NCBI GenBank assembly: GCA_034002925.1 | Contig: JAVEZP010000001.1 | Span: 66,523 to 130,522 of the forward strand | Source: Patescibacteria group bacterium | Lineage (GTDB): Bacteria; Patescibacteriota; Patescibacteriia; Patescibacteriales; UBA12465 | Length of the DNA stretch: 64,000 nt | Direction of reading: 5' to 3' | Shown: one piece after another, positions 1-64,000 of the stretch | Layout: every line of letters starts with the position of its first letter | Position numbering within the stretch: the stretch's first letter is position 1 | Translations under genes and position numbers: made by a program | The notes under the pieces: generated by a model | What the model was told of the DNA's origin: nothing | What the model saw: only the letters and a program-made list of their open reading frames with translations | Databases searched by the model: none

Positions 1-203
1 AGCCAGTACGATGATGTTTGTTCGGCTGATCAATAGTGTTTTTAGTAAAATCTGTATTTGTATTATTATCTTTTTTTTCTTGACCATAGCTGGCCGCACT
101 AAAACTAGATAAAGGTGGCATATTTTTCACCACAAAATCTTTAGAAACTTTATCTTCTAAAGAATTATCTTTCTGTTCTTCCTTTTTCTGCTCACTATCT
201 TTC
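1..203 (-). CDS. Partial hypothetical protein; N-terminal 67 codons, hydrophilic low-complexity, gene continues past the left edge of the window
   Basis: Hand translation of the reverse complement from the ATG at 201-203 gives MKDSEQKKEEQKDNSLEDKVSK... with no stop to position 1. Not in the ORF track because no stop lies inside the window. No recognisable domain. Confidence 0.3.
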
Positions 204-404
204 ATATGATTAACCAAAGAAATAAAATAATACCACAATTGAAAAACCAATTAACACCACGGGCAAAATCCAATGCCAAGCCTTACCATGCAAAGGTTTA
301 TTTAACTGAGGCATCACATGCACCTTTAAATATAAACCCAAACCTTTCGCTTTTTTTTTCTGAGATTGTGAATACATGCGTTGTGCTGACATAAAAATTT
401 TTAA

Positions 405-1160
405 TTACTGCAACAAACCTTCTCCCAATGGATTATAACTATTAGCAACTTCTTCTCCATCGCTATAACCATCAGCATCTGAATCAGCTATTAAAGGGTC
501 AGTACCATAAATTCCTATTTCTTCATAATCAGTTAGGCCATCAGCGTCAGAATCTGGATTTAAAGGATTTGTATTATAAATCATTACTTCTTCTCGATCG
601 GTTAAACCATCACCATCAGAATCTGGCAATAATGGATTAGTACCCAAATTAGCCTCATTATCATCAGTTAAACCGTCTTCATCCGAATCAATTTCTTGTG
701 GAGTGCTAATAATTGGTTGGCCAGGCGCTGGAGTCACCTCCTCTGGTTCAGGGCTAATTATTACCTCTTCTTCATCTTCAATTTGCGGAGCAACAACATT
801 ATTATCTTCAATTTCAGCCGTATTTTGTGGCACAACCGCTTCATTATTATTTGCAGGCACCATATTAACACCTCCTAAATTATTATCCGCTGTCGGATTC
901 ATTAATTTAGAATACACCAAATAAACAGCTGCTCCCAGAATTATAACAGCTAAAGCTAAGATAAGAATCATTTTCATTTTATTTTTTTCTTCTTTAGGCT
1001 CGTCTTCTAAAACTGCATCCAATTCACCTGTCTGAGCTGCGAGACCAGCTGGATGAGCCTCAATATTACTAGCATCACGAGTGACTGTATCAGTTTCTTC
1101 AAAAATATCATCAACATTTTTTTCTTCTGAATTTTGATTGTGATTAAGATTGTTGAACAT
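405..1160 (-). CDS. Membrane-anchored protein with C-terminal thrombospondin-type-3-like Ca-binding repeats (DxDxDGxxDxxE)
   Basis: 251 aa. One hydrophobic helix (MKMILILALAVIILGAAVYLVY) follows an acidic N-terminus. The C-terminal half carries 5-6 repeats such as DSDGDGLTDREE, DSDADGLTDYEE, DSDADGYSDGEE, matching the TSP3/OmpA-associated Ca-binding repeat pattern. Confidence 0.7.
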   Translation of the reverse strand: MFNNLNHNQNSEEKNVDDIFEETDTVTRDASNIEAHPAGLAAQTGELDAVLEDEPKEEKNKMKMILILALAVIILGAAVYLVYSKLMNPTADNNLGGVNMVPANNNEAVVPQNTAEIEDNNVVAPQIEDEEEVIISPEPEEVTPAPGQPIISTPQEIDSDEDGLTDDNEANLGTNPLLPDSDGDGLTDREEVMIYNTNPLNPDSDADGLTDYEEIGIYGTDPLIADSDADGYSDGEEVANSYNPLGEGLLQ

Positions 1161-1259
1161 ACACTTAAAAAGTTATTTATTATTCAATATTTACACTATT
1201 ATAGTATAACTTATTTTCAAAAAAAATGCACAAAAAAATGCACCTTAGTATTAAATCTA

Positions 1260-1565
1260 TTATCTAATTTGTAATTCTTTTCTATTAGTAATTAAATCGA
1301 CTTCTGATTTAATAATCTTGAAGGTCATAATCTCACCATTTTCATCTCGACTTAAGACCTGAACTTGAGTCTCTGGCGACAGATTATAACTAATTTTTTC
1401 AGCCTCTGTCATAAATACTGGCACTATCACCTCATCACTAGCAATCTCTAAGAGTGAGTTATCTAAATCATTATTTATTACCCGATCTTTTCTAAACCAA
1501 AATAGCAAAAAAACTAAAATGACTACTAAAAAAATAACGGCCAAAATATAAAAACTTTTTTTCAT
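1260..1565 (-). CDS. Small membrane-anchored hypothetical protein
   Basis: 101 aa with an N-terminal TM helix (FYILAVIFLVVILVFLLFWF). Sits between two secreted/membrane-protein genes on the same strand. No recognisable domain. Confidence 0.45.
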   Translation of the reverse strand: MKKSFYILAVIFLVVILVFLLFWFRKDRVINNDLDNSLLEIASDEVIVPVFMTEAEKISYNLSPETQVQVLSRDENGEIMTFKIIKSEVDLITNRKELQIR

Positions 1566-1597
1566 ATTAATTAAATTTTATTTTTTTATTAAAAATA

Positions 1598-4500
1598 CTA
1601 ATCTTTAACACATCTAATTGAGAAAGCATCATAAGCAAAATTACTAAATCTAACAATATTTTTATCCCAATCACCAATGGCGCGAACAGTTGTAGTTAAA
1701 TAGAGGTTAGGGTAATTATTTATGATCGAAGGTGTCCAAAAATATCCAGCTTGATTTAATTTTAAGTGCTGGCTATTACCATTATTATTTTTTATAAAAC
1801 CAGATTCTAAAGCATTAAAACCAAACAAATCAGTACCGCCAAAATCAATTGCTCGTAAGCTTTCCCCAGCAGGCTGACAACGAGGAAGCAAACTTGTTTG
1901 ATTTAAAGAGCAGGCTAATCCAGAATAATCTTGAGTCGCATAATACTCTAATTCCCAAAATTCTTCATCTAAGGGAATGTGCCAACCATTAGGGCAAATA
2001 CCCTGGGAAGTCCATCTAGTAGCTGCATTAATTTGATAAAGACCACCATAAATATCACAATTAGACTCTAAATCATCATAACAATATTTTTGAATAACTC
2101 CTTGAGAGTTTTGATCAGCGTTACTATTAATTCTAGTGCCAACATTCAAATTTTCAGCCATCCAACACTGCTCACCAATCATGACAGTTTGATATGTCTG
2201 GCCTTCATATTCTATCACTCCACAATCACTACTACCATCTTCACCTGGAACATCTCCATCTTCATCGCCAGGACCATCGTTTCCTTTACCATCATCTGTG
2301 GGACCATCGTTTCCTTTACCATCATCTGTAGGACCATCATTGCCCTTACCACCATCTTCAGAGCAATCTTCTGGACAATTATTTTGATTCTCCCAAGAAG
2401 TTAAGGTTCCGTTTATCTTAATTTGGGCTTGACAAATGCCATCACCACAAAAACCTCCTCCATTTTCGTCATCAGCATCAGTAAAGGTGCAAAAATATTG
2501 ATAATTAGGAATGGGGTATGGAACTGTATCACCTGATTTAGTGGTGCAACCATATTGATAATTAGGATTACTATCTGGAATTTTACCAGCAGAGGTAACT
2601 ACACCTTGATTACCATCGCAGTCCTCAAAACCATCATTATAAAATCCACCTCGAGCTTCTGTGTTTGGTTTTTGTAAAAGACCATCACCACAATAAGTAT
2701 TAATATTTAAAACAAATTCTTTTTCTGAAACAGCTCCAAATTCATTTTCAGCCCTTACTTTAATTATATTATTAGTACTAGCTGTTATTGGTGTTCCCTG
2801 AATAACGTAAAAAGGAGAAACCATAGGAGCAGCCGTAGCGCGCAGTGATATTTTATGCCACATATTAGTAGCTAATTTTCTAATTTTTTGCCAAAAATCT
2901 AAAGTAGAAATATCATTTTCAATATCTGGTTCATATAAATTGCTCGCCTCAGTAATAGTTAAACCTGGTGGTAAAGAGCCAACAACAGAATAGGTAATAG
3001 TATGATCTCCTTGTTTTCCCCAACCCAAACCACAATAATATTGTGAGCCAACGCGAACATTTTCATTACAATTAAAATCAAGAGCTGGGGGGTCAGCTTT
3101 AACATTGATATTAATTTGTTTCTCAGAATTATTAGAATATTTATCTGTTGCGCCAATAGTATAAACAAAATTAGTATCAGTAGGAAAACTATTACTAGTC
3201 AATAAATTATATTTCAAAGTATAATGCACCGTATCCCCAACTCTATAATTAGAACTACCTAGAAACATCGCATGACTAGGTGCTAAAAGATCAAAAGGCC
3301 CAGAATTCCAAGTGGCGTGATTAAAAGTATAGCTAACCGGTTGATCATTATCAGTGACACTAAAATTAATAATTAAAGGCAAGACGACGCTCGGATAATA
3401 ATTAATATCATTAGCTTGAATAAGTGGCGGATTATTGCCGATTACAATCGGAGTGACAGTAGCTAAAGTACCACCATAGCCATCATTAACATTTAAAGAA
3501 ACATTATAAACTCCAGGAACCCCTGCCTTGGCAGCATACAATCTTTTTTGATTTGGATTAGCTGTGTCTTGTAAAATCGGAGCAGCACTCCAGCCAGACC
3601 AATTAGCTGTGTTGGTATTAATACTCCAATTTAAAGTATTATTCTCAGGATCAAGCACGCGAATAAAACCATTAAATACTTTATCCTGCTCACCTGCTAG
3701 ATTAGTACTAATTAATACAGGCGCTTCATTACTGCTAGAGCCAACATAAGCAGAACCACTGTCAACGCAACCAGACTCTGCTAATTGCCCTTCGGCTGTA
3801 TTATAACCTAAGCTTTTGGTTTCCATGCTAGCGCATAAATTATAATTAGAACCATTGGCATCACTAGTATAGACAAAAGCATGACTAGCTGATGGCAATT
3901 CAAACTCGGAATCTAAAGGATTAGGATCAGCAAATTTATTATTAGTTGCATCCCAACAAGTTATAGGATCATAACCTGGACAAGAGCCTAAAAAATTAAT
4001 TGGATCTAATGAGCTTTGTGTTGCTCCAATTTGTGGCAAAAAAGCACTCTGCCAACTCGGCCAGACTGAAGTAGTGGTCAAAGGAATATAGCTACCAGCA
4101 GCTAAAACTGGGTAACGGCCGTTAATCTGCTTAAAAGAAGATAGCGCCTCTCTTAAATCACCTAAAACTCCTAAACGACGCACATCACGATTCACTTTAG
4201 CTCTTAAGCTACTACAATATATCCCATCCGCACAGTCAGAATCAACATAACAAACTTGCTCTTCTGCGGGTAAACATCGTCCAGGTGCTTCACCGTTTAT
4301 CACACACGACTGCGACTCCGAACAGTCCGTGTCTTGTTCACATAATAAAGTAGAGATATTGCATTGACCTGGAGTATTTAAATTACTATTAAAACGCCAA
4401 TTTTTTATAATTTGCCCTAACACATCTACCGTATTATAATCAGGGCTTTGATTATAAGAAATTAAATAAATATTAGTATAAATAGTCTGACTAGCTAAAT

Positions 4501-4774
4501 CTACATTCGCCGCATTGACATAGACAGTTCTGCCGTCACGCACAGCATCATAGCCATCAACTAACAATGATTGTGGTGAACCTTGAAAATTTTGGCTCTG
4601 ATACCACCTGGCCGCGCTATAATGATTAGGATTGGGTAGAATTCTAATCGCAATTACATCGGCTTCATCCGAAATATTGTAATCCGTGTTAATAGGCGTC
4701 AAATTATCCGCTTTTGCCACAATAGGCATAAAACAGAAAACTATTAATAAGAACAAAGAAAATTTAATTTTCAT
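1598..4774 (-). CDS. Large secreted Cys-rich protein with a tandem DGGKGNDGPT repeat and a C-terminal FISUMP-like (Fibrobacter succinogenes major paralogous) domain
   Basis: 1058 aa with a clear signal peptide (MKIKFSLFLLIVFCFMPIVAKA). Many Cys clusters and an N/S/T-rich middle region. The C-terminal ~150 aa (CGVIEYEGQTYQTVMIGEQCWMAENLNVGTR...YGGLYQ...CPNGWHIPLDEEFWELEYY) matches the FISUMP/TIGR02145-type signature CWMAENLN...YG.LY.W...CP.GW.LP...EW..L. Only 9 nt separate it from the upstream giant gene. Confidence 0.75.
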   Translation of the reverse strand: MKIKFSLFLLIVFCFMPIVAKADNLTPINTDYNISDEADVIAIRILPNPNHYSAARWYQSQNFQGSPQSLLVDGYDAVRDGRTVYVNAANVDLASQTIYTNIYLISYNQSPDYNTVDVLGQIIKNWRFNSNLNTPGQCNISTLLCEQDTDCSESQSCVINGEAPGRCLPAEEQVCYVDSDCADGIYCSSLRAKVNRDVRRLGVLGDLREALSSFKQINGRYPVLAAGSYIPLTTTSVWPSWQSAFLPQIGATQSSLDPINFLGSCPGYDPITCWDATNNKFADPNPLDSEFELPSASHAFVYTSDANGSNYNLCASMETKSLGYNTAEGQLAESGCVDSGSAYVGSSSNEAPVLISTNLAGEQDKVFNGFIRVLDPENNTLNWSINTNTANWSGWSAAPILQDTANPNQKRLYAAKAGVPGVYNVSLNVNDGYGGTLATVTPIVIGNNPPLIQANDINYYPSVVLPLIINFSVTDNDQPVSYTFNHATWNSGPFDLLAPSHAMFLGSSNYRVGDTVHYTLKYNLLTSNSFPTDTNFVYTIGATDKYSNNSEKQININVKADPPALDFNCNENVRVGSQYYCGLGWGKQGDHTITYSVVGSLPPGLTITEASNLYEPDIENDISTLDFWQKIRKLATNMWHKISLRATAAPMVSPFYVIQGTPITASTNNIIKVRAENEFGAVSEKEFVLNINTYCGDGLLQKPNTEARGGFYNDGFEDCDGNQGVVTSAGKIPDSNPNYQYGCTTKSGDTVPYPIPNYQYFCTFTDADDENGGGFCGDGICQAQIKINGTLTSWENQNNCPEDCSEDGGKGNDGPTDDGKGNDGPTDDGKGNDGPGDEDGDVPGEDGSSDCGVIEYEGQTYQTVMIGEQCWMAENLNVGTRINSNADQNSQGVIQKYCYDDLESNCDIYGGLYQINAATRWTSQGICPNGWHIPLDEEFWELEYYATQDYSGLACSLNQTSLLPRCQPAGESLRAIDFGGTDLFGFNALESGFIKNNNGNSQHLKLNQAGYFWTPSIINNYPNLYLTTTVRAIGDWDKNIVRFSNFAYDAFSIRCVKD
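2271..2360 (-). repeat. Tandem 30-nt coding repeat, 3 copies, encoding (T)DDGKGNDGP(T) inside the 1058-aa gene
   Basis: ggaccatcgtttcctttaccatcatctgtg appears at 2271-2300 and 2301-2330, with a diverged third copy at 2331-2360. The protein shows GKGNDGPTDDGKGNDGPTDDGKGNDGPGDEDGD. Confidence 0.8.
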
Positions 4775-4783
4775 ATATAAAAA

Positions 4784-7700
4784 TTATTGAACATTTAGCA
4801 CAATGTAAGTTGGCACTGATTTAAAGCTTTCGTTGCCACTGGCATCTAAAGCCGTTAAAGCAAAATAGTTAGCACCAGCAGGAAATTGCCTTAAATCCAA
4901 TTCTAATGATGTAGCCTGATTGTCCGAATCAAAAGATTGTCCATATTGACCAGCATTAACGCCATGATACAAACGATAGAATAAAGTGTCATCATTGTTA
5001 GCCTGCCAAGTAAATCTCAGTCTCTGTCCATTTACAATTAAAGCGCTTAAATTTTGAGGAATAGTAGGAGCTTGACTATCGCTAATTATTACCGTTTTTT
5101 CGTTAGATAAAGCGCTTTCTACTTGATTAATAGAAATAGCTGAAACTTTTACTTTATAATTAGTATTATTATTTAAACCAGTAATAACTTTTTGACAAGA
5201 ATAGTTCTGTCCTGCGCTTGGACTTAATGGTGTGCAAGCTGGAGTGACGACATCATTATATTCAAAAGACGCAGTTGGTTTGACATCAATAAAATTCCAG
5301 GTACCACTATTTTCAGGTGCATAATATATACGATATTTACCCAATTGATTGGGATCAGCGTTATAAATCAAGCTCGCATCGCCATACCATTCAATTCTAG
5401 CACTATTACCATCAGCCAAATCAATAGCAGCTGTGATAGCACCGACACTTGGCGCCGCTTCTTTAAAGAAATAGGATTCTTTTAATACATTCCAAACACA
5501 GAAACCATCTCCTATACCATCACTATTACGATCAGGGCCACAACTAGCTCCTAAAGTAGAGCAAGTACTTTGCCCTTCACTACAAACCAGCGATTCATTT
5601 GCACCTAAAATTAAACCGGGATCAATCATGGCTGGTAAATCATCCGCTAAACCATCAACACCGGCATCACGACAATAATAGAACTTATAATTATAATTAG
5701 CACAATTACCAGTCGCTCCCTCGCAGGTATCATACCAAGGAGACCAATTTAAAGTACCAGAATTCACGGCTGGCCACGGATTTTGACAAATAAAGACAAA
5801 GAGAGGGACCTCTGTTTGCACGCCATCACCATCAGTATAAGCATTACAACAATTATTTAAACAATTTGGCTCAGCGCAGACACAAGTAGGACTACTATTA
5901 CAAGAATTACCACTAAAACGATCCATATTAATAGCTGTCGTCATCATCGTAGAATCATCTACTACGTTTTGGTTAGCCACTACAAAGGCTTGATGATCAG
6001 CTAAATTAGCAGGATCAGCTAAAAAGGCAACTCCATTATTCATTAAATCCCAATCCCAATCCCAATAATATCCGGAGGTGGGAGTTAATAATTGATTATC
6101 TGCACTATAAGCACGTGCATTAAATAATTTATCTTGATCGCTAACACTGTCAAAACTAGAATCATTAACATCATCATCATTTTCATTAATATCATCATTA
6201 GTGCTTTGGAAGAGATATGAATTTGGAGCAACACTAACATACTCTACACTACAAACACCACTATTTGTTCCTTGATCAGATAAAGTTGCAAAACTAGAAA
6301 TATAAGAATTATGAAAACTCAAATTATTGAAAGTAATATTTTCTCCTTCAACATATAAACCATTATTTAAATCTAAATAACCCTGGCCATTCATACCTAC
6401 CATCCATTGACTAAGAACGCCCACATCACTATTTAAAGTTTCATCACCCTTGACCACTAAATAATACTTAGTGCCTGCGCTTAACATTTTTTTAGGTTTA
6501 AACTCAGCAGTAGTGCCAACACCATCGTGCTGAATAGAAACAGACCCAGGAACGGCACAATAAAGTTTGGTATTAGAAGGCAGAGCATGAGCTAAAGCAG
6601 AGCTAGAAAAAGTATTCTTACGGAAAACTGAATTCACAACAGCTAACACTCTATTAATCGTGCGTTTGAACCAGTTATTAGCTTGAGAGCTATCTAAACT
6701 AGCAACAAATGTGCCGCTAGGACAAACTCCTGTGCCATAGTCTTTTTCTTCTAATAAAATAATATTGTTCATCAAACTAGCAACATCCATACGTTGATCA
6801 AAAGGAATAGATATAGCAGCGTTGCGACAAACATTATCTGCGCCATGGGCAGGCACTAAATTATCAGTCATGATATTAGGACGAGCACGACAACAAGTAC
6901 CAGAATCGCAACCCACATTAACCGCATCACCACAATCTAAATCTTCACTACAACCACAACATAAACCACGGTTTTCTCCAGAACAAGGAGTCTGATTAGG
7001 TTGACAAACTAAATCGCCGCTACCTAAACCAGCGCAAGATTCTGGATTACTGACTTGACAGCAACATGTACCACAATCTCCTGGTATGCCACCTGCTCCG
7101 GCTTCATTTAAACAAGCAAAAGGTGAAGAACAGAAAGAAGTATTACAAGTATCAATCGCTGTTAAATCACGACAATCTTGACCAGCTCCGCTAGGGCTAG
7201 AATTTGCACAAGCATAAACACAAGCTGAAATAGTATTATAATCACCCACCATAGAAGGGGTCTGATTACATTGAGTTTCATTTGGAGCCGCCTGACAATT
7301 ATAATAAGCGCAATAACCATCAATTGGACTAATGCTATCACCGCCGATACAAGTACCATCACTATAATTATAACAACAGTCGGCAGCCATAGAACAGGAA
7401 CTATAATCACCATCATGTTGACTACAAAAACTTACACCTGGATTAATTTCACAATTAGCATCACAAGTACTAATATCTTTAAATAATCCAATTTTTAAAG
7501 GATTGTCAGCCGCACATAAACTAGGATCACCATTTTCATCCTGACAATTATAATAAGCGCAATAACCAAAATCTGGACTTGAAGGGTCTGAACTAATATC
7601 TTCACCGCTACCACCTACACACACATCATCTGTAATCGTATCAGTGCCTTTTGAATCTAGACAACAAACTTGACTATGATCAAGACAAGACTCTCTAGAA

Positions 7701-10645
7701 AGACTGCTACAATCTGTACAAACACCCGTTGGAACAGAGGTATCACAATATTTACCAGAACTAATAGCACAATTACAAGCCTGATCAGAAGCCGCTACAT
7801 CAAAACCACCGCCACTAGCAGGAATAGCACAGCCTGAGCACTGACCTAATCCAGAATTATCTTCACTAGTGTCACTACCACAAGTACCAGAACAAACTAA
7901 TGGAGCACAGCAGTCTCGTGCATCTTGACCAATTTCACAACAACAATCACAACGAGAACTTTCTTCTGACATGCAAATATTATTTTGACAACTAGCACCG
8001 CTAGGACAAAGATTGGCACTAGCACAAACTCCTTGAGTGTCATTGTTCATTTCGCTTTCAAATACATCCATATTAGCAATACAATTTAGTCCATCATCAC
8101 ATAAAGAACAGCTAGATTCGGTAGCGCTAGTACTGCTAACACATCGATTGTTTGATAGTCGCGTCCAGCCACTAGGACAAGAAGTAGGAACTTTAATCTC
8201 CCAATGACTTTGATTATTGTATTCAGAAAATACTTTACAAGTTTGAGGAGCGCTAAAAGCTACACCATTTAAATCATAATTTAAAATTGAATCTAAAGAA
8301 CAAGTATTATTATTTAATACGCACACATCACGTTCACTATCATAGGTACAAGCCTGAGGATTACCAGCACAAGCCGCTACGCTCTCACAACTTGCATCAC
8401 AAGTACCTACGTTTTGCAAACCACCTGAGAAAGGTGAACATAAGCCAGCCGAATTAGGACAAAAAGCACCAACCTGACAAGCGCCTAAAGCTTGAGCCAT
8501 GCCTTCACAGCTATCATAAGGAGTGCTAGTGCTCACACCGCCAAAGCCAGTTGCAAAATCCCATTCAAAAATAGAATTAGGAATAGTAATATAACATTCC
8601 GCTAAAGAAGCCACGCATTGATTTTGTTTATAAGTACCAGCTGGACAGCAAATATCCGCTCCACACTCATTATCAGATTGACAAATGCCTACTTCAAAAT
8701 TGACCACATTGCCCCATTCTCCATTTTTGACCACCCTCACTGGTCCACTGCTAGCTCCAACAGGAACTGATGAATCTATTTTCTGAGCTGATCCATCACT
8801 GACAATAGTTTCTGTATTGTTTTTATTAGGAGTAAAGACTAAGAGAGCGCTGCCATTAATCTCACCAAAATATTCTCCCCACACACTTACTGGCGATGAT
8901 ACTGGCCCGCGAGAAGGAGAAATACGACAAATACTGGTTTTTAAAGATGCTTCCGTATCCACTTGAAATACATTGGGGTTAGCATTTTGAGAATTAATTT
9001 CTCCAGTAGTTAATTCAACCTTGATAGGATAATAACCATTATCTAAAGCAGCTGGTACTTTCACAATAATTTGACGATCTTGCCAAACAGAATCAGAGCA
9101 GACAGCTGGGAATTCATATTCTGCTTCTACTTCACCAAAAAAGACACGTGAAAAACCACGAGCACCACCAAAGCCACTGCCATAAATTGTCACATATTGA
9201 CCAGCTCTACCAACGCTTGGCGAGAAATAACTAATATATGGACCAGCATTAGGATCTACTTCCTTGTCAAAAGTAACATAATTACTTTTTTCTTGATTGC
9301 CATTAATAGTAGCTAACACGAAACTACTTGTTTTTCCTTGGCGCACATTCGGCACAGTAGTCACCCCATCAAGACCAGCTGGATCAATAAAGATAGAATC
9401 CAAACCCCTCACATTACTTTGATAATTACCAAAATAAGCTTCAGCTGAATATAAATTAAAACCTTGATAATTAACCTGTTGGCTAAGGGCGCCAACATTA
9501 GGATTCATTAAACATAAACCTGGTCTAACAATATCATTAACTAAAAAATCCGGTAAAATAGGGCCATTATCATCATTGCTAGTATCAGTATTATTATCAA
9601 CAGTGACTACGCTTAAAGCTCCGCTAATAGCACCACTTGGAACAGCTACAATAATCTGATTATTTGTCCAAGAATTAATACAATTAGGATTAATATTCAC
9701 CGGCTCTACTCCTGTTGTATTATTAGCAAATAATACTTTACTGTTTTGAGGATCATAATTCCCAAAATTAGTACCACTGATAGTAATAAAATTATTAACA
9801 GCACCGTTAGGAATTTCCGTATTACAAGTAGTTACACAATCATCATTATTTAAACAACTCTTATTCTCATCTTCTTCACAAAAACCACCCATAGGACTAA
9901 TCCCTGTAATCACTGGTGGTCCATAACAAGTACAGGTCTCTGTGCTACAACTTAAATATTCAGCACATAGATTATCATCAGCGCTACAAGTCTGACCACT
10001 AGGATCCGCATTACAAGCATCTCCTAAATTGCCTTTAGGCACACATTCGCAAGAGCCTGTATTACAATAACTATCTTCGGCGCACATTTGATCAGCTGCC
10101 TGACAACCAGCCAAAGGACTGCTATCACAATACTGAGGTCCAGTTCCGCCCCCACAATCACTACCTAAACAAGGACCCCAAGAACCTTCAGTACAAGTCA
10201 TAGAACCACCACAACCGCACGACAAAACTTGTCCAGTGGTACAAGTCGAACCTGAGCCGCCTCCACTACCAGTCGCACTAATTAAACGATTTAAAATAAA
10301 AGTAGCAATACCCCAAGCTGATAAAATAATTAAAAGACCAATAATACCATTTTTTAAAATCTTTTTAGCTTGTTCAATTTTTTCTTCTGCTCCGTTAGAA
10401 GTCATCCAAATAAAACCACCCCAAATAATTAAGCCTAAAGCTATCACGCCTAAAAGCAACATAGTGATATTAATGATACGAGCCACTACTGCCCGAGGAT
10501 CTTCAGCGCTAAGAGCAATATTTTCATCAATCACACTAAGTCCAGGATCAAGCTGAGCCTGAGCAGTATAAGCCAGAGAAATGCCAATCAATAACAACAA
10601 AAATATTAAAACTGAACGCTTTATTTTAATGTTAAAATTAAACAC
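4784..10645 (-). CDS. Giant (1953 aa) Cys/Ser/Thr/Asn-rich surface protein with an N-terminal pilin-like two-TM module (VirB2/TrbC-like topology) and a C-terminal FN3-like domain
   Basis: Starts at a GTG (ORF-track start). Signal peptide, then IINITMLLLGVIALGLIIWGGFIWMTSNGAEEKIEQAKKILKNGIIGLLIILSAWGIATFILNRL (two TM helices around a charged loop), then a Gly/Ser linker and ~1800 aa of extracellular sequence. The extracellular part has many CxxC and Cys clusters, a duplicated SP(D/I)(F/D)GYCAYYNCQ motif and an FN3-like C-terminal end. Its N-terminal module is ~70% identical to that of the next gene. Confidence 0.8.
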   Translation of the reverse strand: MFNFNIKIKRSVLIFLLLLIGISLAYTAQAQLDPGLSVIDENIALSAEDPRAVVARIINITMLLLGVIALGLIIWGGFIWMTSNGAEEKIEQAKKILKNGIIGLLIILSAWGIATFILNRLISATGSGGGSGSTCTTGQVLSCGCGGSMTCTEGSWGPCLGSDCGGGTGPQYCDSSPLAGCQAADQMCAEDSYCNTGSCECVPKGNLGDACNADPSGQTCSADDNLCAEYLSCSTETCTCYGPPVITGISPMGGFCEEDENKSCLNNDDCVTTCNTEIPNGAVNNFITISGTNFGNYDPQNSKVLFANNTTGVEPVNINPNCINSWTNNQIIVAVPSGAISGALSVVTVDNNTDTSNDDNGPILPDFLVNDIVRPGLCLMNPNVGALSQQVNYQGFNLYSAEAYFGNYQSNVRGLDSIFIDPAGLDGVTTVPNVRQGKTSSFVLATINGNQEKSNYVTFDKEVDPNAGPYISYFSPSVGRAGQYVTIYGSGFGGARGFSRVFFGEVEAEYEFPAVCSDSVWQDRQIIVKVPAALDNGYYPIKVELTTGEINSQNANPNVFQVDTEASLKTSICRISPSRGPVSSPVSVWGEYFGEINGSALLVFTPNKNNTETIVSDGSAQKIDSSVPVGASSGPVRVVKNGEWGNVVNFEVGICQSDNECGADICCPAGTYKQNQCVASLAECYITIPNSIFEWDFATGFGGVSTSTPYDSCEGMAQALGACQVGAFCPNSAGLCSPFSGGLQNVGTCDASCESVAACAGNPQACTYDSERDVCVLNNNTCSLDSILNYDLNGVAFSAPQTCKVFSEYNNQSHWEIKVPTSCPSGWTRLSNNRCVSSTSATESSCSLCDDGLNCIANMDVFESEMNNDTQGVCASANLCPSGASCQNNICMSEESSRCDCCCEIGQDARDCCAPLVCSGTCGSDTSEDNSGLGQCSGCAIPASGGGFDVAASDQACNCAISSGKYCDTSVPTGVCTDCSSLSRESCLDHSQVCCLDSKGTDTITDDVCVGGSGEDISSDPSSPDFGYCAYYNCQDENGDPSLCAADNPLKIGLFKDISTCDANCEINPGVSFCSQHDGDYSSCSMAADCCYNYSDGTCIGGDSISPIDGYCAYYNCQAAPNETQCNQTPSMVGDYNTISACVYACANSSPSGAGQDCRDLTAIDTCNTSFCSSPFACLNEAGAGGIPGDCGTCCCQVSNPESCAGLGSGDLVCQPNQTPCSGENRGLCCGCSEDLDCGDAVNVGCDSGTCCRARPNIMTDNLVPAHGADNVCRNAAISIPFDQRMDVASLMNNIILLEEKDYGTGVCPSGTFVASLDSSQANNWFKRTINRVLAVVNSVFRKNTFSSSALAHALPSNTKLYCAVPGSVSIQHDGVGTTAEFKPKKMLSAGTKYYLVVKGDETLNSDVGVLSQWMVGMNGQGYLDLNNGLYVEGENITFNNLSFHNSYISSFATLSDQGTNSGVCSVEYVSVAPNSYLFQSTNDDINENDDDVNDSSFDSVSDQDKLFNARAYSADNQLLTPTSGYYWDWDWDLMNNGVAFLADPANLADHQAFVVANQNVVDDSTMMTTAINMDRFSGNSCNSSPTCVCAEPNCLNNCCNAYTDGDGVQTEVPLFVFICQNPWPAVNSGTLNWSPWYDTCEGATGNCANYNYKFYYCRDAGVDGLADDLPAMIDPGLILGANESLVCSEGQSTCSTLGASCGPDRNSDGIGDGFCVWNVLKESYFFKEAAPSVGAITAAIDLADGNSARIEWYGDASLIYNADPNQLGKYRIYYAPENSGTWNFIDVKPTASFEYNDVVTPACTPLSPSAGQNYSCQKVITGLNNNTNYKVKVSAISINQVESALSNEKTVIISDSQAPTIPQNLSALIVNGQRLRFTWQANNDDTLFYRLYHGVNAGQYGQSFDSDNQATSLELDLRQFPAGANYFALTALDASGNESFKSVPTYIVLNVQ

Positions 10646-10727
10646 AAGTTCATTACACAGTAAAGAGTAAAGCTATATTATAGACTTACCAAACAATACT
10701 GTATTTTATTTAACTAATATAAATAAA

Positions 10728-13403
10728 TTAAGGGCAATTACCATCTAAGCCAAGTAAGGCAGTGGGCACACCATTACAACAAGAAGGGTTATTAGCATCG
10801 GCAGCACAATCTAATCCAGCACTAGGTTTAAAACAATTTTGATAAATATCTTTAACGCCAGAACCTAATTGAGTATAATAAGTAACAGATTCGGCTAAAT
10901 TAGTATGCTGCACAAAAACCGAAGTAGTATCTGGTTCACCATCAAGCGGATTAACATCTTTATTCTCTGCTCTTACCCAATAACCTAAAGGCTGATTTGA
11001 TTTGCTAAACAGATTAATCAAGCGATGTTCAAATTGATCTTGGCCGTTATCAATCACGACGCTGCCTGTACGCAAACTATCATTCATCATCAAGGTGTTA
11101 AAATTTATTTGAACTGGCAATAATGTGTCAGCATCAGTAATTCCTAAATCAGGTTTTATAAAAGTAATAACCGGTGGCTCCGTCATCATCTCATCACTAA
11201 TGTGAAAAGTCCAAACATAATTATCTCTTTCGTTAAGCAGTGGATTGTTCTCATTATAAAATTCTAAAGGGCCCTCAGCGAAACTATTACGATTACCATC
11301 GAAGGAATTAGTAGCAGCATCTACTACACCATTTAAATTATTAAAGTCAGCTACCGGATAATTATTTTGATTTTCATCTTGACATACTTGGAAAGAATTG
11401 GATAATCCACAATAACTAAAAGGCGCAAATTGACTACAATCATTATTTGTTTGACACGAATGCAAATCAGCCGCTCTTAAACGCACAGCTAGGTGACTAT
11501 TAGCTGGTAAACAATAAATAGTGTCACCACAAGCATTTTGTCCACAAGCAACATCTGACCTAAATTCAACTGTACGGTACATATTAGATACTGTAAAATC
11601 ACCCGATAAATAATCACCCACACAAACAGAGTTGTCACAGTTATAAGACAAACAATCACTATCTTGTGCACAGCTTGCGTTAGAAGCTAAAGCCGATGCG
11701 GAAGCATTAACTACTTTTATATTTTGACTAACTTCATCAGCACTCCCGGCTATTAACAAAGGATTCACAGCTTCATTAAAATTTAATTGAATAACTGTAT
11801 TCATTGGCCGATCTTGACGATCTTTAGTTTCATTATTTTTTAACAAATCTTGACCACCAGCAAAAGGAGTAATAGCCAAAGTATTAAGATTATTACTAGT
11901 TAAATAAATATTATTACCAGCTGCTCCCGCAACCTTAGCACTTAGATTAACCGTGCCCGCTTCTTTTTCAACATTAATATCTGGATGACCACTAATACTG
12001 GTATAAATAGCAGTCGCTACAATACTAGGAGAACAATTTTGTGGATCGATCACAATATTATTAGCACCTGCATTTTCAGAAAAATTATAAACTTCAGTGC
12101 CAATAGTTAAATTATCAGCTAAGGATACTGGTTGAATTAACACATCCCAAGCACTCCCAGCCTCATGACCTTCCACAAATAAATCAATAAAACCTGGGAA
12201 CGATACGCTATTTCCTTGCCAAGCAGCTGCTCCTAATAATTGACCCTCAGCAAATAATTGTGCCTGACTATTATCCATAATACTTACCACCGATACATTA
12301 GCAAAAGATTGATAATTAGAATCAACGGTAGCAGTTGCATTAAAAGAACCGGCACTAGGGGAAACACTTACCACGCTAGCTGCTTGATAAGTTTGCGGAC
12401 AAGCCTGAACTACAATACTAGCTGTAGCTGGTACTGCAGCACTTATTTGATTAAAAATATCTTTTTCATTATCTGGTAAAGGAAAAATGCCACCCTTTCT
12501 AACCTGAGGAGGCGTTAAATCTAATTGATTGCTAACTTCAAATCCCCAGGTGAAGAAATCATTATTACAAGTTTTAAAAATTGATTCTCCTTCATCAGTT
12601 AACAAGCCATTACTTAAATAAACACTATAATCAGTATTACCATCGCTTTTACCTAATAATTCATTAGGTTTAATAATAAAAGTACGTCTGTCTGAAGATG
12701 CAGAGACACTGGCATTATTTAAATTCAGACTATCGACAGGACAAGAACTGGAATCACAATCATCACCAAAGTCATCACGGAAAATACGAATATTTACCGG
12801 ATTAATTAAACTACACTCACCACCATCACAAGCACAAGCATCGCCAGCTGCATTTTGACAAACACTCTCAAGATCAAGAGCTGTTTTAAAACTAATAATA
12901 ATTGAAGAATTACGAGCTACTTCTTTTTGTCCAGGCTCAGGATATACTCGTTCTATAGTACAAGCACCTAAAGCGCCAGTGCCCTGTAAAGAATTCACAT
13001 TAGCATTATTACCACCATTAAAACCACCGGTTCCGGTCGCTTGCATTAAACGATTTAAAACAAAAGTAACAACACCCCAAGCAGACAAAATAATAATTAA
13101 ACCAATAATAGCGTTACGTAGAATTTTTTTAGCTTGCTCAATTTTATCCTCACTGCCGCCACTAGTCATCCAAATAAAGCCAGAATATATAATCAAAGCT
13201 ACTGCTATTGCCCCTAAAAACAATAAAGCAACATTGATAATTCTGGCAATAATTACTCGCGGATCAGTTGGACTTAAAGCAATCACAGAATCAATTTCAC
13301 TCGTGCCCACATCTAAGCCTTGAGCGAAAACAACTGTTGCCAATGAGATACCTGCCAAAAATACTAGCGAAAAGAGAAAAAAAGATAATAATTTGCGTGA
13401 CAT
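10728..13403 (-). CDS. Large (891 aa) Cys-rich surface protein, paralog of the preceding gene through a shared N-terminal pilin-like two-TM module
   Basis: ATG start. N-terminus MSRKLLSFFLFSLVFLAGISLATVVFAQG...ARIINVALLFLGAIAVALIIYSGFIWMTSGGSEDKIEQAKKILRNAIIGLIIILSAWGVVTFVLNRLMQATG aligns with the 1953-aa protein, then diverges into Cys-rich domains. It is the first gene of the minus-strand block. Confidence 0.8.
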   Translation of the reverse strand: MSRKLLSFFLFSLVFLAGISLATVVFAQGLDVGTSEIDSVIALSPTDPRVIIARIINVALLFLGAIAVALIIYSGFIWMTSGGSEDKIEQAKKILRNAIIGLIIILSAWGVVTFVLNRLMQATGTGGFNGGNNANVNSLQGTGALGACTIERVYPEPGQKEVARNSSIIISFKTALDLESVCQNAAGDACACDGGECSLINPVNIRIFRDDFGDDCDSSSCPVDSLNLNNASVSASSDRRTFIIKPNELLGKSDGNTDYSVYLSNGLLTDEGESIFKTCNNDFFTWGFEVSNQLDLTPPQVRKGGIFPLPDNEKDIFNQISAAVPATASIVVQACPQTYQAASVVSVSPSAGSFNATATVDSNYQSFANVSVVSIMDNSQAQLFAEGQLLGAAAWQGNSVSFPGFIDLFVEGHEAGSAWDVLIQPVSLADNLTIGTEVYNFSENAGANNIVIDPQNCSPSIVATAIYTSISGHPDINVEKEAGTVNLSAKVAGAAGNNIYLTSNNLNTLAITPFAGGQDLLKNNETKDRQDRPMNTVIQLNFNEAVNPLLIAGSADEVSQNIKVVNASASALASNASCAQDSDCLSYNCDNSVCVGDYLSGDFTVSNMYRTVEFRSDVACGQNACGDTIYCLPANSHLAVRLRAADLHSCQTNNDCSQFAPFSYCGLSNSFQVCQDENQNNYPVADFNNLNGVVDAATNSFDGNRNSFAEGPLEFYNENNPLLNERDNYVWTFHISDEMMTEPPVITFIKPDLGITDADTLLPVQINFNTLMMNDSLRTGSVVIDNGQDQFEHRLINLFSKSNQPLGYWVRAENKDVNPLDGEPDTTSVFVQHTNLAESVTYYTQLGSGVKDIYQNCFKPSAGLDCAADANNPSCCNGVPTALLGLDGNCP

Positions 13404-13417
13404 TTTATTTCTTTTAT

Positions 13418-13466
13418 ACCATGAAACATGGTATAATTTATTAGCTAAATAGACGACTTTATTATA
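13418..13466. promoter_or_regulatory. Divergent promoter region: palindrome TACCATGAAACATGGTA overlapping a plus-strand TGgTATAAT (toward rel) and a minus-strand TGaTATAAT (toward the surface-protein block)
   Basis: Perfect inverted repeat at 13418-13434. Plus-strand tggtataat at 13429-13437. On the minus strand, attatatca at 13461-13469 reads tgatataat, an extended -10. No clear -35 on either side. Confidence 0.35.
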
Positions 13467-13495
13467 TCATAAAATGACAAATTTGAAAAAACATT

Positions 13496-14971
13496 ATGAC
13501 CATTGAGCGTATCATCAAAAAATTTCAAGAAAATCATCCAGAGCAAGATGCTACGATGCTATATTTGGCCTATGAATTTGCTGCGGCTGCTCATGCTGGT
13601 CAAAAAAGAAAAACAGGAGAACCATATATTCAACACCCCCTACACACTGCTTATATTTTAGCAGAAATAAAAGCTGATTTACCAACTATTATAGCTGGTT
13701 TGCTCCATGATGTACCAGAAGATACTAATCGAACTCTAGAAGAAGTAAAAGAAAATTTTGGTGAAGAAATAGGTAATTTAGTGGCAGGCATTACTAAATT
13801 AGGCAAAATTAAATACCGTGGCATTGAGCGCTATCGTGAAAATTTAAAAAAAATGTTTCTAGCTATGACTGGAGACATTAGAATTATTTTTATTAAATTT
13901 TGTGATCGTTTACACAATCTTAGAACTCTAGAAGCTTTGCCGCCAGAAAAACAAAAAAGGATTGCCCAGGAAACCTTAGAAATCTATGCTCCAATTGCAG
14001 GTATGTTAGGTATTTGGCGCTTAAAGTGGCAATTAGAAGACTTATGCTTTAAATATTTACACCCTGATAAATTTGAAGAGTTAGAAAATGAATATGAGGT
14101 AGAAAAAAAAGCAGCTCGTAATCAACACTTTCAAAAAATAAAAAATCAATTAATTCCTCGTCTTCAAGAAGTTAATTTAAATTATGAAATTGAAGCACGT
14201 TTTAAACACCTATACAGTATTTATCAAAAAATGCAACGCAAAGATCGAAAATTCGATGAAATCTATGACGTCTTTGCTCTGCGTATAATAGTTCCCAGTG
14301 TTGATGACTGTTATAAAGCCCTGGGCGTAATTCATACCCTATGGAAACCTAAGCCAAATCGTTTTAAAGATTATATTGCTGTCCCTAAACCTAACGGCTA
14401 CCGCTCTCTGCACACCACTATTTTTGGACCAGATGGTAAAGCGACAGAATTCCAAATTAGAACGACCGAAATGCATGAAGAATCTTTATACGGTTTAGCG
14501 GCTCATTGGTATTATAAAGCAAAGGGATCAAAAGATTTGCAACCACACTGGGTAAAAGAAATCATTGATATTCAAAAAGAAATTTCTGACACTCAAGAAT
14601 TAATTAAAAATATTAAACTAGATATTTTTAATGACCGCATCTTTGTATTCTCGCCAAAAGGAGATGTGTTTGAGTTACCAGAAAAATCAACTCCCATTGA
14701 TTTTGCTTATGCTGTACATACTAAAATTGGTAATCAAGCGACTGGCGCTATTATCAATGAAAAATTAGCTAAACTAGACCATGAATTAAAAAATGGCGAT
14801 TTAGTTGAAATTATTACTGACAAAGGACGCTTATACCCTAATCGAGATTGGTTGAAATTTGCTAAAACCCGCAGAGCTCGAGATCGTATTAAACAATTTG
14901 CTAAAAAAAGCCCCCTAGAAAACATCAAACGTTTTTTACCAAACATCAAAAAAGATAAAAAATATAACTAA
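13496..14971 (+). CDS. rel: Truncated long-RSH (p)ppGpp synthetase/hydrolase (HD + synthetase + TGS domains, no C-terminal regulatory half)
   Basis: HD motif (HAGQKRKTGEPYIQHPLHTAYILAEI...LLHDVPEDT). Synthetase motifs (DVFALRIIV, YRSLHTTIFGPDGKATEFQIRTTEMHEESLYGLAAHWYYK). TGS domain (IFVFSPKGDVFELPEKSTPIDFAYAVHTKIGNQATGAIINEKLAKL...GDLVEIIT). Ends ~40 aa after TGS at 491 aa. Confidence 0.85.
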   Translation: MTIERIIKKFQENHPEQDATMLYLAYEFAAAAHAGQKRKTGEPYIQHPLHTAYILAEIKADLPTIIAGLLHDVPEDTNRTLEEVKENFGEEIGNLVAGITKLGKIKYRGIERYRENLKKMFLAMTGDIRIIFIKFCDRLHNLRTLEALPPEKQKRIAQETLEIYAPIAGMLGIWRLKWQLEDLCFKYLHPDKFEELENEYEVEKKAARNQHFQKIKNQLIPRLQEVNLNYEIEARFKHLYSIYQKMQRKDRKFDEIYDVFALRIIVPSVDDCYKALGVIHTLWKPKPNRFKDYIAVPKPNGYRSLHTTIFGPDGKATEFQIRTTEMHEESLYGLAAHWYYKAKGSKDLQPHWVKEIIDIQKEISDTQELIKNIKLDIFNDRIFVFSPKGDVFELPEKSTPIDFAYAVHTKIGNQATGAIINEKLAKLDHELKNGDLVEIITDKGRLYPNRDWLKFAKTRRARDRIKQFAKKSPLENIKRFLPNIKKDKKYN

Positions 14972-14988
14972 CAACATGCTTAACAAAA

Positions 14989-15016
14989 AATCGACCCTGA
15001 GGGTCGATTTTTTATC
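14989..15016. terminator. Bidirectional rho-independent terminator between rel (+) and rpsU (-)
   Basis: Hairpin atcgaccc-tga-gggtcgat with an A-run on the 5' side and a T-run on the 3' side. Confidence 0.7.
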
Positions 15017-15019
15017 ATC

Positions 15020-15250
15020 TTATCTACCTTGAGATTCTTCTAATTTACCAGTTCTACGTAAATATTCTTTTTCTTTACTCAAAGCCATGCTGTTTAAAGC
15101 ATAAATCTTTTGTTGTCTTTTGCTTTTTTTAGGCTCTAAGTGTTGCTTTGATCTGGCTTTTTCCAGTCTTTTGCTGTTACGTAATCCTTTTTTGAACTTA
15201 CGCAGAAAACCTTCAAAACTTTCACCAGGCTTGCGTTTAAAATCAGCCAT
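15020..15250 (-). CDS. rpsU: 30S ribosomal protein S21
   Basis: 76 aa, very basic. The FEGFLRKFKKGLRNSKRLEKARSKQHLEPKKSKRQQK pattern matches S21 family architecture. Confidence 0.6.
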   Translation of the reverse strand: MADFKRKPGESFEGFLRKFKKGLRNSKRLEKARSKQHLEPKKSKRQQKIYALNSMALSKEKEYLRRTGKLEESQGR

Positions 15251-16601
15251 AAATTACACCTTCCTTTCTATTTACTTTTTTTCTTAATTTTTCTTTAATT
15301 TTTTTAAAAGCTACTGTCTCCTGAACACCGGACTCCATATCTCTCATCATAATAGTTTCATCCATCACTTCTTTTTTTCCTAAAATTAAACTAACTTTTG
15401 CTTTTAATCTACTAGCTTCTTCCATCTGAACTTTTAAACTATCAGTGGAAAAAGATTGACGAATATTAAAACCTTCTAATCGCAACTCTTCAAATAATAT
15501 CAAAGATTTAATTTTAGCTTGATCGCCTAATTGAGCTAAAAAAATCATTTCTTCTGGAGATTCAGGAATTATCATTTTATCTTTTGCTTTAACCAGTACT
15601 CTTTCAAGACCAACTGCCACACCTACTGCTGGTGTCGCTTTACCACCTAAACTTTCAACTAAATTGTCATAACGACCGCCACCCGCTAAAGCTAACCTTG
15701 GTTGTACTGTCCCATCATCTTGCATTGGCCAAAATTCAAACACAGTATCATTATAATAATTCAAACCACGCACAAGATAAGGATTAAAATTATAAGTAAT
15801 ATTTAATTCATCTAAATATTCTAAAACTTTAGCAAAATGTTCTCTGCTTTCATCAGACAAACAATCAGCAATCTGAGGAACCTCACTTAATAATTCTTGA
15901 CAAGCATCCTCTTTACAATCTAATAAAGCCAAAATATGACCGGTAATATTTTTCTTACAATTATTACATAATTTAGAACGACGCCCCCTTTCTTTATAAA
16001 AATGTAATAATTTAGCATTATATTCTTTCCGACAATCTGCTTTACCTAAACTATTAATTTGAATTTGGAACGAAATATTCAAATCCTTAAAAAAATTATG
16101 TACAGAAGCAATTAATAAAGCCTCAGCCATTGGCTTGTCCTCGCCAATAACCTCTAAATTAAACTGAGTAGATTCACGATATCTTCCATTCTGCATTTTT
16201 TCTTTACGAAAAACAGGGCCAATAGAATATAATCTTACTGGTTGGGGTAGCTCTGCAAAATTATTTTCAATATAAGTACGAACAATACCTTGAGTAATTT
16301 CTGGTCTTAAAACTGCTTTTTCTCCTTTTTCGCACTCTACATAATATAACTCTTTGTCATTATTATGACGCGTAGATTTTTTATATAAATCAGCACTTTC
16401 AATAATCGGAGTTTTAATGGCATGAAAACTATATAAATCCGCAAACGAAGAAGCTTTGTCTAATAAAGCTTTAAAATAACGATTCTCTACTGGATTAATA
16501 TCTTTCATGCCTAAAATACGCTCAAAAGAACGAGCGCTTTTACGTTCTGGAGCTTTCTTTACAACAGGATTTTTGTAAGCCACGTTTTTCTTAACAGGCA
16601 T
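15243..16601 (-). CDS. hisS: Histidyl-tRNA synthetase
   Basis: Class II motifs: GPVFRKEKMQNGRYRESTQFNLEVIG and GGGRYDNLVESLGGKATPAVGVAVGLERV. Confidence 0.9.
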   Translation of the reverse strand: MPVKKNVAYKNPVVKKAPERKSARSFERILGMKDINPVENRYFKALLDKASSFADLYSFHAIKTPIIESADLYKKSTRHNNDKELYYVECEKGEKAVLRPEITQGIVRTYIENNFAELPQPVRLYSIGPVFRKEKMQNGRYRESTQFNLEVIGEDKPMAEALLIASVHNFFKDLNISFQIQINSLGKADCRKEYNAKLLHFYKERGRRSKLCNNCKKNITGHILALLDCKEDACQELLSEVPQIADCLSDESREHFAKVLEYLDELNITYNFNPYLVRGLNYYNDTVFEFWPMQDDGTVQPRLALAGGGRYDNLVESLGGKATPAVGVAVGLERVLVKAKDKMIIPESPEEMIFLAQLGDQAKIKSLILFEELRLEGFNIRQSFSTDSLKVQMEEASRLKAKVSLILGKKEVMDETIMMRDMESGVQETVAFKKIKEKLRKKVNRKEGVIYG

Positions 16602-16615
16602 ATAAACAATAATTA

Positions 16616-17203
16616 TTATTTACTTTCATTAGTAGAAAAATTATATTCTACTTGTTCATTAAAAATTTTTGCTCGATCAAAAGGCCATCCTCTCAACATT
16701 ACTCTACCGGTAATAAAACTTTTATTAACTGGACCAAAAACTCTTGAATCTTTAGAAGCAACCCGATTATCGCCCATCATAAAATATTCATTAGGGCCTA
16801 AATCTATTCTATCATCACTATTAGAATAAGTGGGCATATTAGCATCCAAATAATCTTCTTGTAAAATCTTTCCACCTGGATATTCTTGATTATAAATAAT
16901 TACCTTAGAATCTTTTACCTGCACACCCTCTCCTGGTAAAGCAATAATTCTTTTAATATAATATTCTTGCGGATTAAGAGGATAACGAAACACCACTACT
17001 TCTCCTCTTTCAATAGGACGAAAACGATAGCTAATTTCATCAATAATTAAATATTCATGGTCTTGAAAATTAGATTCCATGGACATCCCCTTTACATAGA
17101 AAGGCTGAATCAAAAAATAGCGCACCGGAATAATAATCGCAAAAGAAATCGCTAACACTTTAATGCCCTCCCAAGCTAAAATGAGAAATTTTTTAAATTG
17201 CAT
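16616..17203 (-). CDS. lepB: Signal peptidase I
   Basis: N-terminal TM, GMSMESNF (Ser box), YIKRIIALPGE, GDNRVASKDSRVFGPV. Confidence 0.85.
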   Translation of the reverse strand: MQFKKFLILAWEGIKVLAISFAIIIPVRYFLIQPFYVKGMSMESNFQDHEYLIIDEISYRFRPIERGEVVVFRYPLNPQEYYIKRIIALPGEGVQVKDSKVIIYNQEYPGGKILQEDYLDANMPTYSNSDDRIDLGPNEYFMMGDNRVASKDSRVFGPVNKSFITGRVMLRGWPFDRAKIFNEQVEYNFSTNESK

Positions 17204-17322
17204 ATTAAAAAATCGCTAAAATAAACAAGCAATAGCTAAAAATGCTATTTCCTCCGCTTGCCTATCAGCAAGTCTTAGTGAGTATATCATAAAACATCTT
17301 AAAAAGCAACTCTAAGTGTTAA

Positions 17323-18366
17323 TTAAAGAATTAACATAGCATCGCCATAACTATAGAAGCGATAGGCTTCTTTAATGGCTTCTTGATAAGCTTTTTTAAT
17401 TAACTCCGTACCCGCAAAAGCTGATACCAACATTAATAAGGTTGATTTAGGTAGGTGAAAGTTGGTAATTAAAGCATCAACCATTAAAAATTTTTTACCA
17501 GGATAAAGAAAAATTTTCGTGCTACCAAAATAAGGTCCAATTCCATTAAATTTTAAAGTTGCTAAATCTTGGCCTAAACTTTCTAACACTCGACAACTAG
17601 TTGTGCCCACTGCTATCACTCGATTGCCTAATTTTTTTGCTTTAAGAATTGTTTCCAACGAAGAAAGACTTAAAAAGAATGATTCTTCATGCATTTGATG
17701 CTTTCTGATATCTTGAGTCTTCACTGACGCAAAAGTACCCAAGCCAACGTGTAGCGTTAAAGGCACAATCTTAACACCTTGACGACTTAATTTTTGTAAT
17801 AAGCGTTCAGTGAAATGCAAACCAGCAGTTGGAGCCGCCACTGAACCGCGCTGCTTACTATCCGCATAAACCGTTTGATAGCGGCGACGATTCTTGCTTT
17901 TAATATCTGGCTGAATATAGGGCGGCAAAGGTATTTGACCAATTTTTTCTAATTGGTGCCAAAACTCTTTAGCTTTTAAATTAAAGGACACTAGCCAGGT
18001 GCCATCGCCTTGATCAGACAATAATTCTGCTGTCAATTTGTTATTAAAACTAATTTTTAATCCTGTCTTAACTTTGCCCCGCACTAAACATTCCCAAATA
18101 TTATCTTCTTTAACTTGATGCAGAAAAACCTCTATCTTTCCTCCACTAGTTTTATGACCTATAAGTCTAGCTGGAAACACCTGAGAGTTATTAATTACTA
18201 ACACATCTCCCTTTTTTAAAAATTTATCCAGTTGATAAAAATTTTTATGCTGAAATTTTTTTGTTTTTCTGTTAATTACAAATAAACGAGAGTGATCACG
18301 AGGGCTACAAGGCTTTTGCGCAATCAATTCTGATGGCAAGTTATAATCAAAATCCGTTAACAACAT
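17323..18366 (-). CDS. queA: S-adenosylmethionine:tRNA ribosyltransferase-isomerase
   Basis: MLLTDFDYNLPSELIAQKP...RDHSRLFV N-terminus and overall QueA length and pattern. Confidence 0.85.
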   Translation of the reverse strand: MLLTDFDYNLPSELIAQKPCSPRDHSRLFVINRKTKKFQHKNFYQLDKFLKKGDVLVINNSQVFPARLIGHKTSGGKIEVFLHQVKEDNIWECLVRGKVKTGLKISFNNKLTAELLSDQGDGTWLVSFNLKAKEFWHQLEKIGQIPLPPYIQPDIKSKNRRRYQTVYADSKQRGSVAAPTAGLHFTERLLQKLSRQGVKIVPLTLHVGLGTFASVKTQDIRKHQMHEESFFLSLSSLETILKAKKLGNRVIAVGTTSCRVLESLGQDLATLKFNGIGPYFGSTKIFLYPGKKFLMVDALITNFHLPKSTLLMLVSAFAGTELIKKAYQEAIKEAYRFYSYGDAMLIL

Positions 18367-18367
18367 A

Positions 18368-19414
18368 TTACTTATAAGAACGACCTAAATGATTATAAGC
18401 AGCTACTGTAGCAATGCGTCCGCGTGGAGAGCGATCTAAAAATCCTAATTGTAATAAATAAGGCTCATAGACATTAGCTAAAGTGTCAATTTCTTCGCCG
18501 CTAGCCGCTGCTAAAGTGTTTAAACCTACCGGCCCTCCTTGAAATTTATCAATAATTACTTCCAATATTTTACGATCAATGGTATCTAAACCAAGATGAT
18601 CAATGCCTAATAAAGAAAAAGCTTCTTTGAGTGCCCCTGTGTCCATGTTGTCATTATTTTTCACCTGACAGTAGTCTCTCACTCTTTTTAATAACCTATT
18701 GGCAATTCTAGGCGTGCGACGAGAACGACTAGCAATCTCTACCGCTGATTCTACAGGTAAAGTAATCTTTAAAATATTAGCACTACGGGTAATAATTTTT
18801 TCAATTTCTGTATTTTGATAAAATTCTAAATGATAAGATAAGCCAAAACGATCACGCAGAGGAGAAGATAACAAACTAGCTAAAGTAGTGGCGCCAATAA
18901 TGGTAAAATGAGGCAAATCAATGCGAATAGTTCGAGCACTTGGCCCTTTACCCATCACAATATCTAAGGCATGATCTTCCATGGCTGGATATAAAATCTC
19001 TTCTACCGCTTTCGGTAAACGATGAATTTCATCAATAAAAAGAATATCACCATCTTCCAGATTGCTCAAAATAGCAGCTAAGTCTCCACTTTTTTCAATT
19101 GCTGGACCAGAAGTAACACGAATATTAGCTTGCAGTTCATGAGCAATAACATGAGCTAAGGTAGTTTTACCAAGACCAGGCGCACCATAAAGCAAAACAT
19201 GTTCTAGTGGTTCACTTCTCTGACGAGCAGCCAAGATAGCAATTTCTAAATTTGCCTTTATTCTTTCTTGTCCAACATACTCAAGCAAAGACTTGGGTCG
19301 TAAAGACAAATCTAAATCTTTTTCTTCAATTGTTTCTTGCGGATCAAGCAAGTCAAAATTATCTTCCATAAAACTAATTATTATGTATCCAAGTTTGACG
19401 ACCATCTTCTTCAA
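18368..19414 (-). CDS. ruvB: Holliday junction branch-migration helicase RuvB
   Basis: [16 protein letters not shown]...[23 protein letters not shown] Walker A, AAA+ and winged-helix regions. Confidence 0.95.
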
Positions 19415-20048
19415 TATTAATCATTGGCCCACTGATAGTTAATTGTAAACCTAATTTTAAATCTAACCAAGCTTTAATTTGTGCTAACCTTTCTCTTCTA
19501 ACCAAGCTTCTATCAATTTTAGTCAAACCGTCATCAGCCCGACAACCCCAAGCATCTAATTCTAATTTCTGAGCGATATATAGCGATCTAGATAAATGAA
19601 AATCTTGACTAGAAATCAAAAAAGAATCTAAAGCAAACATTTTTTTAGCCCTGAAGATGCTAGCATAAGTATTCTTAGCAAAATTATCTACAAAAATATC
19701 TTGAGGGGCTACTCCTAAATCTAATAAATAATCTTTGCCAATTTGAGCTTCATCCTGACCTAATTTGTTAATAGTTCCGCTCACTAAAATTTTACGCACC
19801 AAGCCTGCTTGATAAAGCTTAGCGCCATTTTCTAAACGCTGAGCAAATAAAGGGCTAGGGCTAGAGTCTGTTTGCAAAGAGGCTCCCAAAACTAATACCG
19901 CTGGTCTTTGTGAACTAATATCCCTAAAACAATCACCTACAATATAACGATCATAATCGGCTACTTTTTGTTGCACTAACCATAATGACCAAATACCAAA
20001 CACTAAAAAATATAGAAACCAGCGTAAAAATGAATATTTTTTAAACAT
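19374..20048 (-). CDS. DUF218 (YdcF/SanA-like) domain protein with N-terminal TM
   Basis: [41 protein letters not shown]...[20 protein letters not shown] matches the DUF218 pattern. The 41-nt overlap with ruvB suggests the true start may be later. Confidence 0.6.
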
Positions 20049-20059
20049 AAAACTGATAC

Positions 20060-22993
20060 TTAATTTTGTCTAAATTCACAAATTTTATTAAAATCACAAA
20101 ATTGACACATCATTGAAGGTTTAGGACTAAAATTTCTTGATTTAATAGCTGTAATTTGTTTTATCACCTCCGCTTTTAATTTATCTTTTTCTTTTTCAGT
20201 GGGTAAAAATTCTAAGATGGAAGCATTCTCAACATAATAATATTTTAAAGACAAAACCTTCATTTGTAAAACTTCTTCTAAAAATAATTGATATAAGATT
20301 AATTGGCGCTTATCTTGCCAATCTAATTTTTCTTTAGGTGTGCCTGTTTTATAATCAATTACTTCAAAACCACCTTCAACTCGATCTACTCTATCAATTG
20401 CTCCTTTTAACGTTTCTCCACCTATTTTAAAAGAAAAATTCTTTTCTAAAAAAACTGGCTCTGGCAAATTATTATTAACACAAAAAGCTTCATAAAAATA
20501 CTGCAAAGATTGCTCTGCTTTACGTTTATATTCTAAAGCCTGTTTAGCGTTTTGATAGCCTTCATCTTGCCACCTAACTGCTAAAATATTTTTTAATTGC
20601 TCTAGACTGAACTGTGTTTCATTATTTTTTTGATCAACAAATAAACTAGCTTGCGGACCACTAATAAGTGGTTTTAAAAAATCACAAAAAACATTATGCA
20701 TCACACGACCAAAGGTAAGACTAGGCTTATCATCTGGGGCGGGTATTTTTAAAACAAAAGCATATTTATATTGCAAAGGGCAGGTTTCATAAGCTGCTAA
20801 TTGAGAAAAAGAAAACTTATCTGGTAATTTATCGGCCGCGATAGCACTCTCCAGAAAAGCCTCACCTTCTGCTTGTAAATCACGGACTAATTCATTAGCC
20901 AATTGACTTGAAGATGAAGCCTCTATTTTAAAACCAGCCTCTTCAATAAAACGCGAAACTTTTTTTTCTTTGACACCACCATAATCCTTAGCGCTAGTTA
21001 AATGTAATTCTTTTTTAGCACGTGTAAGAGCTACGTAAAATAAACGTCTCTCTTCTTCTAAGTGATCGTCTTTGGAATCTGACAATTCTTCTTTAATTAA
21101 TTCTCTGGACAGCGCAATCTTATCGCTACGATTAATGGTGGGGAATTTTTTGTCAGCTAAATTAACTAAAAACACATAAGGAAATTCTAAACCTTTAGCC
21201 GCATGAATAGTCATTATTTTTACCGTATCAGCATCATTATAGTCTAAACGCAAAGAGCCAGTATCGCCAGCCTCTAACTCTAAATCGATCGCGGCCATAA
21301 AATCCGGCAGACGAATATCTGGAGCTTGATCTTCAAAGCTTTTCATTTTTTGATAAAATTGATTTAAATGAGAAAAAAGCTCTTGATCGCGATTAATATC
21401 TAATTCTTTAATTAAGCCAGACTCTTCAACAAATTTAAAAAATATTTTACTAGGCAAATGAGTAGCCACTAGAGCCGAATGCCCATCTACTAATGTTATT
21501 AATCTTTTAATTGGTTCAACTGCTTCAGGACTTAAATCAGGTACTTGTTCAACTTTTTTCAATGTTTCAAATAAAGACCAATTTTTACGTCTAGCAAAAC
21601 GATTTAAAGCAATAATATCTGCATGCGAAATACGAAAAGGTTTAATATTTAAAACCCGAAACAAAGCTGAAGATTCGTGATAATTATCCAATAAACGCAG
21701 ATAAGCTAAAGAATCTAAAATAATAGACTTATAATATAAACCCCTCAAAGATACGAATTGATTTGGTATTCCTCTTCTAGTTAATTCTTTGACAAAATTT
21801 TCAGCTGTATCATTGGAACGAGCTAAAATTGCAAAGTCAGACCAAGCCACTCCATCTTCAGCTGTTTGCTCACGTTGATATATCTGTAAAATATTTTCCG
21901 CAACATAGCTTAACTCCTCTTCTTGATTATTAAGTAAGATAAATTGAGGCGCTTGACCTAAGGCAGCTGCTTTACCCTTAGCTTTCAACTGTTTATCAAT
22001 CCCCAATTTTTCTTCCAAACGATTCGGATTATTATGTTTTATGAAATTATGAGCAATATCTAAAATATCTTGGCGAGAACGATAATTGTCGGTTAATATC
22101 ACCTCTTCAGCAGTCGGAAAATCTTCTTTAAACTGCATGATATTTGCCAAAGAAGCGCCCCTAAAACGATAGATAGCTTGATCATCATCGCCTACAACCA
22201 TTAAATTATTATTTGGTGCAGCCAATAACTTAACCAACTCATATTGTGCCCAATTAGTGTCCTGAAATTCATCAACCATAATATAAGCAAATTGCTCACG
22301 ATATTGAGCGAGAATTTGTGGTCGGCGCTGGAATAGCTGTAAAGTATAAGTAATTAAATCTCCAAAATCCAATAAACTGGAGTCTAATAATAATTGATTA
22401 TAACGAGCATAAGCTCCAGCTAACTCTTGAATACGCAAGACTTCATCTTCATTTATGTCTTCATTATTTTTACTATCTTGAGTATGTTTTTGAGCATAAT
22501 CAAGATATTCCTGAGAACTGATATTCTCATCTTTTAATTTAGAAAAATGCTTTAGCATTTCTCCAATAAACTTATTAGGATTGCCCAAAGGTCGATAATA
22601 ATGTAAATCAAATTCTTCAAGGTTCTTTTTCATCAAAATCCATTGTTCAGTACTACTTAATAACTTAAAATCAGCTGGTAGACCAATATCTAAGGCATGC
22701 TCTCTTAAAACTCTCTCACAAAAAGAATGAAAAGTACTAATCCAAAGATCTAAATAGCCATAGGGCAAAAGCATGTCTGCTCTTTCTTCCATTTCTGCTG
22801 CTGCCTTTTCGGTAAAAGTGAGCAATAAAACACGATCGCTATTTAATTTTTCTGTCGCTAAAATATCAGCTAAACGTCTTACCAGTACTGTAGTTTTACC
22901 TGTCCCCGCTCCAGCCACTACTAACAGCGGCCCTTGGCGATGAGACACGGCTGCTTGTTGAGCTTTATTTAATGGCGCTAACGAGTTGTTCAT
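20060..22993 (-). CDS. UvrD/PcrA-family helicase fused to a C-terminal PD-(D/E)XK nuclease domain with a 4-Cys cluster (AddA/AddB- or Cas4-like nuclease module)
   Basis: N-terminal AAVSHRQGPLLVVAGAGTGKTTVLVRRLADIL Walker A and UvrD helicase motifs through ~650 aa. The C-terminus has ETCPLQYKY ... DYKTG ... CQFCDFNKIC (C-x-C-x2-C-x5-C), typical of Fe-S RecB-family nucleases. No AddB-like partner in the window. Confidence 0.8.
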   Translation of the reverse strand: MNNSLAPLNKAQQAAVSHRQGPLLVVAGAGTGKTTVLVRRLADILATEKLNSDRVLLLTFTEKAAAEMEERADMLLPYGYLDLWISTFHSFCERVLREHALDIGLPADFKLLSSTEQWILMKKNLEEFDLHYYRPLGNPNKFIGEMLKHFSKLKDENISSQEYLDYAQKHTQDSKNNEDINEDEVLRIQELAGAYARYNQLLLDSSLLDFGDLITYTLQLFQRRPQILAQYREQFAYIMVDEFQDTNWAQYELVKLLAAPNNNLMVVGDDDQAIYRFRGASLANIMQFKEDFPTAEEVILTDNYRSRQDILDIAHNFIKHNNPNRLEEKLGIDKQLKAKGKAAALGQAPQFILLNNQEEELSYVAENILQIYQREQTAEDGVAWSDFAILARSNDTAENFVKELTRRGIPNQFVSLRGLYYKSIILDSLAYLRLLDNYHESSALFRVLNIKPFRISHADIIALNRFARRKNWSLFETLKKVEQVPDLSPEAVEPIKRLITLVDGHSALVATHLPSKIFFKFVEESGLIKELDINRDQELFSHLNQFYQKMKSFEDQAPDIRLPDFMAAIDLELEAGDTGSLRLDYNDADTVKIMTIHAAKGLEFPYVFLVNLADKKFPTINRSDKIALSRELIKEELSDSKDDHLEEERRLFYVALTRAKKELHLTSAKDYGGVKEKKVSRFIEEAGFKIEASSSSQLANELVRDLQAEGEAFLESAIAADKLPDKFSFSQLAAYETCPLQYKYAFVLKIPAPDDKPSLTFGRVMHNVFCDFLKPLISGPQASLFVDQKNNETQFSLEQLKNILAVRWQDEGYQNAKQALEYKRKAEQSLQYFYEAFCVNNNLPEPVFLEKNFSFKIGGETLKGAIDRVDRVEGGFEVIDYKTGTPKEKLDWQDKRQLILYQLFLEEVLQMKVLSLKYYYVENASILEFLPTEKEKDKLKAEVIKQITAIKSRNFSPKPSMMCQFCDFNKICEFRQN

Positions 22994-22995
22994 AA

Positions 22996-24270
22996 TTAAA
23001 ATTTAAGCATTTTTAGCAAACTATTTTGTTGCTGACTAGCCACGGGACCAATAACAGCTAAATTTAAATTTTGAGTTTTCACTACCATTTGCGCTACTTT
23101 TAAAATATCTGTCACTGTCACTTGTCTGATTTTATTTTCTAACTCTTGAGGATTAAAATATTTTTTTCTTAACACCGCTTGACGACCGTACCAACTAGCA
23201 ACCTCGTCACTAGCTTCAAGTTGCATTAATAATCTTCCTGCCAACAAATCTTGAGCACGTTTTAGTTCTGATAGTTCTACTTTTTCCGAAGCAATTCTTT
23301 TATATTCTGAAATAATAATCTTAATAGCTGCTTTTAGCTTATCTTTAGGTACACCCGCTTGAGTACTTAAATAGCCTGAATCAGAATAAGCTTCAACTCC
23401 AGTTTTAACATAATAAGCCAAGCCCGATCTTTCTCGTAAAGAAATAAAAAGTCGAGAACTCATCGAGCCTCCCAGAATAATAGCTAACAATTTTAAAGCC
23501 ATTTCTTGAGAATGAGCAACAGGTAATGCTCTTAAAGCTAAAGCTAAATTAATTTGATCAGTTTTTTTATAAGCAATTTTAACAGCTGGTTTTAATTGTT
23601 TTTCTTTCACCTCTATTTTATCCTTCCAATTATTTTGAGAAAAAATTCCAAAGAATTTAGCCGCTGCTTTTTTATCTACAGCACTAATAGCACCACTGAG
23701 AATGAGGGTCATGCTCTTAGCGCCATATTGACGCTGATAATAACGCAGAAAATCCTGACGTTTAAAAGAGTTAATATTTTGTTTAGTGCCAATAGTGTCC
23801 CAGCCAGCAGGTGTATCGCCATAAAGACAGGACTCTAGCACATCTTCAATGTGCATTAAGGGATTGTCTTCATACATATTTAATTCTTCAATAATCACTC
23901 CTTTTTCTCGCTCTATTTCTTCAGGATCAAATTTTGAATTAGCGATCATATCGCTTAAAATCTCTAAAGCTGCTACCAGTTTTCCAGCTGCCACTTTCAC
24001 ATAATAACCGGTGTATTCCTTTGAGGTAAAAGCATTAAATTCCCCTCCTAAATCATCAAGGGCAGAGGACAAAGCAAAGGTGTTAGGTCTTTTCTCTGTG
24101 CCTTTAAAAAACATGTGCTCCAAAAAATGAGATAAGCCATTTTCTTGGCGAGTTTCATATTTGGAACCAGTTTTAACCATTAATAAAGCCGTGGCTGTTT
24201 GCGCCTCTTTCATTGGCACTGTTATCAGTGGCATCTTATTAGACAAAAATTCTTTTTTATGTTTAATCAT
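22996..24270 (-). CDS. M16-family (pitrilysin-like) zinc peptidase
   Basis: HFLEHMFFKGTEKR inverted zinc-binding HxxEH motif. Two-domain M16 length of 424 aa. Confidence 0.85.
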   Translation of the reverse strand: MIKHKKEFLSNKMPLITVPMKEAQTATALLMVKTGSKYETRQENGLSHFLEHMFFKGTEKRPNTFALSSALDDLGGEFNAFTSKEYTGYYVKVAAGKLVAALEILSDMIANSKFDPEEIEREKGVIIEELNMYEDNPLMHIEDVLESCLYGDTPAGWDTIGTKQNINSFKRQDFLRYYQRQYGAKSMTLILSGAISAVDKKAAAKFFGIFSQNNWKDKIEVKEKQLKPAVKIAYKKTDQINLALALRALPVAHSQEMALKLLAIILGGSMSSRLFISLRERSGLAYYVKTGVEAYSDSGYLSTQAGVPKDKLKAAIKIIISEYKRIASEKVELSELKRAQDLLAGRLLMQLEASDEVASWYGRQAVLRKKYFNPQELENKIRQVTVTDILKVAQMVVKTQNLNLAVIGPVASQQQNSLLKMLKF

Positions 24271-24355
24271 AAGGATAAATATTATATTTTAAATTTAACA
24301 CATCTCTGTTATAATTAAAAGCGAACAGAAATCCCTTCAAAATTAAATTAAATCT

Positions 24356-25072
24356 ATGCCTTATCTTATTAAAAAATCTGAACAATTACTACAACATGGC
24401 CGCGCCTATCGCATTAAAAAAGTACGAGAAATGGCTGAAGGAGATAGACCACGGGAAAAGATGTTAAGTCAAGGAGTAGGAGCTTTAAGTTTAGCTGAAC
24501 TCTTAGCTATTGTTTTAGGTGTAGGCACGAAAAAAGAAGAAGTCTTTTCTATGGCCTCTCGTCTCTTACGTGAATATGGTGAAAAAGCTATTGCTACTCA
24601 AAAAGATCCAAAGCTGATAGTTAAAGACTTGAATTTACCAGAAACGAAAGCTTGTCAGATTGTCGCGTGTTTTGAGCTGGGGCGACGCTTGTTTCAAAAA
24701 AAACCTGGAGGCCTAATCACTATCCGTAATGCTAATCAAGCTTTTTCATATCTTAAAGATATGGGCAGTCTGAAAAAAGAGCAATTTCGAGGCTTATATC
24801 TCAATAGCCACTATCAATTAGTCCACGATGAAGTGATATCTATTGGCACGATTGACGCTTCTTTGGTACATGCTCGTGAAGTATTTCGCCCTGCTCTGGA
24901 ATATGGCGCCAGTGCTGTCATCCTCGCTCACAATCACCCATCAGGTGTATTAAAAGCGAGTCGAGAAGATGTAGAAATAACTGATCAACTAATTTCAGCT
25001 GGTAAAATTTTAGATATTGAAATATTAGATCATTTAATTATTGGACCAAAAAAATATTTGAGTATTATTTAA
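24356..25072 (+). CDS. radC: RadC-family JAB/MPN domain protein
   Basis: N-terminal helix-hairpin-helix-like region and the HNHPSG JAMM motif (AVILAHNHPSGVLKASRED). Confidence 0.85.
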   Translation: MPYLIKKSEQLLQHGRAYRIKKVREMAEGDRPREKMLSQGVGALSLAELLAIVLGVGTKKEEVFSMASRLLREYGEKAIATQKDPKLIVKDLNLPETKACQIVACFELGRRLFQKKPGGLITIRNANQAFSYLKDMGSLKKEQFRGLYLNSHYQLVHDEVISIGTIDASLVHAREVFRPALEYGASAVILAHNHPSGVLKASREDVEITDQLISAGKILDIEILDHLIIGPKKYLSII

Positions 25073-25372
25073 ATGACCGCTATTAAAGAATACAAAATCA
25101 ATAAAGTAGCAAGACAGATTAAAGACGCCCAAAGTGTTCGCTTTCATGTTGAAAGCGATGATTATTTTGGCACCACCGCTACCTTAATTAAACTGTTACA
25201 ACAATATCTTAAAGACTCTATCAACAAAGCTCCCGCTGAAGAACGAGAGCTTATTGAAAAAACTTTTAAAAATATTGAAGCTGATCTGCTATTATTACAA
25301 AATAATTATCAGATCAAAGCTAAGAAAAGCCAAGGTAAAGCTGAGCTTAAAGGCAGACTAAATAACCAATGA
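25073..25372 (+). CDS. Hypothetical protein (99 aa)
   Basis: ATGA start-stop overlap with radC suggests coupling. No recognisable domain. Its 3' end overlaps the convergent membrane-protein gene by 64 nt. Confidence 0.4.
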   Translation: MTAIKEYKINKVARQIKDAQSVRFHVESDDYFGTTATLIKLLQQYLKDSINKAPAEERELIEKTFKNIEADLLLLQNNYQIKAKKSQGKAELKGRLNNQ

Positions 25373-26541
25373 TCAAATAAACTTAAAACAAATAAAGCAA
25401 CGAATAAACCGATAATTTTTTCTTGTCGGCTTTTTTTGTAAAAATAGGACCAAGCAAATAAAATAGGAATCAAGAACAAAATGCCACCTTCACTTAAAAC
25501 TAATAACCAGTAATTATGAGCTGGTTGATATTGCCAAGCAGCTAATATTAAGGAATTAGCTTTATCCTCCTCTGCTAACAACAAAGTGGAATTAGATAAG
25601 CCAACGCCAAGATAGGGATGTTTTTTCCATAATTCCCAAGCAGATTGATTATAATACTGTCTTTCTACATTAGAAATTTGTTCTAAACGAGCTTCTCCTT
25701 GTATACGTGTCAATATTAAAGACTGATATTGCCAAGCAAAAATAGCAGAAATAAAAACCGTTAACAGCAAAAAAGCCAAAAGTTTTTTTAGAGAATGCCA
25801 ATGTTCTAACAATATAAATACTGGAGCAACAATTAAGGCCAGTAGTGCTGCTCGTGAAAAAGAAGTCAAAGCTGCCCATAAAAAAATTGGATAAAAAATC
25901 AATGATAAAAGATGAATGTTTTGTTGTTCATTTTTCAAAAATAAATATAAAGACATTAAAGCAGCTAATGCCATTATTCCGCCAAAAACATTAGGATGGT
26001 CCTGTGGTCCGTAGGCGCGTAACCAACGACCAGTATCAGTTTCCACCACTGCTGTTCCCGCATAAGCTGCTTCGTGCTGAGACATGCCTAATAGAGTGCT
26101 AGGAAAACTCGTCTGCGTGCTAAATTGCCCAATACCAATCAATGCTTGTATAAATAAAGAAGCTAAGAAAATTAATAAAAGATAAAAACGAAGCTTTGGA
26201 AATAAATATTTCAAATTAAAAATAGCGACTATGAAAACAAGAAAAACAAGATAACGATATAAAGCCAACAGCGGATCAACCGCCCAAAAAGCATTTAAAA
26301 AACCCAAAACTGTCATCAAAACCACTATGATGCCTAAAGTTAAAGGGGTAATGTTGCGATAGTTTTTTCTTTTAAAAGATAATAAAAATGCCAATAATAA
26401 AATTGGCATCACTGCAAAAATAGAAATCTCCCAATAATTACTAGCTGCTTCTTGCAAAATCAATTTAGTTTGCCAAGGCAACAAAAAAGCAGCTAAGGCA
26501 TAAAGAATAAAGCTTGTTTTAGAAGATAAATTATGAAGCAT
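25309..26541 (-). CDS. Polytopic membrane protein, O-antigen ligase/Wzy_C-like
   Basis: About 10 predicted TM helices with a central periplasmic loop region, as in O-antigen polymerase/ligase-family proteins. Start trimmed to the internal Met (MLHNLSS) to reduce overlap with the upstream gene. The start is uncertain. Confidence 0.5.
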   Translation of the reverse strand: MLHNLSSKTSFILYALAAFLLPWQTKLILQEAASNYWEISIFAVMPILLLAFLLSFKRKNYRNITPLTLGIIVVLMTVLGFLNAFWAVDPLLALYRYLVFLVFIVAIFNLKYLFPKLRFYLLLIFLASLFIQALIGIGQFSTQTSFPSTLLGMSQHEAAYAGTAVVETDTGRWLRAYGPQDHPNVFGGIMALAALMSLYLFLKNEQQNIHLLSLIFYPIFLWAALTSFSRAALLALIVAPVFILLEHWHSLKKLLAFLLLTVFISAIFAWQYQSLILTRIQGEARLEQISNVERQYYNQSAWELWKKHPYLGVGLSNSTLLLAEEDKANSLILAAWQYQPAHNYWLLVLSEGGILFLIPILFAWSYFYKKSRQEKIIGLFVALFVLSLFDHWLFSLPLSSALPWLFLALI

Positions 26542-27478
26542 TAAAATATTTATTAACTTGTTCAGTGTAGCGATCACTAAATTCTTGTCGCCTATCAACT
26601 AAATATAATTTTAACACACCAGCACGAATAATCACACGAGAATCTAAATTAATTTTTTCTTTTAAGGCTTGGGGCATTATTTTTAATTGCCAAGCTTCTG
26701 CCCAATATTCAAATAAATCTACTAATCTACGTATAATAGACAAAGAATAAACTTTTGCCCGCCAAGAACGAGGAGATTCACGATAGCTTTGATTATTTAA
26801 TAAAAAATCACCATTCGGTAAATACTTTTTTAACCAAGCATTCGCTTGCATTAATTGGTGATGATATATACCAGCGTCATATAAAGGATGTAAACCTGCT
26901 AACCAAAAGTTAAAATAATAATCTCTGTCACCATTGGTAAGGGAGCTTAAATCTAGATGATTCTCATCTACATAAAAACTAAGACAAATCTTATCTTTCT
27001 TATTACCTGGCTTTGGTCTTTGACCTAATATTTTCATAAAACCCGCACAAAATAAGCGAGTTAACCAAATTCTATTCTTTTTAGTAACAATAAATAGATC
27101 AATATCACTGCCATCTCTTAAATTATGACGACCAATTAAATTACTTAAAGCCACAAATTTTACACTAGGCAAAAGACGAAAAAGACGAGTTACTCTTTTA
27201 GCAATTTTCAATTTACGATTAGCAAAATGATAGCGCTGTTGTCTAATACTTAACAATTTTTCTTGACCTGGTAAAAAATAAAAACCTTGCTTTTCTACAA
27301 TCTTGCCAGTCGAGAGCAAATTCAAAAGCACTGGTTTCAATTCTACAAAATCAATAGCAACATCCAAATAGCGCCATAATTCATAGCTTGTTAAGGGATA
27401 AGAAAATAAATTAAAGAAAATTAGAGTTTTTAAAACTGCTAACTCTAGTTCCGATAATTGCTCAGCATTACTTAACAT
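26531..27478 (-). CDS. Hypothetical protein with a nucleotidyltransferase-like GS-x-D-x-D motif
   Basis: RHNLRDGSDIDLFIVTKKN resembles the minimal nucleotidyltransferase (Pol-beta superfamily) active-site motif. The rest is unassigned. Confidence 0.4.
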   Translation of the reverse strand: MLSNAEQLSELELAVLKTLIFFNLFSYPLTSYELWRYLDVAIDFVELKPVLLNLLSTGKIVEKQGFYFLPGQEKLLSIRQQRYHFANRKLKIAKRVTRLFRLLPSVKFVALSNLIGRHNLRDGSDIDLFIVTKKNRIWLTRLFCAGFMKILGQRPKPGNKKDKICLSFYVDENHLDLSSLTNGDRDYYFNFWLAGLHPLYDAGIYHHQLMQANAWLKKYLPNGDFLLNNQSYRESPRSWRAKVYSLSIIRRLVDLFEYWAEAWQLKIMPQALKEKINLDSRVIIRAGVLKLYLVDRRQEFSDRYTEQVNKYFNAS

Positions 27479-27480
27479 AA

Positions 27481-28590
27481 TTATTTCGGCCTCTCTATTT
27501 GCAAAGGAGTAATAGCGCTTTCACCGCCGCTAATTTTAATAACATCTTTATCAATTTTTTTAAATTCATGATAGGCAGCGTTATAGTGATTAACCGTAGT
27601 TGATAAACTACCTCCTAATTTCTTTAAAAAATCATCATAACTTAAGATATGGCGACCTAATTTCTCAATATTCTTTTTTATCTCTTTAGCGCTTTCTTCA
27701 ATTTGCATAGCCTTTAAACCTTGAAGAACTGTTTGCAGATAAGCCAAGAAAGAAGTAGGAGACACAATAATTACTTTTTTTTCACGAAAAGCATATTCAA
27801 TTAAATCACGAGTATTTACTTTCACATTACCCACTGTATTAACCAATAAATCATAATAAATTGCCTCAGAAGGAATGAACATAAAAGCAAACTCTAAAGT
27901 ACCCATCTCTGGTAAAACATATTTAGAGGTCTCATCAATACGATTTTTTAAATCCTGCTTAAATTGAGCTTCAATTTTTTTTCTTGCCTCTGGCTCACTG
28001 GTGTTAAGTAGACGCTCATAATTCTCTAAAGAGAATTTAGCATCAATAGGGATTAATTTATCTTTCACAAAAACCACCGCATCAACAATTAACTCTTTGC
28101 CTGTTTTTTCATTTTTGCCCAAAGAATATTGTAACTCATATGATTTCGGTGGCAAAACATTCTTTAGCGTCTCTTCTAAATAATATTCACCTAACACCCC
28201 TCTTTGTTTAGGGTTTTTTAAAATATCCTGTAAACTCTGTAACTGCGAAGAAAAATTTACCACCTGTTTATTGGTCTCATCCAGCTTAGCCAAGCGCTCG
28301 GTCACGTCAGCAATTAATTTGGCCGACTGATTACTAATGTCTTGCATTACTTTCGTAGTCTGAGCAAATTGACCCTGGTTAGCCTGATGTGTCTGATTCA
28401 ATTTCCGATCCAATTCCTGTCTTAATTCTGAATTTTGAGCAGATAATTGAGATAGTTTTTCTGATTGTTGCGCCAATACCAACAGAGACTGAGTGTCACT
28501 GTTGCTATTTTTTTGCTTTAATAATAAATAAATTACGCTAATTAAAGCAAAAAAAATGAGTAAGGCTAAAATAATTAATATTGTATCCAT
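27481..28590 (-). CDS. rmuC: DNA recombination protein RmuC
   Basis: N-terminal TM, long coiled-coil, conserved C-terminal block (FAFMFIPSEAIYYDLL...IIVSPTSFLAYL) typical of the RmuC family. Confidence 0.8.
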   Translation of the reverse strand: MDTILIILALLIFFALISVIYLLLKQKNSNSDTQSLLVLAQQSEKLSQLSAQNSELRQELDRKLNQTHQANQGQFAQTTKVMQDISNQSAKLIADVTERLAKLDETNKQVVNFSSQLQSLQDILKNPKQRGVLGEYYLEETLKNVLPPKSYELQYSLGKNEKTGKELIVDAVVFVKDKLIPIDAKFSLENYERLLNTSEPEARKKIEAQFKQDLKNRIDETSKYVLPEMGTLEFAFMFIPSEAIYYDLLVNTVGNVKVNTRDLIEYAFREKKVIIVSPTSFLAYLQTVLQGLKAMQIEESAKEIKKNIEKLGRHILSYDDFLKKLGGSLSTTVNHYNAAYHEFKKIDKDVIKISGGESAITPLQIERPK

Positions 28591-28629
28591 ATAATTTCAT
28601 TATAAAGTAATTTAAGGATAAATAATATA

Positions 28630-28658
28630 TTGACTTTTTTCAAATAATATGATATATT
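28630..28658 (+). promoter_or_regulatory. Sigma70-like promoter, TTGACT-N17-TATATT with TG extension, upstream of the 28702 gene
   Basis: ttgact at 28630-28635, 17-nt spacer, tatatt at 28653-28658, preceded by tga. Confidence 0.45.
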
Positions 28659-28701
28659 AACTAGTTAAAATAATCGTTCTTCACAATTTAAAACTCTAGT
28701 A

Positions 28702-29274
28702 ATGAAAGAAATAATCTCTATTATCGCTGGACTTTTCTTTGTTATTGGCTATATCCCTTACATAATAGCTATTTTAAGAAAGAAAACAAAACCCGCTAAA
28801 GCCTCTTGGATTATCTGGGGAACTTTAGATACAATTGTTATTGCTGGAATGATTGCCTCTGATTCTCTTAACGGCCAAATGATAGGAGCAGTTATTGGAG
28901 TTTGGGTAGTTATTATACTATCTCTAAAATATGGCGCTCCTGGTTGGACAAAACTAGATAAACTATGTTTAATTGGAGCAGCCATTGGCATCTTCCTGTG
29001 GCAAATATTTGATAATCCTATCTTAGGGATATTAATTAGCTTAGGAATAACAAGTATAGGATCTATACCTACTTTTATCTCCGCTTGGCGAAACCCAGAA
29101 CGTGAAAACAAATTAGGCTGGACATTTTTTTGGACATCTTGCATCTTTGCTTTATTTGCTATTCCAAAATGGACCCTAGCTAATGCCGCTCAGCCAATTA
29201 TATTTTTTATCATTGAGTCAATTATGATGTATATTTTATATCGAAATATCTTTCATATAAAGGCAAAAAATTAA
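28702..29274 (+). CDS. Polytopic membrane protein (5-6 TM), hypothetical
   Basis: 190 aa of hydrophobic helices, no recognisable motif. Confidence 0.5.
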   Translation: MKEIISIIAGLFFVIGYIPYIIAILRKKTKPAKASWIIWGTLDTIVIAGMIASDSLNGQMIGAVIGVWVVIILSLKYGAPGWTKLDKLCLIGAAIGIFLWQIFDNPILGILISLGITSIGSIPTFISAWRNPERENKLGWTFFWTSCIFALFAIPKWTLANAAQPIIFFIIESIMMYILYRNIFHIKAKN

Positions 29275-29285
29275 AAAACTTTCAA

Positions 29286-29350
29286 GCCCTATTTTTAAAT
29301 GATAGGGTTTTTTCTTTAGTAAAAACCGTCCTTAAACAGACGGTTTTTTT
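29286..29350. terminator. Two tandem hairpin terminators between convergent genes, bidirectional
   Basis: ccctat-ttttaaatg-ataggg + T-run at 29286-29316. aaccgtc-cttaaacag-acggtt + T-run at 29324-29350. A-runs on the 5' sides serve the minus strand (gyrA). Confidence 0.65.
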
Positions 29351-29390
29351 CTTTACTAAATGTTTTGTCTTTAGTCTTTAATTAAAGCAA

Positions 29391-31922
29391 CTAGATCCAG
29401 GTAACACTAGCCACCTTATCTTCTCCTGCTTTAAAGCGCATAATTCTTACTCCTTGAGTATCTCGTCCTAACACACTCACTGCTTTAAAAGGAGTTCTAA
29501 TCACTTGACCATATTCGGAGATAATAATTAAATCTCTACTTTCCATAGAATCAGAGTTAACTAAGAAAGCATTAGTTATTTCACCAGTCTTATCTGTCAC
29601 TTTAGCTGTTTTAATACCACTGCCACCGCGACCTTGAACTTTATAGACAGATAAATCGGTCCTCTTGCCATAGCCTTTTGACATGATGGTTAAGATTTGA
29701 TAGTTACGCTTTTTGTCTTTATCAGTTTTAGCGACACCCATACCTACCACTAAGTCTTGCTTGTGTAAACGAATACCATTAACACCAGAGGCATTACGAC
29801 CCATCGCCCTTACATCTGTCTCTTTAAAACGAATAGCCTGTCCATGAGCACTGATCAATTGAATATGATCAGAGCCAGAAGTAGGTTTAGCCCAAATTAA
29901 ACGATCTTCATCTCTAATTTTAATAGCAATTAAACCACTTCTTCTGACATTGCTAAAGGCTGATAATTCTACTTTTTTCACTAAACCTTTCTCTGTCGCA
30001 AAGAAAAGATATTTACTACCAAAAATCTTATCTAAAGGCAAAACCGAAGTAACTTGCTCGCCACTAGTCAGTTGTAAAAAATTAACAATCGAGTTGCCCT
30101 TAGCAATACGAGAAGCTTGAGGAATTTCATGCGCCTTTAATTGAAAAACCCGTCCACGAGTGGTGAAGAATAAAATATCACTATGGGTAAAGGTGGTAAA
30201 CATAAATTCAACTGTATCCTCTTCTTTAGTGGATAAACCAATCACCCCTTTACCGCCTCTAGCTTGTACTTTAAAAGTATCTGGTTCTAAACGCTTAATA
30301 TAGCCATCTCGGGTCATCATCACCATCGTTTCTTCATTAGGCACCAAATCTTCTAAACTAAAATCTTTAACTCCATGAGCTACCACTGATGTTCTTCTAG
30401 GATTATCAAACTTTTCCGTGGCCACTTGTAACTCTTCTTTAATAATTGATCGAATTTTTGCTACTGATTTCAAAATAGCTTCTAATTCTTTAATTAACTT
30501 TTGTTTTTCAGCCCATTCTTGTTCAATCTTCAAGCGCTCCAGATTGGCCAAACTTTGCAACCTCATTTCTAAAATTGCTACTGCTTGACGTTCTGATAAT
30601 TTAAATTTTTTAATCAAATTCACCTTCGCAATCTCTTTATCCTTAGAAGCTTTAATGACTTTAATTACTTCATCAATATTTTTTAAAGCAATAAGCAAAC
30701 CTTCTAAAATATGAGCTCTGTCTTTAGCTTTATCAAGTTCAAACTGAGTGCGTCGACGCACGACCTCTTCACGATGTTTAATATATTCTTCTAAAATCAT
30801 CTTTAGAGTCAAAACTTTTGGTTGAATACCATCAACCAAAGCCAACATATTTACATGAAAAGTAGTTTGCAAGGTAGTATGCTTATATAAAGCATTTAAA
30901 ATCTTTTTAGGATAGGAGTCTTTTTTCAACTCAGCCACAATTCTCACCCCATCTTTATCAGATTCATCTCGCAAAGCTTTAATGCCATCTAGTTTCTTTT
31001 CTTTCACTAGATTAGCAATCTTTTCTACCAAATCCGCCTTATTAACCTGATAAGGAATTTCCGTAATAACAATCTGGAAAGAACCACCTTTCTGCTCTTC
31101 AATTTCTGCTTTGCCTCGTAACACAATGCCGCCTTTGCCGGTTGCATAAGCTGTTAAAATATCTTTATTATTATAAATAATACCCCCTGTTGGAAAATCT
31201 GGGCCTTTTACAAATTGCATTAAATCTTCAATACTAGCCTCAGGATTTTCTAATAAATGATTAATAGCTTGTGATAATTCACCTAAATTATGAGGAGGAA
31301 TATTGGTAGACATGCCAACCGCAATACCCATGGCACCATTAAGTAATAAAGCTGGTAATTTAGCCGGTAAAACAGCTGGTTCTTTATGAGAACCATCATA
31401 ATTAGGAATAAAATTAACTGTATTTTTATCAATATCAAACATCATCTCTTCGGCAATTCCAGCCAATTTTGCCTCAGTATAACGCATAGCGGCCGCACTA
31501 TCCCCATCCATAGAACCAAAATTACCCTGACCACGAACAAAAGGGTAGCGCATAGAAAAATCCTGAGCCATTCTCACCATTGATTCATAAACAGCGCTAT
31601 CACCGTGAGGATGATACTTACCCAAAACTTCACCCACTACCGTAGCTGATTTACGAAATTTAGCATTTGCCTTTAAACCAATGCTCCACATCGCATATAA
31701 AATACGACGATGCACAGGCTTTAAACCATCTCTAACATCTGGCAAAGCTCGTGATACAATCACACTCATGGCATATTCCAGATAAGATCGGCTCATCTCT
31801 TCTACTAACGGTTGATCTTGAACTACGCCAAAATTAGTATGAGATTGGCCTTCCAATAAAACTTTTTCTTCTTGTGGATTATTTTCTTCACTTGTGTTTT
31901 TTTTAGTCATATCAATAAGCAA
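29391..31922 (-). CDS. gyrA: DNA gyrase subunit A
   Basis: [21 protein letters not shown], active-site Tyr region, GyrA-box-like QARGGKG in the C-terminal beta-pinwheel. 843 aa. Confidence 0.9.
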
Positions 31923-32415
31923 TTTGCGTTATATTTTCACAACCAGGTGGAATGACACATGGTTTAGCTTCGCCGATCATTGGCATACAATTAACATAGG
32001 CTGGGCATGGAGCATTCAAACGAGACTCTAACTCTAGCAACATCTCTGAGCCTAGCCTTTCTTCAGCCGTTAACTCTGCTGAATCTGACGCTTCTGGAAT
32101 GTTCGCTAGTTCAGCTAAATTAGCAGACATTGTTTGCAAAAAAACTTTTTCTTCAGTTTTTATTTGTATATCTTCTACTTGAGAATCTTTTAAATTAGCC
32201 TTCAAAGCATTCATACTCTCATTTAAATCTTCTTGCCAAACTGCAGTTTGATTATTATCTTCTACAATCAAATCATTTAAATTAGCAGAAACAGAAAAGC
32301 GTAAACTAAATAGCCACAAAGCTGCAATTAAAACTGAAAAAAGACCAACTCCGATTTTTAAATAAAATCTTTTTCTCTGCTCATCAACTTGATTTTGTTG
32401 AAAAGATTCAGACAT
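31912..32415 (-). CDS. Membrane-anchored hypothetical protein with a C-terminal Cys-rich tail
   Basis: One TM helix ([18 protein letters not shown]). C-terminal [23 protein letters not shown]. Confidence 0.4.
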
Positions 32416-32421
32416 AATAAT

Positions 32422-33024
32422 TTATTCTTTGGTGCCATCTAAATTTACATCGTATAAAATAGTTTCAGCCACTAAACGATAACTCATGATTTCTTCTTCT
32501 TTAAACCAGAGAGCTATTTCTCTTTTTGCTTCCTCTACCTCATCGGAACAATGCACTAAATTTCTAACCGCTCTTTCATCACGATTAGCTAGTTCATAAG
32601 AGTCTAAAGTAAGATCACCACGAATAGTGCCCACATCAGAAGTGGTAGGCTCAGTACCCCCAACAATCTTTTTAACTACTCCCACGGCTTGATTACCTTC
32701 CCAAATCATCTGTACTACTGGCCCACAAGACATAAAGTTTACTAGAGCGCGGATAATATCTTTACCATATTCCATCGCTTCTTTTTCAATCGGCATGCCC
32801 ATGTCTTGGCGATTTTTTATAGTAATTTCTCCTTTTTTCTGGAACCAAGCTTCATCTTTATTATAATGCTTCCATAATGTCTCTTCTTGGGCAAGGTTAA
32901 ATTTCATAGCCACTAATTTTAAACCAGCCGATTCAAAACGTTTAATTGTTTCACCAATTAAGCCTCTTTGGATAGTATCAGGTTTTAAAATCACAAAAGT
33001 TCTTTCTTTCTTTGGATGTTGCAT
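32422..33024 (-). CDS. ndk: Nucleoside diphosphate kinase with a ~35-aa internal insertion and a C-terminal extension
   Basis: ERTFVILKPD, GTIRGD, NLVHCSD (active-site His) motifs. 200 aa against a typical ~140. Confidence 0.8.
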   Translation of the reverse strand: MQHPKKERTFVILKPDTIQRGLIGETIKRFESAGLKLVAMKFNLAQEETLWKHYNKDEAWFQKKGEITIKNRQDMGMPIEKEAMEYGKDIIRALVNFMSCGPVVQMIWEGNQAVGVVKKIVGGTEPTTSDVGTIRGDLTLDSYELANRDERAVRNLVHCSDEVEEAKREIALWFKEEEIMSYRLVAETILYDVNLDGTKE

Positions 33025-33048
33025 ATAAAAATAATTTAATTAAATAGA

Positions 33049-33696
33049 TTAATATTTCAAAATTACTAACTCCATATCTTCGCTAGGCAGGTCTTTCTTG
33101 CTAATTTTTAACTTTTCTTCATAAGTGGGAGTGATGCCCATTTCTTTAATAAATTTATCCACTCCATCAATATCCTCAATTTTTAAATCATCCGTTTTAT
33201 AATGCATAGGAATAACTATTCTTGGTTCAATTTGAGAAATTACTTCTACCGCCTGTTTAGCATTTAAAGTATATTTACCGCCAACTGGAATTAGAAGAAT
33301 ATCAGTTCCAGCTAATTTTTCTAACTGCGAACTATCTAAAATAGTACCTAAATCACCTAAATGCACTACTGAAATATCATCAATCTCAAAACGAAAAATA
33401 ATATTTTTACCTCTTTCTCCCCCCTCTTTATCATCATGCCAAGAATCAACTCCCTCAATTAAAACATTTTTAATATCATATTCACCAGCACAATCAATTA
33501 CAAAAGGATTGGCCCGTAAAGCTGCTATATTGTTATGATCATAATGATCATGAGAAACAGTCACAATGTCAGCTTCAAAATTAGGCACTTTTAAACCAAT
33601 TTCTTTATTAAAAGGGTCAGTCACTAAAGTAACTCCATCTGGCCCAATTTTATCTTGTAATTTAAAACAAGAATGTCCTTGCCAAGTAATAATCAT
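33049..33696 (-). CDS. Metallo-beta-lactamase-fold hydrolase
   Basis: VSHDHYDHNN (HxHxDH) and downstream His/Asp ligands. Confidence 0.75.
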   Translation of the reverse strand: MIITWQGHSCFKLQDKIGPDGVTLVTDPFNKEIGLKVPNFEADIVTVSHDHYDHNNIAALRANPFVIDCAGEYDIKNVLIEGVDSWHDDKEGGERGKNIIFRFEIDDISVVHLGDLGTILDSSQLEKLAGTDILLIPVGGKYTLNAKQAVEVISQIEPRIVIPMHYKTDDLKIEDIDGVDKFIKEMGITPTYEEKLKISKKDLPSEDMELVILKY

Positions 33697-33872
33697 AATT
33701 TTAAAAAGCCATTCTGGGCTCTTTTATTATATCTATATAACAACAAAAAAGGTCCTCCAACCTTGTTTTTATTATATCAAAGAGAATGCTCGCGGTCAAT
33801 TTTATCATCTTTAGCCTATAAAAAACCCGCTATTTGTTAAAAAACAAATAACGGGTAAGCATAACTTAAGAA

Positions 33873-34841
33873 CTAATGACCGACACCGAATATGTCGTCA
33901 AATGATTTAATTCGGATTATTCGGCTATCTGGGACATAATTCCAAACAGTCATTCGACGTAGATTATTTTCATCATTAAAATGCCACGTAACTTTACAAG
34001 CATCTTCATACTTATAAGCTTTAGACATGCGACCAGGACGCAATGGCTTAGACACAGGCATAGAAAATAAGGTAATATCATCCCCAACATTCTTAAAGCG
34101 TACTTTCATATTTGGCAATAAAGAAGCAAAATCGAAAAATTGACTATTATCAATCTCGATTATTTGGTTTGGATCAGTGACCATAAAAATCAATGATTGT
34201 TGTGCTAGAAAAAAAGACTGAGCGGCGCCATCTGCTCCATAGATAATCTCTTTATATATCACATTTAATTCCAAGATTCCCGGACTAACATCTTCAATGG
34301 ATATTAAAGTATCATTTTCTCCAACAACAGCGCCAGTAAAGGCACTACCGACAAACATCAAGTCACCTTTTTTTGATTTGTTAATCACCTGAACTGGAAA
34401 CTTCTCTATTGCAGTGCTTAGTTTTTTAATAATATTGACTTCACCTACTTTTGGGCTATAGTCACCCTGATCAGCACTGTTTTGGTTAGGCTTTTGAGTC
34501 TGTGCTTTATTGGTCTGTTTCGTAGCAGACGCTTGAACTACCGCTGCTTTAGGAGCCTCGGGCAGAAAAAGTTGCCCATTACTCACCTTTACATTATTGG
34601 CGATTTTTTCCACGAATCGCCGTCCTTCTTTATAGCGTACTCTGATGCTCACATTACCGCTCTTGGGTAAATACGGAATGATTTTAGATTCGCCCTGTTT
34701 AATCAGGGTGGGGCCTCCTTTGCCGTCGACAGAGATTTCGATATCCTGCCTAAAACCATGGCTAACCGTGGTCTGGGCCAGTAAGATGGTAGGGGCAATA
34801 AAAATTGCCACAAAAAAAATAAAACCTTTTACGTTTCTCAT
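33873..34841 (-). CDS. Secreted hypothetical protein
   Basis: Signal peptide MRNVKGFIFFVAIFIAPTILLAQT. No recognisable domain. Confidence 0.5.
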   Translation of the reverse strand: MRNVKGFIFFVAIFIAPTILLAQTTVSHGFRQDIEISVDGKGGPTLIKQGESKIIPYLPKSGNVSIRVRYKEGRRFVEKIANNVKVSNGQLFLPEAPKAAVVQASATKQTNKAQTQKPNQNSADQGDYSPKVGEVNIIKKLSTAIEKFPVQVINKSKKGDLMFVGSAFTGAVVGENDTLISIEDVSPGILELNVIYKEIIYGADGAAQSFFLAQQSLIFMVTDPNQIIEIDNSQFFDFASLLPNMKVRFKNVGDDITLFSMPVSKPLRPGRMSKAYKYEDACKVTWHFNDENNLRRMTVWNYVPDSRIIRIKSFDDIFGVGH

Positions 34842-35029
34842 GATATTTGATTTTTGTTAATGTTCAGTTTATTATTCTTTACAAAAAAGAATCTTTTTAT
34901 AATATCATATTTTTAATATTGTGTCAATAATAACAAGGCTAAAAACATTTACAACAAATTTTAACTAATATTAAATTAAAAAGAGCTTAAATATATATTT
35001 AAGCTCTTTTAAATATTTTAATTCTTGAA

Positions 35030-38000
35030 TTATTTTAATTCTTTTGTCACATTCGCCAATTTAGATTCATATTGACTTTGTAATTTTTCAATCATTTCTA
35101 AGCTCTGCTCAGGACTCGCTACCGCCGTCGTGCCATCACTCATATCAACAATAGTGACCAATTGTTTTTCATAATCAATGTCAGCTATAAATACAGACTC
35201 GGGCTTCATGCTAGCTGCTAATTCTGCTTCTTTAGCTAAGCTATTTATATCATCAAACACATATAATTTATTACTAATATATTTTAAATCACTAGCACTC
35301 TGCAGATTGTTAGCTTCATAGGTTTTTTGATTAATTACCATTCTATCTAAAAAGCCATCACCATCTTTATCAAAAAATGATTTTTCGCCACCATTATCTG
35401 ACAAAACAGAAAATCCTTTTTCGGAGGTCATAAAGCGCATATCTCCTTTAAAGTCCATTTGATAAAATCTCGCCCCTCTCTCAATTCTTTCTACTTTATT
35501 ATCAAATTTTTTCACAAAGTCAGTAATTTTTGTTAAATAATTTTTACTTTGTTCATTTTTGTTACCTATTATTTCGCTAGATACTGAAACATCAGAAATA
35601 GCATCCTGAGCATCTACTTCCGGCTCTATTATCGGCTCCTGTAAAACAAAAATATTTTCCCCTTCTAAGCCTGTACTATTTAAGGTAAAATCTAAAACTT
35701 CATTATTTTCTTTTAAGACCACTTGATAGCCATCATCTATTACATTTATTTGAGCAATATTATTAAGATCAATATTTGCTAAATTAATTTTATCTACCGT
35801 GCCTTTAGTTAATTTATCTGCAATCAAAAAATTATCTTCTAATTTCCAATTTAAATTCTTAAAAGCATTATTTTCATACAGGCCTTTAAACCAAGGATAG
35901 CTATTAATATCAGCTTGAACTTTAGCATCTATGGTTGGCGCGCTAGCATTAATATGTTCTGCAGTAATATTATCTTGAGCCTCTTTTGCAATAAATTGTT
36001 TATTTTCTAAATTTGTATCTAATGACTCAGTATTTAAACCATTGTCTGTTATAAATTCGCTATTAGACTCTAAATTGAATTTCTCCACTAAGAAATTTTG
36101 AACATCAATTACCGGATTTCCTTTTTCATCAGCTAAAAAACCAGAAATTTCTTCTCCAGCGTCATTAAAAAAGAAATATTGCTCATTGATAGGATCAATA
36201 AATATATCCTCTCCCCCAATCACTGTTTTAACAATATTGTCTCCTACGTAAGTTATTTCTTCTGCCTCTAAAGAAAATTTATCTCCAACCATGGCTAACC
36301 ATTTGTTAAGTGCTACTGGTGAAGCCTCAAGTGATTTAGCATTAGGAATGATAATATCATTAACTACTTGCTCAGAACTAGGACTCGGTTGAAGCACTTC
36401 TTCTGTGAGCACTGAATTTGGAATTGATTCAATTTCAGGTAAAGGATCAAGACGCTCAGTAGTAAGCGCCACCTTTGGCTCTAAACCAGTACCTTGCTCC
36501 ACAGTAACTACAAACGAATCATTAACTTTTTCTAAGACCACTCGATTACCTTCAAATACCATATCTGTTAATTCACCACTATTAGCTAAAGCTTTATTTG
36601 TTTGAATTTCTGCCCATTTGTTCAAAGCATCTTCGTTACCTTCATAACCTAAACTTTCGGCATTACGTAAAAATATTTCTTTAGTTGATCGCCACACTGA
36701 ATCATGTTGTCCTGATTTTAAACCTTCATTACTAATTACATCAGACCAAGAAGACTTTTCAATACTGGGCACTACATTATCTTCATCAAGTGTTGTCACG
36801 GGCTCAATTAACTCAGTACTAATGGTATCATTTATTATTTCTTGAGCCTCCGTTAATTCTGCTTCTGAACCAGATACAACACTCTCGGACACCACATTGT
36901 TCATAGCAACATCTTCTAGACCATCTTGAAATATATGAGAAGATGCGCCATAAGCGGCTGAACCTATGCTGGAAAAAATAGCCCCAGTAAAAGCTCCTTT
37001 TATCATCTGATTAACAATAAATTTTTTTCTTTTTTGATCTAATTTTTTATCTGCTTTATCTTCTAGATGATTTAACAATCTCATTGCTCTGGCTTGAGTC
37101 TCAATTAATGCAACCGAAGAACTATTTTCTAAGTCTGCATCCTCAGAAAAAACATTAAAACCCAAAAGACTCATTTGAGCCTGATTAAGCGTGTTGTAGA
37201 AAGCGATCATATTCTGGCTTCTATCGCTTATAACACCAAAATTAATTAAGCCATCATCAGCTAATCTCTTACTAAAATCTAAACGACGTTGTAAGACGGC
37301 TGATATCTTATTATGCTCTTCCCGTGTAGCAGTGTTATTTAATTGAGCTAAAAGATCTTCTAATTTACGAGTTAGATCTTCAGATTTTAAAGTCTTTCGT
37401 TCTACATTTTTTTGCTCTATTTTTTGCCATTGTAAATCTAATTCTTTAAATCTTTTTTGAGCAGATTCATATAACAACAAATCGTCTGGATGAGCAATAG
37501 TTGACCAATCTTCAAAGCTCATTCGCCCTGTTTTATTTTTAAATTGTTCATTATCAATCTCGCTATATAAAGGTAAAAAAGATTGCAAATCTTTCAAAGC
37601 AGCTTGCCTTTGAGTTAATAGTGGATGAGAAGCTAAATTTTTTTTATCAACAAATTTATCTTTTTCTTTTAATTGTTTATTGGCTCTTTCTTTTCCTCGC
37701 CAAGCACCAATCATAGCAGCAGTTAAAGGAATAGCCGCTGCTCCAGCCGCCACACCAAAAGTATTAATTGCTGCCATAGATAGACCCTGACGACCAGCAA
37801 AGCCACCAGCTAAAAATTTCCAATTATCTTTTGAGGCAACATACTTACCAGCCGCTTTAAAAATACTTTTAAAAATAGATTCTTTCTGTAATGTCTCGCT
37901 CCACTCTCGCTCTAAATTAGGATCAGCAGCAAAAAACTGCATCATATTTAATTTAGCATCAGCATTATATAAATATAAATCAATTTCTTTAGCATGCAAC

Positions 38001-39151
38001 TTATGACTATCTAAAAGAGTGCGCACGGCTATTTGTTTAGATTTATATTCTTCAAAAATTGTAGAATCTTTTGCATTTTTGGCCACAGCTCTATCTGATA
38101 ATATATTATGCTTAGGCACAGCTGCTAAATTCATTGCAGACGTATTAAAATCAACTAATACTTGCTTTTCTGCTTCATTTAATTGTAAATAAGATTCTAA
38201 ACCAGGCTGTAAAGCTAAGAAATCAATTTGTCTTTCCCCTTGTTCATTGATTTTTTCATCAGGAATAAAAGTTTGAGCCCAATTAACCATCTGTATAAGG
38301 TTAGCGCCATGTTTTTCTAAGCCTCCCTCAGCCTGAGCTAACAATGCTGTTCGATTTAAAGCTTTAGAGTTAAAGCTATTAGCAATGCCTTGTTTTAAAC
38401 GACCAAAAAAATCTTTATTCTGCATTTTCTGATTTTTTTGCATCATGACTTCATTTTTTGCACTTTCTGCAGCCATTGCCTGTAAACTTTTAGCAATCAT
38501 TAATTGAGCACTCTCTGACAAATCAACTAAACCCGGAATTGTCTCTAAGTCTGCTGCGCTTAAAGAAAGCTTTTCAAAGCTAGTTATTACTTGCTCTGAA
38601 TATAATTCTATTTTTTGTTTTTCTTCTAAGTTTTCGTTATCAATATTTTGTGATTTAATATCATCTATTACTGATGATTGATCAGTATTATCTTCACTTT
38701 TAAGCGCCTGCTCTACATTATTGCTAGTATCTTGCATGACTTTATCTCTATTCACATCAACTGCAGCTGCCTCTTTATTAAATTCTTCATTGATATTCAC
38801 GCCATTTAATTTAGCTGCTTGTTCTTCTTGAGCCATATCTTGAGCTACTATTTCATTCATTTGAGCTAACTTCATCTCAGCAAGATTTTTGGCTTCTTCG
38901 GGCTTACTCTCTAAAGACCTCGACACACCAGTTAATTTCTCTAGTAATTTAACATTAAAAGTAATATTAAACTTAGCTTTAAATTCTTGACGCAAACTTT
39001 GTTCCTCTTTGCCTTGCGCTTCTTTAATTCTTTTTTCCCATTCTAAAATTTCATCTAACTGTAATTTTAAAGACTCAAGATGTGCTTTAGAGCCTGATCT
39101 TATCGATTTATCTTTTTGTAAAGCAGGCGCTAACTGTTCTGTTGATTTCAT
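35030..39151 (-). CDS. Giant (1373 aa) coiled-coil-rich hypothetical protein with a central hydrophobic hairpin
   Basis: No signal peptide. Long Glu/Lys/Gln-rich predicted coiled-coil regions. One ~40-aa hydrophobic segment (FLAGGFAGRQGLSMAAINTFGVAAGAAAIPLTAAMIGAW). No recognisable catalytic motif. Confidence 0.55.
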   Translation of the reverse strand: MKSTEQLAPALQKDKSIRSGSKAHLESLKLQLDEILEWEKRIKEAQGKEEQSLRQEFKAKFNITFNVKLLEKLTGVSRSLESKPEEAKNLAEMKLAQMNEIVAQDMAQEEQAAKLNGVNINEEFNKEAAAVDVNRDKVMQDTSNNVEQALKSEDNTDQSSVIDDIKSQNIDNENLEEKQKIELYSEQVITSFEKLSLSAADLETIPGLVDLSESAQLMIAKSLQAMAAESAKNEVMMQKNQKMQNKDFFGRLKQGIANSFNSKALNRTALLAQAEGGLEKHGANLIQMVNWAQTFIPDEKINEQGERQIDFLALQPGLESYLQLNEAEKQVLVDFNTSAMNLAAVPKHNILSDRAVAKNAKDSTIFEEYKSKQIAVRTLLDSHKLHAKEIDLYLYNADAKLNMMQFFAADPNLEREWSETLQKESIFKSIFKAAGKYVASKDNWKFLAGGFAGRQGLSMAAINTFGVAAGAAAIPLTAAMIGAWRGKERANKQLKEKDKFVDKKNLASHPLLTQRQAALKDLQSFLPLYSEIDNEQFKNKTGRMSFEDWSTIAHPDDLLLYESAQKRFKELDLQWQKIEQKNVERKTLKSEDLTRKLEDLLAQLNNTATREEHNKISAVLQRRLDFSKRLADDGLINFGVISDRSQNMIAFYNTLNQAQMSLLGFNVFSEDADLENSSSVALIETQARAMRLLNHLEDKADKKLDQKRKKFIVNQMIKGAFTGAIFSSIGSAAYGASSHIFQDGLEDVAMNNVVSESVVSGSEAELTEAQEIINDTISTELIEPVTTLDEDNVVPSIEKSSWSDVISNEGLKSGQHDSVWRSTKEIFLRNAESLGYEGNEDALNKWAEIQTNKALANSGELTDMVFEGNRVVLEKVNDSFVVTVEQGTGLEPKVALTTERLDPLPEIESIPNSVLTEEVLQPSPSSEQVVNDIIIPNAKSLEASPVALNKWLAMVGDKFSLEAEEITYVGDNIVKTVIGGEDIFIDPINEQYFFFNDAGEEISGFLADEKGNPVIDVQNFLVEKFNLESNSEFITDNGLNTESLDTNLENKQFIAKEAQDNITAEHINASAPTIDAKVQADINSYPWFKGLYENNAFKNLNWKLEDNFLIADKLTKGTVDKINLANIDLNNIAQINVIDDGYQVVLKENNEVLDFTLNSTGLEGENIFVLQEPIIEPEVDAQDAISDVSVSSEIIGNKNEQSKNYLTKITDFVKKFDNKVERIERGARFYQMDFKGDMRFMTSEKGFSVLSDNGGEKSFFDKDGDGFLDRMVINQKTYEANNLQSASDLKYISNKLYVFDDINSLAKEAELAASMKPESVFIADIDYEKQLVTIVDMSDGTTAVASPEQSLEMIEKLQSQYESKLANVTKELK

Positions 39152-39161
39152 ATTATTTAAA

Positions 39162-39341
39162 TTATTTTAATTCTTTAATTTGCTTTAAAATATTACTAGC
39201 CATATTTTCATCTTGAGCTTTTTTAAATTGATTAATTAAAGCAAGTTTTTGCTGATGTAAAACTGAAAGCTTATTTTCACTGTCTTGAAAAATAATTTCC
39301 AGTTCTTTAATTAATTGTTGCTGATTTTTATTTTTTTTCAT
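39162..39341 (-). CDS. Small (59 aa) coiled-coil ORF directly upstream of the giant coiled-coil gene
   Basis: Hand translation gives MKKNKNQQQLIKELEIIFQDSENKLSVLHQQKLALINQFKKAQDENMASNILKQIKELK. It is below the ORF-track length cut-off. Only 10 nt separate it from the 1373-aa gene. Confidence 0.3.
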   Translation of the reverse strand: MKKNKNQQQLIKELEIIFQDSENKLSVLHQQKLALINQFKKAQDENMASNILKQIKELK

Positions 39342-39421
39342 AAAATCTTATAAACTAATAATAACAAAAAAAATAATTTTTATCCATCTTTACATAGAAA
39401 TAAAGCCGTTAATATAAGCTC

Positions 39422-39450
39422 TTGACAAGCTTTTATAAATCATATAAGAT
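39422..39450 (+). promoter_or_regulatory. Candidate 16S rRNA promoter P1 (TTGACA-N17-TAAGAT)
   Basis: ttgaca at 39422-39427, 17-nt spacer, taagat at 39445-39450, ~230 nt upstream of the 16S. Confidence 0.45.
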
Positions 39451-39551
39451 GTGGTTAACGAAACATAAAAACTGAATAGATTGATGAAAAACAAGGTATT
39501 TATTGTATCTCTGTTTTTTTCTGTCCTATCTGAAAAGCTTTCGTTAGCACT

Positions 39552-39586
39552 TTGACAATTTCAAACTTGGTGAAATAAAGATAAAA
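39552..39586 (+). promoter_or_regulatory. Candidate 16S rRNA promoter P2 (TTGACA with a weaker downstream -10)
   Basis: ttgaca at 39552-39557. Downstream -10 candidates are ataaag and gataaa. Confidence 0.3.
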
Positions 39587-39674
39587 ATTTTGATGCGAAT
39601 CGGCATCAATTCGGATAATAAATTAACCAGAATCTTTTTCATTATTCTTTCGAGAATAATGATCTCTATATTCA

Positions 39675-41157
<1,483 letters not shown>

Positions 41158-41310
41158 AGGGAGTAATTTATTACTAATATTTATTTATCAGTAATAATTA
41201 GTCGACATCTTATTTATAAGATGGATTATGTCGCGAGATATAGTCAAAAACAAAACTATTATTCGAAGAGGTGCCGATTTGACTCAAAATTTTTATCAGT
41301 TTGAAATGCA

Positions 41311-41338
41311 AAAACTACCTAATTAGGTAGTTTTTTGT
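41311..41338 (+). terminator. Rho-independent terminator downstream of the 16S
   Basis: aaactacct-aatt-aggtagttt followed by tttttt. Confidence 0.6.
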
Positions 41339-41349
41339 TTGAAATAACA

Positions 41350-41377
41350 AAAAGAGAGCTTTAGCTCTCTTTTTTAT
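41350..41377. terminator. Bidirectional terminator (trpS 3' end / 16S region)
   Basis: gagagc-ttta-gctctc hairpin flanked by A- and T-runs. Confidence 0.6.
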
Positions 41378-41388
41378 TTTTATCTGTC

Positions 41389-42378
41389 TTAGTTAACACC
41401 AATTACTTGTCTAACTACTTGCATCTTGGCATTAGCAATCTCTTTAGCTCTCACAGCTCCATTGGTTAAAATATTCTGCACTTGTTCATCGGATATCTGA
41501 GAATATTTCTCTTGAAATTCAGTGAGAAATTTAGCTACCACTTCCGCTAAATCTTTTTTAAACTCACCATAACCCTTACCTTGATAGTCTTTCACTAATC
41601 TTTTTATTTGACGATTACCAAGTTGAGCATAGATGGTTAATAGATTAGCTATTGCTGGTCGATTAATAGGGTCATAGTCAATGTCAGAGCCGGAGTCAGT
41701 CACTGCTTTCATGATTTTCTTTTGAGCGACTTCAATATCATCTAAAAGAGAGATGTATGAATTAGGATTGGCATCACTTTTTGACATCTTTTTACTCGGA
41801 TCAAGCAGACTCATAATTCTTGCTCCTTCTTTGCGGATAACTACTTCTGGCACAACAAAGGTCTGAGTAAATTGAGCATTAAATCGTTTAGCAATATCTC
41901 TAGCCAATTCAACATGTTGTTTTTGATCGTCCCCCACCGGCACAGCTTGAGTGTCGTATAATAATATATCAGCCGCCATCAACACAGGATAAGTGAAAAG
42001 ACCAACTGAAACAGCTTCTTTAATTTTTTCTGACTTATCTTTATACTGAGTCATCTTCTTTAAATCAGACATATATGAACCAGCACAACTTAAAACCCAA
42101 GCTAATTCCGTATGAGCACTCACAGTTGATTGTTGAAAAATGATAGATGTATCAGGATTAATACCAGCCGCTAAATAGATTTTAGCTACTTCTATAATTC
42201 TCTTTCTTAATTCAACTGGATCATGTTTAACGGTAATGGCGTGATAATCAACAATTGAAAAAATGCATTCATATTTAGTTTGCATATCTCGCCACTGACT
42301 AATAGCACCAATATAATTACCAATAGTGAGATTACCGCTAGGTTGCACCCCAGAAAAAATTCTTTTTACTTTATCCAT
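41389..42378 (-). CDS. trpS: Tryptophanyl-tRNA synthetase
   Basis: GVQPSGNLTIGNY (HIGH-region equivalent), KMSKS motif (KKMSKSD). 329 aa. Confidence 0.9.
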   Translation of the reverse strand: MDKVKRIFSGVQPSGNLTIGNYIGAISQWRDMQTKYECIFSIVDYHAITVKHDPVELRKRIIEVAKIYLAAGINPDTSIIFQQSTVSAHTELAWVLSCAGSYMSDLKKMTQYKDKSEKIKEAVSVGLFTYPVLMAADILLYDTQAVPVGDDQKQHVELARDIAKRFNAQFTQTFVVPEVVIRKEGARIMSLLDPSKKMSKSDANPNSYISLLDDIEVAQKKIMKAVTDSGSDIDYDPINRPAIANLLTIYAQLGNRQIKRLVKDYQGKGYGEFKKDLAEVVAKFLTEFQEKYSQISDEQVQNILTNGAVRAKEIANAKMQVVRQVIGVN

Positions 42379-42411
42379 ATAAATTTATATTATATTACCA
42401 TTTTACTGTAA

Positions 42412-43638
42412 TTAATCTTTAAAATCAATTTGAGCATAATTTTGACTAACAAAATCCACATCTTTATCGCCCCGACCAGATAAATTCACTACTAAAATTT
42501 TGTCTTTTGCTAAATTAGGACTGATTTTATAGGCATAAGCTAGGGCGTGAGCACTTTCAAGAGCAGGAATAATACCTTCGTAACGAGCAGTCAAAGCAAA
42601 AGCTTCAAGTGCTTCACTATCACTAATAGCCTCATATCTAATTCTTCCTATTTCTTTTAAAAAAGCATGAATTGGTCCTACCCCTGGATAATCAAGACCT
42701 GAAGCAATCGAATAAACGGGAGAAGCTTGATTTTCTTCATCTTGAAGCAGATAGGTCTTCATACCATGAATAATGCCAGAACGACCTAAACTTAAAGTAG
42801 CAGCATGCTGACCAAATTCTAAGCTTTTACCGGCTGGTTCCACTCCTACTAACTCTAGCTCTAATTCATCTAAAAAATCATGGAATAAACCAATAGCATT
42901 AGAACCACCCCCAACACAGGCAATCAACATGTCTACTTTTTTTATATTGTGTTCCCGTAACTGACGTCTTAATTCTCTGCTAATAACACTTTGGAAATAT
43001 GTAACCATGGCAGGATATGGATGGGGACCAACCACAGAACCAATCGCAAAAAAAGCAGATTTATATTCTTGAAGATAAGCGGCAAAGGCACTATCAACTG
43101 CCTCTTTTAATGATTTTCCACCTTGTTTTACAATTATTACTTTTGCTCCTAGTAATCTCATTTTTTTCACATTCTCTGCCTGCTTATTAGCATCTATCTC
43201 ACCCATATAGATATCGCACTCTAAACCAGTGACAGCTGCGGCCGTAGCCAAGGCTACACCATGTTGACCGGCTCCAGTTTCAGCCATTAACTTTTTTTTG
43301 CCCAAACGCTTAGCCAACAAGGCCTCTCCTAAACAATGATTAATTTTATGAGCTCCAGTGTGATTTAAATCTTCACGCTTAAAATATATTTGCGCTCCCC
43401 CTAACTTCTCGCTCATGTTTTTTGCATGATATAGCGGTGATGGTCGACCAACAAAATCTTGAAGCAAAGCTTGATATTCTTGAATAAAGTTTTCATCCGT
43501 CTTAATTTTCGTAAAAGCTTGTTCTATTTCTTGAAAAGTCTCTTTAAGAAATTCGGGCAAAAAAGCGCCACCAAACTCACCATAATATCCTTCTTTATTA
43601 GGAAGATTTTTATAATTTGTATTATTAAAAGTATTCAT
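42412..43638 (-). CDS. trpB: Tryptophan synthase beta chain (PLP-dependent), no trpA neighbour
   Basis: HTGAHKINHCLGEALLAKRLGKKKLMAETGAGQHGVALATAAAVTGLECDIYMG (PLP-lysine region), GGGSNAIG, YPGVGPIHAFL. 408 aa. Confidence 0.9.
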   Translation of the reverse strand: MNTFNNTNYKNLPNKEGYYGEFGGAFLPEFLKETFQEIEQAFTKIKTDENFIQEYQALLQDFVGRPSPLYHAKNMSEKLGGAQIYFKREDLNHTGAHKINHCLGEALLAKRLGKKKLMAETGAGQHGVALATAAAVTGLECDIYMGEIDANKQAENVKKMRLLGAKVIIVKQGGKSLKEAVDSAFAAYLQEYKSAFFAIGSVVGPHPYPAMVTYFQSVISRELRRQLREHNIKKVDMLIACVGGGSNAIGLFHDFLDELELELVGVEPAGKSLEFGQHAATLSLGRSGIIHGMKTYLLQDEENQASPVYSIASGLDYPGVGPIHAFLKEIGRIRYEAISDSEALEAFALTARYEGIIPALESAHALAYAYKISPNLAKDKILVVNLSGRGDKDVDFVSQNYAQIDFKD

Positions 43639-43734
43639 ATATTAATTATTAAATTTATTAAATAGTATGATTAGAAATTAAAAAAACACCAATATTCAGA
43701 AGCTCGATTGTAGAAAAAATAATATTTCATAGAA

Positions 43735-43990
43735 AATAAAAAAATCCCGTCTTTTCTGCCTAATCTAAAATTAAGCAGAAAGGACGGGATTTCCCGCGGT
43801 GCCACCTTTCTTGCTTGCTAAAATAGCAAGCCTCTTTAATGTCTCCGCTTTATAGCGACAACATCTATCCTTTGATTACGGAGGAAGCCGAGCAACCACT
43901 AGCGCAGTCGCCATCCTTGACTCAAGAGTCAACATCTATGCCCAACCCCGAATAAATTCGGGACATAGACCTGGATTTTAAAAATTATTA
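43735..43990 (-). promoter_or_regulatory. T-box riboswitch leader (tRNA-sensing; Trp-type) upstream of trpB-trpS
   Basis: The minus strand reads ...AAAGGUGGCACCGCGGG (T-box consensus AGGGUGGNACCGCG, N=C as expected for a G73 discriminator). A terminator hairpin cccgucc-(loop)-ggacggg plus a U-run follows at 43735-43790. Upstream stem region contains UGG triplets. Confidence 0.75.
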
Positions 43991-44036
43991 AAGTTATAAT
44001 GACAAGGTATCATAATAAAAATTAAAAGTCAAAACT

Positions 44037-44303
44037 ATGAACATGGAAAAATTCACTCTTGATCCTCTACAGGACAAGTTTAATAAAAAACTTGAAAACA
44101 GTGGTATGGAATTTGCTACTGAAAATAAGAACCGTTTTTTAAGCCCAGAAGAATGGTTTGCGAAATATTATAACGAAAAAGGCGATGACGCTATTCCTGA
44201 AAGAATTATTAATGAAATAAACCCCGAAGAATTAGCCTCCCTAAAAGAAAAATATGGGACCAAAAAGCCAGCAGAAGCTGATCAATTAGAAATAAATTTC
44301 TAA
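44037..44303 (+). CDS. Hypothetical small protein (88 aa)
   Basis: ORF with no recognisable domain, immediately upstream of the tRNA cluster. Confidence 0.4.
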   Translation: MNMEKFTLDPLQDKFNKKLENSGMEFATENKNRFLSPEEWFAKYYNEKGDDAIPERIINEINPEELASLKEKYGTKKPAEADQLEINF

Positions 44304-44352
44304 AATTTGACTTAGCTAAAAAATACAACTAAACTATTTTTTAGCTAATTTA

Positions 44353-44423
44353 CGGGGTGTAGTATAACGGTAGTACGCATGCATGGGGTGCATGTAGCCC
44401 GGGTTCAATTCCCGGCACCCCGA
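44353..44423 (+). tRNA. tRNA-Pro (anticodon GGG)
   Basis: Hand-folded. Acceptor cggggtg/caccccg (C1:G72, typical of tRNA-Pro). D stem gta/tac. Anticodon stem catgc/gcatg with loop aUGGGGu (U33, GGG, G37). T arm ccggg-ttcaatt-cccgg. Discriminator A. No encoded CCA. Confidence 0.8.
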
Positions 44424-44432
44424 CATAATGTC

Positions 44433-44505
44433 GGGCTTGTAGCTCATCTGGTAGAGCGCCGCATTCGCATTGCGGAGGCAAGGGGTTCAAGTCCCCTCAA
44501 GTCCA
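44433..44505 (+). tRNA. tRNA-Ala (anticodon CGC)
   Basis: Acceptor gggcttg/caagtcc with the G3:U70 Ala identity pair. D arm gctc/gagc. Anticodon stem ccgca/tgcgg with loop ttCGCat. T arm agggg-ttcaagt-cccct. Confidence 0.85.
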
Positions 44506-44515
44506 CCGCTAATGA

Positions 44516-44587
44516 CGGGCTGTGGTATAAAGGCTATTATACACGCTTCGGGTGCGTGTGATCCCGGTTCAATTCCGGGCAGCCCGA
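44516..44587 (+). tRNA. tRNA-Pro (anticodon CGG)
   Basis: Acceptor cgggctg/cagcccg (C1:G72). Anticodon stem cacgc/gcgtg with loop ttCGGgt (G37). T arm cccgg-ttcaatt-ccggg. Confidence 0.8.
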
Positions 44588-44593
44588 CAGTCT

Positions 44594-44620
44594 AAAATCG
44601 CTAAAAAAGCGATTTTTTTT
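44594..44620 (+). terminator. Rho-independent terminator after the tRNA cluster
   Basis: aaatcgc-taaaaaa-gcgattt followed by ttttttt. Confidence 0.7.
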
Positions 44621-44711
44621 ATGGTTGCTAAAATATCTAATTCTCATTATAATAAAGTCAAGATACAAATATTCCCTATTCCAAGTTTTAGTCTTGGTTG
44701 TTTTAATATTT

Positions 44712-46199
44712 ATGATAGATTTCAAGCAAAAAATAGAAGAGAGCGAACATGATTTACAACTAAATGTTCAACAAGAAGAAGAACAATTGTTAGCAGAAAT
44801 AAAAAAAAGACGTAAATTTAAAAATTACTTAATTGCTATTTTAGCAATTATTTTTATCCTGTCTGGCAAAATAATCATGTCTAGCCAAGGAGTAAGTCAA
44901 TGGTTTAATAATAACCCTTTTTGGGATCGCATCGCTCACTTGACTGAAAATGATGATAATTTACTAAAAGGTGAAAAAGATGATCGTATTAATATCTTGT
45001 TAATTGGCATTGGTGGAGCTGGTCATGATGGCGGCAACTTAGCTGATACTATTATGTTAGCTAGTATTAAGCCATCAACTAAACAAGTAGCTTTGATTTC
45101 TATTCCACGTGATCTCAGTCTGCCTATTGCTGATGGTAGTTGGCGTAAAGTAAATTCTATCCACGCGACAGCTGAAGCAAAAGAAGAAAATAGCGGTGGC
45201 GAAGCTATGATGTCAGTTTTAAGCGCTAATTTAGGCACACCAATTCATTATTTTATCCGCGTTGATTTTCAGGGTTTTATTAAAATTATTGATGAGCTTG
45301 GTGGAGTGGATGTTAATGTAGAAAACACTCTAAATGACTATAGCTACCCAATTATGGGAGAAGAAGATAATCCAGACTATTATGCTCGCTACGAACATCT
45401 CTATATTGAAAAAGGACCTCAACACATGAATGGCAGCCTTGCTTTAAAATATTCTCGTAGTCGTTATGCTAGTGGCATTGAAGGCTCTGATTTTGCTAGA
45501 GCCAGACGTCAACAATTAATCCTATCAGCTGTTAAAGAAAAACTATTATCACGTAACAATCTACTAAAGCCCTTGATGCTTAGTCGTATTATTTCTGAAT
45601 TAAATAAAAACATTAGAACCAACTTAGATATTTGGGAACTACTTAAACTATGGAATGATTATAATAGTATTAAGGCTGAAGATATTATTAGCAAAGTATT
45701 TAATGATGGCCCTGGAGGCTTTTTAATCGCAACCAGAGGAGAGGATGGAGCTTACATCCTCATCCCTCAAACTGGTAATTTTAACCTTATCCAAGCAGAA
45801 GTAAATAATATTTTTGGAGAAATAGAAGTGATAGATGAAAATGCCGAGCAATTAGAACCAATCAATCATGAGCCAGAGTTTAAAATTGATACGATTAACA
45901 AAGAAGTAAAAGTAGCAGTTTTAAATGGCACTTGGATTAGCGGCTTAGCTGCTAGCAATGCTCTCACCTTACAAGAATATGGATTTAAAATTAGCGAGAC
46001 CGCTAATGCACCAACTAGAGAATACAAAAAACCGATTGTGTACGATTTAAGTTATGGCAAAGAAATGAAAGCCTTAGAAATACTTCAAGCTATTAGTGGC
46101 GCCCAACTAGCTTATGATGCTCCTACTTGGCTGGAAACTTATAAAAACAAAAGCGAGACTCCTGATTTTATCTTAATCATAGGTAGTAATAATGAATAA
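44712..46199 (+). CDS. LytR-CpsA-Psr (LCP) family cell-envelope phosphotransferase with a C-terminal LytR_C domain
   Basis: Short cytoplasmic N-terminus, TM (YLIAILAIIFILSG), LCP core (LLIGIGGAGHDGGNLADTIMLASIKPSTKQVALISIPRDL), C-terminal VKVAVLNGTWISGLAASNA. The ORF track starts it at a TTG at 44625, which overlaps the tRNA terminator. The ATG at 44712 is the more plausible start. Confidence 0.8.
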   Translation: MIDFKQKIEESEHDLQLNVQQEEEQLLAEIKKRRKFKNYLIAILAIIFILSGKIIMSSQGVSQWFNNNPFWDRIAHLTENDDNLLKGEKDDRINILLIGIGGAGHDGGNLADTIMLASIKPSTKQVALISIPRDLSLPIADGSWRKVNSIHATAEAKEENSGGEAMMSVLSANLGTPIHYFIRVDFQGFIKIIDELGGVDVNVENTLNDYSYPIMGEEDNPDYYARYEHLYIEKGPQHMNGSLALKYSRSRYASGIEGSDFARARRQQLILSAVKEKLLSRNNLLKPLMLSRIISELNKNIRTNLDIWELLKLWNDYNSIKAEDIISKVFNDGPGGFLIATRGEDGAYILIPQTGNFNLIQAEVNNIFGEIEVIDENAEQLEPINHEPEFKIDTINKEVKVAVLNGTWISGLAASNALTLQEYGFKISETANAPTREYKKPIVYDLSYGKEMKALEILQAISGAQLAYDAPTWLETYKNKSETPDFILIIGSNNE

Positions 46200-46201
46200 A
46201 T

Positions 46202-47599
46202 ATGAAAAATGATGATAAAAAATTGCCCTTAGTAGCAATTTTAGGAAGAACTAATGTGGGCAAATCAACTATCTTTAACCGCTTAACAGAAAAGCGTCAA
46301 GCTTTAATTTCTAATATTGCTGGTACCACTCGAGATGTTAACGAAAACACTGTTCATTGGAATAAAAAGGTATTTCGTCTAGTTGATACTGCTGGTTTAA
46401 TTGATATTGCTCTTTTCCAACAGGAGAAGATAAACAATAAAGACAATAACGTTGATATACTAGCTCAAAAACAAGCATTCAAATATTTTAAAGAAGCTGA
46501 ATTACTATTATTTGTAGTGGATGGTAAAGCAGGTATTATGCCTGAAGATAAAGAATTAGCTAAAGCTATCAGACAAAAACCACAATATCTGAAAAAAACT
46601 TTATTAGTGGTAAATAAATTAGACAGTCGTCGTTTACAATCGGAGGCAGCTGTGTTTAACAGCTTAGGCTTAGGTGAACCTGTAGGCATCTCTGCGCAAA
46701 CAGGTTCGGGCACAGGTGATTTATTAGAAATTGTGCTAAAAAAAATTAAAGCTAAGGCAGATAATAAAATAGATTATGAAAATCATAGTGATGCTAAACT
46801 CTGTATTGTAGGTAAACCTAATGTGGGCAAATCTTCACTTTTAAATTCTTTACTTGGATTTGAAAGAGTAATAATTAGTGATCAGCCTCATACCACTCGA
46901 GAATCTCAAGACATAGAAATTATCCATAAAGAAAAAACCATTCGTTTAATTGACACAGCTGGTATTTCTCGTCACGGACACAAAGGTAAAGGCTTAGAAA
47001 AAGAAGGTATCGCTATCTCTTTAAACTCATTACACAAAGCGGATGTTGCTTTATTAGTGCTTGATGTGAGCGAAGATCTCACCCACCAAGACGCTAAAAT
47101 GATTGAAGAAATAGTTAAAAGACAAAAAAGCTTAATTATTATTGGCAATAAGTGGGATAAAATTGAAAATAAAAGTCAAAAACATTGGCAAATGGAAATA
47201 TATAAAAAACTACCCTTTGCTACTTGGGCGCCTATTATCTTTATTTCTGCTAAAACCGGATCTAAGGTTAATAAAATTTTGGATTTAGCTTTAGAAATTA
47301 GCGAACAAAGAAAAACAGAAGTTAGTGAAACACAATTAAAGAAATTTCTAGCTAGAGTAGTAAAAATTCATTTACCCGCTAAAGGCAAGGGTTTAAAAGC
47401 ACCTCATATTTTTGAAATTACTCAAAATAGAATTAATCCTCCGGTTTTTAGCATTCGCATTGGCTCTCGTGATAATTTACACTTCTCGTACGTTCGTTTT
47501 TTAGAGAATAGATTAAGAGAACAATATCCATTTTTAGGCACCCCTATTCACATGCGTGTTATTAAAAATAAGAAGAAACATGGAGTCAGAGAAACTTAA
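46202..47599 (+). CDS. der: Ribosome-biogenesis GTPase Der (EngA), tandem GTPase domains + KH-like domain
   Basis: Two G domains (GRTNVGKSTIFNRL ... DTAG, GKPNVGKSSLLNSL ... DTAG) and a C-terminal KH-like region. Confidence 0.9.
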   Translation: MKNDDKKLPLVAILGRTNVGKSTIFNRLTEKRQALISNIAGTTRDVNENTVHWNKKVFRLVDTAGLIDIALFQQEKINNKDNNVDILAQKQAFKYFKEAELLLFVVDGKAGIMPEDKELAKAIRQKPQYLKKTLLVVNKLDSRRLQSEAAVFNSLGLGEPVGISAQTGSGTGDLLEIVLKKIKAKADNKIDYENHSDAKLCIVGKPNVGKSSLLNSLLGFERVIISDQPHTTRESQDIEIIHKEKTIRLIDTAGISRHGHKGKGLEKEGIAISLNSLHKADVALLVLDVSEDLTHQDAKMIEEIVKRQKSLIIIGNKWDKIENKSQKHWQMEIYKKLPFATWAPIIFISAKTGSKVNKILDLALEISEQRKTEVSETQLKKFLARVVKIHLPAKGKGLKAPHIFEITQNRINPPVFSIRIGSRDNLHFSYVRFLENRLREQYPFLGTPIHMRVIKNKKKHGVRET

Positions 47600-47673
47600 T
47601 GACCGCTTAGCGGTTATTTTGTTATCGCCATTTTAATATAAATAAGTTATAATAAATATCGAGTTTCAATTTT

Positions 47674-48234
47674 ATGAAAATGATAATTGGTCTTGGTAAT
47701 CCCGGTGAGCGTTTTGATCAAACTAGGCACAATGCTGGTTGGTTGGCTTTAGATTATTTAATTGGAGAAAATAATTGGACATTAGAAAAAAAGTTTAACG
47801 CTCTTATTAAAAAAGAAGGAGGCAACATCTATTTAAAACCTCTCTCTTTTATGAATAAATCTGGAGATAGTGCTTATCAAGCTTTGCGTTATTTTCAATT
47901 ATTAGAACGCAGCTTCGCTTTTTTTCTTAAAAAAGAACAAGACCTAACCCAAACATTAGCCGTGCTTCATGATGATTTAGACTTAGCTTTGGGTGCTTGG
48001 AAAATTAGTCAAGATTCACGTAGTGGTGGCAACAAAGGTGTGCAATCTATTATTAATGTTTTAAAAACACAAAAATTTCAACGTTTACGCTTAGGGATTA
48101 AAACTGAAATGTTAAGAAATCCAATTCCAGCAGAAAAATTTGTTTTACAAAAATTTTCAGACACAGAATTAGCAGAGTTAAAAAAAATTATACCTACTGG
48201 TATAAATGAATTAAAAAAATCCTTTAATTTATAA
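47674..48234 (+). CDS. pth: Peptidyl-tRNA hydrolase
   Basis: MKMIIGLGNPGERFDQTRHNAGW N-terminus and Pth family length. Confidence 0.9.
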   Translation: MKMIIGLGNPGERFDQTRHNAGWLALDYLIGENNWTLEKKFNALIKKEGGNIYLKPLSFMNKSGDSAYQALRYFQLLERSFAFFLKKEQDLTQTLAVLHDDLDLALGAWKISQDSRSGGNKGVQSIINVLKTQKFQRLRLGIKTEMLRNPIPAEKFVLQKFSDTELAELKKIIPTGINELKKSFNL

Positions 48235-48235
48235 A

Positions 48236-48340
48236 AATCCCCTTAGCTGCTTATACAAAAAGTGGACAAGCGCTGAACCTCTAGGAGGAAAGTGGTTGAG
48301 CGCTAATTACTTTTGTACAAGCAACCAAGGGGAGTTTTTA
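48236..48340 (+). terminator. Unusually long (~45 bp arms) imperfect hairpin followed by a T-run, pth terminator and/or small structured RNA
   Basis: tccccttagctgcttatacaaaaagt...acttttgtacaagcaaccaaggggag, with a nested agcgctgaacc/ggttgagcgct helix and an apical loop containing aggagg, then ttttt. Confidence 0.4.
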
Positions 48341-48458
48341 ACTCTTTACTTTATATTAAAGCAGCCTAATTGTCAAGACTATTGCTTGACAGCTATGAGA
48401 TAAATAGTAAACTGAAGATATTATTATTTATGATAATCAGTTTTTATTATCGAAAATT

Positions 48459-50672
48459 ATGCAATTAATCATTGTCGAGTCCCCCACTAAAGCCAAAACA
48501 ATTAGTAAATTTTTAGACAAAAAATACCAAGTTGAGTCTTCTTTTGGTCATATTCGCGATCTTCCTAGTAGTACTATGGGCGTAGATATAGAAAATAATT
48601 TTGAACCTAAATACGTTATTCCCACTAAAAGTAAAAAAACTGTTTCCCAATTAAAAAAAGCAGCTGAAAAAGCAGAAACTATTATTTTAGCTTCTGATGA
48701 AGACCGCGAAGGAGAAGCAATTGCTTGGCATCTCAGTCAAGCTTTAAAGTTAAAAGATCAACAAATTAAAAGAATTGTTTTTCATGAAATTACTAAAAGC
48801 GCTATCTTACATGCCTTAGACCATCCACGCAGCATTAATCAAGATTTAGTAGATGCACAACAGGCGCGAAGAATACTAGATCGTTTAGTTGGTTATGAAC
48901 TATCTCCTTTCTTGTGGAAAAAAGTGGCTAAAGGATTATCAGCTGGTCGCGTTCAAAGTGTAGCTATTCGTTTAGTGGTAGAAAGAGAAAGAGAAATTAG
49001 TGCTTTTCAAGCTCAAGAGTACTGGACTGTGAATGCAAAATATTCTGTTGATAAATTAAAATACGAAGCAAATTTATTAAAAATTAATAATAAAAGTTTT
49101 GATAAATTAAGCATCAGCCAAGAAATTGCTGAAAAAATTGTTACCGCCTCACAAGGAGCTAGTCATCAGATTATTAAAATAGAGCGAAAAAAAACAACTA
49201 AACAACCTGGAGCTCCATTTACCACCTCCACCTTGCAACAAGCGGCTAATCGCTATCTTGGTTTTAGCGCTAAACAAACCATGATTGTTGCACAAAAGCT
49301 ATATGAACAAGGTTATATTAGCTACATGCGTACTGACTCTGTAAATTTATCCGCTCAATTTTTAGAAGAAGCAAAGGCTCATCTATTACAAACACTGGGA
49401 AAGGAATATGTATTAGATAAACCTCGAGTATTTAAGTCAAAAAGCAAGAACGCTCAGGAGGCTCACGAAGCAATTAGACCGACTCTGGCCAGTCGCGAAC
49501 CAGAATCAATGATGTCAATATTAGATCGTAATCAATATCGACTATACAATCTTATTTGGCAAAAATCACTAGCCACTCAAATGCCAGCCGCTGAGTTTAA
49601 TGCCAGTAATATTGATACCGAAATGACAGCTCAAAATCAAGATAAATATTTGTTTAGAGCTAATGGTCAAATCATGACTTTTGATGGCTATCTTAAAATA
49701 TATCCAGAAAAAACTAGTGAACAAGAGCTTCCACCAGTTAAAGAAAAGCAAACTGTCACTTTAGATAAATTAAATACTGAACAACATTTTACCAAAGCGC
49801 CAGCACGTTATAGTGATGCTGGTCTAGTTAAAGAGCTTGAAAAATATGGCATTGGTCGCCCATCGACTTATGCCCCTACAATTGCCACCATTATCACCCG
49901 TAACTATGTTGAGCGTAACTCAGAAAAACGTCTTCAAGCGACTCCTATCAGTTTTATAGTTAATGATTTACTGGTCGAACATTTCCCTAAAATTGTTGAT
50001 TATAATTTTACCGCTAGTCTAGAAGATTCTCTTGACCAAGTAGCTTTAGGTGAAAAAAGTTGGCAACCATTAATTGCTGATTTTTATCAAGACTTTCATA
50101 CTAATTTAGAAAAAAAATACGAAAATATTAAAAAAAGTGATATTATGCCTGAAGAAACATCCAATGAAAAATGTGATAAATGTGGTGCAAACATGCTAAT
50201 TAAAACTGGCCGCTATGGCAAATTTTTAGCTTGCAGCGCTTATCCTGAATGTAAAAATATTAAAAAAATGACAGGTGAAAAAATTAATCAAGAAGAAAAT
50301 CCTGATTTACAAAACCTAAAAGAAAAATATCGCAATGAAACATGTGACAAGTGCGGCGCAGAAATGGTGGTGCGAAATGGAAGATACGGACCATTTCTAG
50401 CTTGTAGTGCCTATCCTAAATGTAAAAATATTAAAAACATTAATGAGGAAAAAGGACCAGAAATTATTTGTCCAGCTTGTAAAAAAGGAAAAATAATTAA
50501 AAAATTTAGTCGTCGCGGTGCTTTCTATGCTTGCAGCGCTTACCCAGATTGTAAAAATGCTTACTGGGGACAACCAACTGGAGAAAAATGCCCTGATTGT
50601 GACTCGCTCCTCATTAAAAACAAAGAAGGTGAAATAGTTTGTAGCGATAAGGGTTGCGGCTATAAAAAATAA
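48459..50672 (+). CDS. topA: DNA topoisomerase I with three C-terminal C4 zinc-ribbon repeats
   Basis: TOPRIM (LIIVESPTKAK, ASDEDREGEAIAWH), active-site region (YISYMRTDS), three CxxC...C(S)AYPxCK zinc ribbons. Confidence 0.9.
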   Translation: MQLIIVESPTKAKTISKFLDKKYQVESSFGHIRDLPSSTMGVDIENNFEPKYVIPTKSKKTVSQLKKAAEKAETIILASDEDREGEAIAWHLSQALKLKDQQIKRIVFHEITKSAILHALDHPRSINQDLVDAQQARRILDRLVGYELSPFLWKKVAKGLSAGRVQSVAIRLVVEREREISAFQAQEYWTVNAKYSVDKLKYEANLLKINNKSFDKLSISQEIAEKIVTASQGASHQIIKIERKKTTKQPGAPFTTSTLQQAANRYLGFSAKQTMIVAQKLYEQGYISYMRTDSVNLSAQFLEEAKAHLLQTLGKEYVLDKPRVFKSKSKNAQEAHEAIRPTLASREPESMMSILDRNQYRLYNLIWQKSLATQMPAAEFNASNIDTEMTAQNQDKYLFRANGQIMTFDGYLKIYPEKTSEQELPPVKEKQTVTLDKLNTEQHFTKAPARYSDAGLVKELEKYGIGRPSTYAPTIATIITRNYVERNSEKRLQATPISFIVNDLLVEHFPKIVDYNFTASLEDSLDQVALGEKSWQPLIADFYQDFHTNLEKKYENIKKSDIMPEETSNEKCDKCGANMLIKTGRYGKFLACSAYPECKNIKKMTGEKINQEENPDLQNLKEKYRNETCDKCGAEMVVRNGRYGPFLACSAYPKCKNIKNINEEKGPEIICPACKKGKIIKKFSRRGAFYACSAYPDCKNAYWGQPTGEKCPDCDSLLIKNKEGEIVCSDKGCGYKK

Positions 50673-50686
50673 AATGATTAACAAAA

Positions 50687-50713
50687 AAACAAGCTGCTAA
50701 AGCTTGTTTTTAA
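50687..50713. terminator. Bidirectional terminator between topA and the convergent small gene
   Basis: aaacaagct-gctaa-agcttgttt with flanking A- and T-runs. Confidence 0.65.
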
Positions 50714-50729
50714 TTACTTGAATTTAATT

Positions 50730-51044
50730 TTATTTTCTATTGCTCTTTTTTTTATCTTCACTAGCAGAGCGCTTACGTTCTTGTCTTTGTTCAGCAAAAT
50801 CAAAGCCTTTCTTTACTAGATTACTTAAAATCATTAAATAAGAAGCACTGCTAGAGACTTTATCCTTGATTAAATCAATTAAAGACTCAGCTTTTTCCAC
50901 TCCACTTTCAATACGTTTAATTAGACGAAAAGTACGTCTGCCACTAGCAATAATATAATAAAGAGCCCAACAAATAAAGAATACCAGAGTGGCAATTGAA
51001 AGAGCGGCTACTAAATTTAAAATGTCTTTTGAGGTCTCTAACAT
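50730..51044 (-). CDS. Small membrane-anchored protein with a basic C-terminal tail, hypothetical
   Basis: One N-terminal TM, coiled-coil, KR-rich tail. Confidence 0.45.
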   Translation of the reverse strand: MLETSKDILNLVAALSIATLVFFICWALYYIIASGRRTFRLIKRIESGVEKAESLIDLIKDKVSSSASYLMILSNLVKKGFDFAEQRQERKRSASEDKKKSNRK

Positions 51045-51089
51045 AAATTTTATATCATTCTTATAATCAGAATGATATAATTACATTGA

Positions 51090-53516
51090 TTAACTAATTC
51101 TTATTTGAGCTTCAAATTTTTCTTGAAGATGTGTAACTAGCTGAGCTTGAATATTATCAACCAAAGTAGAGGTGAGAGTCTGGCTATTGTCTTGATACGT
51201 TAAATGAAAAGCCCAGCTCTTTTTATTTACTCCTAAATTTTCTCCTTGATAAATATCAAATAAATCAGCGGCTATTAACAAGGGATGAAAGTTGATTAAT
51301 TCCTTCCAGAAATCATTATACATTATTTTTTCATCTACCACAAAAGCGACATCACGACTAACCGCCGGATATTTAGGACTAGCTTCATAATTTAAGTTAG
51401 TATTTTTTTGCCATAAAGACATTAAATCAGGTAAATTAATCTCTGCGATTGCCACTTTAGTTTTTACACCAAACACACTAGCAGCTTGTTTATTGTATTG
51501 CCCTACAACGCCAATATTTTTTCCCAAACAAACTATTTGAGCTGCTCGATTTTTTTCAGACCAAGAAGGATTATTTTCTAAGGCAACAAACTCAATTAAT
51601 CCTTTAGGTAATAAGGCATTAAGCAATAGTTTAATTAATGACTTTAATTTAATTAATACTTCGTCTGCCTTATCACCGGCTACTAACATCCCTAAACGCT
51701 TACCTTGATAAGGTAAGTGATCGTCATTTTTAGAATCATTCTTTAAAAATATGCCCGGGCTATTAAGAAAAACTCGTCCAATTTCAAAAATAGCAAAATT
51801 ATCAAAATTAAACTGATTTAACCTTACATTTGACATCAAGCCAACAAATAAATTTTGTCTTAAAAGCTCATGATTGTTGTTCATGGGATTTAATAGACTT
51901 AGATAATGATCGCTACTTAAATTAAGTTTAGTTAAAGCTGATTCGCCCACAAAAGAATAATTATAGACTTCATTCATTGCTCCAGCACCACTTAAGACAT
52001 CTTTAATTTTATACTCAAATTCTCTTTCTGTATTTACAATTGGCATCTGTAACGAAGCAGTTGGCAAAAGCACAGGTACTTGATTATAACCAAGCACTCT
52101 CGCAATTTCTTCTAATATATCTTCAGGAATATTTACATCCTTAATAGCACGCCAACTAGGAACCTTTACTTTAAAAAGATTTTTTTCAGCAACAACTTGA
52201 AAACCCAAGTGTTCCAAAATATATAAAACATCTTTGCGACTAATGTCATAACCTAAACTTTTTTTCAACCATGAAAAATTAAACTCTATTTCTTTTTCTT
52301 TAGGCACATCTAAAAAGCTATCATTAATCGCACTAGCTAATTCTGCTTCGGGCATTATTTCTTTAATTAATTGCCAAGCTCTTTGCCAAGCTAATTGAGG
52401 CAAAAAGGGATCTAAAGTTTTTTCAAAACGCATCGATGCGTCTGTACGCAAATTTAAAGCTTGAGAAGAACGACGAATAGAAACAGCATCAAAAGTCGCG
52501 GCTTCTAAAATAATACTACTAGTATCTTCTTTAATGGCACTATTTAGTCCTCCCATAATACCAGCGATAGCAATAATTTCTTCTTGATTACTGATAACGA
52601 TTGTACCAGGATTTAAAACTCTTTCTTTTTCATCTAAAGTTTCCAAACTAGCCTCTTCTTTAGTTTGATGGACTATAATTTTTTTAATATTTGTCGCATC
52701 AAATACGTGCAAAGGTTGCCCCAATTCCAACATGACATAATTTGTAATATCTACCAAAGCATTAATTGGCTTCACGCCTAAAGCAGATAAACGATCCTTC
52801 AACCAAGCTGGAGATTCAATAGCTTTAACATTATTAATTTTAACCGCTATATAACGTGAACAGATTTTTTTATCTTCCACTTTAACATTAAGTTTCTCAT
52901 TCACTTTTGGCTTTATTAATTCTTCTGAAATATTAATTGCTTCTTTTAAAGGGCTCTTTAACAGCACACTTAATTCTCTCGCCATACCATAATGTCCCCA
53001 CAGATCGCCGCGATTAGAAAGAGACTTGTTATCAATTTCAAAAATGATGTCGTTTAAAGATAAATATTCAGCCAATGGTTGCCCCACTTTAGCTTTATCA
53101 GATAACACTAAAATACCTTCATGATCATCACCTAAACCAAGTTCATCTTCAGCACAAATCATGCCAAATGACTTCTCTCCCCTAATCTCTGACTCTTTAA
53201 TTTCTAAGCCATTAGGTAGCTTAGCTCCAATTAAAGCCAAGGCAACTTTTTGCCCAGCTTGTAAATTGGACGCTCCACAAACTATATCTAAAACTTCTTT
53301 TTTATAATCAACCTTAGCTAAACGCAGTCGATCCGCATTCGGATGAGGCGCGACTGATAATACTTTAGCGACTACCACTTTATTAAAATCATCTTGCTGT
53401 CGACGCCAAGACTCAACCTCAACCGTATGCATCGTTAATAATTCAGCAATATGCTCAGCTTCAATTTTAGCTGGAATTTTAACAAAATCTTTTAAGCAAT
53501 TAAGGGATAAATACAT
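51090..53516 (-). CDS. pheT: Phenylalanyl-tRNA synthetase beta subunit
   Basis: N-terminal tRNA-binding (EMAP-like) domain (EKSFGMICAEDELGL), B3/B4 and B5 regions, C-terminal FDX-ACB-like domain. 808 aa. Confidence 0.9.
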   Translation of the reverse strand: MYLSLNCLKDFVKIPAKIEAEHIAELLTMHTVEVESWRRQQDDFNKVVVAKVLSVAPHPNADRLRLAKVDYKKEVLDIVCGASNLQAGQKVALALIGAKLPNGLEIKESEIRGEKSFGMICAEDELGLGDDHEGILVLSDKAKVGQPLAEYLSLNDIIFEIDNKSLSNRGDLWGHYGMARELSVLLKSPLKEAINISEELIKPKVNEKLNVKVEDKKICSRYIAVKINNVKAIESPAWLKDRLSALGVKPINALVDITNYVMLELGQPLHVFDATNIKKIIVHQTKEEASLETLDEKERVLNPGTIVISNQEEIIAIAGIMGGLNSAIKEDTSSIILEAATFDAVSIRRSSQALNLRTDASMRFEKTLDPFLPQLAWQRAWQLIKEIMPEAELASAINDSFLDVPKEKEIEFNFSWLKKSLGYDISRKDVLYILEHLGFQVVAEKNLFKVKVPSWRAIKDVNIPEDILEEIARVLGYNQVPVLLPTASLQMPIVNTEREFEYKIKDVLSGAGAMNEVYNYSFVGESALTKLNLSSDHYLSLLNPMNNNHELLRQNLFVGLMSNVRLNQFNFDNFAIFEIGRVFLNSPGIFLKNDSKNDDHLPYQGKRLGMLVAGDKADEVLIKLKSLIKLLLNALLPKGLIEFVALENNPSWSEKNRAAQIVCLGKNIGVVGQYNKQAASVFGVKTKVAIAEINLPDLMSLWQKNTNLNYEASPKYPAVSRDVAFVVDEKIMYNDFWKELINFHPLLIAADLFDIYQGENLGVNKKSWAFHLTYQDNSQTLTSTLVDNIQAQLVTHLQEKFEAQIRIS

Positions 53517-53528
53517 ACAAAAATTATT

Positions 53529-54554
53529 TTAAAATTGTTTCAGAAAGCGTAAATCGCCACTGTTAAATAAACGAATATCATCTATATTATACTTTAACAT
53601 CACTAAACGATTTAAACCAAAACCAAAAGCAAAGCCAGAATACACCTCAGGGTCGATACCGCCCGCTCGCATCACATTAGGATGAATTAAACCACAACCT
53701 AAAATTTCTAACCAGCCAGAATATTTACAAACACGACATCCTTGGCCGTGGCATAAGAAACAGGTATATTCCCCATTAGAGCCTGGCTCCACGAAAGGAT
53801 AGAATTTTGGCCTCATTCTTAATTGTGTCTCTGGGCCATAAAGTTTTTTACCAACCATTTCTAAAATACTTTTCATGTGGGCAAAATTAATATTTTTGCC
53901 AATCATCATTCCTTCTAATTGATAAAAAGTGTGTTCATGGCGAGCATCGGTTGCCTCGCAACGAAAAACTCTACCCGGCATAATTGCCCTCAGAGGTGCT
54001 CCATATTTTCTCATCGCTCTAACTTGAGTGTTAGAAGTTTGAGTTCGCATTGTTAAATCACTGACCTTATCCTCATTCTGACTTTTTACATAAAAAGTAT
54101 CCTGCATATCTCTAGCTGGATGATGCGGTGGAACATTTAACGCTTCAAAATTATAAAACTCACTCTCTAACTCCGGTCCATCTAAAACCATAAAGCCTAA
54201 AGAAGAAAAGAAGTCTTCAATCTCTCTTTGTACTAAAGTAATAGGATGAAGTGAGCCCTTCTCTAAATCCAGCCCAGGCAAACTAGGGTCGAAAAAATCT
54301 TCAGAGACATCATTTTCGATAGTTGACCGAGCTACATCAAAACGATTTTGGAGTTCTTTTTTAATGGCATTAGCCATTTCTCCTATCTCTCTGCGTACAT
54401 CTAAACTTAAATCTTTTAAGCCTCCTAAAATTTGACTCAACTCTCCTTTGCGAGATAAATAACGAAGCTCTAATTCTCTTAAAGTGTTGGCATCTGTAGC
54501 TTTTTCTAAATTATCAAGAAATTCCTGTTTTAGTTTTTCTAATTTTATTTTCAT
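53529..54554 (-). CDS. pheS: Phenylalanyl-tRNA synthetase alpha subunit
   Basis: Class II motifs (FRCEATDARHEHTFYQLEGMMIG; GFAFGFGLNRLVMLKY). Confidence 0.9.
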   Translation of the reverse strand: MKIKLEKLKQEFLDNLEKATDANTLRELELRYLSRKGELSQILGGLKDLSLDVRREIGEMANAIKKELQNRFDVARSTIENDVSEDFFDPSLPGLDLEKGSLHPITLVQREIEDFFSSLGFMVLDGPELESEFYNFEALNVPPHHPARDMQDTFYVKSQNEDKVSDLTMRTQTSNTQVRAMRKYGAPLRAIMPGRVFRCEATDARHEHTFYQLEGMMIGKNINFAHMKSILEMVGKKLYGPETQLRMRPKFYPFVEPGSNGEYTCFLCHGQGCRVCKYSGWLEILGCGLIHPNVMRAGGIDPEVYSGFAFGFGLNRLVMLKYNIDDIRLFNSGDLRFLKQF

Positions 54555-54943
54555 ATTTTCTTGTATTTTTGTCTTCTATAACTAGTCACAAATAATTCTA
54601 AAATTACAAAAATGATTAATAGCAAACTAATATTTAACCATGTAAAAAGCTCAAGCGATAATAATAAAAAAGAAATACTGATAAATAAAGCAAACAGAAA
54701 TGATTGACGAAAGGCATTACTGACTGCATAAAAAACTAAAGAATGACGAAGAGCTACAAAACGTACAAAAAATCCTAATAAGGCAGCCGTGCTTGATAGA
54801 GATAAAAATAAAGACACGTAGAACAAAGATAAGCCCAACCAATTAGTGGCTAATGGATCAATAATATTTAAAATTAAAATAAAAATACCCCAAGCTAAAA
54901 TACTTAACAGGCCCATGACAATTAAATAATTTTTTAAAGTCAT
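54551..54943 (-). CDS. Polytopic small membrane protein, hypothetical
   Basis: 130 aa with 4 predicted TM helices. Overlaps the pheS start by 4 nt (coupled). Confidence 0.45.
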   Translation of the reverse strand: MTLKNYLIVMGLLSILAWGIFILILNIIDPLATNWLGLSLFYVSLFLSLSSTAALLGFFVRFVALRHSLVFYAVSNAFRQSFLFALFISISFLLLSLELFTWLNISLLLIIFVILELFVTSYRRQKYKKI

Positions 54944-54947
54944 AAAT

Positions 54948-57599
54948 TTATTCTTTACTTAAAGTTTTATTAATCTGCTCAAGTTCAAATTGATACTTTT
55001 CTAATTTTTCCTTCTCTACACTCACCACATTAGCTGGAGCCTTATTAACAAAATCCTTATTTTCTAAACGATGCTTTAAAGCGCTAATTATTTGAGTAAG
55101 CTGTTTTTGTTCTTTGAGTAATCTTTGCTGTTCTTTCTCAGGGTCAATCGCACCTAAAAGATATATTTCTGTGGCTCCTAAAACTATCTTAATTGCCTTG
55201 TCTTCTATATTTTGATGAACAAGCTCAAGGCTTTCAACTCCTGTTTTTAAGCCTATAATTAAATGGGCTTGTTCTAATAATAAATTAGCTTGTGCTCCAG
55301 CCACTAGAGCTTTAACTTTACGCGCCGGTTCTATCTTGTTGGCGCTTCGAGCATTGCGAATCGCCACAATCGCTTCTTGAATGAAAATAAAGTCTGACGG
55401 TGACACAATCGCTTCATCTCTAGCTTGAGGCCAAGCGGTAGTCATTAATAAAGAATCAGAAAAACTTTGCCAGATTGTTTCAGTCACAAAAGGAATAAAG
55501 GGATGCCACATAATCAAGAGGGTTTTAAGGATGTGTAATAATATTTCATCTTTATTACCCTCAATCTTAGCAATTTCTAAATACCAATCCGCCAACTTAT
55601 TCCAAGTATAATCATACAATAATTCTGAGGCAGCCGAAAAATCATAATTATTTAATAATAAAGTGCTTTCTCTAACTACTTGATTTAATTCTGCCATTAT
55701 CCATTTATCCGCTAAACTTTTTGGCACTGGCTGAAGATCTTTAATTTCCAAGTTATCACTTTGAATATTACTGAGAATAAAACGAGAGATATTCCATAAT
55801 TTATTAATAAAATTACGTTTAGATTCAATCTTTTCTTCATTATAACGAGCATCATTACCAGGTGTAGAGCCCATTAATAATGACAACCTAACAGCATCGG
55901 CTCCATATTTGTCAATCACCTCTAAGGGGTCAACGCCATTACCTTTTGATTTAGACATTTTCTTGCCATTACTATCTAAAATGGTGCCATGTAAATATAC
56001 TTTCGAAAATGGTTTTTCTCCCAAAGCAAACAGAGACATCATAATCATGCGTGAAACCCAAAGGGTTAGGATTTCATAACCAGTTTCTAACACTTGCGTA
56101 GGATGAAATTTAGCTAGATCATTCTGCTTTATCTGATTTTGATAATTACGAGGCCAACCAAGTGTAGAAAAGGTCCACATACCAGACGAAAACCAAGTGT
56201 CTAGCGTGTCTTCATCTTGTTGCCAATCTGATCCAGAGGGAGCATTAAGACCAACATAAACCTCATCACCCCGATACCAAGCAGGGATACTATGACCAAA
56301 CCAAATTTGGCGAGAAATACACCAATCATGCAAATTTGTCATCCAATCTTGATAGCGCTTTTCAAATCTATTAGGAATAAATTCTAATTCTTTGTTCAAA
56401 GACAATTCTAAAGCGGCTGCCTTCATTGATTTATTACCTAGCTTGACAAGAGGCTTGTCTACTGCTACAAACCACTGCTTAGAAGGTAAAGGCTCAATAG
56501 GAGTGTCACAGCGATAACAACAAGAAAGATTATGATCAATTTCTTCTTCTTTCTCCATCAAGCCTCGAGCTTTTAATTCGGTCACTATTTTTTCTCTTGC
56601 CTCTTTCGCTGTTAATCCGGCATAGACACCAAAGCCAGGCAATATTCTTGCATCCTCATCAATTACTTTAATAGTAGACAATTGATGCTTTTGGGCCATT
56701 TGCCAATCTATCTCTGAATGGGCTGGTGTTACCCCTAAAGCCCCCGTGCCAAAATCTGCTTCCACTTGTTCATCTGCTACCACTTTTAAATTTAAAGCTT
56801 GACCGCAAAAATCTAAATTATATGTTTTTGCTATTTCTGATTGATAGCGACTATCATTAGGATTAACCGCAATAGCTGTATCTCCTAATTTAGTTTCTGG
56901 ACGAGTGGTAGCAATGGTAATTGGACAATCATGACTATATTTAAAAGTGTATAAAATTGTTTTTTGTTCTTTGTATTCAACCTCATCATCCGCTAAAGTT
57001 GAATGACAGCGAGGACACCAATTAACCAATCTTTCACCACGATAGATAACACCCGCCTCATACATATCAACAAACATACGACGCACTGACTCCTGTCTAT
57101 CCTCATCCAGTGTGAAAGCTAAACGTGACCAATCCAAAGATGCTCCCATTTTACGAATTTGACCTAAAATCGTATTTTGAGTTTCTTTAACAAACTTATC
57201 TACTTCTATCAGAAACTTTTCCTTGCCTAAATCATGTCGAGTAAGCTGTTTTTCGGCTAACATTTTTTTCTCAACCATGTTTTGAGTAGCAATGGCAGCA
57301 TGATCTGTGCCTGGTAACCATAAAACTCGCTCACCCTGTTGACGGTGATAGCGAACCATTAAATCTTCAATAGCCAACATAGCACTATGCCCTAAGTGTA
57401 ATTTTGCTGTAATATTAGGGGGTGGCAAAATAACCGTATAACTAGGCGCATCGGCATTAAGCTGAAGATTATCTGGATTAAAACAACCAGAATTTTCCCA
57501 TTTTTGATAAATAGAATCCTCGTGTAAGGCAGGGTTATAGCTTTTATCTAATTCTTGTTTCATACCTTTTAAATTACCAAAAATAAGCCTTGGCGTCAA
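54948..57599 (-). CDS. valS: Valyl-tRNA synthetase
   Basis: PPPNITAKLHLGHS (HIGH), KMSKSKGN (KMSKS), editing domain, C-terminal coiled-coil. 883 aa. Confidence 0.9.
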   Translation of the reverse strand: MTPRLIFGNLKGMKQELDKSYNPALHEDSIYQKWENSGCFNPDNLQLNADAPSYTVILPPPNITAKLHLGHSAMLAIEDLMVRYHRQQGERVLWLPGTDHAAIATQNMVEKKMLAEKQLTRHDLGKEKFLIEVDKFVKETQNTILGQIRKMGASLDWSRLAFTLDEDRQESVRRMFVDMYEAGVIYRGERLVNWCPRCHSTLADDEVEYKEQKTILYTFKYSHDCPITIATTRPETKLGDTAIAVNPNDSRYQSEIAKTYNLDFCGQALNLKVVADEQVEADFGTGALGVTPAHSEIDWQMAQKHQLSTIKVIDEDARILPGFGVYAGLTAKEAREKIVTELKARGLMEKEEEIDHNLSCCYRCDTPIEPLPSKQWFVAVDKPLVKLGNKSMKAAALELSLNKELEFIPNRFEKRYQDWMTNLHDWCISRQIWFGHSIPAWYRGDEVYVGLNAPSGSDWQQDEDTLDTWFSSGMWTFSTLGWPRNYQNQIKQNDLAKFHPTQVLETGYEILTLWVSRMIMMSLFALGEKPFSKVYLHGTILDSNGKKMSKSKGNGVDPLEVIDKYGADAVRLSLLMGSTPGNDARYNEEKIESKRNFINKLWNISRFILSNIQSDNLEIKDLQPVPKSLADKWIMAELNQVVRESTLLLNNYDFSAASELLYDYTWNKLADWYLEIAKIEGNKDEILLHILKTLLIMWHPFIPFVTETIWQSFSDSLLMTTAWPQARDEAIVSPSDFIFIQEAIVAIRNARSANKIEPARKVKALVAGAQANLLLEQAHLIIGLKTGVESLELVHQNIEDKAIKIVLGATEIYLLGAIDPEKEQQRLLKEQKQLTQIISALKHRLENKDFVNKAPANVVSVEKEKLEKYQFELEQINKTLSKE

Positions 57600-57611
57600 C
57601 TCTAAATTACC

Positions 57612-58838
57612 TTGACTCTAGCGAAAAATAATTATATATTTAATGGTTGCTCTAATCATAATTTAATCCTAATGCTTAATCTGGAAGAACAAATTAATAA
57701 ACAACTCCAAAAAGCCAACAACATCTTAATTGTCTTTAATTCAGATTGGGAAGGAGACGCTATTGCTTCATCTTTAGCTTTGTTTTTATTTCTAAAAAAA
57801 ATCAATAAAAATGTTGATATAGCAGCTGCTAAAAATTCCTTTATTGCTCCTGAAAAAAATGATAAACATCTTTGGCAATTTCTGCCATCCTTTCAGTCTA
57901 TTACCCACACCTTAGTTAACTTAAGAAAATTCATTGTTTCTCTAAATATTAAACAAGCCAGTATTAGTCAGATTAAATACAGCGTTGAAGGAGAAAAATT
58001 AAACTTTATTATTGCTCCCGAAAAAGGCTGGTTCAAACCAGAAGACGTAAGCTCACATTCTAGCGGCTTTAAATATGATTTAATCTTTTGTGTGGACAGC
58101 CCCGATTTAGAATCTCTTGGTAGTATTTATGATAATAATGTAGAATTTTTTCATAAAACTCCTATTATTAATATTGACCATCAAGCTGATAATGAAGAAT
58201 ATGGACAAATTAACTATTTAGATTTAAATCTCGCCTCTAGCGCAGAAATGATATATCGAATTATTAATAATCATAATTCAGAAATGATGAATGAAGATAT
58301 TGCCACTTGTCTATTAGCGGGCATCATTGCCAAAACTAAAAATTATAAAGTACCAAATTTAACCCCTCGTACACTTTTAACTAGCTCTAAATTAATCAGT
58401 GCCGGTGCTCGTAGAGAAGAAATAGTACAAAACATTTATCGTTCTCGTTCCTTAGAATCACTAAAAGCTTGGGGTCAAATATTAAGTAATTTAAATAATA
58501 GTAGTGAGTATAAATTAATTTGGTCAACTATTGAATTACAAGACTCTCAATCTTTAGATGATGAAATTTTTCACTTTGATGAATTAGCTGAAGAAATATT
58601 TAGCAGCTCTCCTCAGGCTCAAATATTTATATTACTCGCTAAATGTAAAAACAATAAAGAAGGCGAAATTCTAGCTTACGCCAATAAAGGCTATAGCGCT
58701 CACCATCTTTTAACTGAATGGCGGATAATTTACAAAAAACAACAGAAGGTTTTGGCTGATAATGTAACTATTAATGATAACTGGCCTCACGATTTATTAG
58801 AAAGTATCAAAAAACGTCTTGATAAAAATGTCCGCTGA
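57612..58838 (+). CDS. DHH-family phosphoesterase (NrnA/RecJ-like core with DHHA1-like C-terminus); motifs partly degenerate
   Basis: Motif I-like NSDWEGDAIAS, motif II CVDSPD, motif III NIDHQADN (DHQ in place of DHH), C-terminal GYSAHH region. Confidence 0.65.
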   Translation: MTLAKNNYIFNGCSNHNLILMLNLEEQINKQLQKANNILIVFNSDWEGDAIASSLALFLFLKKINKNVDIAAAKNSFIAPEKNDKHLWQFLPSFQSITHTLVNLRKFIVSLNIKQASISQIKYSVEGEKLNFIIAPEKGWFKPEDVSSHSSGFKYDLIFCVDSPDLESLGSIYDNNVEFFHKTPIINIDHQADNEEYGQINYLDLNLASSAEMIYRIINNHNSEMMNEDIATCLLAGIIAKTKNYKVPNLTPRTLLTSSKLISAGARREEIVQNIYRSRSLESLKAWGQILSNLNNSSEYKLIWSTIELQDSQSLDDEIFHFDELAEEIFSSSPQAQIFILLAKCKNNKEGEILAYANKGYSAHHLLTEWRIIYKKQQKVLADNVTINDNWPHDLLESIKKRLDKNVR

Positions 58839-58878
58839 TGATATAACAAAAAAGAAGTCTAGTCTAAGACTTCTAAAA

Positions 58879-58951
58879 GCGCCTATAGCTCAGGGGTTAG
58901 AGCACCGCTCTTATAAAGCGGGGGTCGATGGTTCAATTCCATCTAGGCGCA
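58879..58951 (+). tRNA. tRNA with anticodon UAU (AUA-decoding tRNA-Ile type)
   Basis: Acceptor gcgccta/taggcgc. D arm gctc-aggggtta-gagc. Anticodon stem ccgct/agcgg with loop cuUAUaa. T arm gatgg-ttcaatt-ccatc. Discriminator A. Confidence 0.75.
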
Positions 58952-58999
58952 CAAATACCGACTATTTAATTGCCGGCTTTTAATTTTATTAATTTCCTG

Positions 59000-59028
59000 T
59001 TGCCAAGTTTGCACCTATACAATATAAT
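59000..59028 (+). promoter_or_regulatory. Near-consensus sigma70 promoter (TTGCCA-N17-TATAAT) driving tRNA-Val
   Basis: ttgcca at 59000-59005, 17-nt spacer, tataat at 59023-59028, about 10 nt before the tRNA 5' end. Confidence 0.5.
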
Positions 59029-59038
59029 AAAGCATATA

Positions 59039-59112
59039 GGGCTCGTAGCTCAGCTGGTTAGAGCGTTACGTCGACATCGTAAAGGCCGCCCGTTCGAATC
59101 GGGCCGGGCCCA
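59039..59112 (+). tRNA. tRNA-Val (anticodon GAC) with C at position 33
   Basis: Acceptor gggctcg/cgggccc (one G-U). D arm gctc-agctggtta-gagc. Anticodon stem ttacg/cgtaa with loop uCGACau. T arm gcccg-ttcgaat-cgggc. Discriminator A. Confidence 0.75.
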
Positions 59113-59134
59113 CATTATTTTTTCTCTTTAATAT

Positions 59135-59551
59135 ATGCTTAAATTTTTCTCTAGCAAAAAAAATCATCTTATCAATACTGAAAACAATTCTAGTATTGGT
59201 GAATGGATAGAACAGGAACAAATCACAGAAGGACAACTATCTATTGATGTATATCAAACTAACAAAAAAATTGTTATTCAATCAACTATTGCTGGCGCTA
59301 AGGCTGAAGATTTAAAAATTTCTTTACATCACGATTTGCTCAGTATTCATGGCACCAGACAACAACCTCAAAAATTAGATGAAGATTCATATTTATATAG
59401 AGAGTGTTATTGGGGCCCATTTTCTCGCACTATTATCCTGCCCGCTGAAGTAGACAATCATAAAGTAGAGGCTGCTTTAGAAAATGGCGTTCTGACTATT
59501 ACTTTATATAAAAGTCAATCTGCTCAAATTCCTGTATCTTCTAAAAAATAA
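59135..59551 (+). CDS. Hsp20/alpha-crystallin family small heat-shock protein
   Basis: Alpha-crystallin domain pattern (LSIDVYQTNKKIVIQSTIAGAKAEDLKISLHHDLLSIHG...GPFSRTIILPAEVD...KVEAALENGVLTITL). Confidence 0.85.
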   Translation: MLKFFSSKKNHLINTENNSSIGEWIEQEQITEGQLSIDVYQTNKKIVIQSTIAGAKAEDLKISLHHDLLSIHGTRQQPQKLDEDSYLYRECYWGPFSRTIILPAEVDNHKVEAALENGVLTITLYKSQSAQIPVSSKK

Positions 59552-59552
59552 T

Positions 59553-59759
59553 ATGAAGTATCGCTTAAAAGTAATTGATTTCAGTGATGATCAAGTAGTT
59601 CTTGAAGATGAAACTAAAAACATTATTTATTGGCCTAAAGAAAAATTGCCAGAAATTCCAGAAATTGGCCAAGAAATAATTTTTTCTATTAATGAACAAA
59701 ATCATAGCCAAGATCCTAAGGAATTAATTAACGAACTTCTTAAAATAGATACTAATTAA
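59553..59759 (+). CDS. Small hypothetical protein (68 aa), translationally coupled to Hsp20
   Basis: Starts 2 nt after the Hsp20 stop. No recognisable domain. Confidence 0.4.
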   Translation: MKYRLKVIDFSDDQVVLEDETKNIIYWPKEKLPEIPEIGQEIIFSINEQNHSQDPKELINELLKIDTN

Positions 59760-59782
59760 CAACCTTTGATCTTATAACTTAT

Positions 59783-61657
59783 ATGAAGTATTCTAAAACC
59801 ACTATCATTAGCCTCACCTCTTTAATAGTGGTTTTTTTGATATTTGTAATTTTTATTTTATTGCCAAAAAAAGACAGCAATATTTTAAAAGATAATTTAT
59901 TTATTGGCACAGTTGATATTAGCAATAACACGCCTGAAGAAGCCTTGGATAAAGTGTACCAACTATGTAAAGACTTAGAAAATAAAGGCTTAAATTTACA
60001 ATATCAAGATCAAAAGATTAATATGCCCTCTCTTACCACTTCTTTTGATGCTGATTTAGCCTATCTTCTTTTTCATTGTGATCAAGATGCTCTAAACTCA
60101 CTACTAGTAGAACACAAACAAAGCATGGGGTTAACTCGCCTTTGGGAAAAATTTATTCAACAAAAAATAAAAAGAATTGAGATTCCTTTTTACTTAGATG
60201 AAACAAGAATAAAAATGTTTATCACTAGTAATTTTCAAAATCTTGAAAAAGAAGCTCTTGACGCTCGTTTTGTGTTTCAAGACAAAAAAATAGAAATTTT
60301 ACCAGAAGAATACGGACAAACAATTAATTGGGATAAAACCTTGCAGGATATTCGTTATAGCTTAAACCTTGTATCTGAGCAGCCAGTAAATATTCATACT
60401 GATATTAAAAATCCACTAATCTACAGTCAAGACCTACAAGGTCTTGAAGAAAGTGCTAAACAGTTAAGCGGACAAACATTGTCTTTGAAATTTGAAAATA
60501 AACTCTGGCCAGTCACTCAAGCAGATATTGCTACCTGGTTAGATGTCAAAAAAGAAAATGAAGAACTCATCCTCTATTTTAACACAGATAGAGTAGCTAA
60601 CTACTTGGAAATTGAATTATCACCTAAAATTAATTTAGAACCCAAAAGTCATCGTTTTGAAATTAAAGACGGTCGTATTAATAATTGGCAACCCGGGCAA
60701 GATGGTTATCAACTAGACACTAAAAATAGTGCTAAAAAAATTATCACTAGTTATAACTTAGCTAGTAGCACTGAAATAGAATTAATTGTTGATACTATTC
60801 CTCCGGCCGAAGCAGATTCTTTAAACATTAAAGATATTATTGGTACGGGACATTCAAATTTTGCTGGTTCGCCTGCTAATAGACGCCACAACATCGACAC
60901 CGGCGTAGCCGCTCTTCATGGCTTAATTATAAAAGACGGAGAAGAGTTTTCATTAGTTAAAGCTTTAGGCACTATTGATGAAAGTACTGGCTATTTGCCA
61001 GAATTAGTTATTAAAGGAGACAAGACTATTCCTGAATATGGCGGCGGTCTATGCCAGGTTGCCACCACCCTATTTAGAGCTTCATTAGCTTCCGGTTTAC
61101 CTATTACCGCCCGTCAAAATCATTCATATCGGGTTTCATATTATGAGCCAGCTGGTACCGATGCTTCTATCTATGATCCTTGGCCAGATGTCCGCTTTAT
61201 CAATGACACAGGCAATGATATCCTCATCCAAGCTAAAGTAGAGAAAGACGATGTATATTTTGATTTTTGGGGAGTGAAAGATGGACGTAAAATAAAAATC
61301 AGTGAGCCAGTAATCTATAATATTGTAGCGCCTCCTCCTACTAAAATAATTGAAAGTGAAGATTTAGCTCCAGGTGAAAAAAAATGTACCGAACGAGCCC
61401 ATGCTGGTGCCAGCGCCTACTTTGATTATACAGTCATCTATCCAGAAATTAATGAAGAAACTGGAGAAAATATAGAAAAATATCGTCGCTTTAACTCATA
61501 CTACGTTCCCTGGCAAGAAGTTTGCTTAGTCGGCAAAGAAAAAGAAATGGAACCTAATTCAGAAGAAGAAATAATAGATGACAATACAAACAATCAAACT
61601 GAAGATGTTAATAAGCAAGGCGAAGAAAATATATCCCCCAACACCACAATTGAATAA
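59783..61657 (+). CDS. VanW-domain protein with N-terminal TM anchor
   Basis: TM (IISLTSLIVVFLIFVIFILL). C-terminal VanW core (GYLPELVIKGDKTIPEYGGGLCQVATTLFRASLASGLPITARQNHSYRVSYYEPAGTDASIY...VRFINDTGNDILIQ). Confidence 0.8.
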   Translation: MKYSKTTIISLTSLIVVFLIFVIFILLPKKDSNILKDNLFIGTVDISNNTPEEALDKVYQLCKDLENKGLNLQYQDQKINMPSLTTSFDADLAYLLFHCDQDALNSLLVEHKQSMGLTRLWEKFIQQKIKRIEIPFYLDETRIKMFITSNFQNLEKEALDARFVFQDKKIEILPEEYGQTINWDKTLQDIRYSLNLVSEQPVNIHTDIKNPLIYSQDLQGLEESAKQLSGQTLSLKFENKLWPVTQADIATWLDVKKENEELILYFNTDRVANYLEIELSPKINLEPKSHRFEIKDGRINNWQPGQDGYQLDTKNSAKKIITSYNLASSTEIELIVDTIPPAEADSLNIKDIIGTGHSNFAGSPANRRHNIDTGVAALHGLIIKDGEEFSLVKALGTIDESTGYLPELVIKGDKTIPEYGGGLCQVATTLFRASLASGLPITARQNHSYRVSYYEPAGTDASIYDPWPDVRFINDTGNDILIQAKVEKDDVYFDFWGVKDGRKIKISEPVIYNIVAPPPTKIIESEDLAPGEKKCTERAHAGASAYFDYTVIYPEINEETGENIEKYRRFNSYYVPWQEVCLVGKEKEMEPNSEEEIIDDNTNNQTEDVNKQGEENISPNTTIE

Positions 61658-61668
61658 ATCACAAAATA

Positions 61669-61699
61669 AAAACTCTCTAAATTAATAGAGAGTTTTTTA
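61669..61699 (+). terminator. Rho-independent terminator after the VanW gene
   Basis: aactctcta-aattaa-tagagagtt followed by ttttt. Confidence 0.7.
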
Positions 61700-61704
61700 T
61701 TAAA

Positions 61705-61870
61705 AAAAGACCAACTAAAACGGGTAGGCAAGAAAATTTCTTCTAGGCATTACCGAGCCTGTCGTTATTACCTTAGATAAAGTAACAACGAAAGGCCCAA
61801 AAAACCCTAGTAAGGAATTCCCCATGCTTGTCGTGCCTGACCCGTTCCAATCGGCCTTTTTTTATTTTCA
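61705..61870. ncRNA. Candidate structured RNA in the convergent intergenic region (family and strand unassigned)
   Basis: Long-range pairing gggtaggca (61722-61730) with tgcctgaccc (61834-61843). Internal hairpin cgttattac-cttagataaa-gtaacaacg. Ends ggcc + T-run on the plus strand and ggtc + T-run on the minus strand. No ORF. Confidence 0.25.
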
Positions 61871-61941
61871 AAGCAACTATCCAATATATCACACAAATAA
61901 ATCTTTGTCAATACTGTTATCCACAGACAAGAAATTGAGAA

Positions 61942-62787
61942 TTAATCAAATAATTTTTGATACATAATTTGACCATTATTAGTAAAAATTCTTAAAGCAC
62001 CTAATTGATCTGTACGCCATAATAGAGCGCCAATAGCATCCAAATTGTTCAATACAATATTACTAGGATGTCCATACTTATTGTTTTTTCCAACTGAAAT
62101 TACCGCTAAATTAAGAGCTAAGGATTGTAAAAATTCCAAAGAAGAAGAACTATCTGAGCCATGATGAGAAATTTTAAGCACTTGAACTGGTTTTACTAAA
62201 GAAGATTTAAGTAAATCTAGTTCTCTCTCTGACGAAGCGTCGCCCACAGCTAAAAAACTTAAAGAGTCACACTTAAAAAATACTCCCAGCGACAGATCGT
62301 TATCATCTTTAGCGTTTAAAAACTTTTCGCTAGGAGGTAAGATACATAAAGCGCAATTAGAATTAAAAATCCAACACTCTTCTTGCTGAGGAATAAACAC
62401 TTTTTCTTTTTGATTCTTATATAACTCTAAAACAGCTTCCCCGCTAAGACGTGAGGGTAAAAATATTTTTTTAACATCATAACGTTGTAAAATTTCTGGC
62501 AATGCCATTACATGATCATCATGCGCATGAGTTAATATTAAAAAATCAATTTGTCTTTCAAAAAATGATAATGCTTTACCTAGCTGATATAAAGCTGACC
62601 AATCTGGTCCTCCATCAACTAAAATAATTTTACCATTATTAGTTTTTAATAGAAAAGAATCACCTTGCTCAACATCAAAAAAAATAATTTCTGCTTGATG
62701 GTCGTAATAAAAATTTAAATAAGAAAAAACACCAACACTAGTTATCAAAAGAAAAAATAAAAAAATTATTTTATAATTATAATTCAT
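61942..62787 (-). CDS. ComEC/Rec2-like metallo-beta-lactamase domain protein (MBL domain only) with N-terminal TM
   Basis: ILVDGGPDWSALYQLGKALSFFERQIDFLILTHAHDDHVMALPEIL (HxHxDH) matches the ComEC C-terminal MBL domain. 281 aa, with no competence-channel domain. Confidence 0.7.
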   Translation of the reverse strand: MNYNYKIIFLFFLLITSVGVFSYLNFYYDHQAEIIFFDVEQGDSFLLKTNNGKIILVDGGPDWSALYQLGKALSFFERQIDFLILTHAHDDHVMALPEILQRYDVKKIFLPSRLSGEAVLELYKNQKEKVFIPQQEECWIFNSNCALCILPPSEKFLNAKDDNDLSLGVFFKCDSLSFLAVGDASSERELDLLKSSLVKPVQVLKISHHGSDSSSSLEFLQSLALNLAVISVGKNNKYGHPSNIVLNNLDAIGALLWRTDQLGALRIFTNNGQIMYQKLFD

Positions 62788-62844
62788 ACTAATTAATCAT
62801 AACAAAACTACATTAAAATATTTTTGACAAATTGATAAGCTCAT

Positions 62845-62877
62845 ACAAAAAACACCGCCTAAACGGTGTCTTTTGTA
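62845..62877. terminator. Terminator downstream of the Lys-rich gene, bidirectional
   Basis: acaccg-cctaaa-cggtgt hairpin flanked by an A-run (minus-strand U-run) and cttttgt. Confidence 0.6.
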
Positions 62878-62902
62878 TAATTTTCAAATAAACAAGAAGA
62901 TT

Positions 62903-63118
62903 TTATTTCTTTTTAGCAACTTTCTTCACAGCTTTTTTAACAACTTTTTTAGGAGCTGCTTTTTTTACTGCCTTTTTAACAGCTTTTTTAGGAGCTGCTT
63001 TTTTAACCACCTTCTTAACGGTCTTCTTCACAGCTTTTTTAGGAGCTACTTTTTTTACTGCCTTTTTAACAGCTTTTTTAGGAGCTGCTTTTTTAACAGC
63101 TTTCTTTTTGATAGCCAT
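62903..63118 (-). CDS. Lys/Ala-rich histone H1-like nucleoid-associated protein (71 aa, tandem KKAVKKAAPKKAV repeats)
   Basis: MAIKKKAVKKAAPKKAVKKAVKKVAPKKAVKKTVKK.... A strong AGGAGGT Shine-Dalgarno 8 nt upstream of the ATG at 63116-63118. The ORF-track start 9 nt further upstream sits too close to the SD. Confidence 0.75.
   Translation of the reverse strand: MAIKKKAVKKAAPKKAVKKAVKKVAPKKAVKKTVKKVVKKAAPKKAVKKAVKKAAPKKVVKKAVKKVAKKK
62940..63100 (-). repeat. Internal direct repeats in the H1-like gene: ~50-nt near-identical copies 98 nt apart plus 15-nt sub-repeats
   Basis: gct(g/a)ctttttttactgcctttttaacagcttttttaggagctgcttttttaac occurs at about 62945-62998 and 63043-63098. Confidence 0.75.
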
Positions 63119-63210
63119 ATTGTTCACCTCCTTTCTGGGAAATTTCCCATGTTATATTTTTTAAAAAAATAAAAAAATTTTTTTAAAAATAATTTTTCTT
63201 AATTACTTAT

Positions 63211-63239
63211 ATTATACTCTGTTAAAAATTTTATAGCAA
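63211..63239 (-). promoter_or_regulatory. Consensus-like promoter (TTGCTA-N17-TATAAT) for the H1-like gene
   Basis: On the minus strand: ttgcta (plus-strand 63234-63239), 17-nt spacer, tataat (plus-strand 63211-63216), about 90 nt upstream of the start. Confidence 0.5.
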
Positions 63240-63251
63240 TAGTTAGAAGCA

Positions 63252-63288
63252 AAAAAAATAAAATAAAAAAGAGCATAAAGCTCTTTTT
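63252..63288 (-). terminator. Rho-independent terminator of glyQS
   Basis: agagc-ataaa-gctct hairpin. On the minus strand it is followed by a long U-run (plus-strand A-run at 63252-63270). Confidence 0.65.
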
Positions 63289-63310
63289 ATAAAATCAAAT
63301 TAATATTTTG

Positions 63311-64000
63311 TTAAATTATTTTTTCAAAAAAATATTTTTCTAACTCATCTAACTTTATTTTTTCTTGTTGCATTGAATCACGATGACGAATAGTAACTTC
63401 ATTATTTTCTAAAGTATCAAAATCAACTGTTAAACAAAAAGGAGTTCCAATTTCATCTTGACGACGATACCGTTTACCAATATTACCATTATCATCAAAC
63501 TCACAACGCCAATGTTTTTTTAATTGCTCAAAAATAATTCTTGCCTTACCAACTAACTCCGCTTTATTTTTTAATAAAGGAAAAACTGCGATTTTAATTG
63601 GCGCTAATGTAGGTGGAAAAGCTAACACTACACGATTATCACCATCAATTTCTTCTTCTTGATAAAATTCTACTAAGGCGGCCAAGAAAGTACGACCGAC
63701 TCCAGCTGAAGTTTCCACCACATGAGGAATATATTTTTCATTAGTAGTAGCGTCGTGATAATTTAAAGCTGCGCCCGAGGCTTTGCTGTGAGCAGATAAA
63801 TCATAATCTCCACGAGCATGAACTCCTTCTAATTCTTTAAAACCGAAAGGGAAATTATATTCTATGTCATAAGCTTCCTTGGCATAAAAAACTAAATTTT
63901 CATGTTTATGCCAACGTAAATTTTCTTCTTTAAAACCAAGTTTTAAATAAAAATTCCAACGTAACTCTCGCCACTGTTCATAATATTTTAAATCATCTCC
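63311..64000 (-). CDS. glyQS: Glycyl-tRNA synthetase (alpha2-type GlyQS), C-terminal part; gene continues past the right edge of the window
   Basis: The ORF track starts at an internal GTG at 63721. Hand translation of the same frame stays open to position 64000 (...LRWHKHENLVFYAKEAYDIEYNFPFGFKELEGVHARGDYDLSAHSKASGAALNYHDATTNEKYIPHVVETSAGVGR...). The C-terminal anticodon-binding domain includes GKRYRRQDEIGTPFCLTVDFDTL. Confidence 0.85.
   Translation of the reverse strand, partial: GDDLKYYEQWRELRWNFYLKLGFKEENLRWHKHENLVFYAKEAYDIEYNFPFGFKELEGVHARGDYDLSAHSKASGAALNYHDATTNEKYIPHVVETSAGVGRTFLAALVEFYQEEEIDGDNRVVLAFPPTLAPIKIAVFPLLKNKAELVGKARIIFEQLKKHWRCEFDDNGNIGKRYRRQDEIGTPFCLTVDFDTLENNEVTIRHRDSMQQEKIKLDELEKYFFEKII

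Follow-up and report, generated by a model that had tools for sequence, protein, structure and literature searches.

Why should a bacterium place what looks like a conjugative pilin at the beginning of a giant surface protein, and do so in two neighboring genes? The question is raised by a 64,000-nucleotide stretch of DNA from a Falkowbacteria-like Patescibacteria bacterium (referred to here as the window), in which two adjacent genes, A and B, encode giant surface proteins whose N-termini are each a VirB2-like pilin. Both open reading frames lie exactly where an earlier sequence-only reading of the window had placed them, on the minus strand, and the N-terminal motif that it quoted reads correctly in both translations. 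The lengths that it gave for the ectodomains (890-1950 aa) are those of the complete proteins; the ectodomains themselves comprise about 755 aa in B and about 1820 aa in A. Its description of the passengers as Cys-rich applies to the A ectodomain (6.8% Cys), but B reaches only 3.4%. Proteins identical to A and B occur on independent assemblies (JGI 3300042286 and 3300042274, and Logan SRR35183610), so the genes are not an assembly artifact. Features of the locus are listed in Table 1.

Table 1. Features of the A-B locus, in window coordinates (aa, amino acids).
Feature	Position	Strand	Description
Promoter-like site upstream of B	13458..13489	-	Putative; extended -10 element (TGATATAAT); consensus and conservation match
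10-bp perfect inverted repeat	13414..13436	-	TTATACCATG ttt CATGGTATAA; 5' leader, just before the B start codon
Gene B	10728..13403	-	891 aa, ATG start; pilin module and Ig-like (Big_5) ectodomain
B signal peptide	13320..13403	-	Residues about 1-28; VFA/QG type I cleavage motif read from sequence; putative cleavage site
B pilin module	13035..13319	-	Residues about 29-123; mature N-terminus, DPR motif, two-helix hairpin; PF18895 45.8 bits
B linker	12981..13034	-	Residues about 124-141; flexible, Gly/Asn/Thr; pLDDT <50 at 121-141
B ectodomain	10731..12980	-	Residues 142-891; chain of beta-sandwich domains, conserved cysteines
Gene A	4784..10645	-	1953 aa, GTG start; pilin module and Cys-rich/TIG/Big_5/fn3 ectodomain
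A signal peptide	10553..10645	-	Residues about 1-30/31; TAQA/Q motif read from sequence; putative cleavage site
A pilin module	10271..10552	-	Residues about 32-125; PF18895 47.7 bits
A linker	10244..10270	-	Residues about 126-134; Gly/Ser; pLDDT <50 at 126-135
A ectodomain	4787..10243	-	Residues 135-1953; TIG about 243-650, Big_5 about 1262, fn3 about 1750-1950
Third gene	1598..4774	-	1058 aa, secreted: signal peptide, Cys-rich region, FISUMP/Fib_succ_major domain
Fourth gene	1260..1565	-	101 aa, N-terminal transmembrane helix
Fifth gene	405..1160	-	251 aa, bacterial thrombospondin type-3 (Ca-binding) repeats; PF18884 E 1.4e-22

BLASTP aligns the N-termini of A and B with 73 of 117 residues identical (62%; 75% positives; E 9e-40). 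The similarity is confined to the first ~120 residues, and no significant match was found in the rest of the two proteins. An identity of about 70%, as originally proposed, therefore holds for the mature core (69%, residues about 45-122). The linker that follows the module varies in sequence and length among B orthologs, and is variable and gappy among those of A. No PDB relative of the A ectodomain was found by sequence.

The assignment of the shared N-terminus to the VirB2/TrbC-like pilins was upheld by profile searches. N-terminal fragments of 135-138 aa pass the gathering cut-off of PF18895 (T4SS_pilin), which is 26.6 bits (scores in Table 1), as do the full proteins (42.0 bits for A, 42.7 bits for B). 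In a Pfam scan, the modules of the window gave no match to PF04956 (TrbC/VirB2) at E up to 1; this family is matched by close free-standing relatives (four of 11 alignment members, best E 4.1e-6) and weakly by the ortholog of A in one related locus, L001. NCBIfam model NF045849 can be aligned with each module over residues about 51-119 (E about 1e-7), with scores of 29-31 bits that lie below its cut-off of 40 bits. When the module is searched in isolation, its nearest relatives are free pilins of 118-168 aa, in agreement with the likeness to short pilins of the Candidate Phyla Radiation (CPR) that the earlier reading had proposed. Residues D49, G66, G77, M81, T82, G85, K94, I102-G103-L104, S109 and A110 are invariant and common to the A and B modules and the free pilins.

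In the AlphaFold2 models, the signal helix is followed by the hairpin, and a disordered linker then leads into an ectodomain that is beta-rich and predicted with confidence. The predicted helices span residues 4-28 (signal), 36-42, 50-82 and 87-125 in A, and 2-21 (signal), 48-79 and 85-123 in B, so that the two long helices of the hairpin are joined by a four-residue turn. Hydropathy segments agree with these helices and, in B, also back the signal peptide. Two hydrophobic helices around a short loop had been expected from the sequence; a signal peptide followed by a single stop-transfer helix, which would have counted against the pilin assignment, is not what is predicted. A Foldseek search of the hairpin against the PDB returned nothing with E <1, which is not surprising for a helical hairpin on its own, and a profile search of PDB sequences gave no link from it to solved VirB2 or TraA pilins.

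Two other classes of surface protein were considered and rejected. A and B are not type IV pilins: a Pfam scan at E up to 1 found no N_methyl or prepilin family in either, and, judging from the sequence, each leader is a type I signal peptide with an A-x-A site. Nor are they sortase-anchored adhesins, because their C-termini (...YIVLNVQ and ...LGLDGNCP) lack an LPXTG motif followed by a hydrophobic stretch and a basic tail.

The fusion of a pilin module to a giant ectodomain is widespread in the Falkowbacteria-like lineage. Among 81 related loci from Falkowbacteria, Magasanikbacteria and other ABY1-type lineages, 44 have B followed directly by A, with only a tiny gap between the two genes. Synteny of the neighborhood is identical even in genomes that are only about 48% identical. 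Orthologs of B form >190 clusters (about 890 aa, 43-68% identical), nearly all with PF18895 and PF13205, and relatives of A form >260 clusters (41-70% identical), nearly all with PF18895 and PF01833. The module might alternatively have been a generic anchor found on unrelated proteins; however, 53 of the 54 fused representatives among the best 150 matches are A-like or B-like by ectodomain, and the exception is a single 107-residue extension that is not linked to either group. The supposition that such a fusion had gone undescribed proved partly correct: our literature search found no description of giant surface proteins fused to a VirB2-like pilin module, but the family is conserved and widespread, and its members already stand in databases as "Ig-like domain-containing protein" or "pilin".

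The flanking genes share this conservation. Upstream of B, a consensus scan identified a putative promoter (TTTTCA-17-TATAAT with TG), of which the TATG(T/A)TATAAT element is invariant in six relatives. Relatives keep the left half of the inverted repeat (TAAATTATAyCA) but not the whole palindrome. Downstream, the third gene begins 9 nt past the stop codon of A and has no pilin module, and the product of the fourth gene matches no family. L001 and L002 encode a protein of about 800-1040 aa at the third position, a gene of about 100 aa at the fourth and a TSP3_bac protein at the fifth.

Within both families, the pilin module is the best-conserved segment (0.74 against 0.61 for the ectodomain in B; 0.73 against 0.60 in A). 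In 88 fused modules, 32 columns are at least 80% conserved, and in 24 of these the matching free pilin has the same residue at a frequency of at least 80%. This free pilin was recognized in four genomes that hold both an A-B locus and a pilin array: its identity to the modules of A and B is 44-62%, compared with 22-41% for the other six pilins, and it is also the free pilin best conserved between these genomes (68%).

Within a genome, the two modules also resemble each other more than they resemble their orthologs. Module identity between A and B is 67.6% within a genome and 55.6% across genomes, and orthologous modules are 57.7% (A-A) and 57.3% (B-B) identical across genomes. The B of the same genome has a mean rank of 6.8 of 44, a value that low occurring in none of 100,000 random draws. 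In L002, a 291-nt tract that is 100% identical between A and B is confined to the mature module, and shorter identical runs occur in L006 (68 nt) and L042 (64 nt). Judging from these sequence comparisons, the modules of A and B are homogenized by gene conversion in relatives. The possibility of gene conversion between the paralogs, raised from the conserved DNA of this locus, is thus borne out in relatives, but no recent tract is present in the window, where the core DNA of the two modules is only about 75% identical and the longest exact runs are 15-17 nt. Both the conservation of the module and the A-B similarity could stem in part from gene conversion itself or from the constraints of membrane insertion.

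Free VirB2-like pilin arrays of Patescibacteria have been described (PMC12102498, PMC10633639), and in the one genetically studied Patescibacterium, the type IV secretion system (T4SS) and the pilin array are essential for epibiotic growth (PMC10633639). A 2025 review goes no further than a "potential to elaborate conjugative pili", and a PF18895 pilus has never been demonstrated experimentally (PMC12857230). Genomes with A-B loci also encode arrays of five to nine free pilins, and genomes with orthologs of B or A are VirB4-positive in Table S1 of PMC12102498. No member of the T4SS families VirB4, VirB6 and VirD4 is found among the 40 ORFs of the window, and no T4SS genes lie within 10 kb of the A-B pair in L001 and L002. 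This lack of proximity counts against a pilin role for A and B. The free-pilin array that was checked, in L022, likewise has no adjoining T4SS genes, and pilin proximity to T4SS genes has been reported for only 1135 of 1948 assemblies (PMC12102498).

Our preferred reading, held tentatively and with somewhat less than even confidence, is that A and B are modular VirB2-type pilins, that is, giant surface proteins built on a pilin module that is functional beyond being a hydrophobic anchor. The cluster of B, A, the secreted protein, the small transmembrane protein and the TSP3 protein would be transcribed from the conserved putative promoter upstream of B. The type I signal peptide would direct Sec export and then be cleaved, and the two long helices are predicted to insert as a hairpin, with the short charged turn presumably cytoplasmic and both ends outside, as in F-pilin. 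With both ends outside, the linker and the ectodomain of 755-1820 aa would be extracellular. The C-terminus of F-type pilins lies on the filament exterior (PMC5018250), so a C-terminal passenger is topologically compatible with either the membrane or a filament. The retained residues, the likeness to one free pilin and the gene conversion lead us to infer that the module makes pilin-type contacts. A and B would then join the pool or assembly of the matching free pilin, probably as minor, low-copy subunits at the tip or base or as partners in the membrane pool rather than as homopolymers. Their beta-rich, disulfide-rich ectodomains (Ig-like, TIG, fn3) may, to judge from the domain types, form contact, adhesion or coat structures facing the host or the environment. 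The near-constant length of B and its presence throughout the clade are more in keeping with a structural component of the envelope than with a variable adhesin, which counts against this reading.

A serious rival explanation is that the hairpin has been co-opted as a passive membrane anchor with both termini outside, and that A and B, together with the three downstream secreted proteins, make up an S-layer-like coat, that is, a constitutive surface layer or fibrous coat with no tie to a T4SS or pilus. We consider this a substantial possibility, although well short of an even one. The same hairpin is found in concatenated polytopic proteins that must stay membrane-bound, which indicates that the module can work inside the bilayer and counts against the modular-pilin reading. 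Also, like the Bacillus and Geobacillus S-layer proteins SbsC, Sap and EA1, A and B contain bead-on-string chains of Ig-like/Big_5-type domains, and in a Foldseek search the B model matched these S-layer proteins best. However, the matches reflect generic similarity between Ig chains (TM-scores about 0.1), and whereas the S-layer proteins bind cell-wall polymers through SLH domains, A and B have a membrane hairpin; no SLH, CWB2 or other S-layer anchoring domain was found in either by Pfam scan. A mere anchor, moreover, should be neither the best-conserved part of the protein nor the keeper of 24 of 32 residues of a specific free pilin.

A second alternative treats A and B as polyproteins, in which helix 2 acts as an internal signal, and a signal-peptidase-like cut after A-T-G frees the ectodomain and leaves a pilin of normal size. 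Such processing has an analogue in RP4 TrbC, whose C-terminus is processed by the LepB-like peptidase TraF. Free pilins do end a few residues past the same "SAT-G" position, and a signal peptidase I gene (16616-17203) lies three genes upstream of B in conserved synteny, but in a small genome this enzyme is best explained as the housekeeping LepB. We regard the polyprotein model as very unlikely, because conservation of the A-T-G is no more than moderate (A 71-73%, T 44-60%, G 37-77%), 40% of the A family has Asn at the would-be -1 position, which makes a poor signal-peptidase site, and the linker resembles a variable flexible tether.

In conjugative pili, each subunit adds a few angstroms of axial rise, a spacing consistent with PMC5018250. 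A filament in which A or B polymerizes through the module is thus scarcely credible, even though the module comprises an entire pilin and F-type pilins have an outward-facing C-terminus (PMC5018250): such a rise leaves no space for a folded passenger of 755-1820 aa per subunit, a load of 100-200 kDa that would not fit the pilus lattice and would prevent self-polymerization, and the five to nine ordinary free pilins of these genomes are able to form a shaft.

Comparison with known systems bears on the modular-pilin reading. The N-terminal 120-130 aa of A and B share with the free Patescibacteria pilins an HMM family (PF18895), the layout of signal peptide and hairpin, and the signature DPR, GFxWMTxxGxE, AK and IGLxIIL. 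Free pilins, however, have 120-170 aa and end a few residues past helix 2, whereas A and B continue into their ectodomains; the former are often near virB4 (PMC12102498), and the latter are away from T4SS genes. Pilins within an array diverge to about 25-33% identity (PMC12102498), whereas gene conversion has kept the modules of A and B alike (about 68%). A and B resemble TrbC, VirB2 and TraA (PF04956; PMC5018250) in having a long leader, presumably cleaved off, and a helical hairpin whose turn is short and basic and whose two ends presumably lie on the outer side; the sequence link is weak, at the profile level and through relatives, and the modules of the window themselves gave neither a match to PF04956 nor a significant fold or sequence match to solved pilins. 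In our literature search, no VirB2 or TraA was described as carrying a large C-terminal domain. The Mycoplasma "Mbov_0395 family pilin-like conjugal transfer protein" (NF045849) of integrative and conjugative elements is an 80-aa hairpin from conjugation systems of monoderms and aligns to both modules, but it is small, free and carried on mobile elements, whereas A and B are chromosomal giants.

The modular type IV pilins, such as PilB and PilC of S. sanguinis (PMC8179133), also join a small N-terminal pilin module through a short linker to bulky modules. They are believed to occupy the tip of the filament and to mediate adhesion (Raynaud et al. 2021, PMC8179133), and are common in CPR lineages, including Falkowbacteria (PMC8179133). 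The resemblance is one of design only: they depend on type IV pilus machinery for assembly and start with a class III prepilin signal and the IPR012902 N-methylation motif, whereas the leader of A and B is a type I signal peptide and their pilin module a VirB2-type hairpin.

A more specific form of the modular-pilin reading, which we consider possible but well short of an even chance, is that monoderm Patescibacteria use their conjugation-derived T4SS to build a pilus that has A and B at its tip or base and serves as a host-contact organelle. It is only the absence of an outer-membrane channel to be traversed that would allow such a position, and recurrent gene conversion would keep the modules of A and B compatible with the major pilin. 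If true, A and B would give the conjugative (VirB2) class its first modular pilins.

A conserved giant pair with an intact pilin module provides a testable handle on the role of the T4SS in Patescibacteria. If the pair co-assembles with free pilins, it would mark where the apparatus probably makes contact or adheres, and the "modular pilin" principle known from type IV pili would apply to conjugative-type pilins as well. If it does not, the hairpin would show that wall-less-looking monoderms can fasten a surface coat by a new means, and A and B would become candidates for the unidentified envelope proteins of CPR bacteria. In either case, gene conversion limited to the module is a clean case of concerted evolution at the level of a domain.

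Proteins A and B, encoded by adjacent genes, have an N-terminal module in common. When the full proteins were compared by using BLASTP, the N-termini alone aligned, with 73 of 117 positions identical (62%; E 9e-40), and no relatedness was found outside them. The Pfam family PF18895 (T4SS_pilin) is matched at 42-48 bits by the two full proteins as well as by their N-terminal fragments, compared with a gathering cut-off of 26.6. Further Pfam domains are TIG, Big_5, and fn3 in A and two Big_5 domains in B. In the AlphaFold2 predictions, each N-terminus begins with a signal helix and a short helix, after which a four-residue turn connects two long helices; in the model of B, a disordered linker (residues 121-141) is followed by a beta-rich ectodomain predicted confidently (mean pLDDT 85.9). 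Sequence searches of the PDB found no solved relatives of A or of the B family profile. Proteins identical to A and B are present in independent assemblies. The sequence-only reading had described two giant proteins with a common pilin-like N-terminus about 70% identical. This description is borne out by BLASTP, Pfam, and AlphaFold2 with small numerical corrections: the identity holds for the mature core of the modules (69%), but not for the whole aligned N-terminus.

In databases, the isolated module is closest to free-standing proteins 118-168 aa long; all of them match PF18895, and one is labelled 'pilin'. In an alignment of the fused modules with nine free relatives, D49, G66, G77, M81, T82, G85, K94, I102-G103-L104, S109, and A110 are invariant. 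The profile match to a pilin family that had been expected was therefore found for both proteins, whereas the proposed relation to TrbC/VirB2 was seen in part: PF04956 (TrbC/VirB2) is also matched by four of 11 aligned sequences (best E 4e-6), but the Pfam scan gave no direct match for the window modules themselves. With the NCBIfam model 'Mbov_0395 family pilin-like conjugal transfer protein', each of the two window modules gives a match of approximately 1e-7, under the cut-off of that model. Neither a fold search of the PDB with the isolated hairpin model nor a profile search of PDB sequences gave a significant link to solved pilins. Because a bare helical hairpin is uninformative in a fold search, the pilin assignment is carried by sequence profiles, and at this level, the A and B modules belong to the Patescibacteria pilin family. 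However, they have neither the small size nor the location in a T4SS cluster that is usual for this family.

An exhaustive profile search found the module in 69,668 representative proteins at E up to 1e-3. The best 150 of these comprise 42 free pilins, 54 concatenated-hairpin proteins, and 54 proteins with a single N-terminal module and an extension of 107-4015 aa. The idea that these fusions carry many unrelated passengers on a generic display anchor was dropped, because all-against-all BLAST placed 53 of the 54 in the A-like or B-like ectodomain group, with one extension of 107 residues unlinked. Ubiquity on unrelated proteins, which the sequence-only reading had named as an objection to its own proposal, is thus not what is seen among the best 150 matches. 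The orthologous family of B has more than 190 clusters (about 890 aa, 43-68% identity), and that of A more than 260 (about 1600-2300 aa, 41-70% identity); PF18895 is present in nearly all of them. Their database names are 'Ig-like domain-containing protein', 'IPT/TIG domain-containing protein', 'pilin', and 'hypothetical'. The fusion proteins themselves are thus abundant in databases. For Patescibacteria, the papers searched describe only free VirB2-like pilins and their arrays (PMC12102498, PMC10633639, PMC12857230), and we found no description of a pilin-ectodomain fusion in the openly accessible papers searched, including those on Patescibacteria S-layers.

Proteins of the concatenated class contain 2-8 or more pilin-like hairpins per polypeptide; examples outside the window are P0250 (820 aa), P0251 (555 aa), and P0267 (1775 aa). 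Their junctions are short and internal signal peptides are absent, which marks them as polytopic membrane proteins made of pilin units. Such hairpins are not extractable as single pilins, suggesting that the fold has a membrane-resident role.

A scan of species-representative genomes gave at least 589 matches, and the best 79 loci among these come from Falkowbacteria, Magasanikbacteria, and other Patescibacteria, including many placeholder-named MAGs. An adjacent pair, in which a B-like gene (590-990 aa) is followed by an A-like gene (1500-3470 aa), occurs in 44 of 81 related loci, with gaps mostly of -22 to +81 nt. The free-standing short homologs sought by the sequence-only reading are present in relatives, as arrays of 5-9 genes each at 19 of the 81 loci, and several genomes have both kinds of locus; the window has no other pilin-like ORF. 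Flanking gene order is kept between genomes only about 48% identical: M16 peptidase, AddA, RuvB, QueA, signal peptidase I, and HisRS, with RelA/SpoT on the opposite strand, precede B. After B, likewise in conserved order, come A and the genes for a secreted protein (about 1000 aa), a second protein (about 100 aa), and a third with TSP3 repeats. In the window, the first of these three is Cys-rich and combines a FISUMP/Fib_succ_major domain with a low-complexity (GKGNDGPTDD) repeat, the second has a single TM segment, and the third carries TSP3 repeats (Ca-binding). All three may be partners of A and B. In the record titles of loci L003-L081, about half of the species-representative MAGs with this operon, which is specific to Patescibacteria, are called 'uncultured Gammaproteobacteria bacterium'; 'Bacillota' and 'Saccharimonadales' appear once each. 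Such titles are probably placeholders or taxonomic errors in public records.

Features of the window, with positions, strand, and annotation
Feature	Position	Strand	Annotation
Three exported/membrane proteins after A	405-4774	-	1058 aa, 101 aa, 251 aa; conserved order
A	4784..10645	-	1953 aa; adjacent to B
B	10728..13403	-	891 aa
Extended -10 promoter (predicted) and leader, upstream of B	13414-13489	-	TATG(T/A)TATAAT invariant in six relatives
Signal peptidase I (S26) gene	16616-17203	-	Three genes upstream of B; conserved synteny
322-aa ORF	33873-34841	-	Neighbour of the 1373-aa ORF; no Pfam hit (E ≤ 0.01)
1373-aa ORF	35030-39151	-	Large, uncharacterised; no Pfam hit (E ≤ 0.01)
16S rRNA gene	39676-41155	+	Complete; alone
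tRNA-Ile	58879-58952	+	UAU anticodon

The promoter-like site upstream of B is followed by a conserved TAAATTATAyCA box. In the window, this box forms an inverted repeat with perfect 10-bp arms (TTATACCATG-ttt-CATGGTATAA) immediately 5' of the start codon, which could be an operator or a leader hairpin. No terminator-like site was found in the window between B, A, and the next gene, which suggests that the three form an operon. The pilin of RP4 is matured by TraF, a LepB-like peptidase, and the signal peptidase I gene near B is noteworthy for this reason; it is probably the housekeeping LepB.

Elsewhere, no 23S or 5S rRNA gene occurs anywhere in the 64-kb window, and the rRNA genes are therefore unlinked. 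The local rise in GC content that peaks at 40-42 kb is explained by the 16S rRNA gene. In most bacteria, AUA is read by a lysidine-modified CAU tRNA, so the tRNA-Ile found here represents an uncommon decoding solution.

The hairpin is the best-conserved segment of both families, with a majority-residue fraction of 0.73-0.74, compared with 0.60-0.61 in the ectodomains and 0.43-0.46 in the signal peptides. Among 88 fused modules, 32 columns are at least 80% conserved; in the matching free pilin (the one nearest the A and B modules), 24 of these columns show the same residue at a frequency of at least 80%, and the other free pilins share 20. In four genomes with both loci, the matching free pilin is the first gene of the main array. 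Its identity with the modules of A and B is 44-62%, and its conservation between genomes is 68%, versus 22-41% and 40-54% for the other six free pilins.

Across 44 species-level pairs, A-B module identity is 67.6% within a genome and 55.6% across genomes, and the former exceeds even the orthologous averages (57.7% for A-A, 57.3% for B-B). The B module of the same genome ranked first in 16 of the 44, and its mean rank was 6.8, where 22.5 would be expected; a mean rank this low was absent from 100,000 random draws. Judged by these identities, the modules evolve in concert, and an independent set of 26 contig pairs gives the same pattern. At one related locus (L002), A and B share a 291-nt tract, 100% identical, whose ends coincide with the mature N-terminus and the Gly linker and whose flanks are unrelated; identical runs of 68 nt and 64 nt occur at L006 and L042. 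The gene conversion proposed from the sequence alone is thus supported for the family, but a recent event in the window is not, since the longest exact A/B runs there are 15-17 nt.

No T4SS components were found among 40 further ORFs of the window. In ABY1-type genomes, arrays of 5-9 free pilin genes (L022, L028, L036, L051, and 15 others) are conserved, and another pilin gene lies alone about 5 kb upstream. The array of L022 is surrounded only by RecN, ComM, a solute-binding protein, an HTH protein, a methyltransferase, GT2, a polytopic GT-C-like protein, and PPDK; no T4SS genes lie beside it, virB4 is absent within 10 kb, and this gene content gives no local virB4 link in the lineage. The GT2 glycosyltransferase and the polytopic protein (537 aa, without a Pfam match, GT-C-type-like) flank the array, which hints at pilin glycosylation. 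However, 11 of the 13 Falkowbacteria rows (GTDB class ABY1) examined in Table S1 of PMC12102498 are VirB4-positive, including HGW-Falkowbacteria-1, HGW-Falkowbacteria-2, and RIFCSPLOWO2_02_FULL_45_15, the sources of L019, P0038, and L063, respectively. By these entries, the lineage possesses a T4SS.

[quoted passage not shown] By homology to this topology, the ectodomains of A and B would be outside the cell, in membrane or filament alike. We tentatively favor, with slightly less than even confidence, a reading of A and B as modular VirB2-type pilins. Among described concepts, modular type IV pilins (PMC8179133) come nearest, but they are of a different pilin class and have a prepilin motif that A and B lack. 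The main rival, a rather doubtful but serious possibility, is that the module is a passive anchor for an S-layer-like coat. In favor of this rival, the operon is located among housekeeping genes, B is constant in length and present throughout the clade, and the best structural matches of B are the S-layer proteins SbsC and Sap, though these matches are generic; the concatenated hairpins also show that the module can stay permanently in the membrane. Cleavage of a polyprotein after helix 2, at A-T-G, is very improbable; column frequencies that show the putative site to be poorly conserved weaken this model. On steric grounds, it is implausible that each subunit of a homopolymer bears a passenger of 755-1820 aa, and the genomes also encode ordinary pilins that might form a shaft.

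As modular pilins, A and B would use a functional pilin hairpin to dock into the pilin pool, or the assembly, to which the matching free pilin belongs, acting as low-copy partners at the tip, at the base, or in the membrane. Contact or coat functions would fall to their ectodomains (Ig-like, TIG, fn3, and Cys-rich).

Follow-up and report, generated by a model that had tools for sequence, protein, structure and literature searches.

The locus described herein resembles several known systems. First, class I tryptophan T-boxes of Firmicutes (Bacillus subtilis trpS and the rtpA/at operon; Gram-positive trp operons) carry a UGG specifier, a C or U at the last position of UGGN opposite the discriminator base G73, a 7-nt bulge, a purine string at Stem III and a G-U sensor pair, and mutually exclusive antiterminator and terminator folds control trpS and Trp biosynthesis genes. 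Second, the class II ileS T-boxes of Actinobacteria (N. farcinica and M. tuberculosis) have a truncated or ultrashort Stem I that lacks the elbow platform; Stem II and a IIA/B pseudoknot lie beside an Ile specifier, and regulation is through a Shine-Dalgarno sequestrator. Third, a tRNA-Trp T-box, a short ORF with Trp codons and the regulated gene are arranged in tandem in the B. subtilis at operon (Chen and Yanofsky 2003/2004), and the TrpL and TnaC peptides of E. coli are encoded by short leader ORFs with Trp upstream of a gene for Trp or indole metabolism. Finally, in reduced or parasitic bacteria that are unable to produce Trp de novo, the pathway is cut to the beta reaction for indole salvage, as in the trpRBA operon of genital Chlamydia trachomatis and in the TrpB2 "indole rescue" proposed for Thermotoga. 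In the literature searched, no paper on T-boxes or tryptophan synthase in the candidate phyla concerned here was found, and one match gives only the frequencies of trpA and trpB.

In the present study, a minus-strand leader of ~265 nt was analysed within a 64-kb stretch of DNA, hereafter the window, from a candidate-phyla (Patescibacteria) bacterium with a reduced genome, in which promoter, T-box, terminator, a short upstream ORF (uORF), trpB and trpS follow one another (Table 1). Herein, we propose that this leader is very probably a Trp-specific, transcription-attenuating T-box riboswitch of atypical architecture, combined with the uORF as a likely second control and with a trpB-trpS pair. 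The promoter pattern TTGAC(T/A)-17 nt-TGnTAnnnT is kept upstream of the leaders of relatives L083-L092, and transcription would start near position 43997. The gap between trpB and trpS is 33 nt, and one terminator follows trpS.

Table 1. Coordinates of the leader elements and genes of the trpB-trpS operon, numbered from the first letter of the window
Feature	Position	Strand	Details
Promoter	44004..44032	(-)	-35 TTGACT (44032..44027), -10 TACCTT (44009..44004), TG-containing 17-nt spacer
Three-way junction domain	43913..43976	(-)	P0, truncated Stem I and inserted hairpin hp2
P0 helix AUCC/GGAU	43976..43973 with 43916..43913	(-)	4/4 pairs compensatory, 98% of alignment cells paired
Truncated Stem I	43970..43934	(-)	Lower helix 5/7 compensatory, 100% paired; upper helix 100% paired
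Specifier UGG (Trp)	43942..43944	(-)	Within G-U-UGG-G (43946..43941), a Stem I 3' bulge of 5-6 nt
hp2	43932..43917	(-)	Variable sequence; ~80% of alignment cells pair
Stem II	43891..43912	(-)	6-bp helix, invariant decaloop UGCGYUAGUG; helix 6 100% paired, 6/9 compensatory
Stem IIA/B pseudoknot	43868..43890	(-)	IIA CGG/CCG (43890..43879); includes CCGUAA (F-box)
Px, clade-specific extra hairpin	43838..43865	(-)	GUUGUC...GGAGAC core; helix 9: 11 pairs, 5 compensatory, 98.5% paired
Stem III with purine flanks	43813..43837	(-)	AAGAG-Stem III-AA; helix 10: 5/6 pairs compensatory
T-box sequence	43809..43793	(-)	AAAGGUGGCACCGCGGG (core AAAGGTGGCACCGCGGG)
T-box sequence and antiterminator	43778..43810	(-)	Helix A1, 7-nt bulge UGGCACC (43804..43798), helix A2
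Intrinsic terminator	43733..43789	(-)	Hairpin 43789..43745, then UUUUUUUAUUUU
Leader uORF	43671..43730	(-)	19 codons, MKYYFFYNRASEYWCFFNF then stop; between terminator and trpB; Trp codon 43691..43689
trpB	42412..43638	(-)	Tryptophan synthase beta chain, TrpB1 type, 408 aa; TIGR00263, PF00291
trpS	41389..42378	(-)	Tryptophan--tRNA ligase, 329 aa; TIGR00233 361 bits, PF00579
Operon terminator 3' of trpS	41349..41374	(-)	11-bp stem, then U tract

The core of the leader agrees in all the listed respects with the class I Trp T-boxes of Firmicutes. The window contains one copy of the motif GGTGGNACCNCG, where chance alone would give 0.31, and the T-box discriminator hallmarks were all found, namely the 7-nt bulge UGGNACC, with UGGC at 43804..43801, the G-U pair closing the base of helix A2 (12/12 sequences), and purine flanks that fit the RRRxG-Stem III-AA motif of T-boxes described previously (PMC7583486). 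Helices A1 and A2 are 100% paired across 12 sequences. The antiterminator has a free energy of -11.9 kcal/mol, and the competing terminator (43789-43738) has a far stronger hairpin (-27.8 kcal/mol) with U7 behind it; the 5' arm of the latter overlaps the 3' half of the former, so that the two folds are mutually exclusive. The terminator is retained with covariation in relatives, and the fold of the 256-nt leader has a z-score of -6.7 against shuffles. An earlier note on this DNA had claimed a T-box followed by a transcription terminator, and this claim is borne out by the core, the antiterminator and the overlapping terminator with its U7 tract. In contrast to the class II ileS elements, the regulatory platform is this intrinsic terminator, with no anti-sequestrator/sequestrator pair at a Shine-Dalgarno sequence, and the specifier is for Trp instead of Ile. 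The same note had matched the C of UGGC with the G73 expected for tRNA-Trp; consistent with this match, close relatives have either C or U at this position, the same C/U pattern is seen in the Trp T-boxes of TBDB (PMC7778990), and three tRNA-Trp genes in related loci seem to end in G73, two of them clearly and one with ambiguous boundaries.

The 5' domain, on the other hand, differs from that of class I. Stem I has ~37 nt and lacks the platform, formed by the AG bulge and distal loop, with which most T-boxes stack on the tRNA elbow, the upper stem consisting of 6 bp with a 4-nt loop, and 86 model positions are reduced to 12 in the Rfam alignment. Where most T-boxes have a K-turn (GA motif) below Stem I, this subgroup has the three-way junction AUCC-AG-Stem I-G-hp2-GGAU, whereas UUUGA...UGAG, which is a K-turn consensus, is found in other members of the leader family. 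A review leaves open whether Stem II-containing T-boxes work without a K-turn (PMC7583486), and the present family, with both the K-turn form and the three-way junction form, provides natural test cases. Class II ileS T-boxes likewise combine a short Stem I lacking the elbow platform with an adjacent Stem II and IIA/B pseudoknot, and ultrashort members occur in both groups, the specifier of those in the present family (L120, L131 and L134) lying in a terminal loop. Stem II of the window is a 6-bp hairpin with a decaloop, in contrast to the long helix with an internal S-turn in Actinobacteria; a canonical S-turn is not evident, the only likeness of the loop to AGUA/GAA being AGUG. In addition, the conserved hairpin Px, which has no counterpart in the Rfam model, is a further difference from class I, as is the Patescibacteria-type host genome. 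Thus, a truncated Stem I, Stem II, IIA/B and a transcription terminator are combined in one T-box architecture.

These helices are supported by covariation, which was assessed by anchored pair counts in a 12-sequence alignment and, for Stem II, in 107 distinct leaders. Among the 12 relatives, 96% of the proposed pairs form compared with ~45% when the partners are slid, and compensatory changes were observed at 35 of the 68 pairs, a value reached by none of 500 shuffles. Standard pairs make up 99.4% of Stem II in the 107 leaders against 71% with shuffled partners. In the IIA/B region, which Rfam aligned to CGguuauuucCGUUA, the IIB helix between the loop UCCU (43885..43882) and AGGA (43871..43868) has 100% standard pairs and covaries to UCCC/GGGA in L087.

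A miss by the Rfam T-box model had been named in the earlier note as speaking against a T-box, and at the gathering threshold no T-box is indeed reported in the window: RF00230 scored 52.4 bits against a gathering score of 93. The conflict is resolved by scans based on E-values, in which RF00230 is the only significant cis-regulatory match (E = 1.2e-10 locally and 1.4e-8 for the whole window), and the low score is attributed to the truncation of Stem I and not to the absence of a T-box. Relatives scored 41.7-68.5 bits or were undetected. A sub-threshold score, together with the loss of the antiterminator in one related subgroup that has kept the 5' domain and the uORF, might also be expected of a T-box that has decayed or lost its function, or of a chance match, with the operon constitutive or otherwise controlled. 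This explanation is hardly credible, since compensatory changes maintain every helix, the T-box bulge, the G-U sensor pair and the terminator do not vary among relatives whose TrpB identity ranges from 64 to 92%, and all of the 106 T-box cores in related loci are joined to the same 5' domain. In other words, a whole clade of T-boxes of the candidate-phyla (Patescibacteria) type is invisible at the Rfam gathering threshold, and riboswitch censuses of reduced genomes therefore under-count T-boxes. The view of the earlier note that these elements are unusual in such minimal genomes could accordingly not be upheld, the class being widespread in metagenome contigs of this kind but below the Rfam threshold.

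Regarding specificity, UGG occupies the canonical specifier site, on the 3' side of the Stem I internal loop and followed by a purine and then a helix, and the surrounding GUUGGGC is without variation in the 12-sequence alignment. A search by the Stem II/IIA-B motif alone retrieved 133 leaders, including that of the window; although this retrieval put no constraint on UGG, the triplet was observed in the same Stem I bulge in ~125 of the 133. Most of the leaders are on metagenome contigs for which the relatives of the TrpB protein carry Patescibacteria names, and the genes downstream include trpB1-trpS, trpB2-trpS, trpS, trpEG, trpCBA and trpD-like genes. The presence of UGG in nearly all leaders and of mostly Trp genes behind them supports a Trp specifier, as had been suggested from the UGG triplets of this region. 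A specifier that hardly varies could in principle be a structural constant, the leader responding codon-specifically to a different tRNA or to no tRNA, and some UGG leaders precede genes without an obvious link to Trp (tyrS, or a YbdK-like ligase with an AstE-like gene); covariation of specifier and gene is thin and was seen only in a rare UCG variant. That variant itself argues against a structural role, as it keeps the same frame through a compensating extra U and precedes a PGDH/SerA-like gene, and with the canonical position and the predominance of Trp genes it makes this alternative very unlikely. In the sampled loci, the T-box appears to be devoted to Trp, the exception being a rare Ser variant.

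For a Trp T-box of this architecture, the following mechanism is proposed. Uncharged tRNA-Trp (anticodon CCA, G73) would pair through its anticodon with UGG in the bulge of the truncated Stem I, and the binding would presumably be reinforced by the adjacent Stem II and IIA/B pseudoknot, as is the case for actinobacterial T-boxes with a short Stem I. The free 3' NCCA of the tRNA would then pair with UGGC in the T-box bulge and stabilise the weak antiterminator against the stronger terminator, so that RNA polymerase reads on, whereas charged tRNA-Trp could not pair and transcription would end at the U7 tract. The read-through transcript would present the 19-codon uORF first and then trpB and trpS, and the predicted output is more TrpRS and more TrpB1 enzyme.

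The association of this leader type with its genes was compared across loci. No T-box of another type was found in ~1 Mb of related loci, and within the 64-kb window no other T-box was found near hisS, pheST or valS. The trpB-trpS pair is conserved in two different synteny contexts. The relatives of TrpB among GTDB representative genomes share at most 63% identity and belong almost all to other phyla; the T-box core was found in none of their loci, and the uORF had no match in 80 trpB loci, almost all of other phyla, so that these loci served as a negative control. A tRNA gene located just upstream of the leaders of relatives was considered as a possible tRNA-Trp and rejected, as it encodes tRNA-Lys, Ile or Thr.

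Next to the T-box, the composition of the operon deserves attention. The choice between TrpB1 and TrpB2, which the earlier note had left to be made, was decided by profile scores: the protein passes TIGR00263 with 558.6 bits (cutoff 392.45) and fails the TrpB2 model TIGR01415 with 173.4 bits (cutoff 518.85), and is thus TrpB1. None of trpA, trpC, trpD, trpE, trpF and trpG was found in the 64-kb window, and in ~14 contigs of the trpB-trpS type no trp gene besides the pair itself was found within 6 kb on either side, trpS holding the position that is usual for trpA. The pairing of trpB with trpS without an adjacent trpA, as first described for the window, is therefore conserved in all examined loci of this type. 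From the lack of trpA nearby, it is plausible, and considered most likely, that TrpB1 would make Trp from scavenged indole and serine; residues that confer stand-alone activity on TrpB have been reported (PMC11917138). The trpB-trpS operon would then serve as a compact genomic marker of reliance on external indole, reminiscent of the reduction to the beta reaction in Chlamydia and Thermotoga. Chlamydia differs in that it keeps an impaired TrpA and uses the repressors TrpR and YtgR, in contrast to the absence of an adjacent trpA, the TrpB1 enzyme and the predicted control by an RNA that senses tRNA charging.

An alternative is that TrpB does not stand alone, trpA or a full pathway being located elsewhere in the genome, and that the T-box co-regulates the last step of synthesis with TrpRS. 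The TrpB1 type normally partners TrpA, and related contigs carry trpC-trpB-trpA or trpE-trpG behind a similar T-box (L166, L110). Moreover, a survey of Patescibacteria found both trpA and trpB in some genomes, and in one Patescibacteria genome set of this groundwater survey trpA was present in 15% and trpB in 18% (PMC8672522). These observations are set against trpB as the sole trp gene in 64 kb and the empty flanks of the pair in the ~14 contigs. In addition, none of the best 120 relatives of a TrpA from a related contig was located on a contig equal in length to the long trpB-trpS contigs (959, 831 and 853 kb), a comparison that carries little weight. A trpA elsewhere is thus considered rather unlikely, and the use of scavenged indole by TrpB1 is preferred.

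The uORF between the terminator and trpB was not mentioned in the earlier note. Twenty unique versions were collected by pattern matching, and all have W at codon 14, N at codon 8 and R or K at codon 9, giving a core N-[R/K]-x4-W followed by R, with aromatic positions also kept at fixed spacing; in three variants linked to TrpB2, the W is at codon 18-19. The pN/pS ratio is 0.43 in frame compared with 1.26 and 0.82 in the other frames, and the coding sequence is under purifying selection. The uORF was found only upstream of TrpB1 or TrpB2 genes, its stop codon lying 16-80 nt from trpB. No Shine-Dalgarno sequence precedes either the uORF or trpB, and a Shine-Dalgarno-like core was observed for only 2 of the 41 ORFs of the window. 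Judged from this conservation, the uORF most likely adds a second level of control, which is coupled to translation and confined to TrpB genes.

How such a control might operate can be viewed in two ways. The uORF could be a classical hungry-codon attenuator, in which a ribosome stalled at the single UGG for want of charged tRNA-Trp masks a weak downstream terminator or Rho site so that trpB is transcribed, the conservation of the peptide being secondary. The invariant Trp codon agrees with this proposal, as does a hairpin with a U tract that begins 0-26 nt past the W codon in 10 of the 20 versions. B. subtilis rtpA, as cited in PMC11255114, likewise sets a precedent, its Trp T-box being followed by a leader peptide with Trp codons (rtpLP). 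Against it, there is one Trp codon only, the geometry suggests no obvious off state, and the selected N8, R/K9 and aromatic residues at fixed spacing are not needed by hungry-codon leaders. A terminator after the W codon as a universal feature was rejected, as only about one version in two has it and the window has neither a hairpin nor a terminator behind this codon; for this reason, simple terminator-masking is not favoured as the main explanation. Taken together, a hungry-codon uORF is a real possibility but somewhat less likely than not. Comparison with known leaders points in several directions. The rtpLP peptide has three Trp codons and acts by covering the rtpA Shine-Dalgarno sequence, in contrast to the single Trp codon, the conserved peptide core and the missing Shine-Dalgarno sequence of the uORF. 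W followed by R is shared with TrpL, which differs in its tandem Trp codons and its 1:2/2:3/3:4 hairpin set, neither being present in the window. A conserved W at fixed spacing is shared with TnaC, in which W12-P24-stop is fixed, in contrast to the variable distance from W to stop in the uORF.

We also raise the doubtful but attractive idea that the peptide, in functional analogy to TnaC or SpeFL, arrests the ribosome in response to a ligand and serves only TrpB1 and TrpB2 genes in these bacteria. If so, free Trp or indole would be sensed in the exit tunnel and the charging of tRNA-Trp by the T-box; the operon would then integrate two different signals through two sensors based on RNA and ribosome, in an organism where transcription factors are almost lacking. 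In any case, a new candidate for a cis-regulatory peptide, open to direct testing, is provided by this leader peptide linked to TrpB. Finally, trpB-trpS in another lineage (L093) is located behind a textbook leader-peptide attenuator with tandem Trp codons (WW) of the trpL type, which lends some support to the hungry-codon proposal for the uORF and suggests that control by tRNA-Trp charging is a recurrent solution for this pair. That at least two unrelated attenuators are found on trpB-trpS speaks for a genuine bottleneck in the Trp supply of these symbionts.

The reading of the locus in the earlier note stood in part: the T-box, its Trp specifier, and the trpB-trpS operon were upheld, and its expectations of an Rfam report and of T-box rarity were not. 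First, RF00230 was the sole significant cis-regulatory match in the window at 52.4 bits (E-value 1.2e-10 in the local scan, 1.4e-8 over the whole window), and the T-box core motif occurs once there. [quoted passage not shown] The Rfam model had been expected to report the region, and no T-box was reported in the scan of the window at the gathering score; when aligned to the model, the leader fits well over its 3' two-thirds (Stem II region, IIA/B, Stem III, and T-box/antiterminator), and Stem I is reduced from 86 model positions to 12. Second, when the 13-helix structure taken from the window was imposed on an alignment of twelve non-identical leaders, standard pairs were observed in 96.0% of the cells, compared with 44-49% when the partners were slid by 1-3 columns. 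Changes on both sides were present in 35 of 68 pairs, and none of 500 shuffles matched the observed pairing values. Compensatory changes were found in every variable helix (P0, both Stem I parts, Stem II, IIB, the clade-specific extra hairpin Px, and Stem III), and IIA, A1, and A2 were almost invariant among the twelve leaders.

Third, the supposed rarity of T-boxes in such genomes was contradicted by a family of at least 133 leaders. A metagenome collection was scanned with a Stem II loop and IIA/B pattern (TGCGYTAGTG-N4-14-CGGNNTCCNCCGTAA) that left Stem I and the T-box unconstrained, and at least 120 stretches were recovered, the remainder being the window and its relatives. None of the 17 family loci scanned attained the Rfam gathering score, and 6 of 10 scored 41.7-68.5 bits in an E-value scan with RF00230. 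In the 107 distinct leaders among the matches listed, the Stem II arms were 99.4% paired, compared with 71% with shuffled partners; between four and seven pair types occurred at each position, of which three or four were common. All 106 T-box cores among the matches listed were joined to the same 5' domain, no other T-box types were found in about 1 Mb of sequence flanking the family leaders, and a literature search found no paper joining T-box terms with candidate-phyla names. The family takes three forms, none of which has the distal Stem I platform. In the compact form, Stem I carries a consensus K-turn (AUC-UUU-GA...U-GA-GAU) at its base; in the form that includes the window, the GA motif is missing and a three-way junction is built from the P0 helix and an inserted hairpin (hp2); and in the ultrashort form, which has few members, the specifier lies in a terminal loop. 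In function the window leader would be a Trp T-box of the Firmicutes kind; its subgroup lacks the K-turn and has an additional conserved hairpin. In related loci L091, L094, L111, L142, L158, L162, and L186, Stem I (UGG), Stem II, IIA/B, Px, and the leader ORF before trpB (uORF) are kept, the T-box sequence and antiterminator are lost, and only a GGCCCCCUUGGGGUC-U6 terminator precedes the uORF.

The specifier UGG in the 3' bulge of Stem I was observed at the same position in 71 of 76 non-redundant leaders by regular expression and in three more by eye, among the matches listed. The downstream genes, assigned with NCBIfam and tblastn, are mostly Trp-linked, comprising trpB1-trpS, trpB2 followed by trpS or tyrS, trpS alone, trpE-trpG, trpC-trpB-trpA, and a trpD-like gene with a BtpA/SgcQ-family gene. 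Also Trp-linked is an operon that pairs a Trp-dehydrogenase (ScyB)-like gene with an aminotransferase of class I/II, possibly for indolepyruvate salvage. A YbdK-like carboxylate-amine ligase with an AstE/AspA-like gene, and a zinc-ribbon gene with tyrS, have no obvious link to Trp. Five leaders (L097, L149, L170, L178, and L179) instead carry the Ser codon UCG (bulge G-U-UCG-G) and precede a phosphoglycerate-dehydrogenase (PGDH/SerA)-like gene, followed in L149 by trpC and trpB1; this group is the sole case of specifier-gene covariation, and the reading frame of the specifier triplet is fixed by it. An extra U on the Stem I 5' strand keeps the frame in all three readable UCG leaders (L097, L149, and L179); the L170 sequence is without this strand, and L178 differs upstream. 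At the variable position of UGGN, C and U alternate even among close relatives, and either base is able to pair with G73. An apparent G73 was read in three tRNA-Trp(CCA) genes of related loci (two clear, one with ambiguous boundaries), and U stands opposite G73 in 46% of Trp T-boxes in TBDB (PMC7778990). The operons behind UGG T-boxes in L101, L107, L113, L127, L128, L130, L160, L114, L139, and others comprise the trpD-like, Trp-dehydrogenase-like, and YbdK-like ones above and also encode a TrpR/YerC-like protein and an EamA transporter. In L141, L154, L168, L100, and L184, and in L172 and L203, the gene behind the UGG T-box belongs bona fide to the TyrRS family (TIGR00234, 363 bits), and in two loci it follows TrpB2 at the position that TrpS has elsewhere; cross-regulation is one possible explanation, and a TyrRS-like enzyme whose specificity has changed is another.

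Features of the window and of one related locus (L093)
Feature	Position	Strand	Remark
Promoter	44032..44004	minus	-35 TTGACT, 17 nt, TG-n-TACCTT; pattern recurs in relatives
Leader, ~265 nt	downstream of promoter	minus	
Specifier UGG	43944..43942	minus	Stem I 3' bulge G-U-UGG-G, then lower helix
uORF, 19 codons	43730..43671	minus	MKYYFFYNRASEYWCFFNF*; between T-box terminator and trpB
trpB	43638..42412	minus	TIGR00263
trpS	42378..41389	minus	TIGR00233
Terminator	41374..41349	minus	single, after trpS
ORF, 1953 aa	4784-10645	minus	
ORF, 1373 aa	35030-39151	minus	no Pfam domain
891-aa protein	10728-13403	minus	type IV secretion pilin-like N-terminus, Big_5 domain
16S rRNA gene	39676-41155	plus	convergent with trpS; no 23S downstream on own strand (unlinked rRNA gene)
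tRNA-Ile gene	58879-58952	plus	anticodon UAU
L093 attenuator	5806-5935		leader peptide MQISFNWWTTSLWR*, alternative hairpins, terminator CCGCC-AAACA-GGCGG-U7

The proposed trpB-trpS pairing recurs in relatives: trpS followed trpB in 9 of 9 protein look-ups (14 contigs), in two different synteny contexts. In the profile search, TrpB was assigned to TrpB1 (TIGR00263 equivalog, 558.6 bits against a cutoff of 392) and failed the TrpB2 model (173 bits against 519), and TrpS passed its model; assemblies of metagenomes and genomes yielded homologues of TrpB with 64-99% identity. The trpS/16S arrangement is repeated in L083, L089, L090, L092, L109, and L171. No trpA, C, D, E, F, or G was found in the 64-kb window, in which hisS, pheS, pheT, and valS are present without T-boxes, and none of the trpB1-trpS loci examined had a trpA within 6 kb. 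With a TrpA query from a related contig, none of the best 120 matches lay on a contig equal in length to the long trpB-trpS contigs, which is a weak test. Fuller trp operons lie behind the same T-box in some related contigs (L110 and L166), and trpA and trpB have both been reported in subsets of Patescibacteria genomes (PMC8672522). The predicted regulation of TrpB by tRNA-Trp charging and its co-transcription with TrpRS argue that TrpB supplies Trp, and the lack of TrpA would leave indole as its sole substrate route. Indole salvage, as suggested in the earlier note, is the somewhat favored role for this TrpB.

Of the elements at the locus, the uORF stands out as the most novel. A short ORF separates the T-box terminator from trpB in all relatives, with the consensus M-x6-N-[R/K]-x4-W, W at codon 14 in 20 of 20 unique nucleotide versions, and 0-19 variable codons thereafter. 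Its entropy peaks at the third codon position, pN/pS is 0.43 in frame and reaches 1.26 and 0.82 out of frame, and Arg9 is encoded by six different codons; the core N-[R/K]-x4-W is under purifying selection. The core, extended to N-[R/K]-x4-W-R, also lies directly upstream of TrpB2 genes, even where small zinc-ribbon genes lie between these and the T-box. Among related loci it was found before TrpB1 and TrpB2 genes only, not before trpS-only, trpD-like, or other operons, and 80 trpB loci, almost all from other phyla, gave no match. This conservation, in-frame selection, and linkage indicate that the uORF is a translated element tied to TrpB genes. Like 39 of the 41 window ORFs, it has no Shine-Dalgarno sequence. 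In 10 of the 20 versions the W codon is followed by a hairpin and a U tract; none was found after it in the window. In the B. subtilis at operon, according to a citation in PMC11255114, a Trp T-box is followed by the leader peptide rtpLP, and in L093 (annotated Pacebacteria) the T-box ahead of trpB-trpS is replaced by a textbook trpL-type attenuator. Because of these two precedents, a tRNA-Trp-dependent translational checkpoint is the most economical reading of the uORF. Peptide conservation at fixed spacing, as observed here, is however a trait seen more typically in arrest peptides.

In its general features the window resembles the genome of a member of the Patescibacteria (candidate phyla radiation): the G+C content is 34.6%, there are giant ORFs in which Pfam domains are few or absent, one protein is type IV secretion pilin-like, no 23S gene adjoins the 16S gene, and Shine-Dalgarno sequences are scarce; the giant ORFs and the 891-aa protein are typical episymbiont surface proteins. 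The nearest named TrpB relatives are annotated as "Patescibacteria group bacterium". In 2 of 41 ORFs, a Shine-Dalgarno-like core lay no more than 20 nt from the start. ORF starts in the window lie in A/U-rich sequence, although the 16S 3' end does carry CCUCC. The tRNA-Ile (UAU) gene implies direct AUA decoding, and a sub-threshold "Plastid-ycf2" Rfam match on its opposite strand is spurious.

Follow-up and report, generated by a model that had tools for sequence, protein, structure and literature searches.

TilS is usually regarded as near-universal and essential in bacteria and was found in 98% of surveyed genomes (PMC6063277). A bacterial tRNA-Ile with the anticodon UAU encoded in its gene has been regarded as a rare exception, with counts of 9 to 19 species (PMC3575796, PMC4013482, PMC8450103), and was characterised experimentally in Mycoplasma mobile (Taniguchi et al. 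2013, PMC3575796). This organism has no tilS, U34 of the tRNA carries no modification, and IleRS (Arg865) as well as the ribosome show adaptations (PMC3575796); the tRNA-Ile2(UAU) of M. mobile is also named tRNA-Ile3(UAU) in tRNAscan-SE 2.0 (PMC8450103). Furthermore, metagenomes had yielded 371 unique tDNA-Ile(TAT) sequences by 2013, which were reported with no taxonomic assignment.

For the CPR (Patescibacteria), a reference point is the cultured Saccharibacterium Southlakia epibionticum, which encodes a TilS of 294 aa (PF01171) directly upstream of FtsH; this TilS was essential in two of three Tn-seq analyses (PMC10633639). The same organism has three genes annotated as tRNA-Met (CAU) within 5 kb and one tRNA-Ile in the rRNA operon, with no UAU tRNA (PMC10633639). 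Patescibacteria are thus not uniformly TilS-free, and Southlakia has the canonical system. A literature search, incomplete in its coverage, returned nothing relevant on tilS, lysidine, tRNA-Ile or AUA in the CPR, and the breadth and syntenic fixation of tRNA-Ile(UAU) in Patescibacteria appear to be undescribed in the searchable literature. Here, we analyse a gene that, judged from its sequence, very probably encodes a functional, vertically inherited tRNA-Ile(UAU) which reads AUA as isoleucine in a Falkowbacteria-related CPR bacterium.

The tRNA gene and its neighbourhood

The window, i.e., the whole 64 kb stretch of DNA that was analysed, has a GC content of about 34% and carries most of its genes on the minus strand. 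It encodes the aminoacyl-tRNA synthetases ValRS, PheST, HisRS and TrpRS, the proteins GyrA, TopA, RuvB, QueA, RelA/SpoT, Der and Pth, an LCP transferase, a VanW-domain protein, a ComEC-type metallo-beta-lactamase (MBL) and Hsp20, as well as several very large proteins without family matches. In-frame UGA never occurs in the window. The 16S rRNA gene (39676-41155, plus strand) stands alone, without 23S rRNA gene or spacer tRNAs, and the next gene is that of TrpRS on the opposite strand. Its 515F primer site reads GTGCCAGCAGCAGCGG, which is a mismatch to the standard primer. The lone 16S rRNA gene together with the gene content suggests a CPR chromosome, and this reading is confirmed by relatives that carry the same gene block. 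The block has the conserved order ValRS, DHH phosphoesterase, tRNA-Ile(UAU), tRNA-Val(GAC), Hsp20, VanW, MBL and was found in about 30 species genomes among the matches listed, where the closest syntenic relatives are Patescibacteria STC_82 (L088; ValRS 72% and Hsp20 66% identity) and Falkowbacteria GW2011_GWF2_43_32 (L093). The part of the block around the tRNA gene contains the following features:

57612..58838, plus strand: gene of a DHH-family (NrnA-like) phosphoesterase, the upstream syntenic anchor (weak NCBIfam NrnA match)
58853..58874, no strand assigned: 8-bp palindromic hairpin between the DHH stop codon and the 5' end of the tRNA (sequence scan)
58879..58951, plus strand: tRNA-Ile(UAU) gene, 73 nt, discriminator A73, no encoded CCA (ARAGORN, Rfam tRNA, fold, covariation)
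58912..58914, plus strand: anticodon TAT, positions 34-36 (read from the sequence; loop invariant in 42 distinct sequences)
59000..59028, plus strand: putative sigma-70-like promoter upstream of tRNA-Val, TTGCCA-17-TATAAT, 11/12 matches (consensus scan only)
59039..59113, plus strand: tRNA-Val(GAC), conserved downstream partner of tRNA-Ile(UAU) (ARAGORN; Rfam, local run)
59135..59551, plus strand: Hsp20 small heat-shock protein gene, the downstream syntenic anchor

The first-pass annotation had taken the cuUAUaa loop in an otherwise canonical tRNA as the mark of a tRNA-Ile(UAU), and this was borne out by ARAGORN, by Rfam and by direct reading of the sequence. ARAGORN calls a tRNA-Ile with anticodon tat at 58879-58952, one of five tRNAs in the window. 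In the whole-window search Rfam RF00005 matches 58879-58951 from end to end with 73.7 bits (E 3e-14), the top score among the tRNAs of the window. The anticodon loop reads CUUAUAA with C32 at 58910, U33 at 58911, U34 at 58912, A35 at 58913, U36 at 58914, A37 at 58915 and A38 at 58916. The minimum free energy fold is a perfect cloverleaf of -30.5 kcal/mol (z = -3.9), and none of 200 shuffled sequences was equally stable. A73, A37, A38, U12-A23 and C4-G69, which are isoleucine identity features by the E. coli rules, are all present, whereas G29-C41 differs from the E. coli identity pair C29-G41.

A different reading would make the gene non-functional or foreign, i.e., a pseudo-tRNA, a recent C34-to-T mutation, an assembly error or a tRNA borne by a phage or genomic island. 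Apart from a consensus scan in which no promoter site comparable to that of tRNA-Val was found directly upstream of tRNA-Ile(UAU), nothing speaks positively for it. Score, fold and stem pairing contradict a pseudo-tRNA. The identical 73 nt are also present in Logan contig L001 (9 kb, same organism) and in JGI contig L123, and T34 is not a sequencing or assembly error because the sequence is the same in these independent assemblies, three in total. In addition, no integrase or phage genes lie beside the tRNA in the window. Together with the conservation of pairing and position presented in the next section, this makes a defective or foreign gene extremely improbable.

The neighbouring features deserve some comments. 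Pfam DHH matches the identical copy of the upstream phosphoesterase gene on the Logan contig, and the hairpin that follows this gene is terminator-like on the minus strand only. The whole-window Rfam run at the gathering threshold missed tRNA-Val(GAC), which scored 63.2 bits when only 58800-59200 was searched. The idea that tRNA-Val(GAC) is defective was therefore rejected as the miss is an artefact of the speed filter, and for the same reason absences in whole-window Rfam runs are not to be trusted. This tRNA has C33 (loop UCGACAU) in place of the U33 that is near-universal in tRNAs, and the same base is found in JGI contig L123. Among 64 syntenic relatives, 62 have U33 and two have C33. With an otherwise good tRNA, C33 looks like a real, species-specific oddity. 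Elsewhere in the window, tRNA-Pro(GGG), tRNA-Ala(CGC) and tRNA-Pro(CGG) form a tight cluster (44353-44588, plus strand) in this genome of 34% GC. Anticodons that start with G or C are dropped by many small genomes, and the genome may rely on extra tRNA genes and not on wobble modifications.

Conservation of tRNA-Ile(UAU) across Patescibacteria

The distribution of the tRNA was analysed across GTDB species, each represented by one genome, with a search pattern that combined CTTATAA with D and T arms of the Ile-like type. This pattern matched at least 120 species genomes, and at least 72 of them bear record titles of CPR lineages. Among the matches listed these labels comprise Falkow-, Magasanik-, Komeili-, Kuenen-, Jackson-, Woese-, Shapiro- and Dojkabacteria as well as Doudna-, Sung-, Peri-/Peregrini- and Saccharibacteria, SR1, Parcubacteria and Paceibacteria. 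Also among the matches listed, 22 are labelled 'uncultured Gammaproteobacteria', 14 are unlabelled and 12 have other labels (Dormiibacterota, Chloroflexota, Ignavibacteria, Similichlamydia, Cytophagales, Flavobacterium, gut bins and Planctomycetota). The 118 distinct homologues among the matches listed have 98.5% of their stem cells paired and use three to six standard pair types at most positions of the acceptor and anticodon stems. tRNA-Val(GAC) accompanies the UAU tRNA in 33 of the 121 genome loci among the matches listed.

The 'uncultured Gammaproteobacteria' MAGs are TPA co-assemblies that serve as GTDB representatives. Among these MAGs and the one titled 'Planctomycetota' (L006, L007, L015, L019, L030, L050, L058, L059, L065, L069, L080, L087, L118 and others), several have the CPR synteny, with ValRS, DHH, tRNA-Ile(UAU), Hsp20 and VanW at 40-70% protein identity to the window. 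For those that share the CPR synteny, the Gammaproteobacteria title is almost certainly incorrect, and the Planctomycetota bin, which has this synteny too, is probably mislabelled as well. Two of the DHH homologues in the species genomes (L029:2196-3215, plus strand, and L050:6490-7581, minus strand) contain two in-frame stops each in translation table 11. They could be pseudogenes, or a stop codon could be recoded there, as happens in some CPR lineages.

Since the genomes in the pattern scan were chosen through the tRNA itself, a second, tRNA-independent set was built. An alignment of the upstream DHH protein was scanned against JGI metagenome contigs, which gave 80 loci with 517 kb of DNA, 70 of them with room downstream of the DHH gene. 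In 69 of these 70 loci a tRNA-Ile(UAU) is located at the same site, and T34 is present in all 69 syntenic homologues. A CAU tRNA at this site was found in none of the 80 loci. tRNA-Val(GAC) is present in 64 of the 80 loci, and Ile(UAU) and Val(GAC) are the only tRNA types in the 517 kb. The tRNAs found in this way comprise 42 distinct sequences with 99.7% of stem positions paired and with compensatory changes. The C32-A38 loop, A73 and U12-A23 are invariant in all 42 sequences and C4-G69 is conserved in 41 of them. The site is conserved in relatives with DHH identities from 95% down to about 31%, a position between housekeeping genes that does not fit a recently acquired or mobile tRNA.

The tRNA-Ile(UAU) at this locus is intact, under strong structural selection and fixed across the clade. 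With 98.5-99.7% of its stems paired and a fixed syntenic position, the gene must be an old one that has been passed on vertically and kept by strong purifying selection. The view that UAU isoacceptors are uncommon does not hold for Patescibacteria, given 69 of 70 at the locus and at least 120 species genomes.

Decoding of AUA and the fate of tilS

For the codon usage, 38 ORFs of the window with 18,632 codons were counted. ATA occurs 241 times, i.e., 12.9 per 1000 codons and 17% of the isoleucine codons, which is comparable to ATG with 16.4 per 1000. The dominant isoleucine codon is AUU with 53 per 1000, and the housekeeping genes show the same pattern as the whole ORF set. The expectation that AUA would be frequent thus stands as far as its use is substantial, but AUA stays far below the preferred AUU. 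The meaning of the codon was examined in a Codetta-style test with 44 ATA codons from six window genes, in which 2006 aligned cells were scored and only non-ATA codons of the relatives were used. The residues aligned to the ATA positions are I (33%), V (21%) and L (17%), with M below 3%. At the control positions, ATT/ATC align with I in 53-56% and ATG with M in 49%. AUA thus means isoleucine here, given that the residues opposite the ATA codons are I, V and L and not M.

These numbers bear on the alternative that the UAU tRNA is charged with methionine or another amino acid and that AUA does not mean isoleucine. Such a reassignment has precedents, as AUA stands for methionine in mitochondria, and U34 could in principle also read AUG. 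However, the residues at the ATA positions, the low share of M compared with the ATG control and the Ile-type features A73, C4-G69, U12-A23, A37 and A38 of the tRNA all argue against it. The Codetta screen, which covered more than 250,000 genomes, reported no AUA change in the CPR; its authors note that tRNA-Arg(ACG) appears to be lacking in the CPR. A reassignment of AUA is therefore very unlikely. The proposal that this tRNA decodes AUA as isoleucine is plausible, with Ile-type features in the tRNA and an AUA that behaves as an isoleucine codon, codon by codon.

The body of the tRNA gives a hint to its origin. The antisense strand of 58879-58952 matches Rfam RF04354 (Plastid-ycf2 5'UTR) over its full length with 55.9 bits (gathering score 65.7). 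The printed consensus of this family is the reverse complement of plastid trnI(CAU), a classic substrate of lysidine formation by TilS. RF04354 can therefore be used as a rough proxy for an Ile2 body, although it is not a curated isotype model. In eight other loci, seven of eight UAU tRNAs match it (L062, L099, L066, L102, L033, L103 and L017), compared to one of 16 CAU tRNAs and no other tRNA including tRNA-Ile(GAU). Matches of RF04354 to the antisense strand of Ile2-like tRNAs also probably give rise to false annotations of cis-regulatory elements. The isotype could not be told from pairwise identity to other CPR tRNAs, as Val, Ile, Lys, Ser and Leu tRNAs all share 50-57 of 73 positions. From the RF04354 matches we infer a body of the minor-isoleucine (Ile2) type, and with such a body the gene most likely derives from a tRNA-Ile2(CAU) by a C34-to-U change.

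The proposed course of events is that an ancestral tRNA-Ile2(CAU) would have become tRNA-Ile(UAU) by this single exchange, after which lysidine would no longer be needed. IleRS would charge the tRNA, for which A73, A37 (probably t6A), A38, U12-A23 and C4-G69 are present, and AUA would be read by a standard U-A pair at the wobble position. AUG might be avoided by an unmodified U34 in combination with an adapted IleRS and ribosome, by analogy to Mycoplasma mobile, or by some modification of U34. The first-pass annotation regarded a U34 modification as a requirement, which is not established; the tRNA-Ile(UAU) of M. mobile is unmodified (PMC3575796). No U34-modifying enzyme is encoded in the window. 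Two candidates were rejected, as QueA acts on tRNAs with G34 and the MnmE-like NCBIfam match belongs to the GTPase Der.

If the C34-to-U change made lysidine dispensable, tilS could have been lost. The search for tilS was done with phmmer using E. coli TilS and with an HMM derived from the N-domains of three TilS proteins (from E. coli, Geobacillus and Aquifex; PDB alignments) and covered all ORFs of the window, of 120 genome loci and of 80 metagenome loci. In the 64 kb window no TilS, IleRS or CAU tRNA was found. No TilS-like ORF was detected in the 1.44 Mb of UAU-linked DNA, in which about one tilS would be expected by chance, so that this negative result carries little weight. A match in locus L120 was rejected as QueC, and TilS-sized ORFs of 284-363 aa beside ftsH or tRNAs were identified as genes of ribosomal protein S1 and of XerC/D-type recombinases. 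IleRS was not found in the fetched loci either, where all matches are ValRS.

Further indirect evidence comes from the loci with ftsH, which tilS usually accompanies. Among the matches listed, 12 UAU loci hold ftsH and none of them holds tilS; this evidence is drawn from other CPR classes (Dojkabacteria and Saccharibacteria-labelled MAGs), and not from the clade studied here. In seven of the 12 loci (L020, L021, L027, L032, L061, L064 and L095) the UAU tRNA lies directly downstream of ftsH. The gene upstream of ftsH, where it could be read in the UAU loci, is that of ribosomal protein S1, a tRNA-Met or TruD, never TilS. Locus L095 belongs to a 4.4 Mb Chloroflexota chromosome with tRNA-Ile(UAU) directly 3' of ftsH, and in L027 the gene of the pseudouridine synthase TruD is divergent from ftsH. 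The Dojkabacteria loci L017, L033 and L103 have the order FtsH, tRNA-Met, EF-P, initiator tRNA, DivIC, XerC, tRNA-Ile(UAU), with L099 being similar. The neighbourhood matches that of Southlakia except that TilS is missing and that two CAU tRNAs and one UAU tRNA stand in place of three CAU tRNAs; the contrast is drawn from the published Southlakia gene table. In a protein search with FtsH of L017 none of the best 120 hits fell below 70% identity, and all those with an organism name came from Dojkabacteria.

The opposite possibility is that tilS and a tRNA-Ile2(CAU) are kept elsewhere in the genome and that the UAU tRNA serves as an auxiliary reader of AUA. The data cover 64 kb of the source genome, TilS is near-essential in at least one Patescibacterium, and one CAU tRNA adjoining a UAU tRNA (L066) also resembles the RF04354 Ile2 proxy. 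Moreover, tilS and tRNA-Ile(UAU) coexist in Lactobacillus casei, Cyanothece and Ferrimonas (PMC3575796). Against such a redundancy, all 15 loci with CAU tRNAs near the UAU gene among the matches listed have at most two of them, one initiator-like and one elongator-like, and tilS is missing from the ftsH neighbourhood of the 12 UAU loci described above. Fixation in 69 of 70 clade members also points to a gene that is indispensable and not accessory, and redundant systems are seldom retained in the small genomes of the CPR. We regard an auxiliary role beside a retained TilS as unlikely, if still a serious option. A tRNA-Ile(UAU) that acts as the main or sole decoder of AUA in this lineage, after loss of tilS, is the reading we moderately favour, and to the same degree we expect the source genome to lack tilS.

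Implications and comparison with known systems

The gene is ordinary for its lineage, and it is the lineage-wide pattern that is notable: in one of the largest bacterial radiations, a conserved site of the chromosome normally holds a UAU tRNA. Whether large parts of the CPR have dispensed with TilS and lysidine and decode AUA by an encoded UAU tRNA is in our view evenly balanced. The TilS-free groups would then include this Falkowbacteria-like clade, Parcubacteria/Paceibacteria, Microgenomates (Woese- and Shapirobacteria), Peregrinibacteria/Peribacteria, SR1 and Dojkabacteria, while Saccharibacteria such as Southlakia would have kept TilS. If so, the CPR would be by far the largest TilS-free bacterial group. 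This would agree with a broader tendency of the CPR to use additional tRNA genes in place of anticodon modifications, for which the apparent lack of tRNA-Arg(ACG) is an example, and would imply a lineage-wide solution that keeps U34 from reading AUG.

If tilS is truly absent, lysidine-free decoding of AUA would be common in nature, and the CPR would offer many natural variants of IleRS and ribosome that discriminate AUA from AUG with U34. Antibacterial ideas that target TilS and marker sets based on TilS would be inapplicable to these organisms. For annotation, a 'missing' tRNA-Ile2(CAU) in a CPR MAG need not signal an incomplete genome.

Among the described systems the gene is a further example of the established bacterial tRNA-Ile(UAU) of the M. 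mobile kind. Both have an encoded UAU on an Ile-type body with A37 and A38, a presumed lysidine-free reading of AUA and a small, AT-rich, reduced genome. However, M. mobile belongs to another phylum and is a single species, whereas the tRNA described here is an ancient one with a fixed syntenic position and occurs in many CPR lineages of class rank. The absence of tilS, the unmodified U34 and IleRS Arg865 were shown in M. mobile, while the system here is known from the tRNA gene.

A replacement of CAU/TilS by a UAU tRNA at the level of whole clades, as proposed here, is also seen in Bifidobacterium and Neorickettsia (PMC3575796, PMC8450103). There the UAU tRNA is linked to a eukaryote-type IleRS, whereas the fetched CPR loci contain no IleRS. 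As a hint, the published table for Southlakia lists its IleRS without a C-terminal Pfam domain of the zinc-finger type, and this species uses TilS (PMC10633639).

The tRNA-Ile2(CAU)/TilS system, represented by E. coli ileX, plastid trnI(CAU) and Southlakia, does the same AUA job, the RF04354 proxy suggests an Ile2-like body for the tRNA-Ile(UAU) too, and the UAU tRNA of Dojkabacteria occupies the same genomic neighbourhood as the CAU tRNAs of Southlakia. The tRNA-Ile(UAU) itself cannot be a TilS substrate as its position 34 is T and not C. A suppressor of a tilS deletion in B. subtilis shows that TilS becomes dispensable when one exchange turns an anticodon into UAU (Fabret 2011; Kohrer 2014, PMC3919564); this was a laboratory event in a different tRNA background, whereas the UAU state in the CPR is natural and ancient. 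Finally, tRNA-Ile(UAU) of Nanoarchaeum equitans and Korarchaeum provides a parallel in ultra-small or deep-branching prokaryotes in which UAU replaces a modified-C system (PMC8450103). These organisms are archaea, and there UAU replaces TiaS/agmatidine and not TilS.
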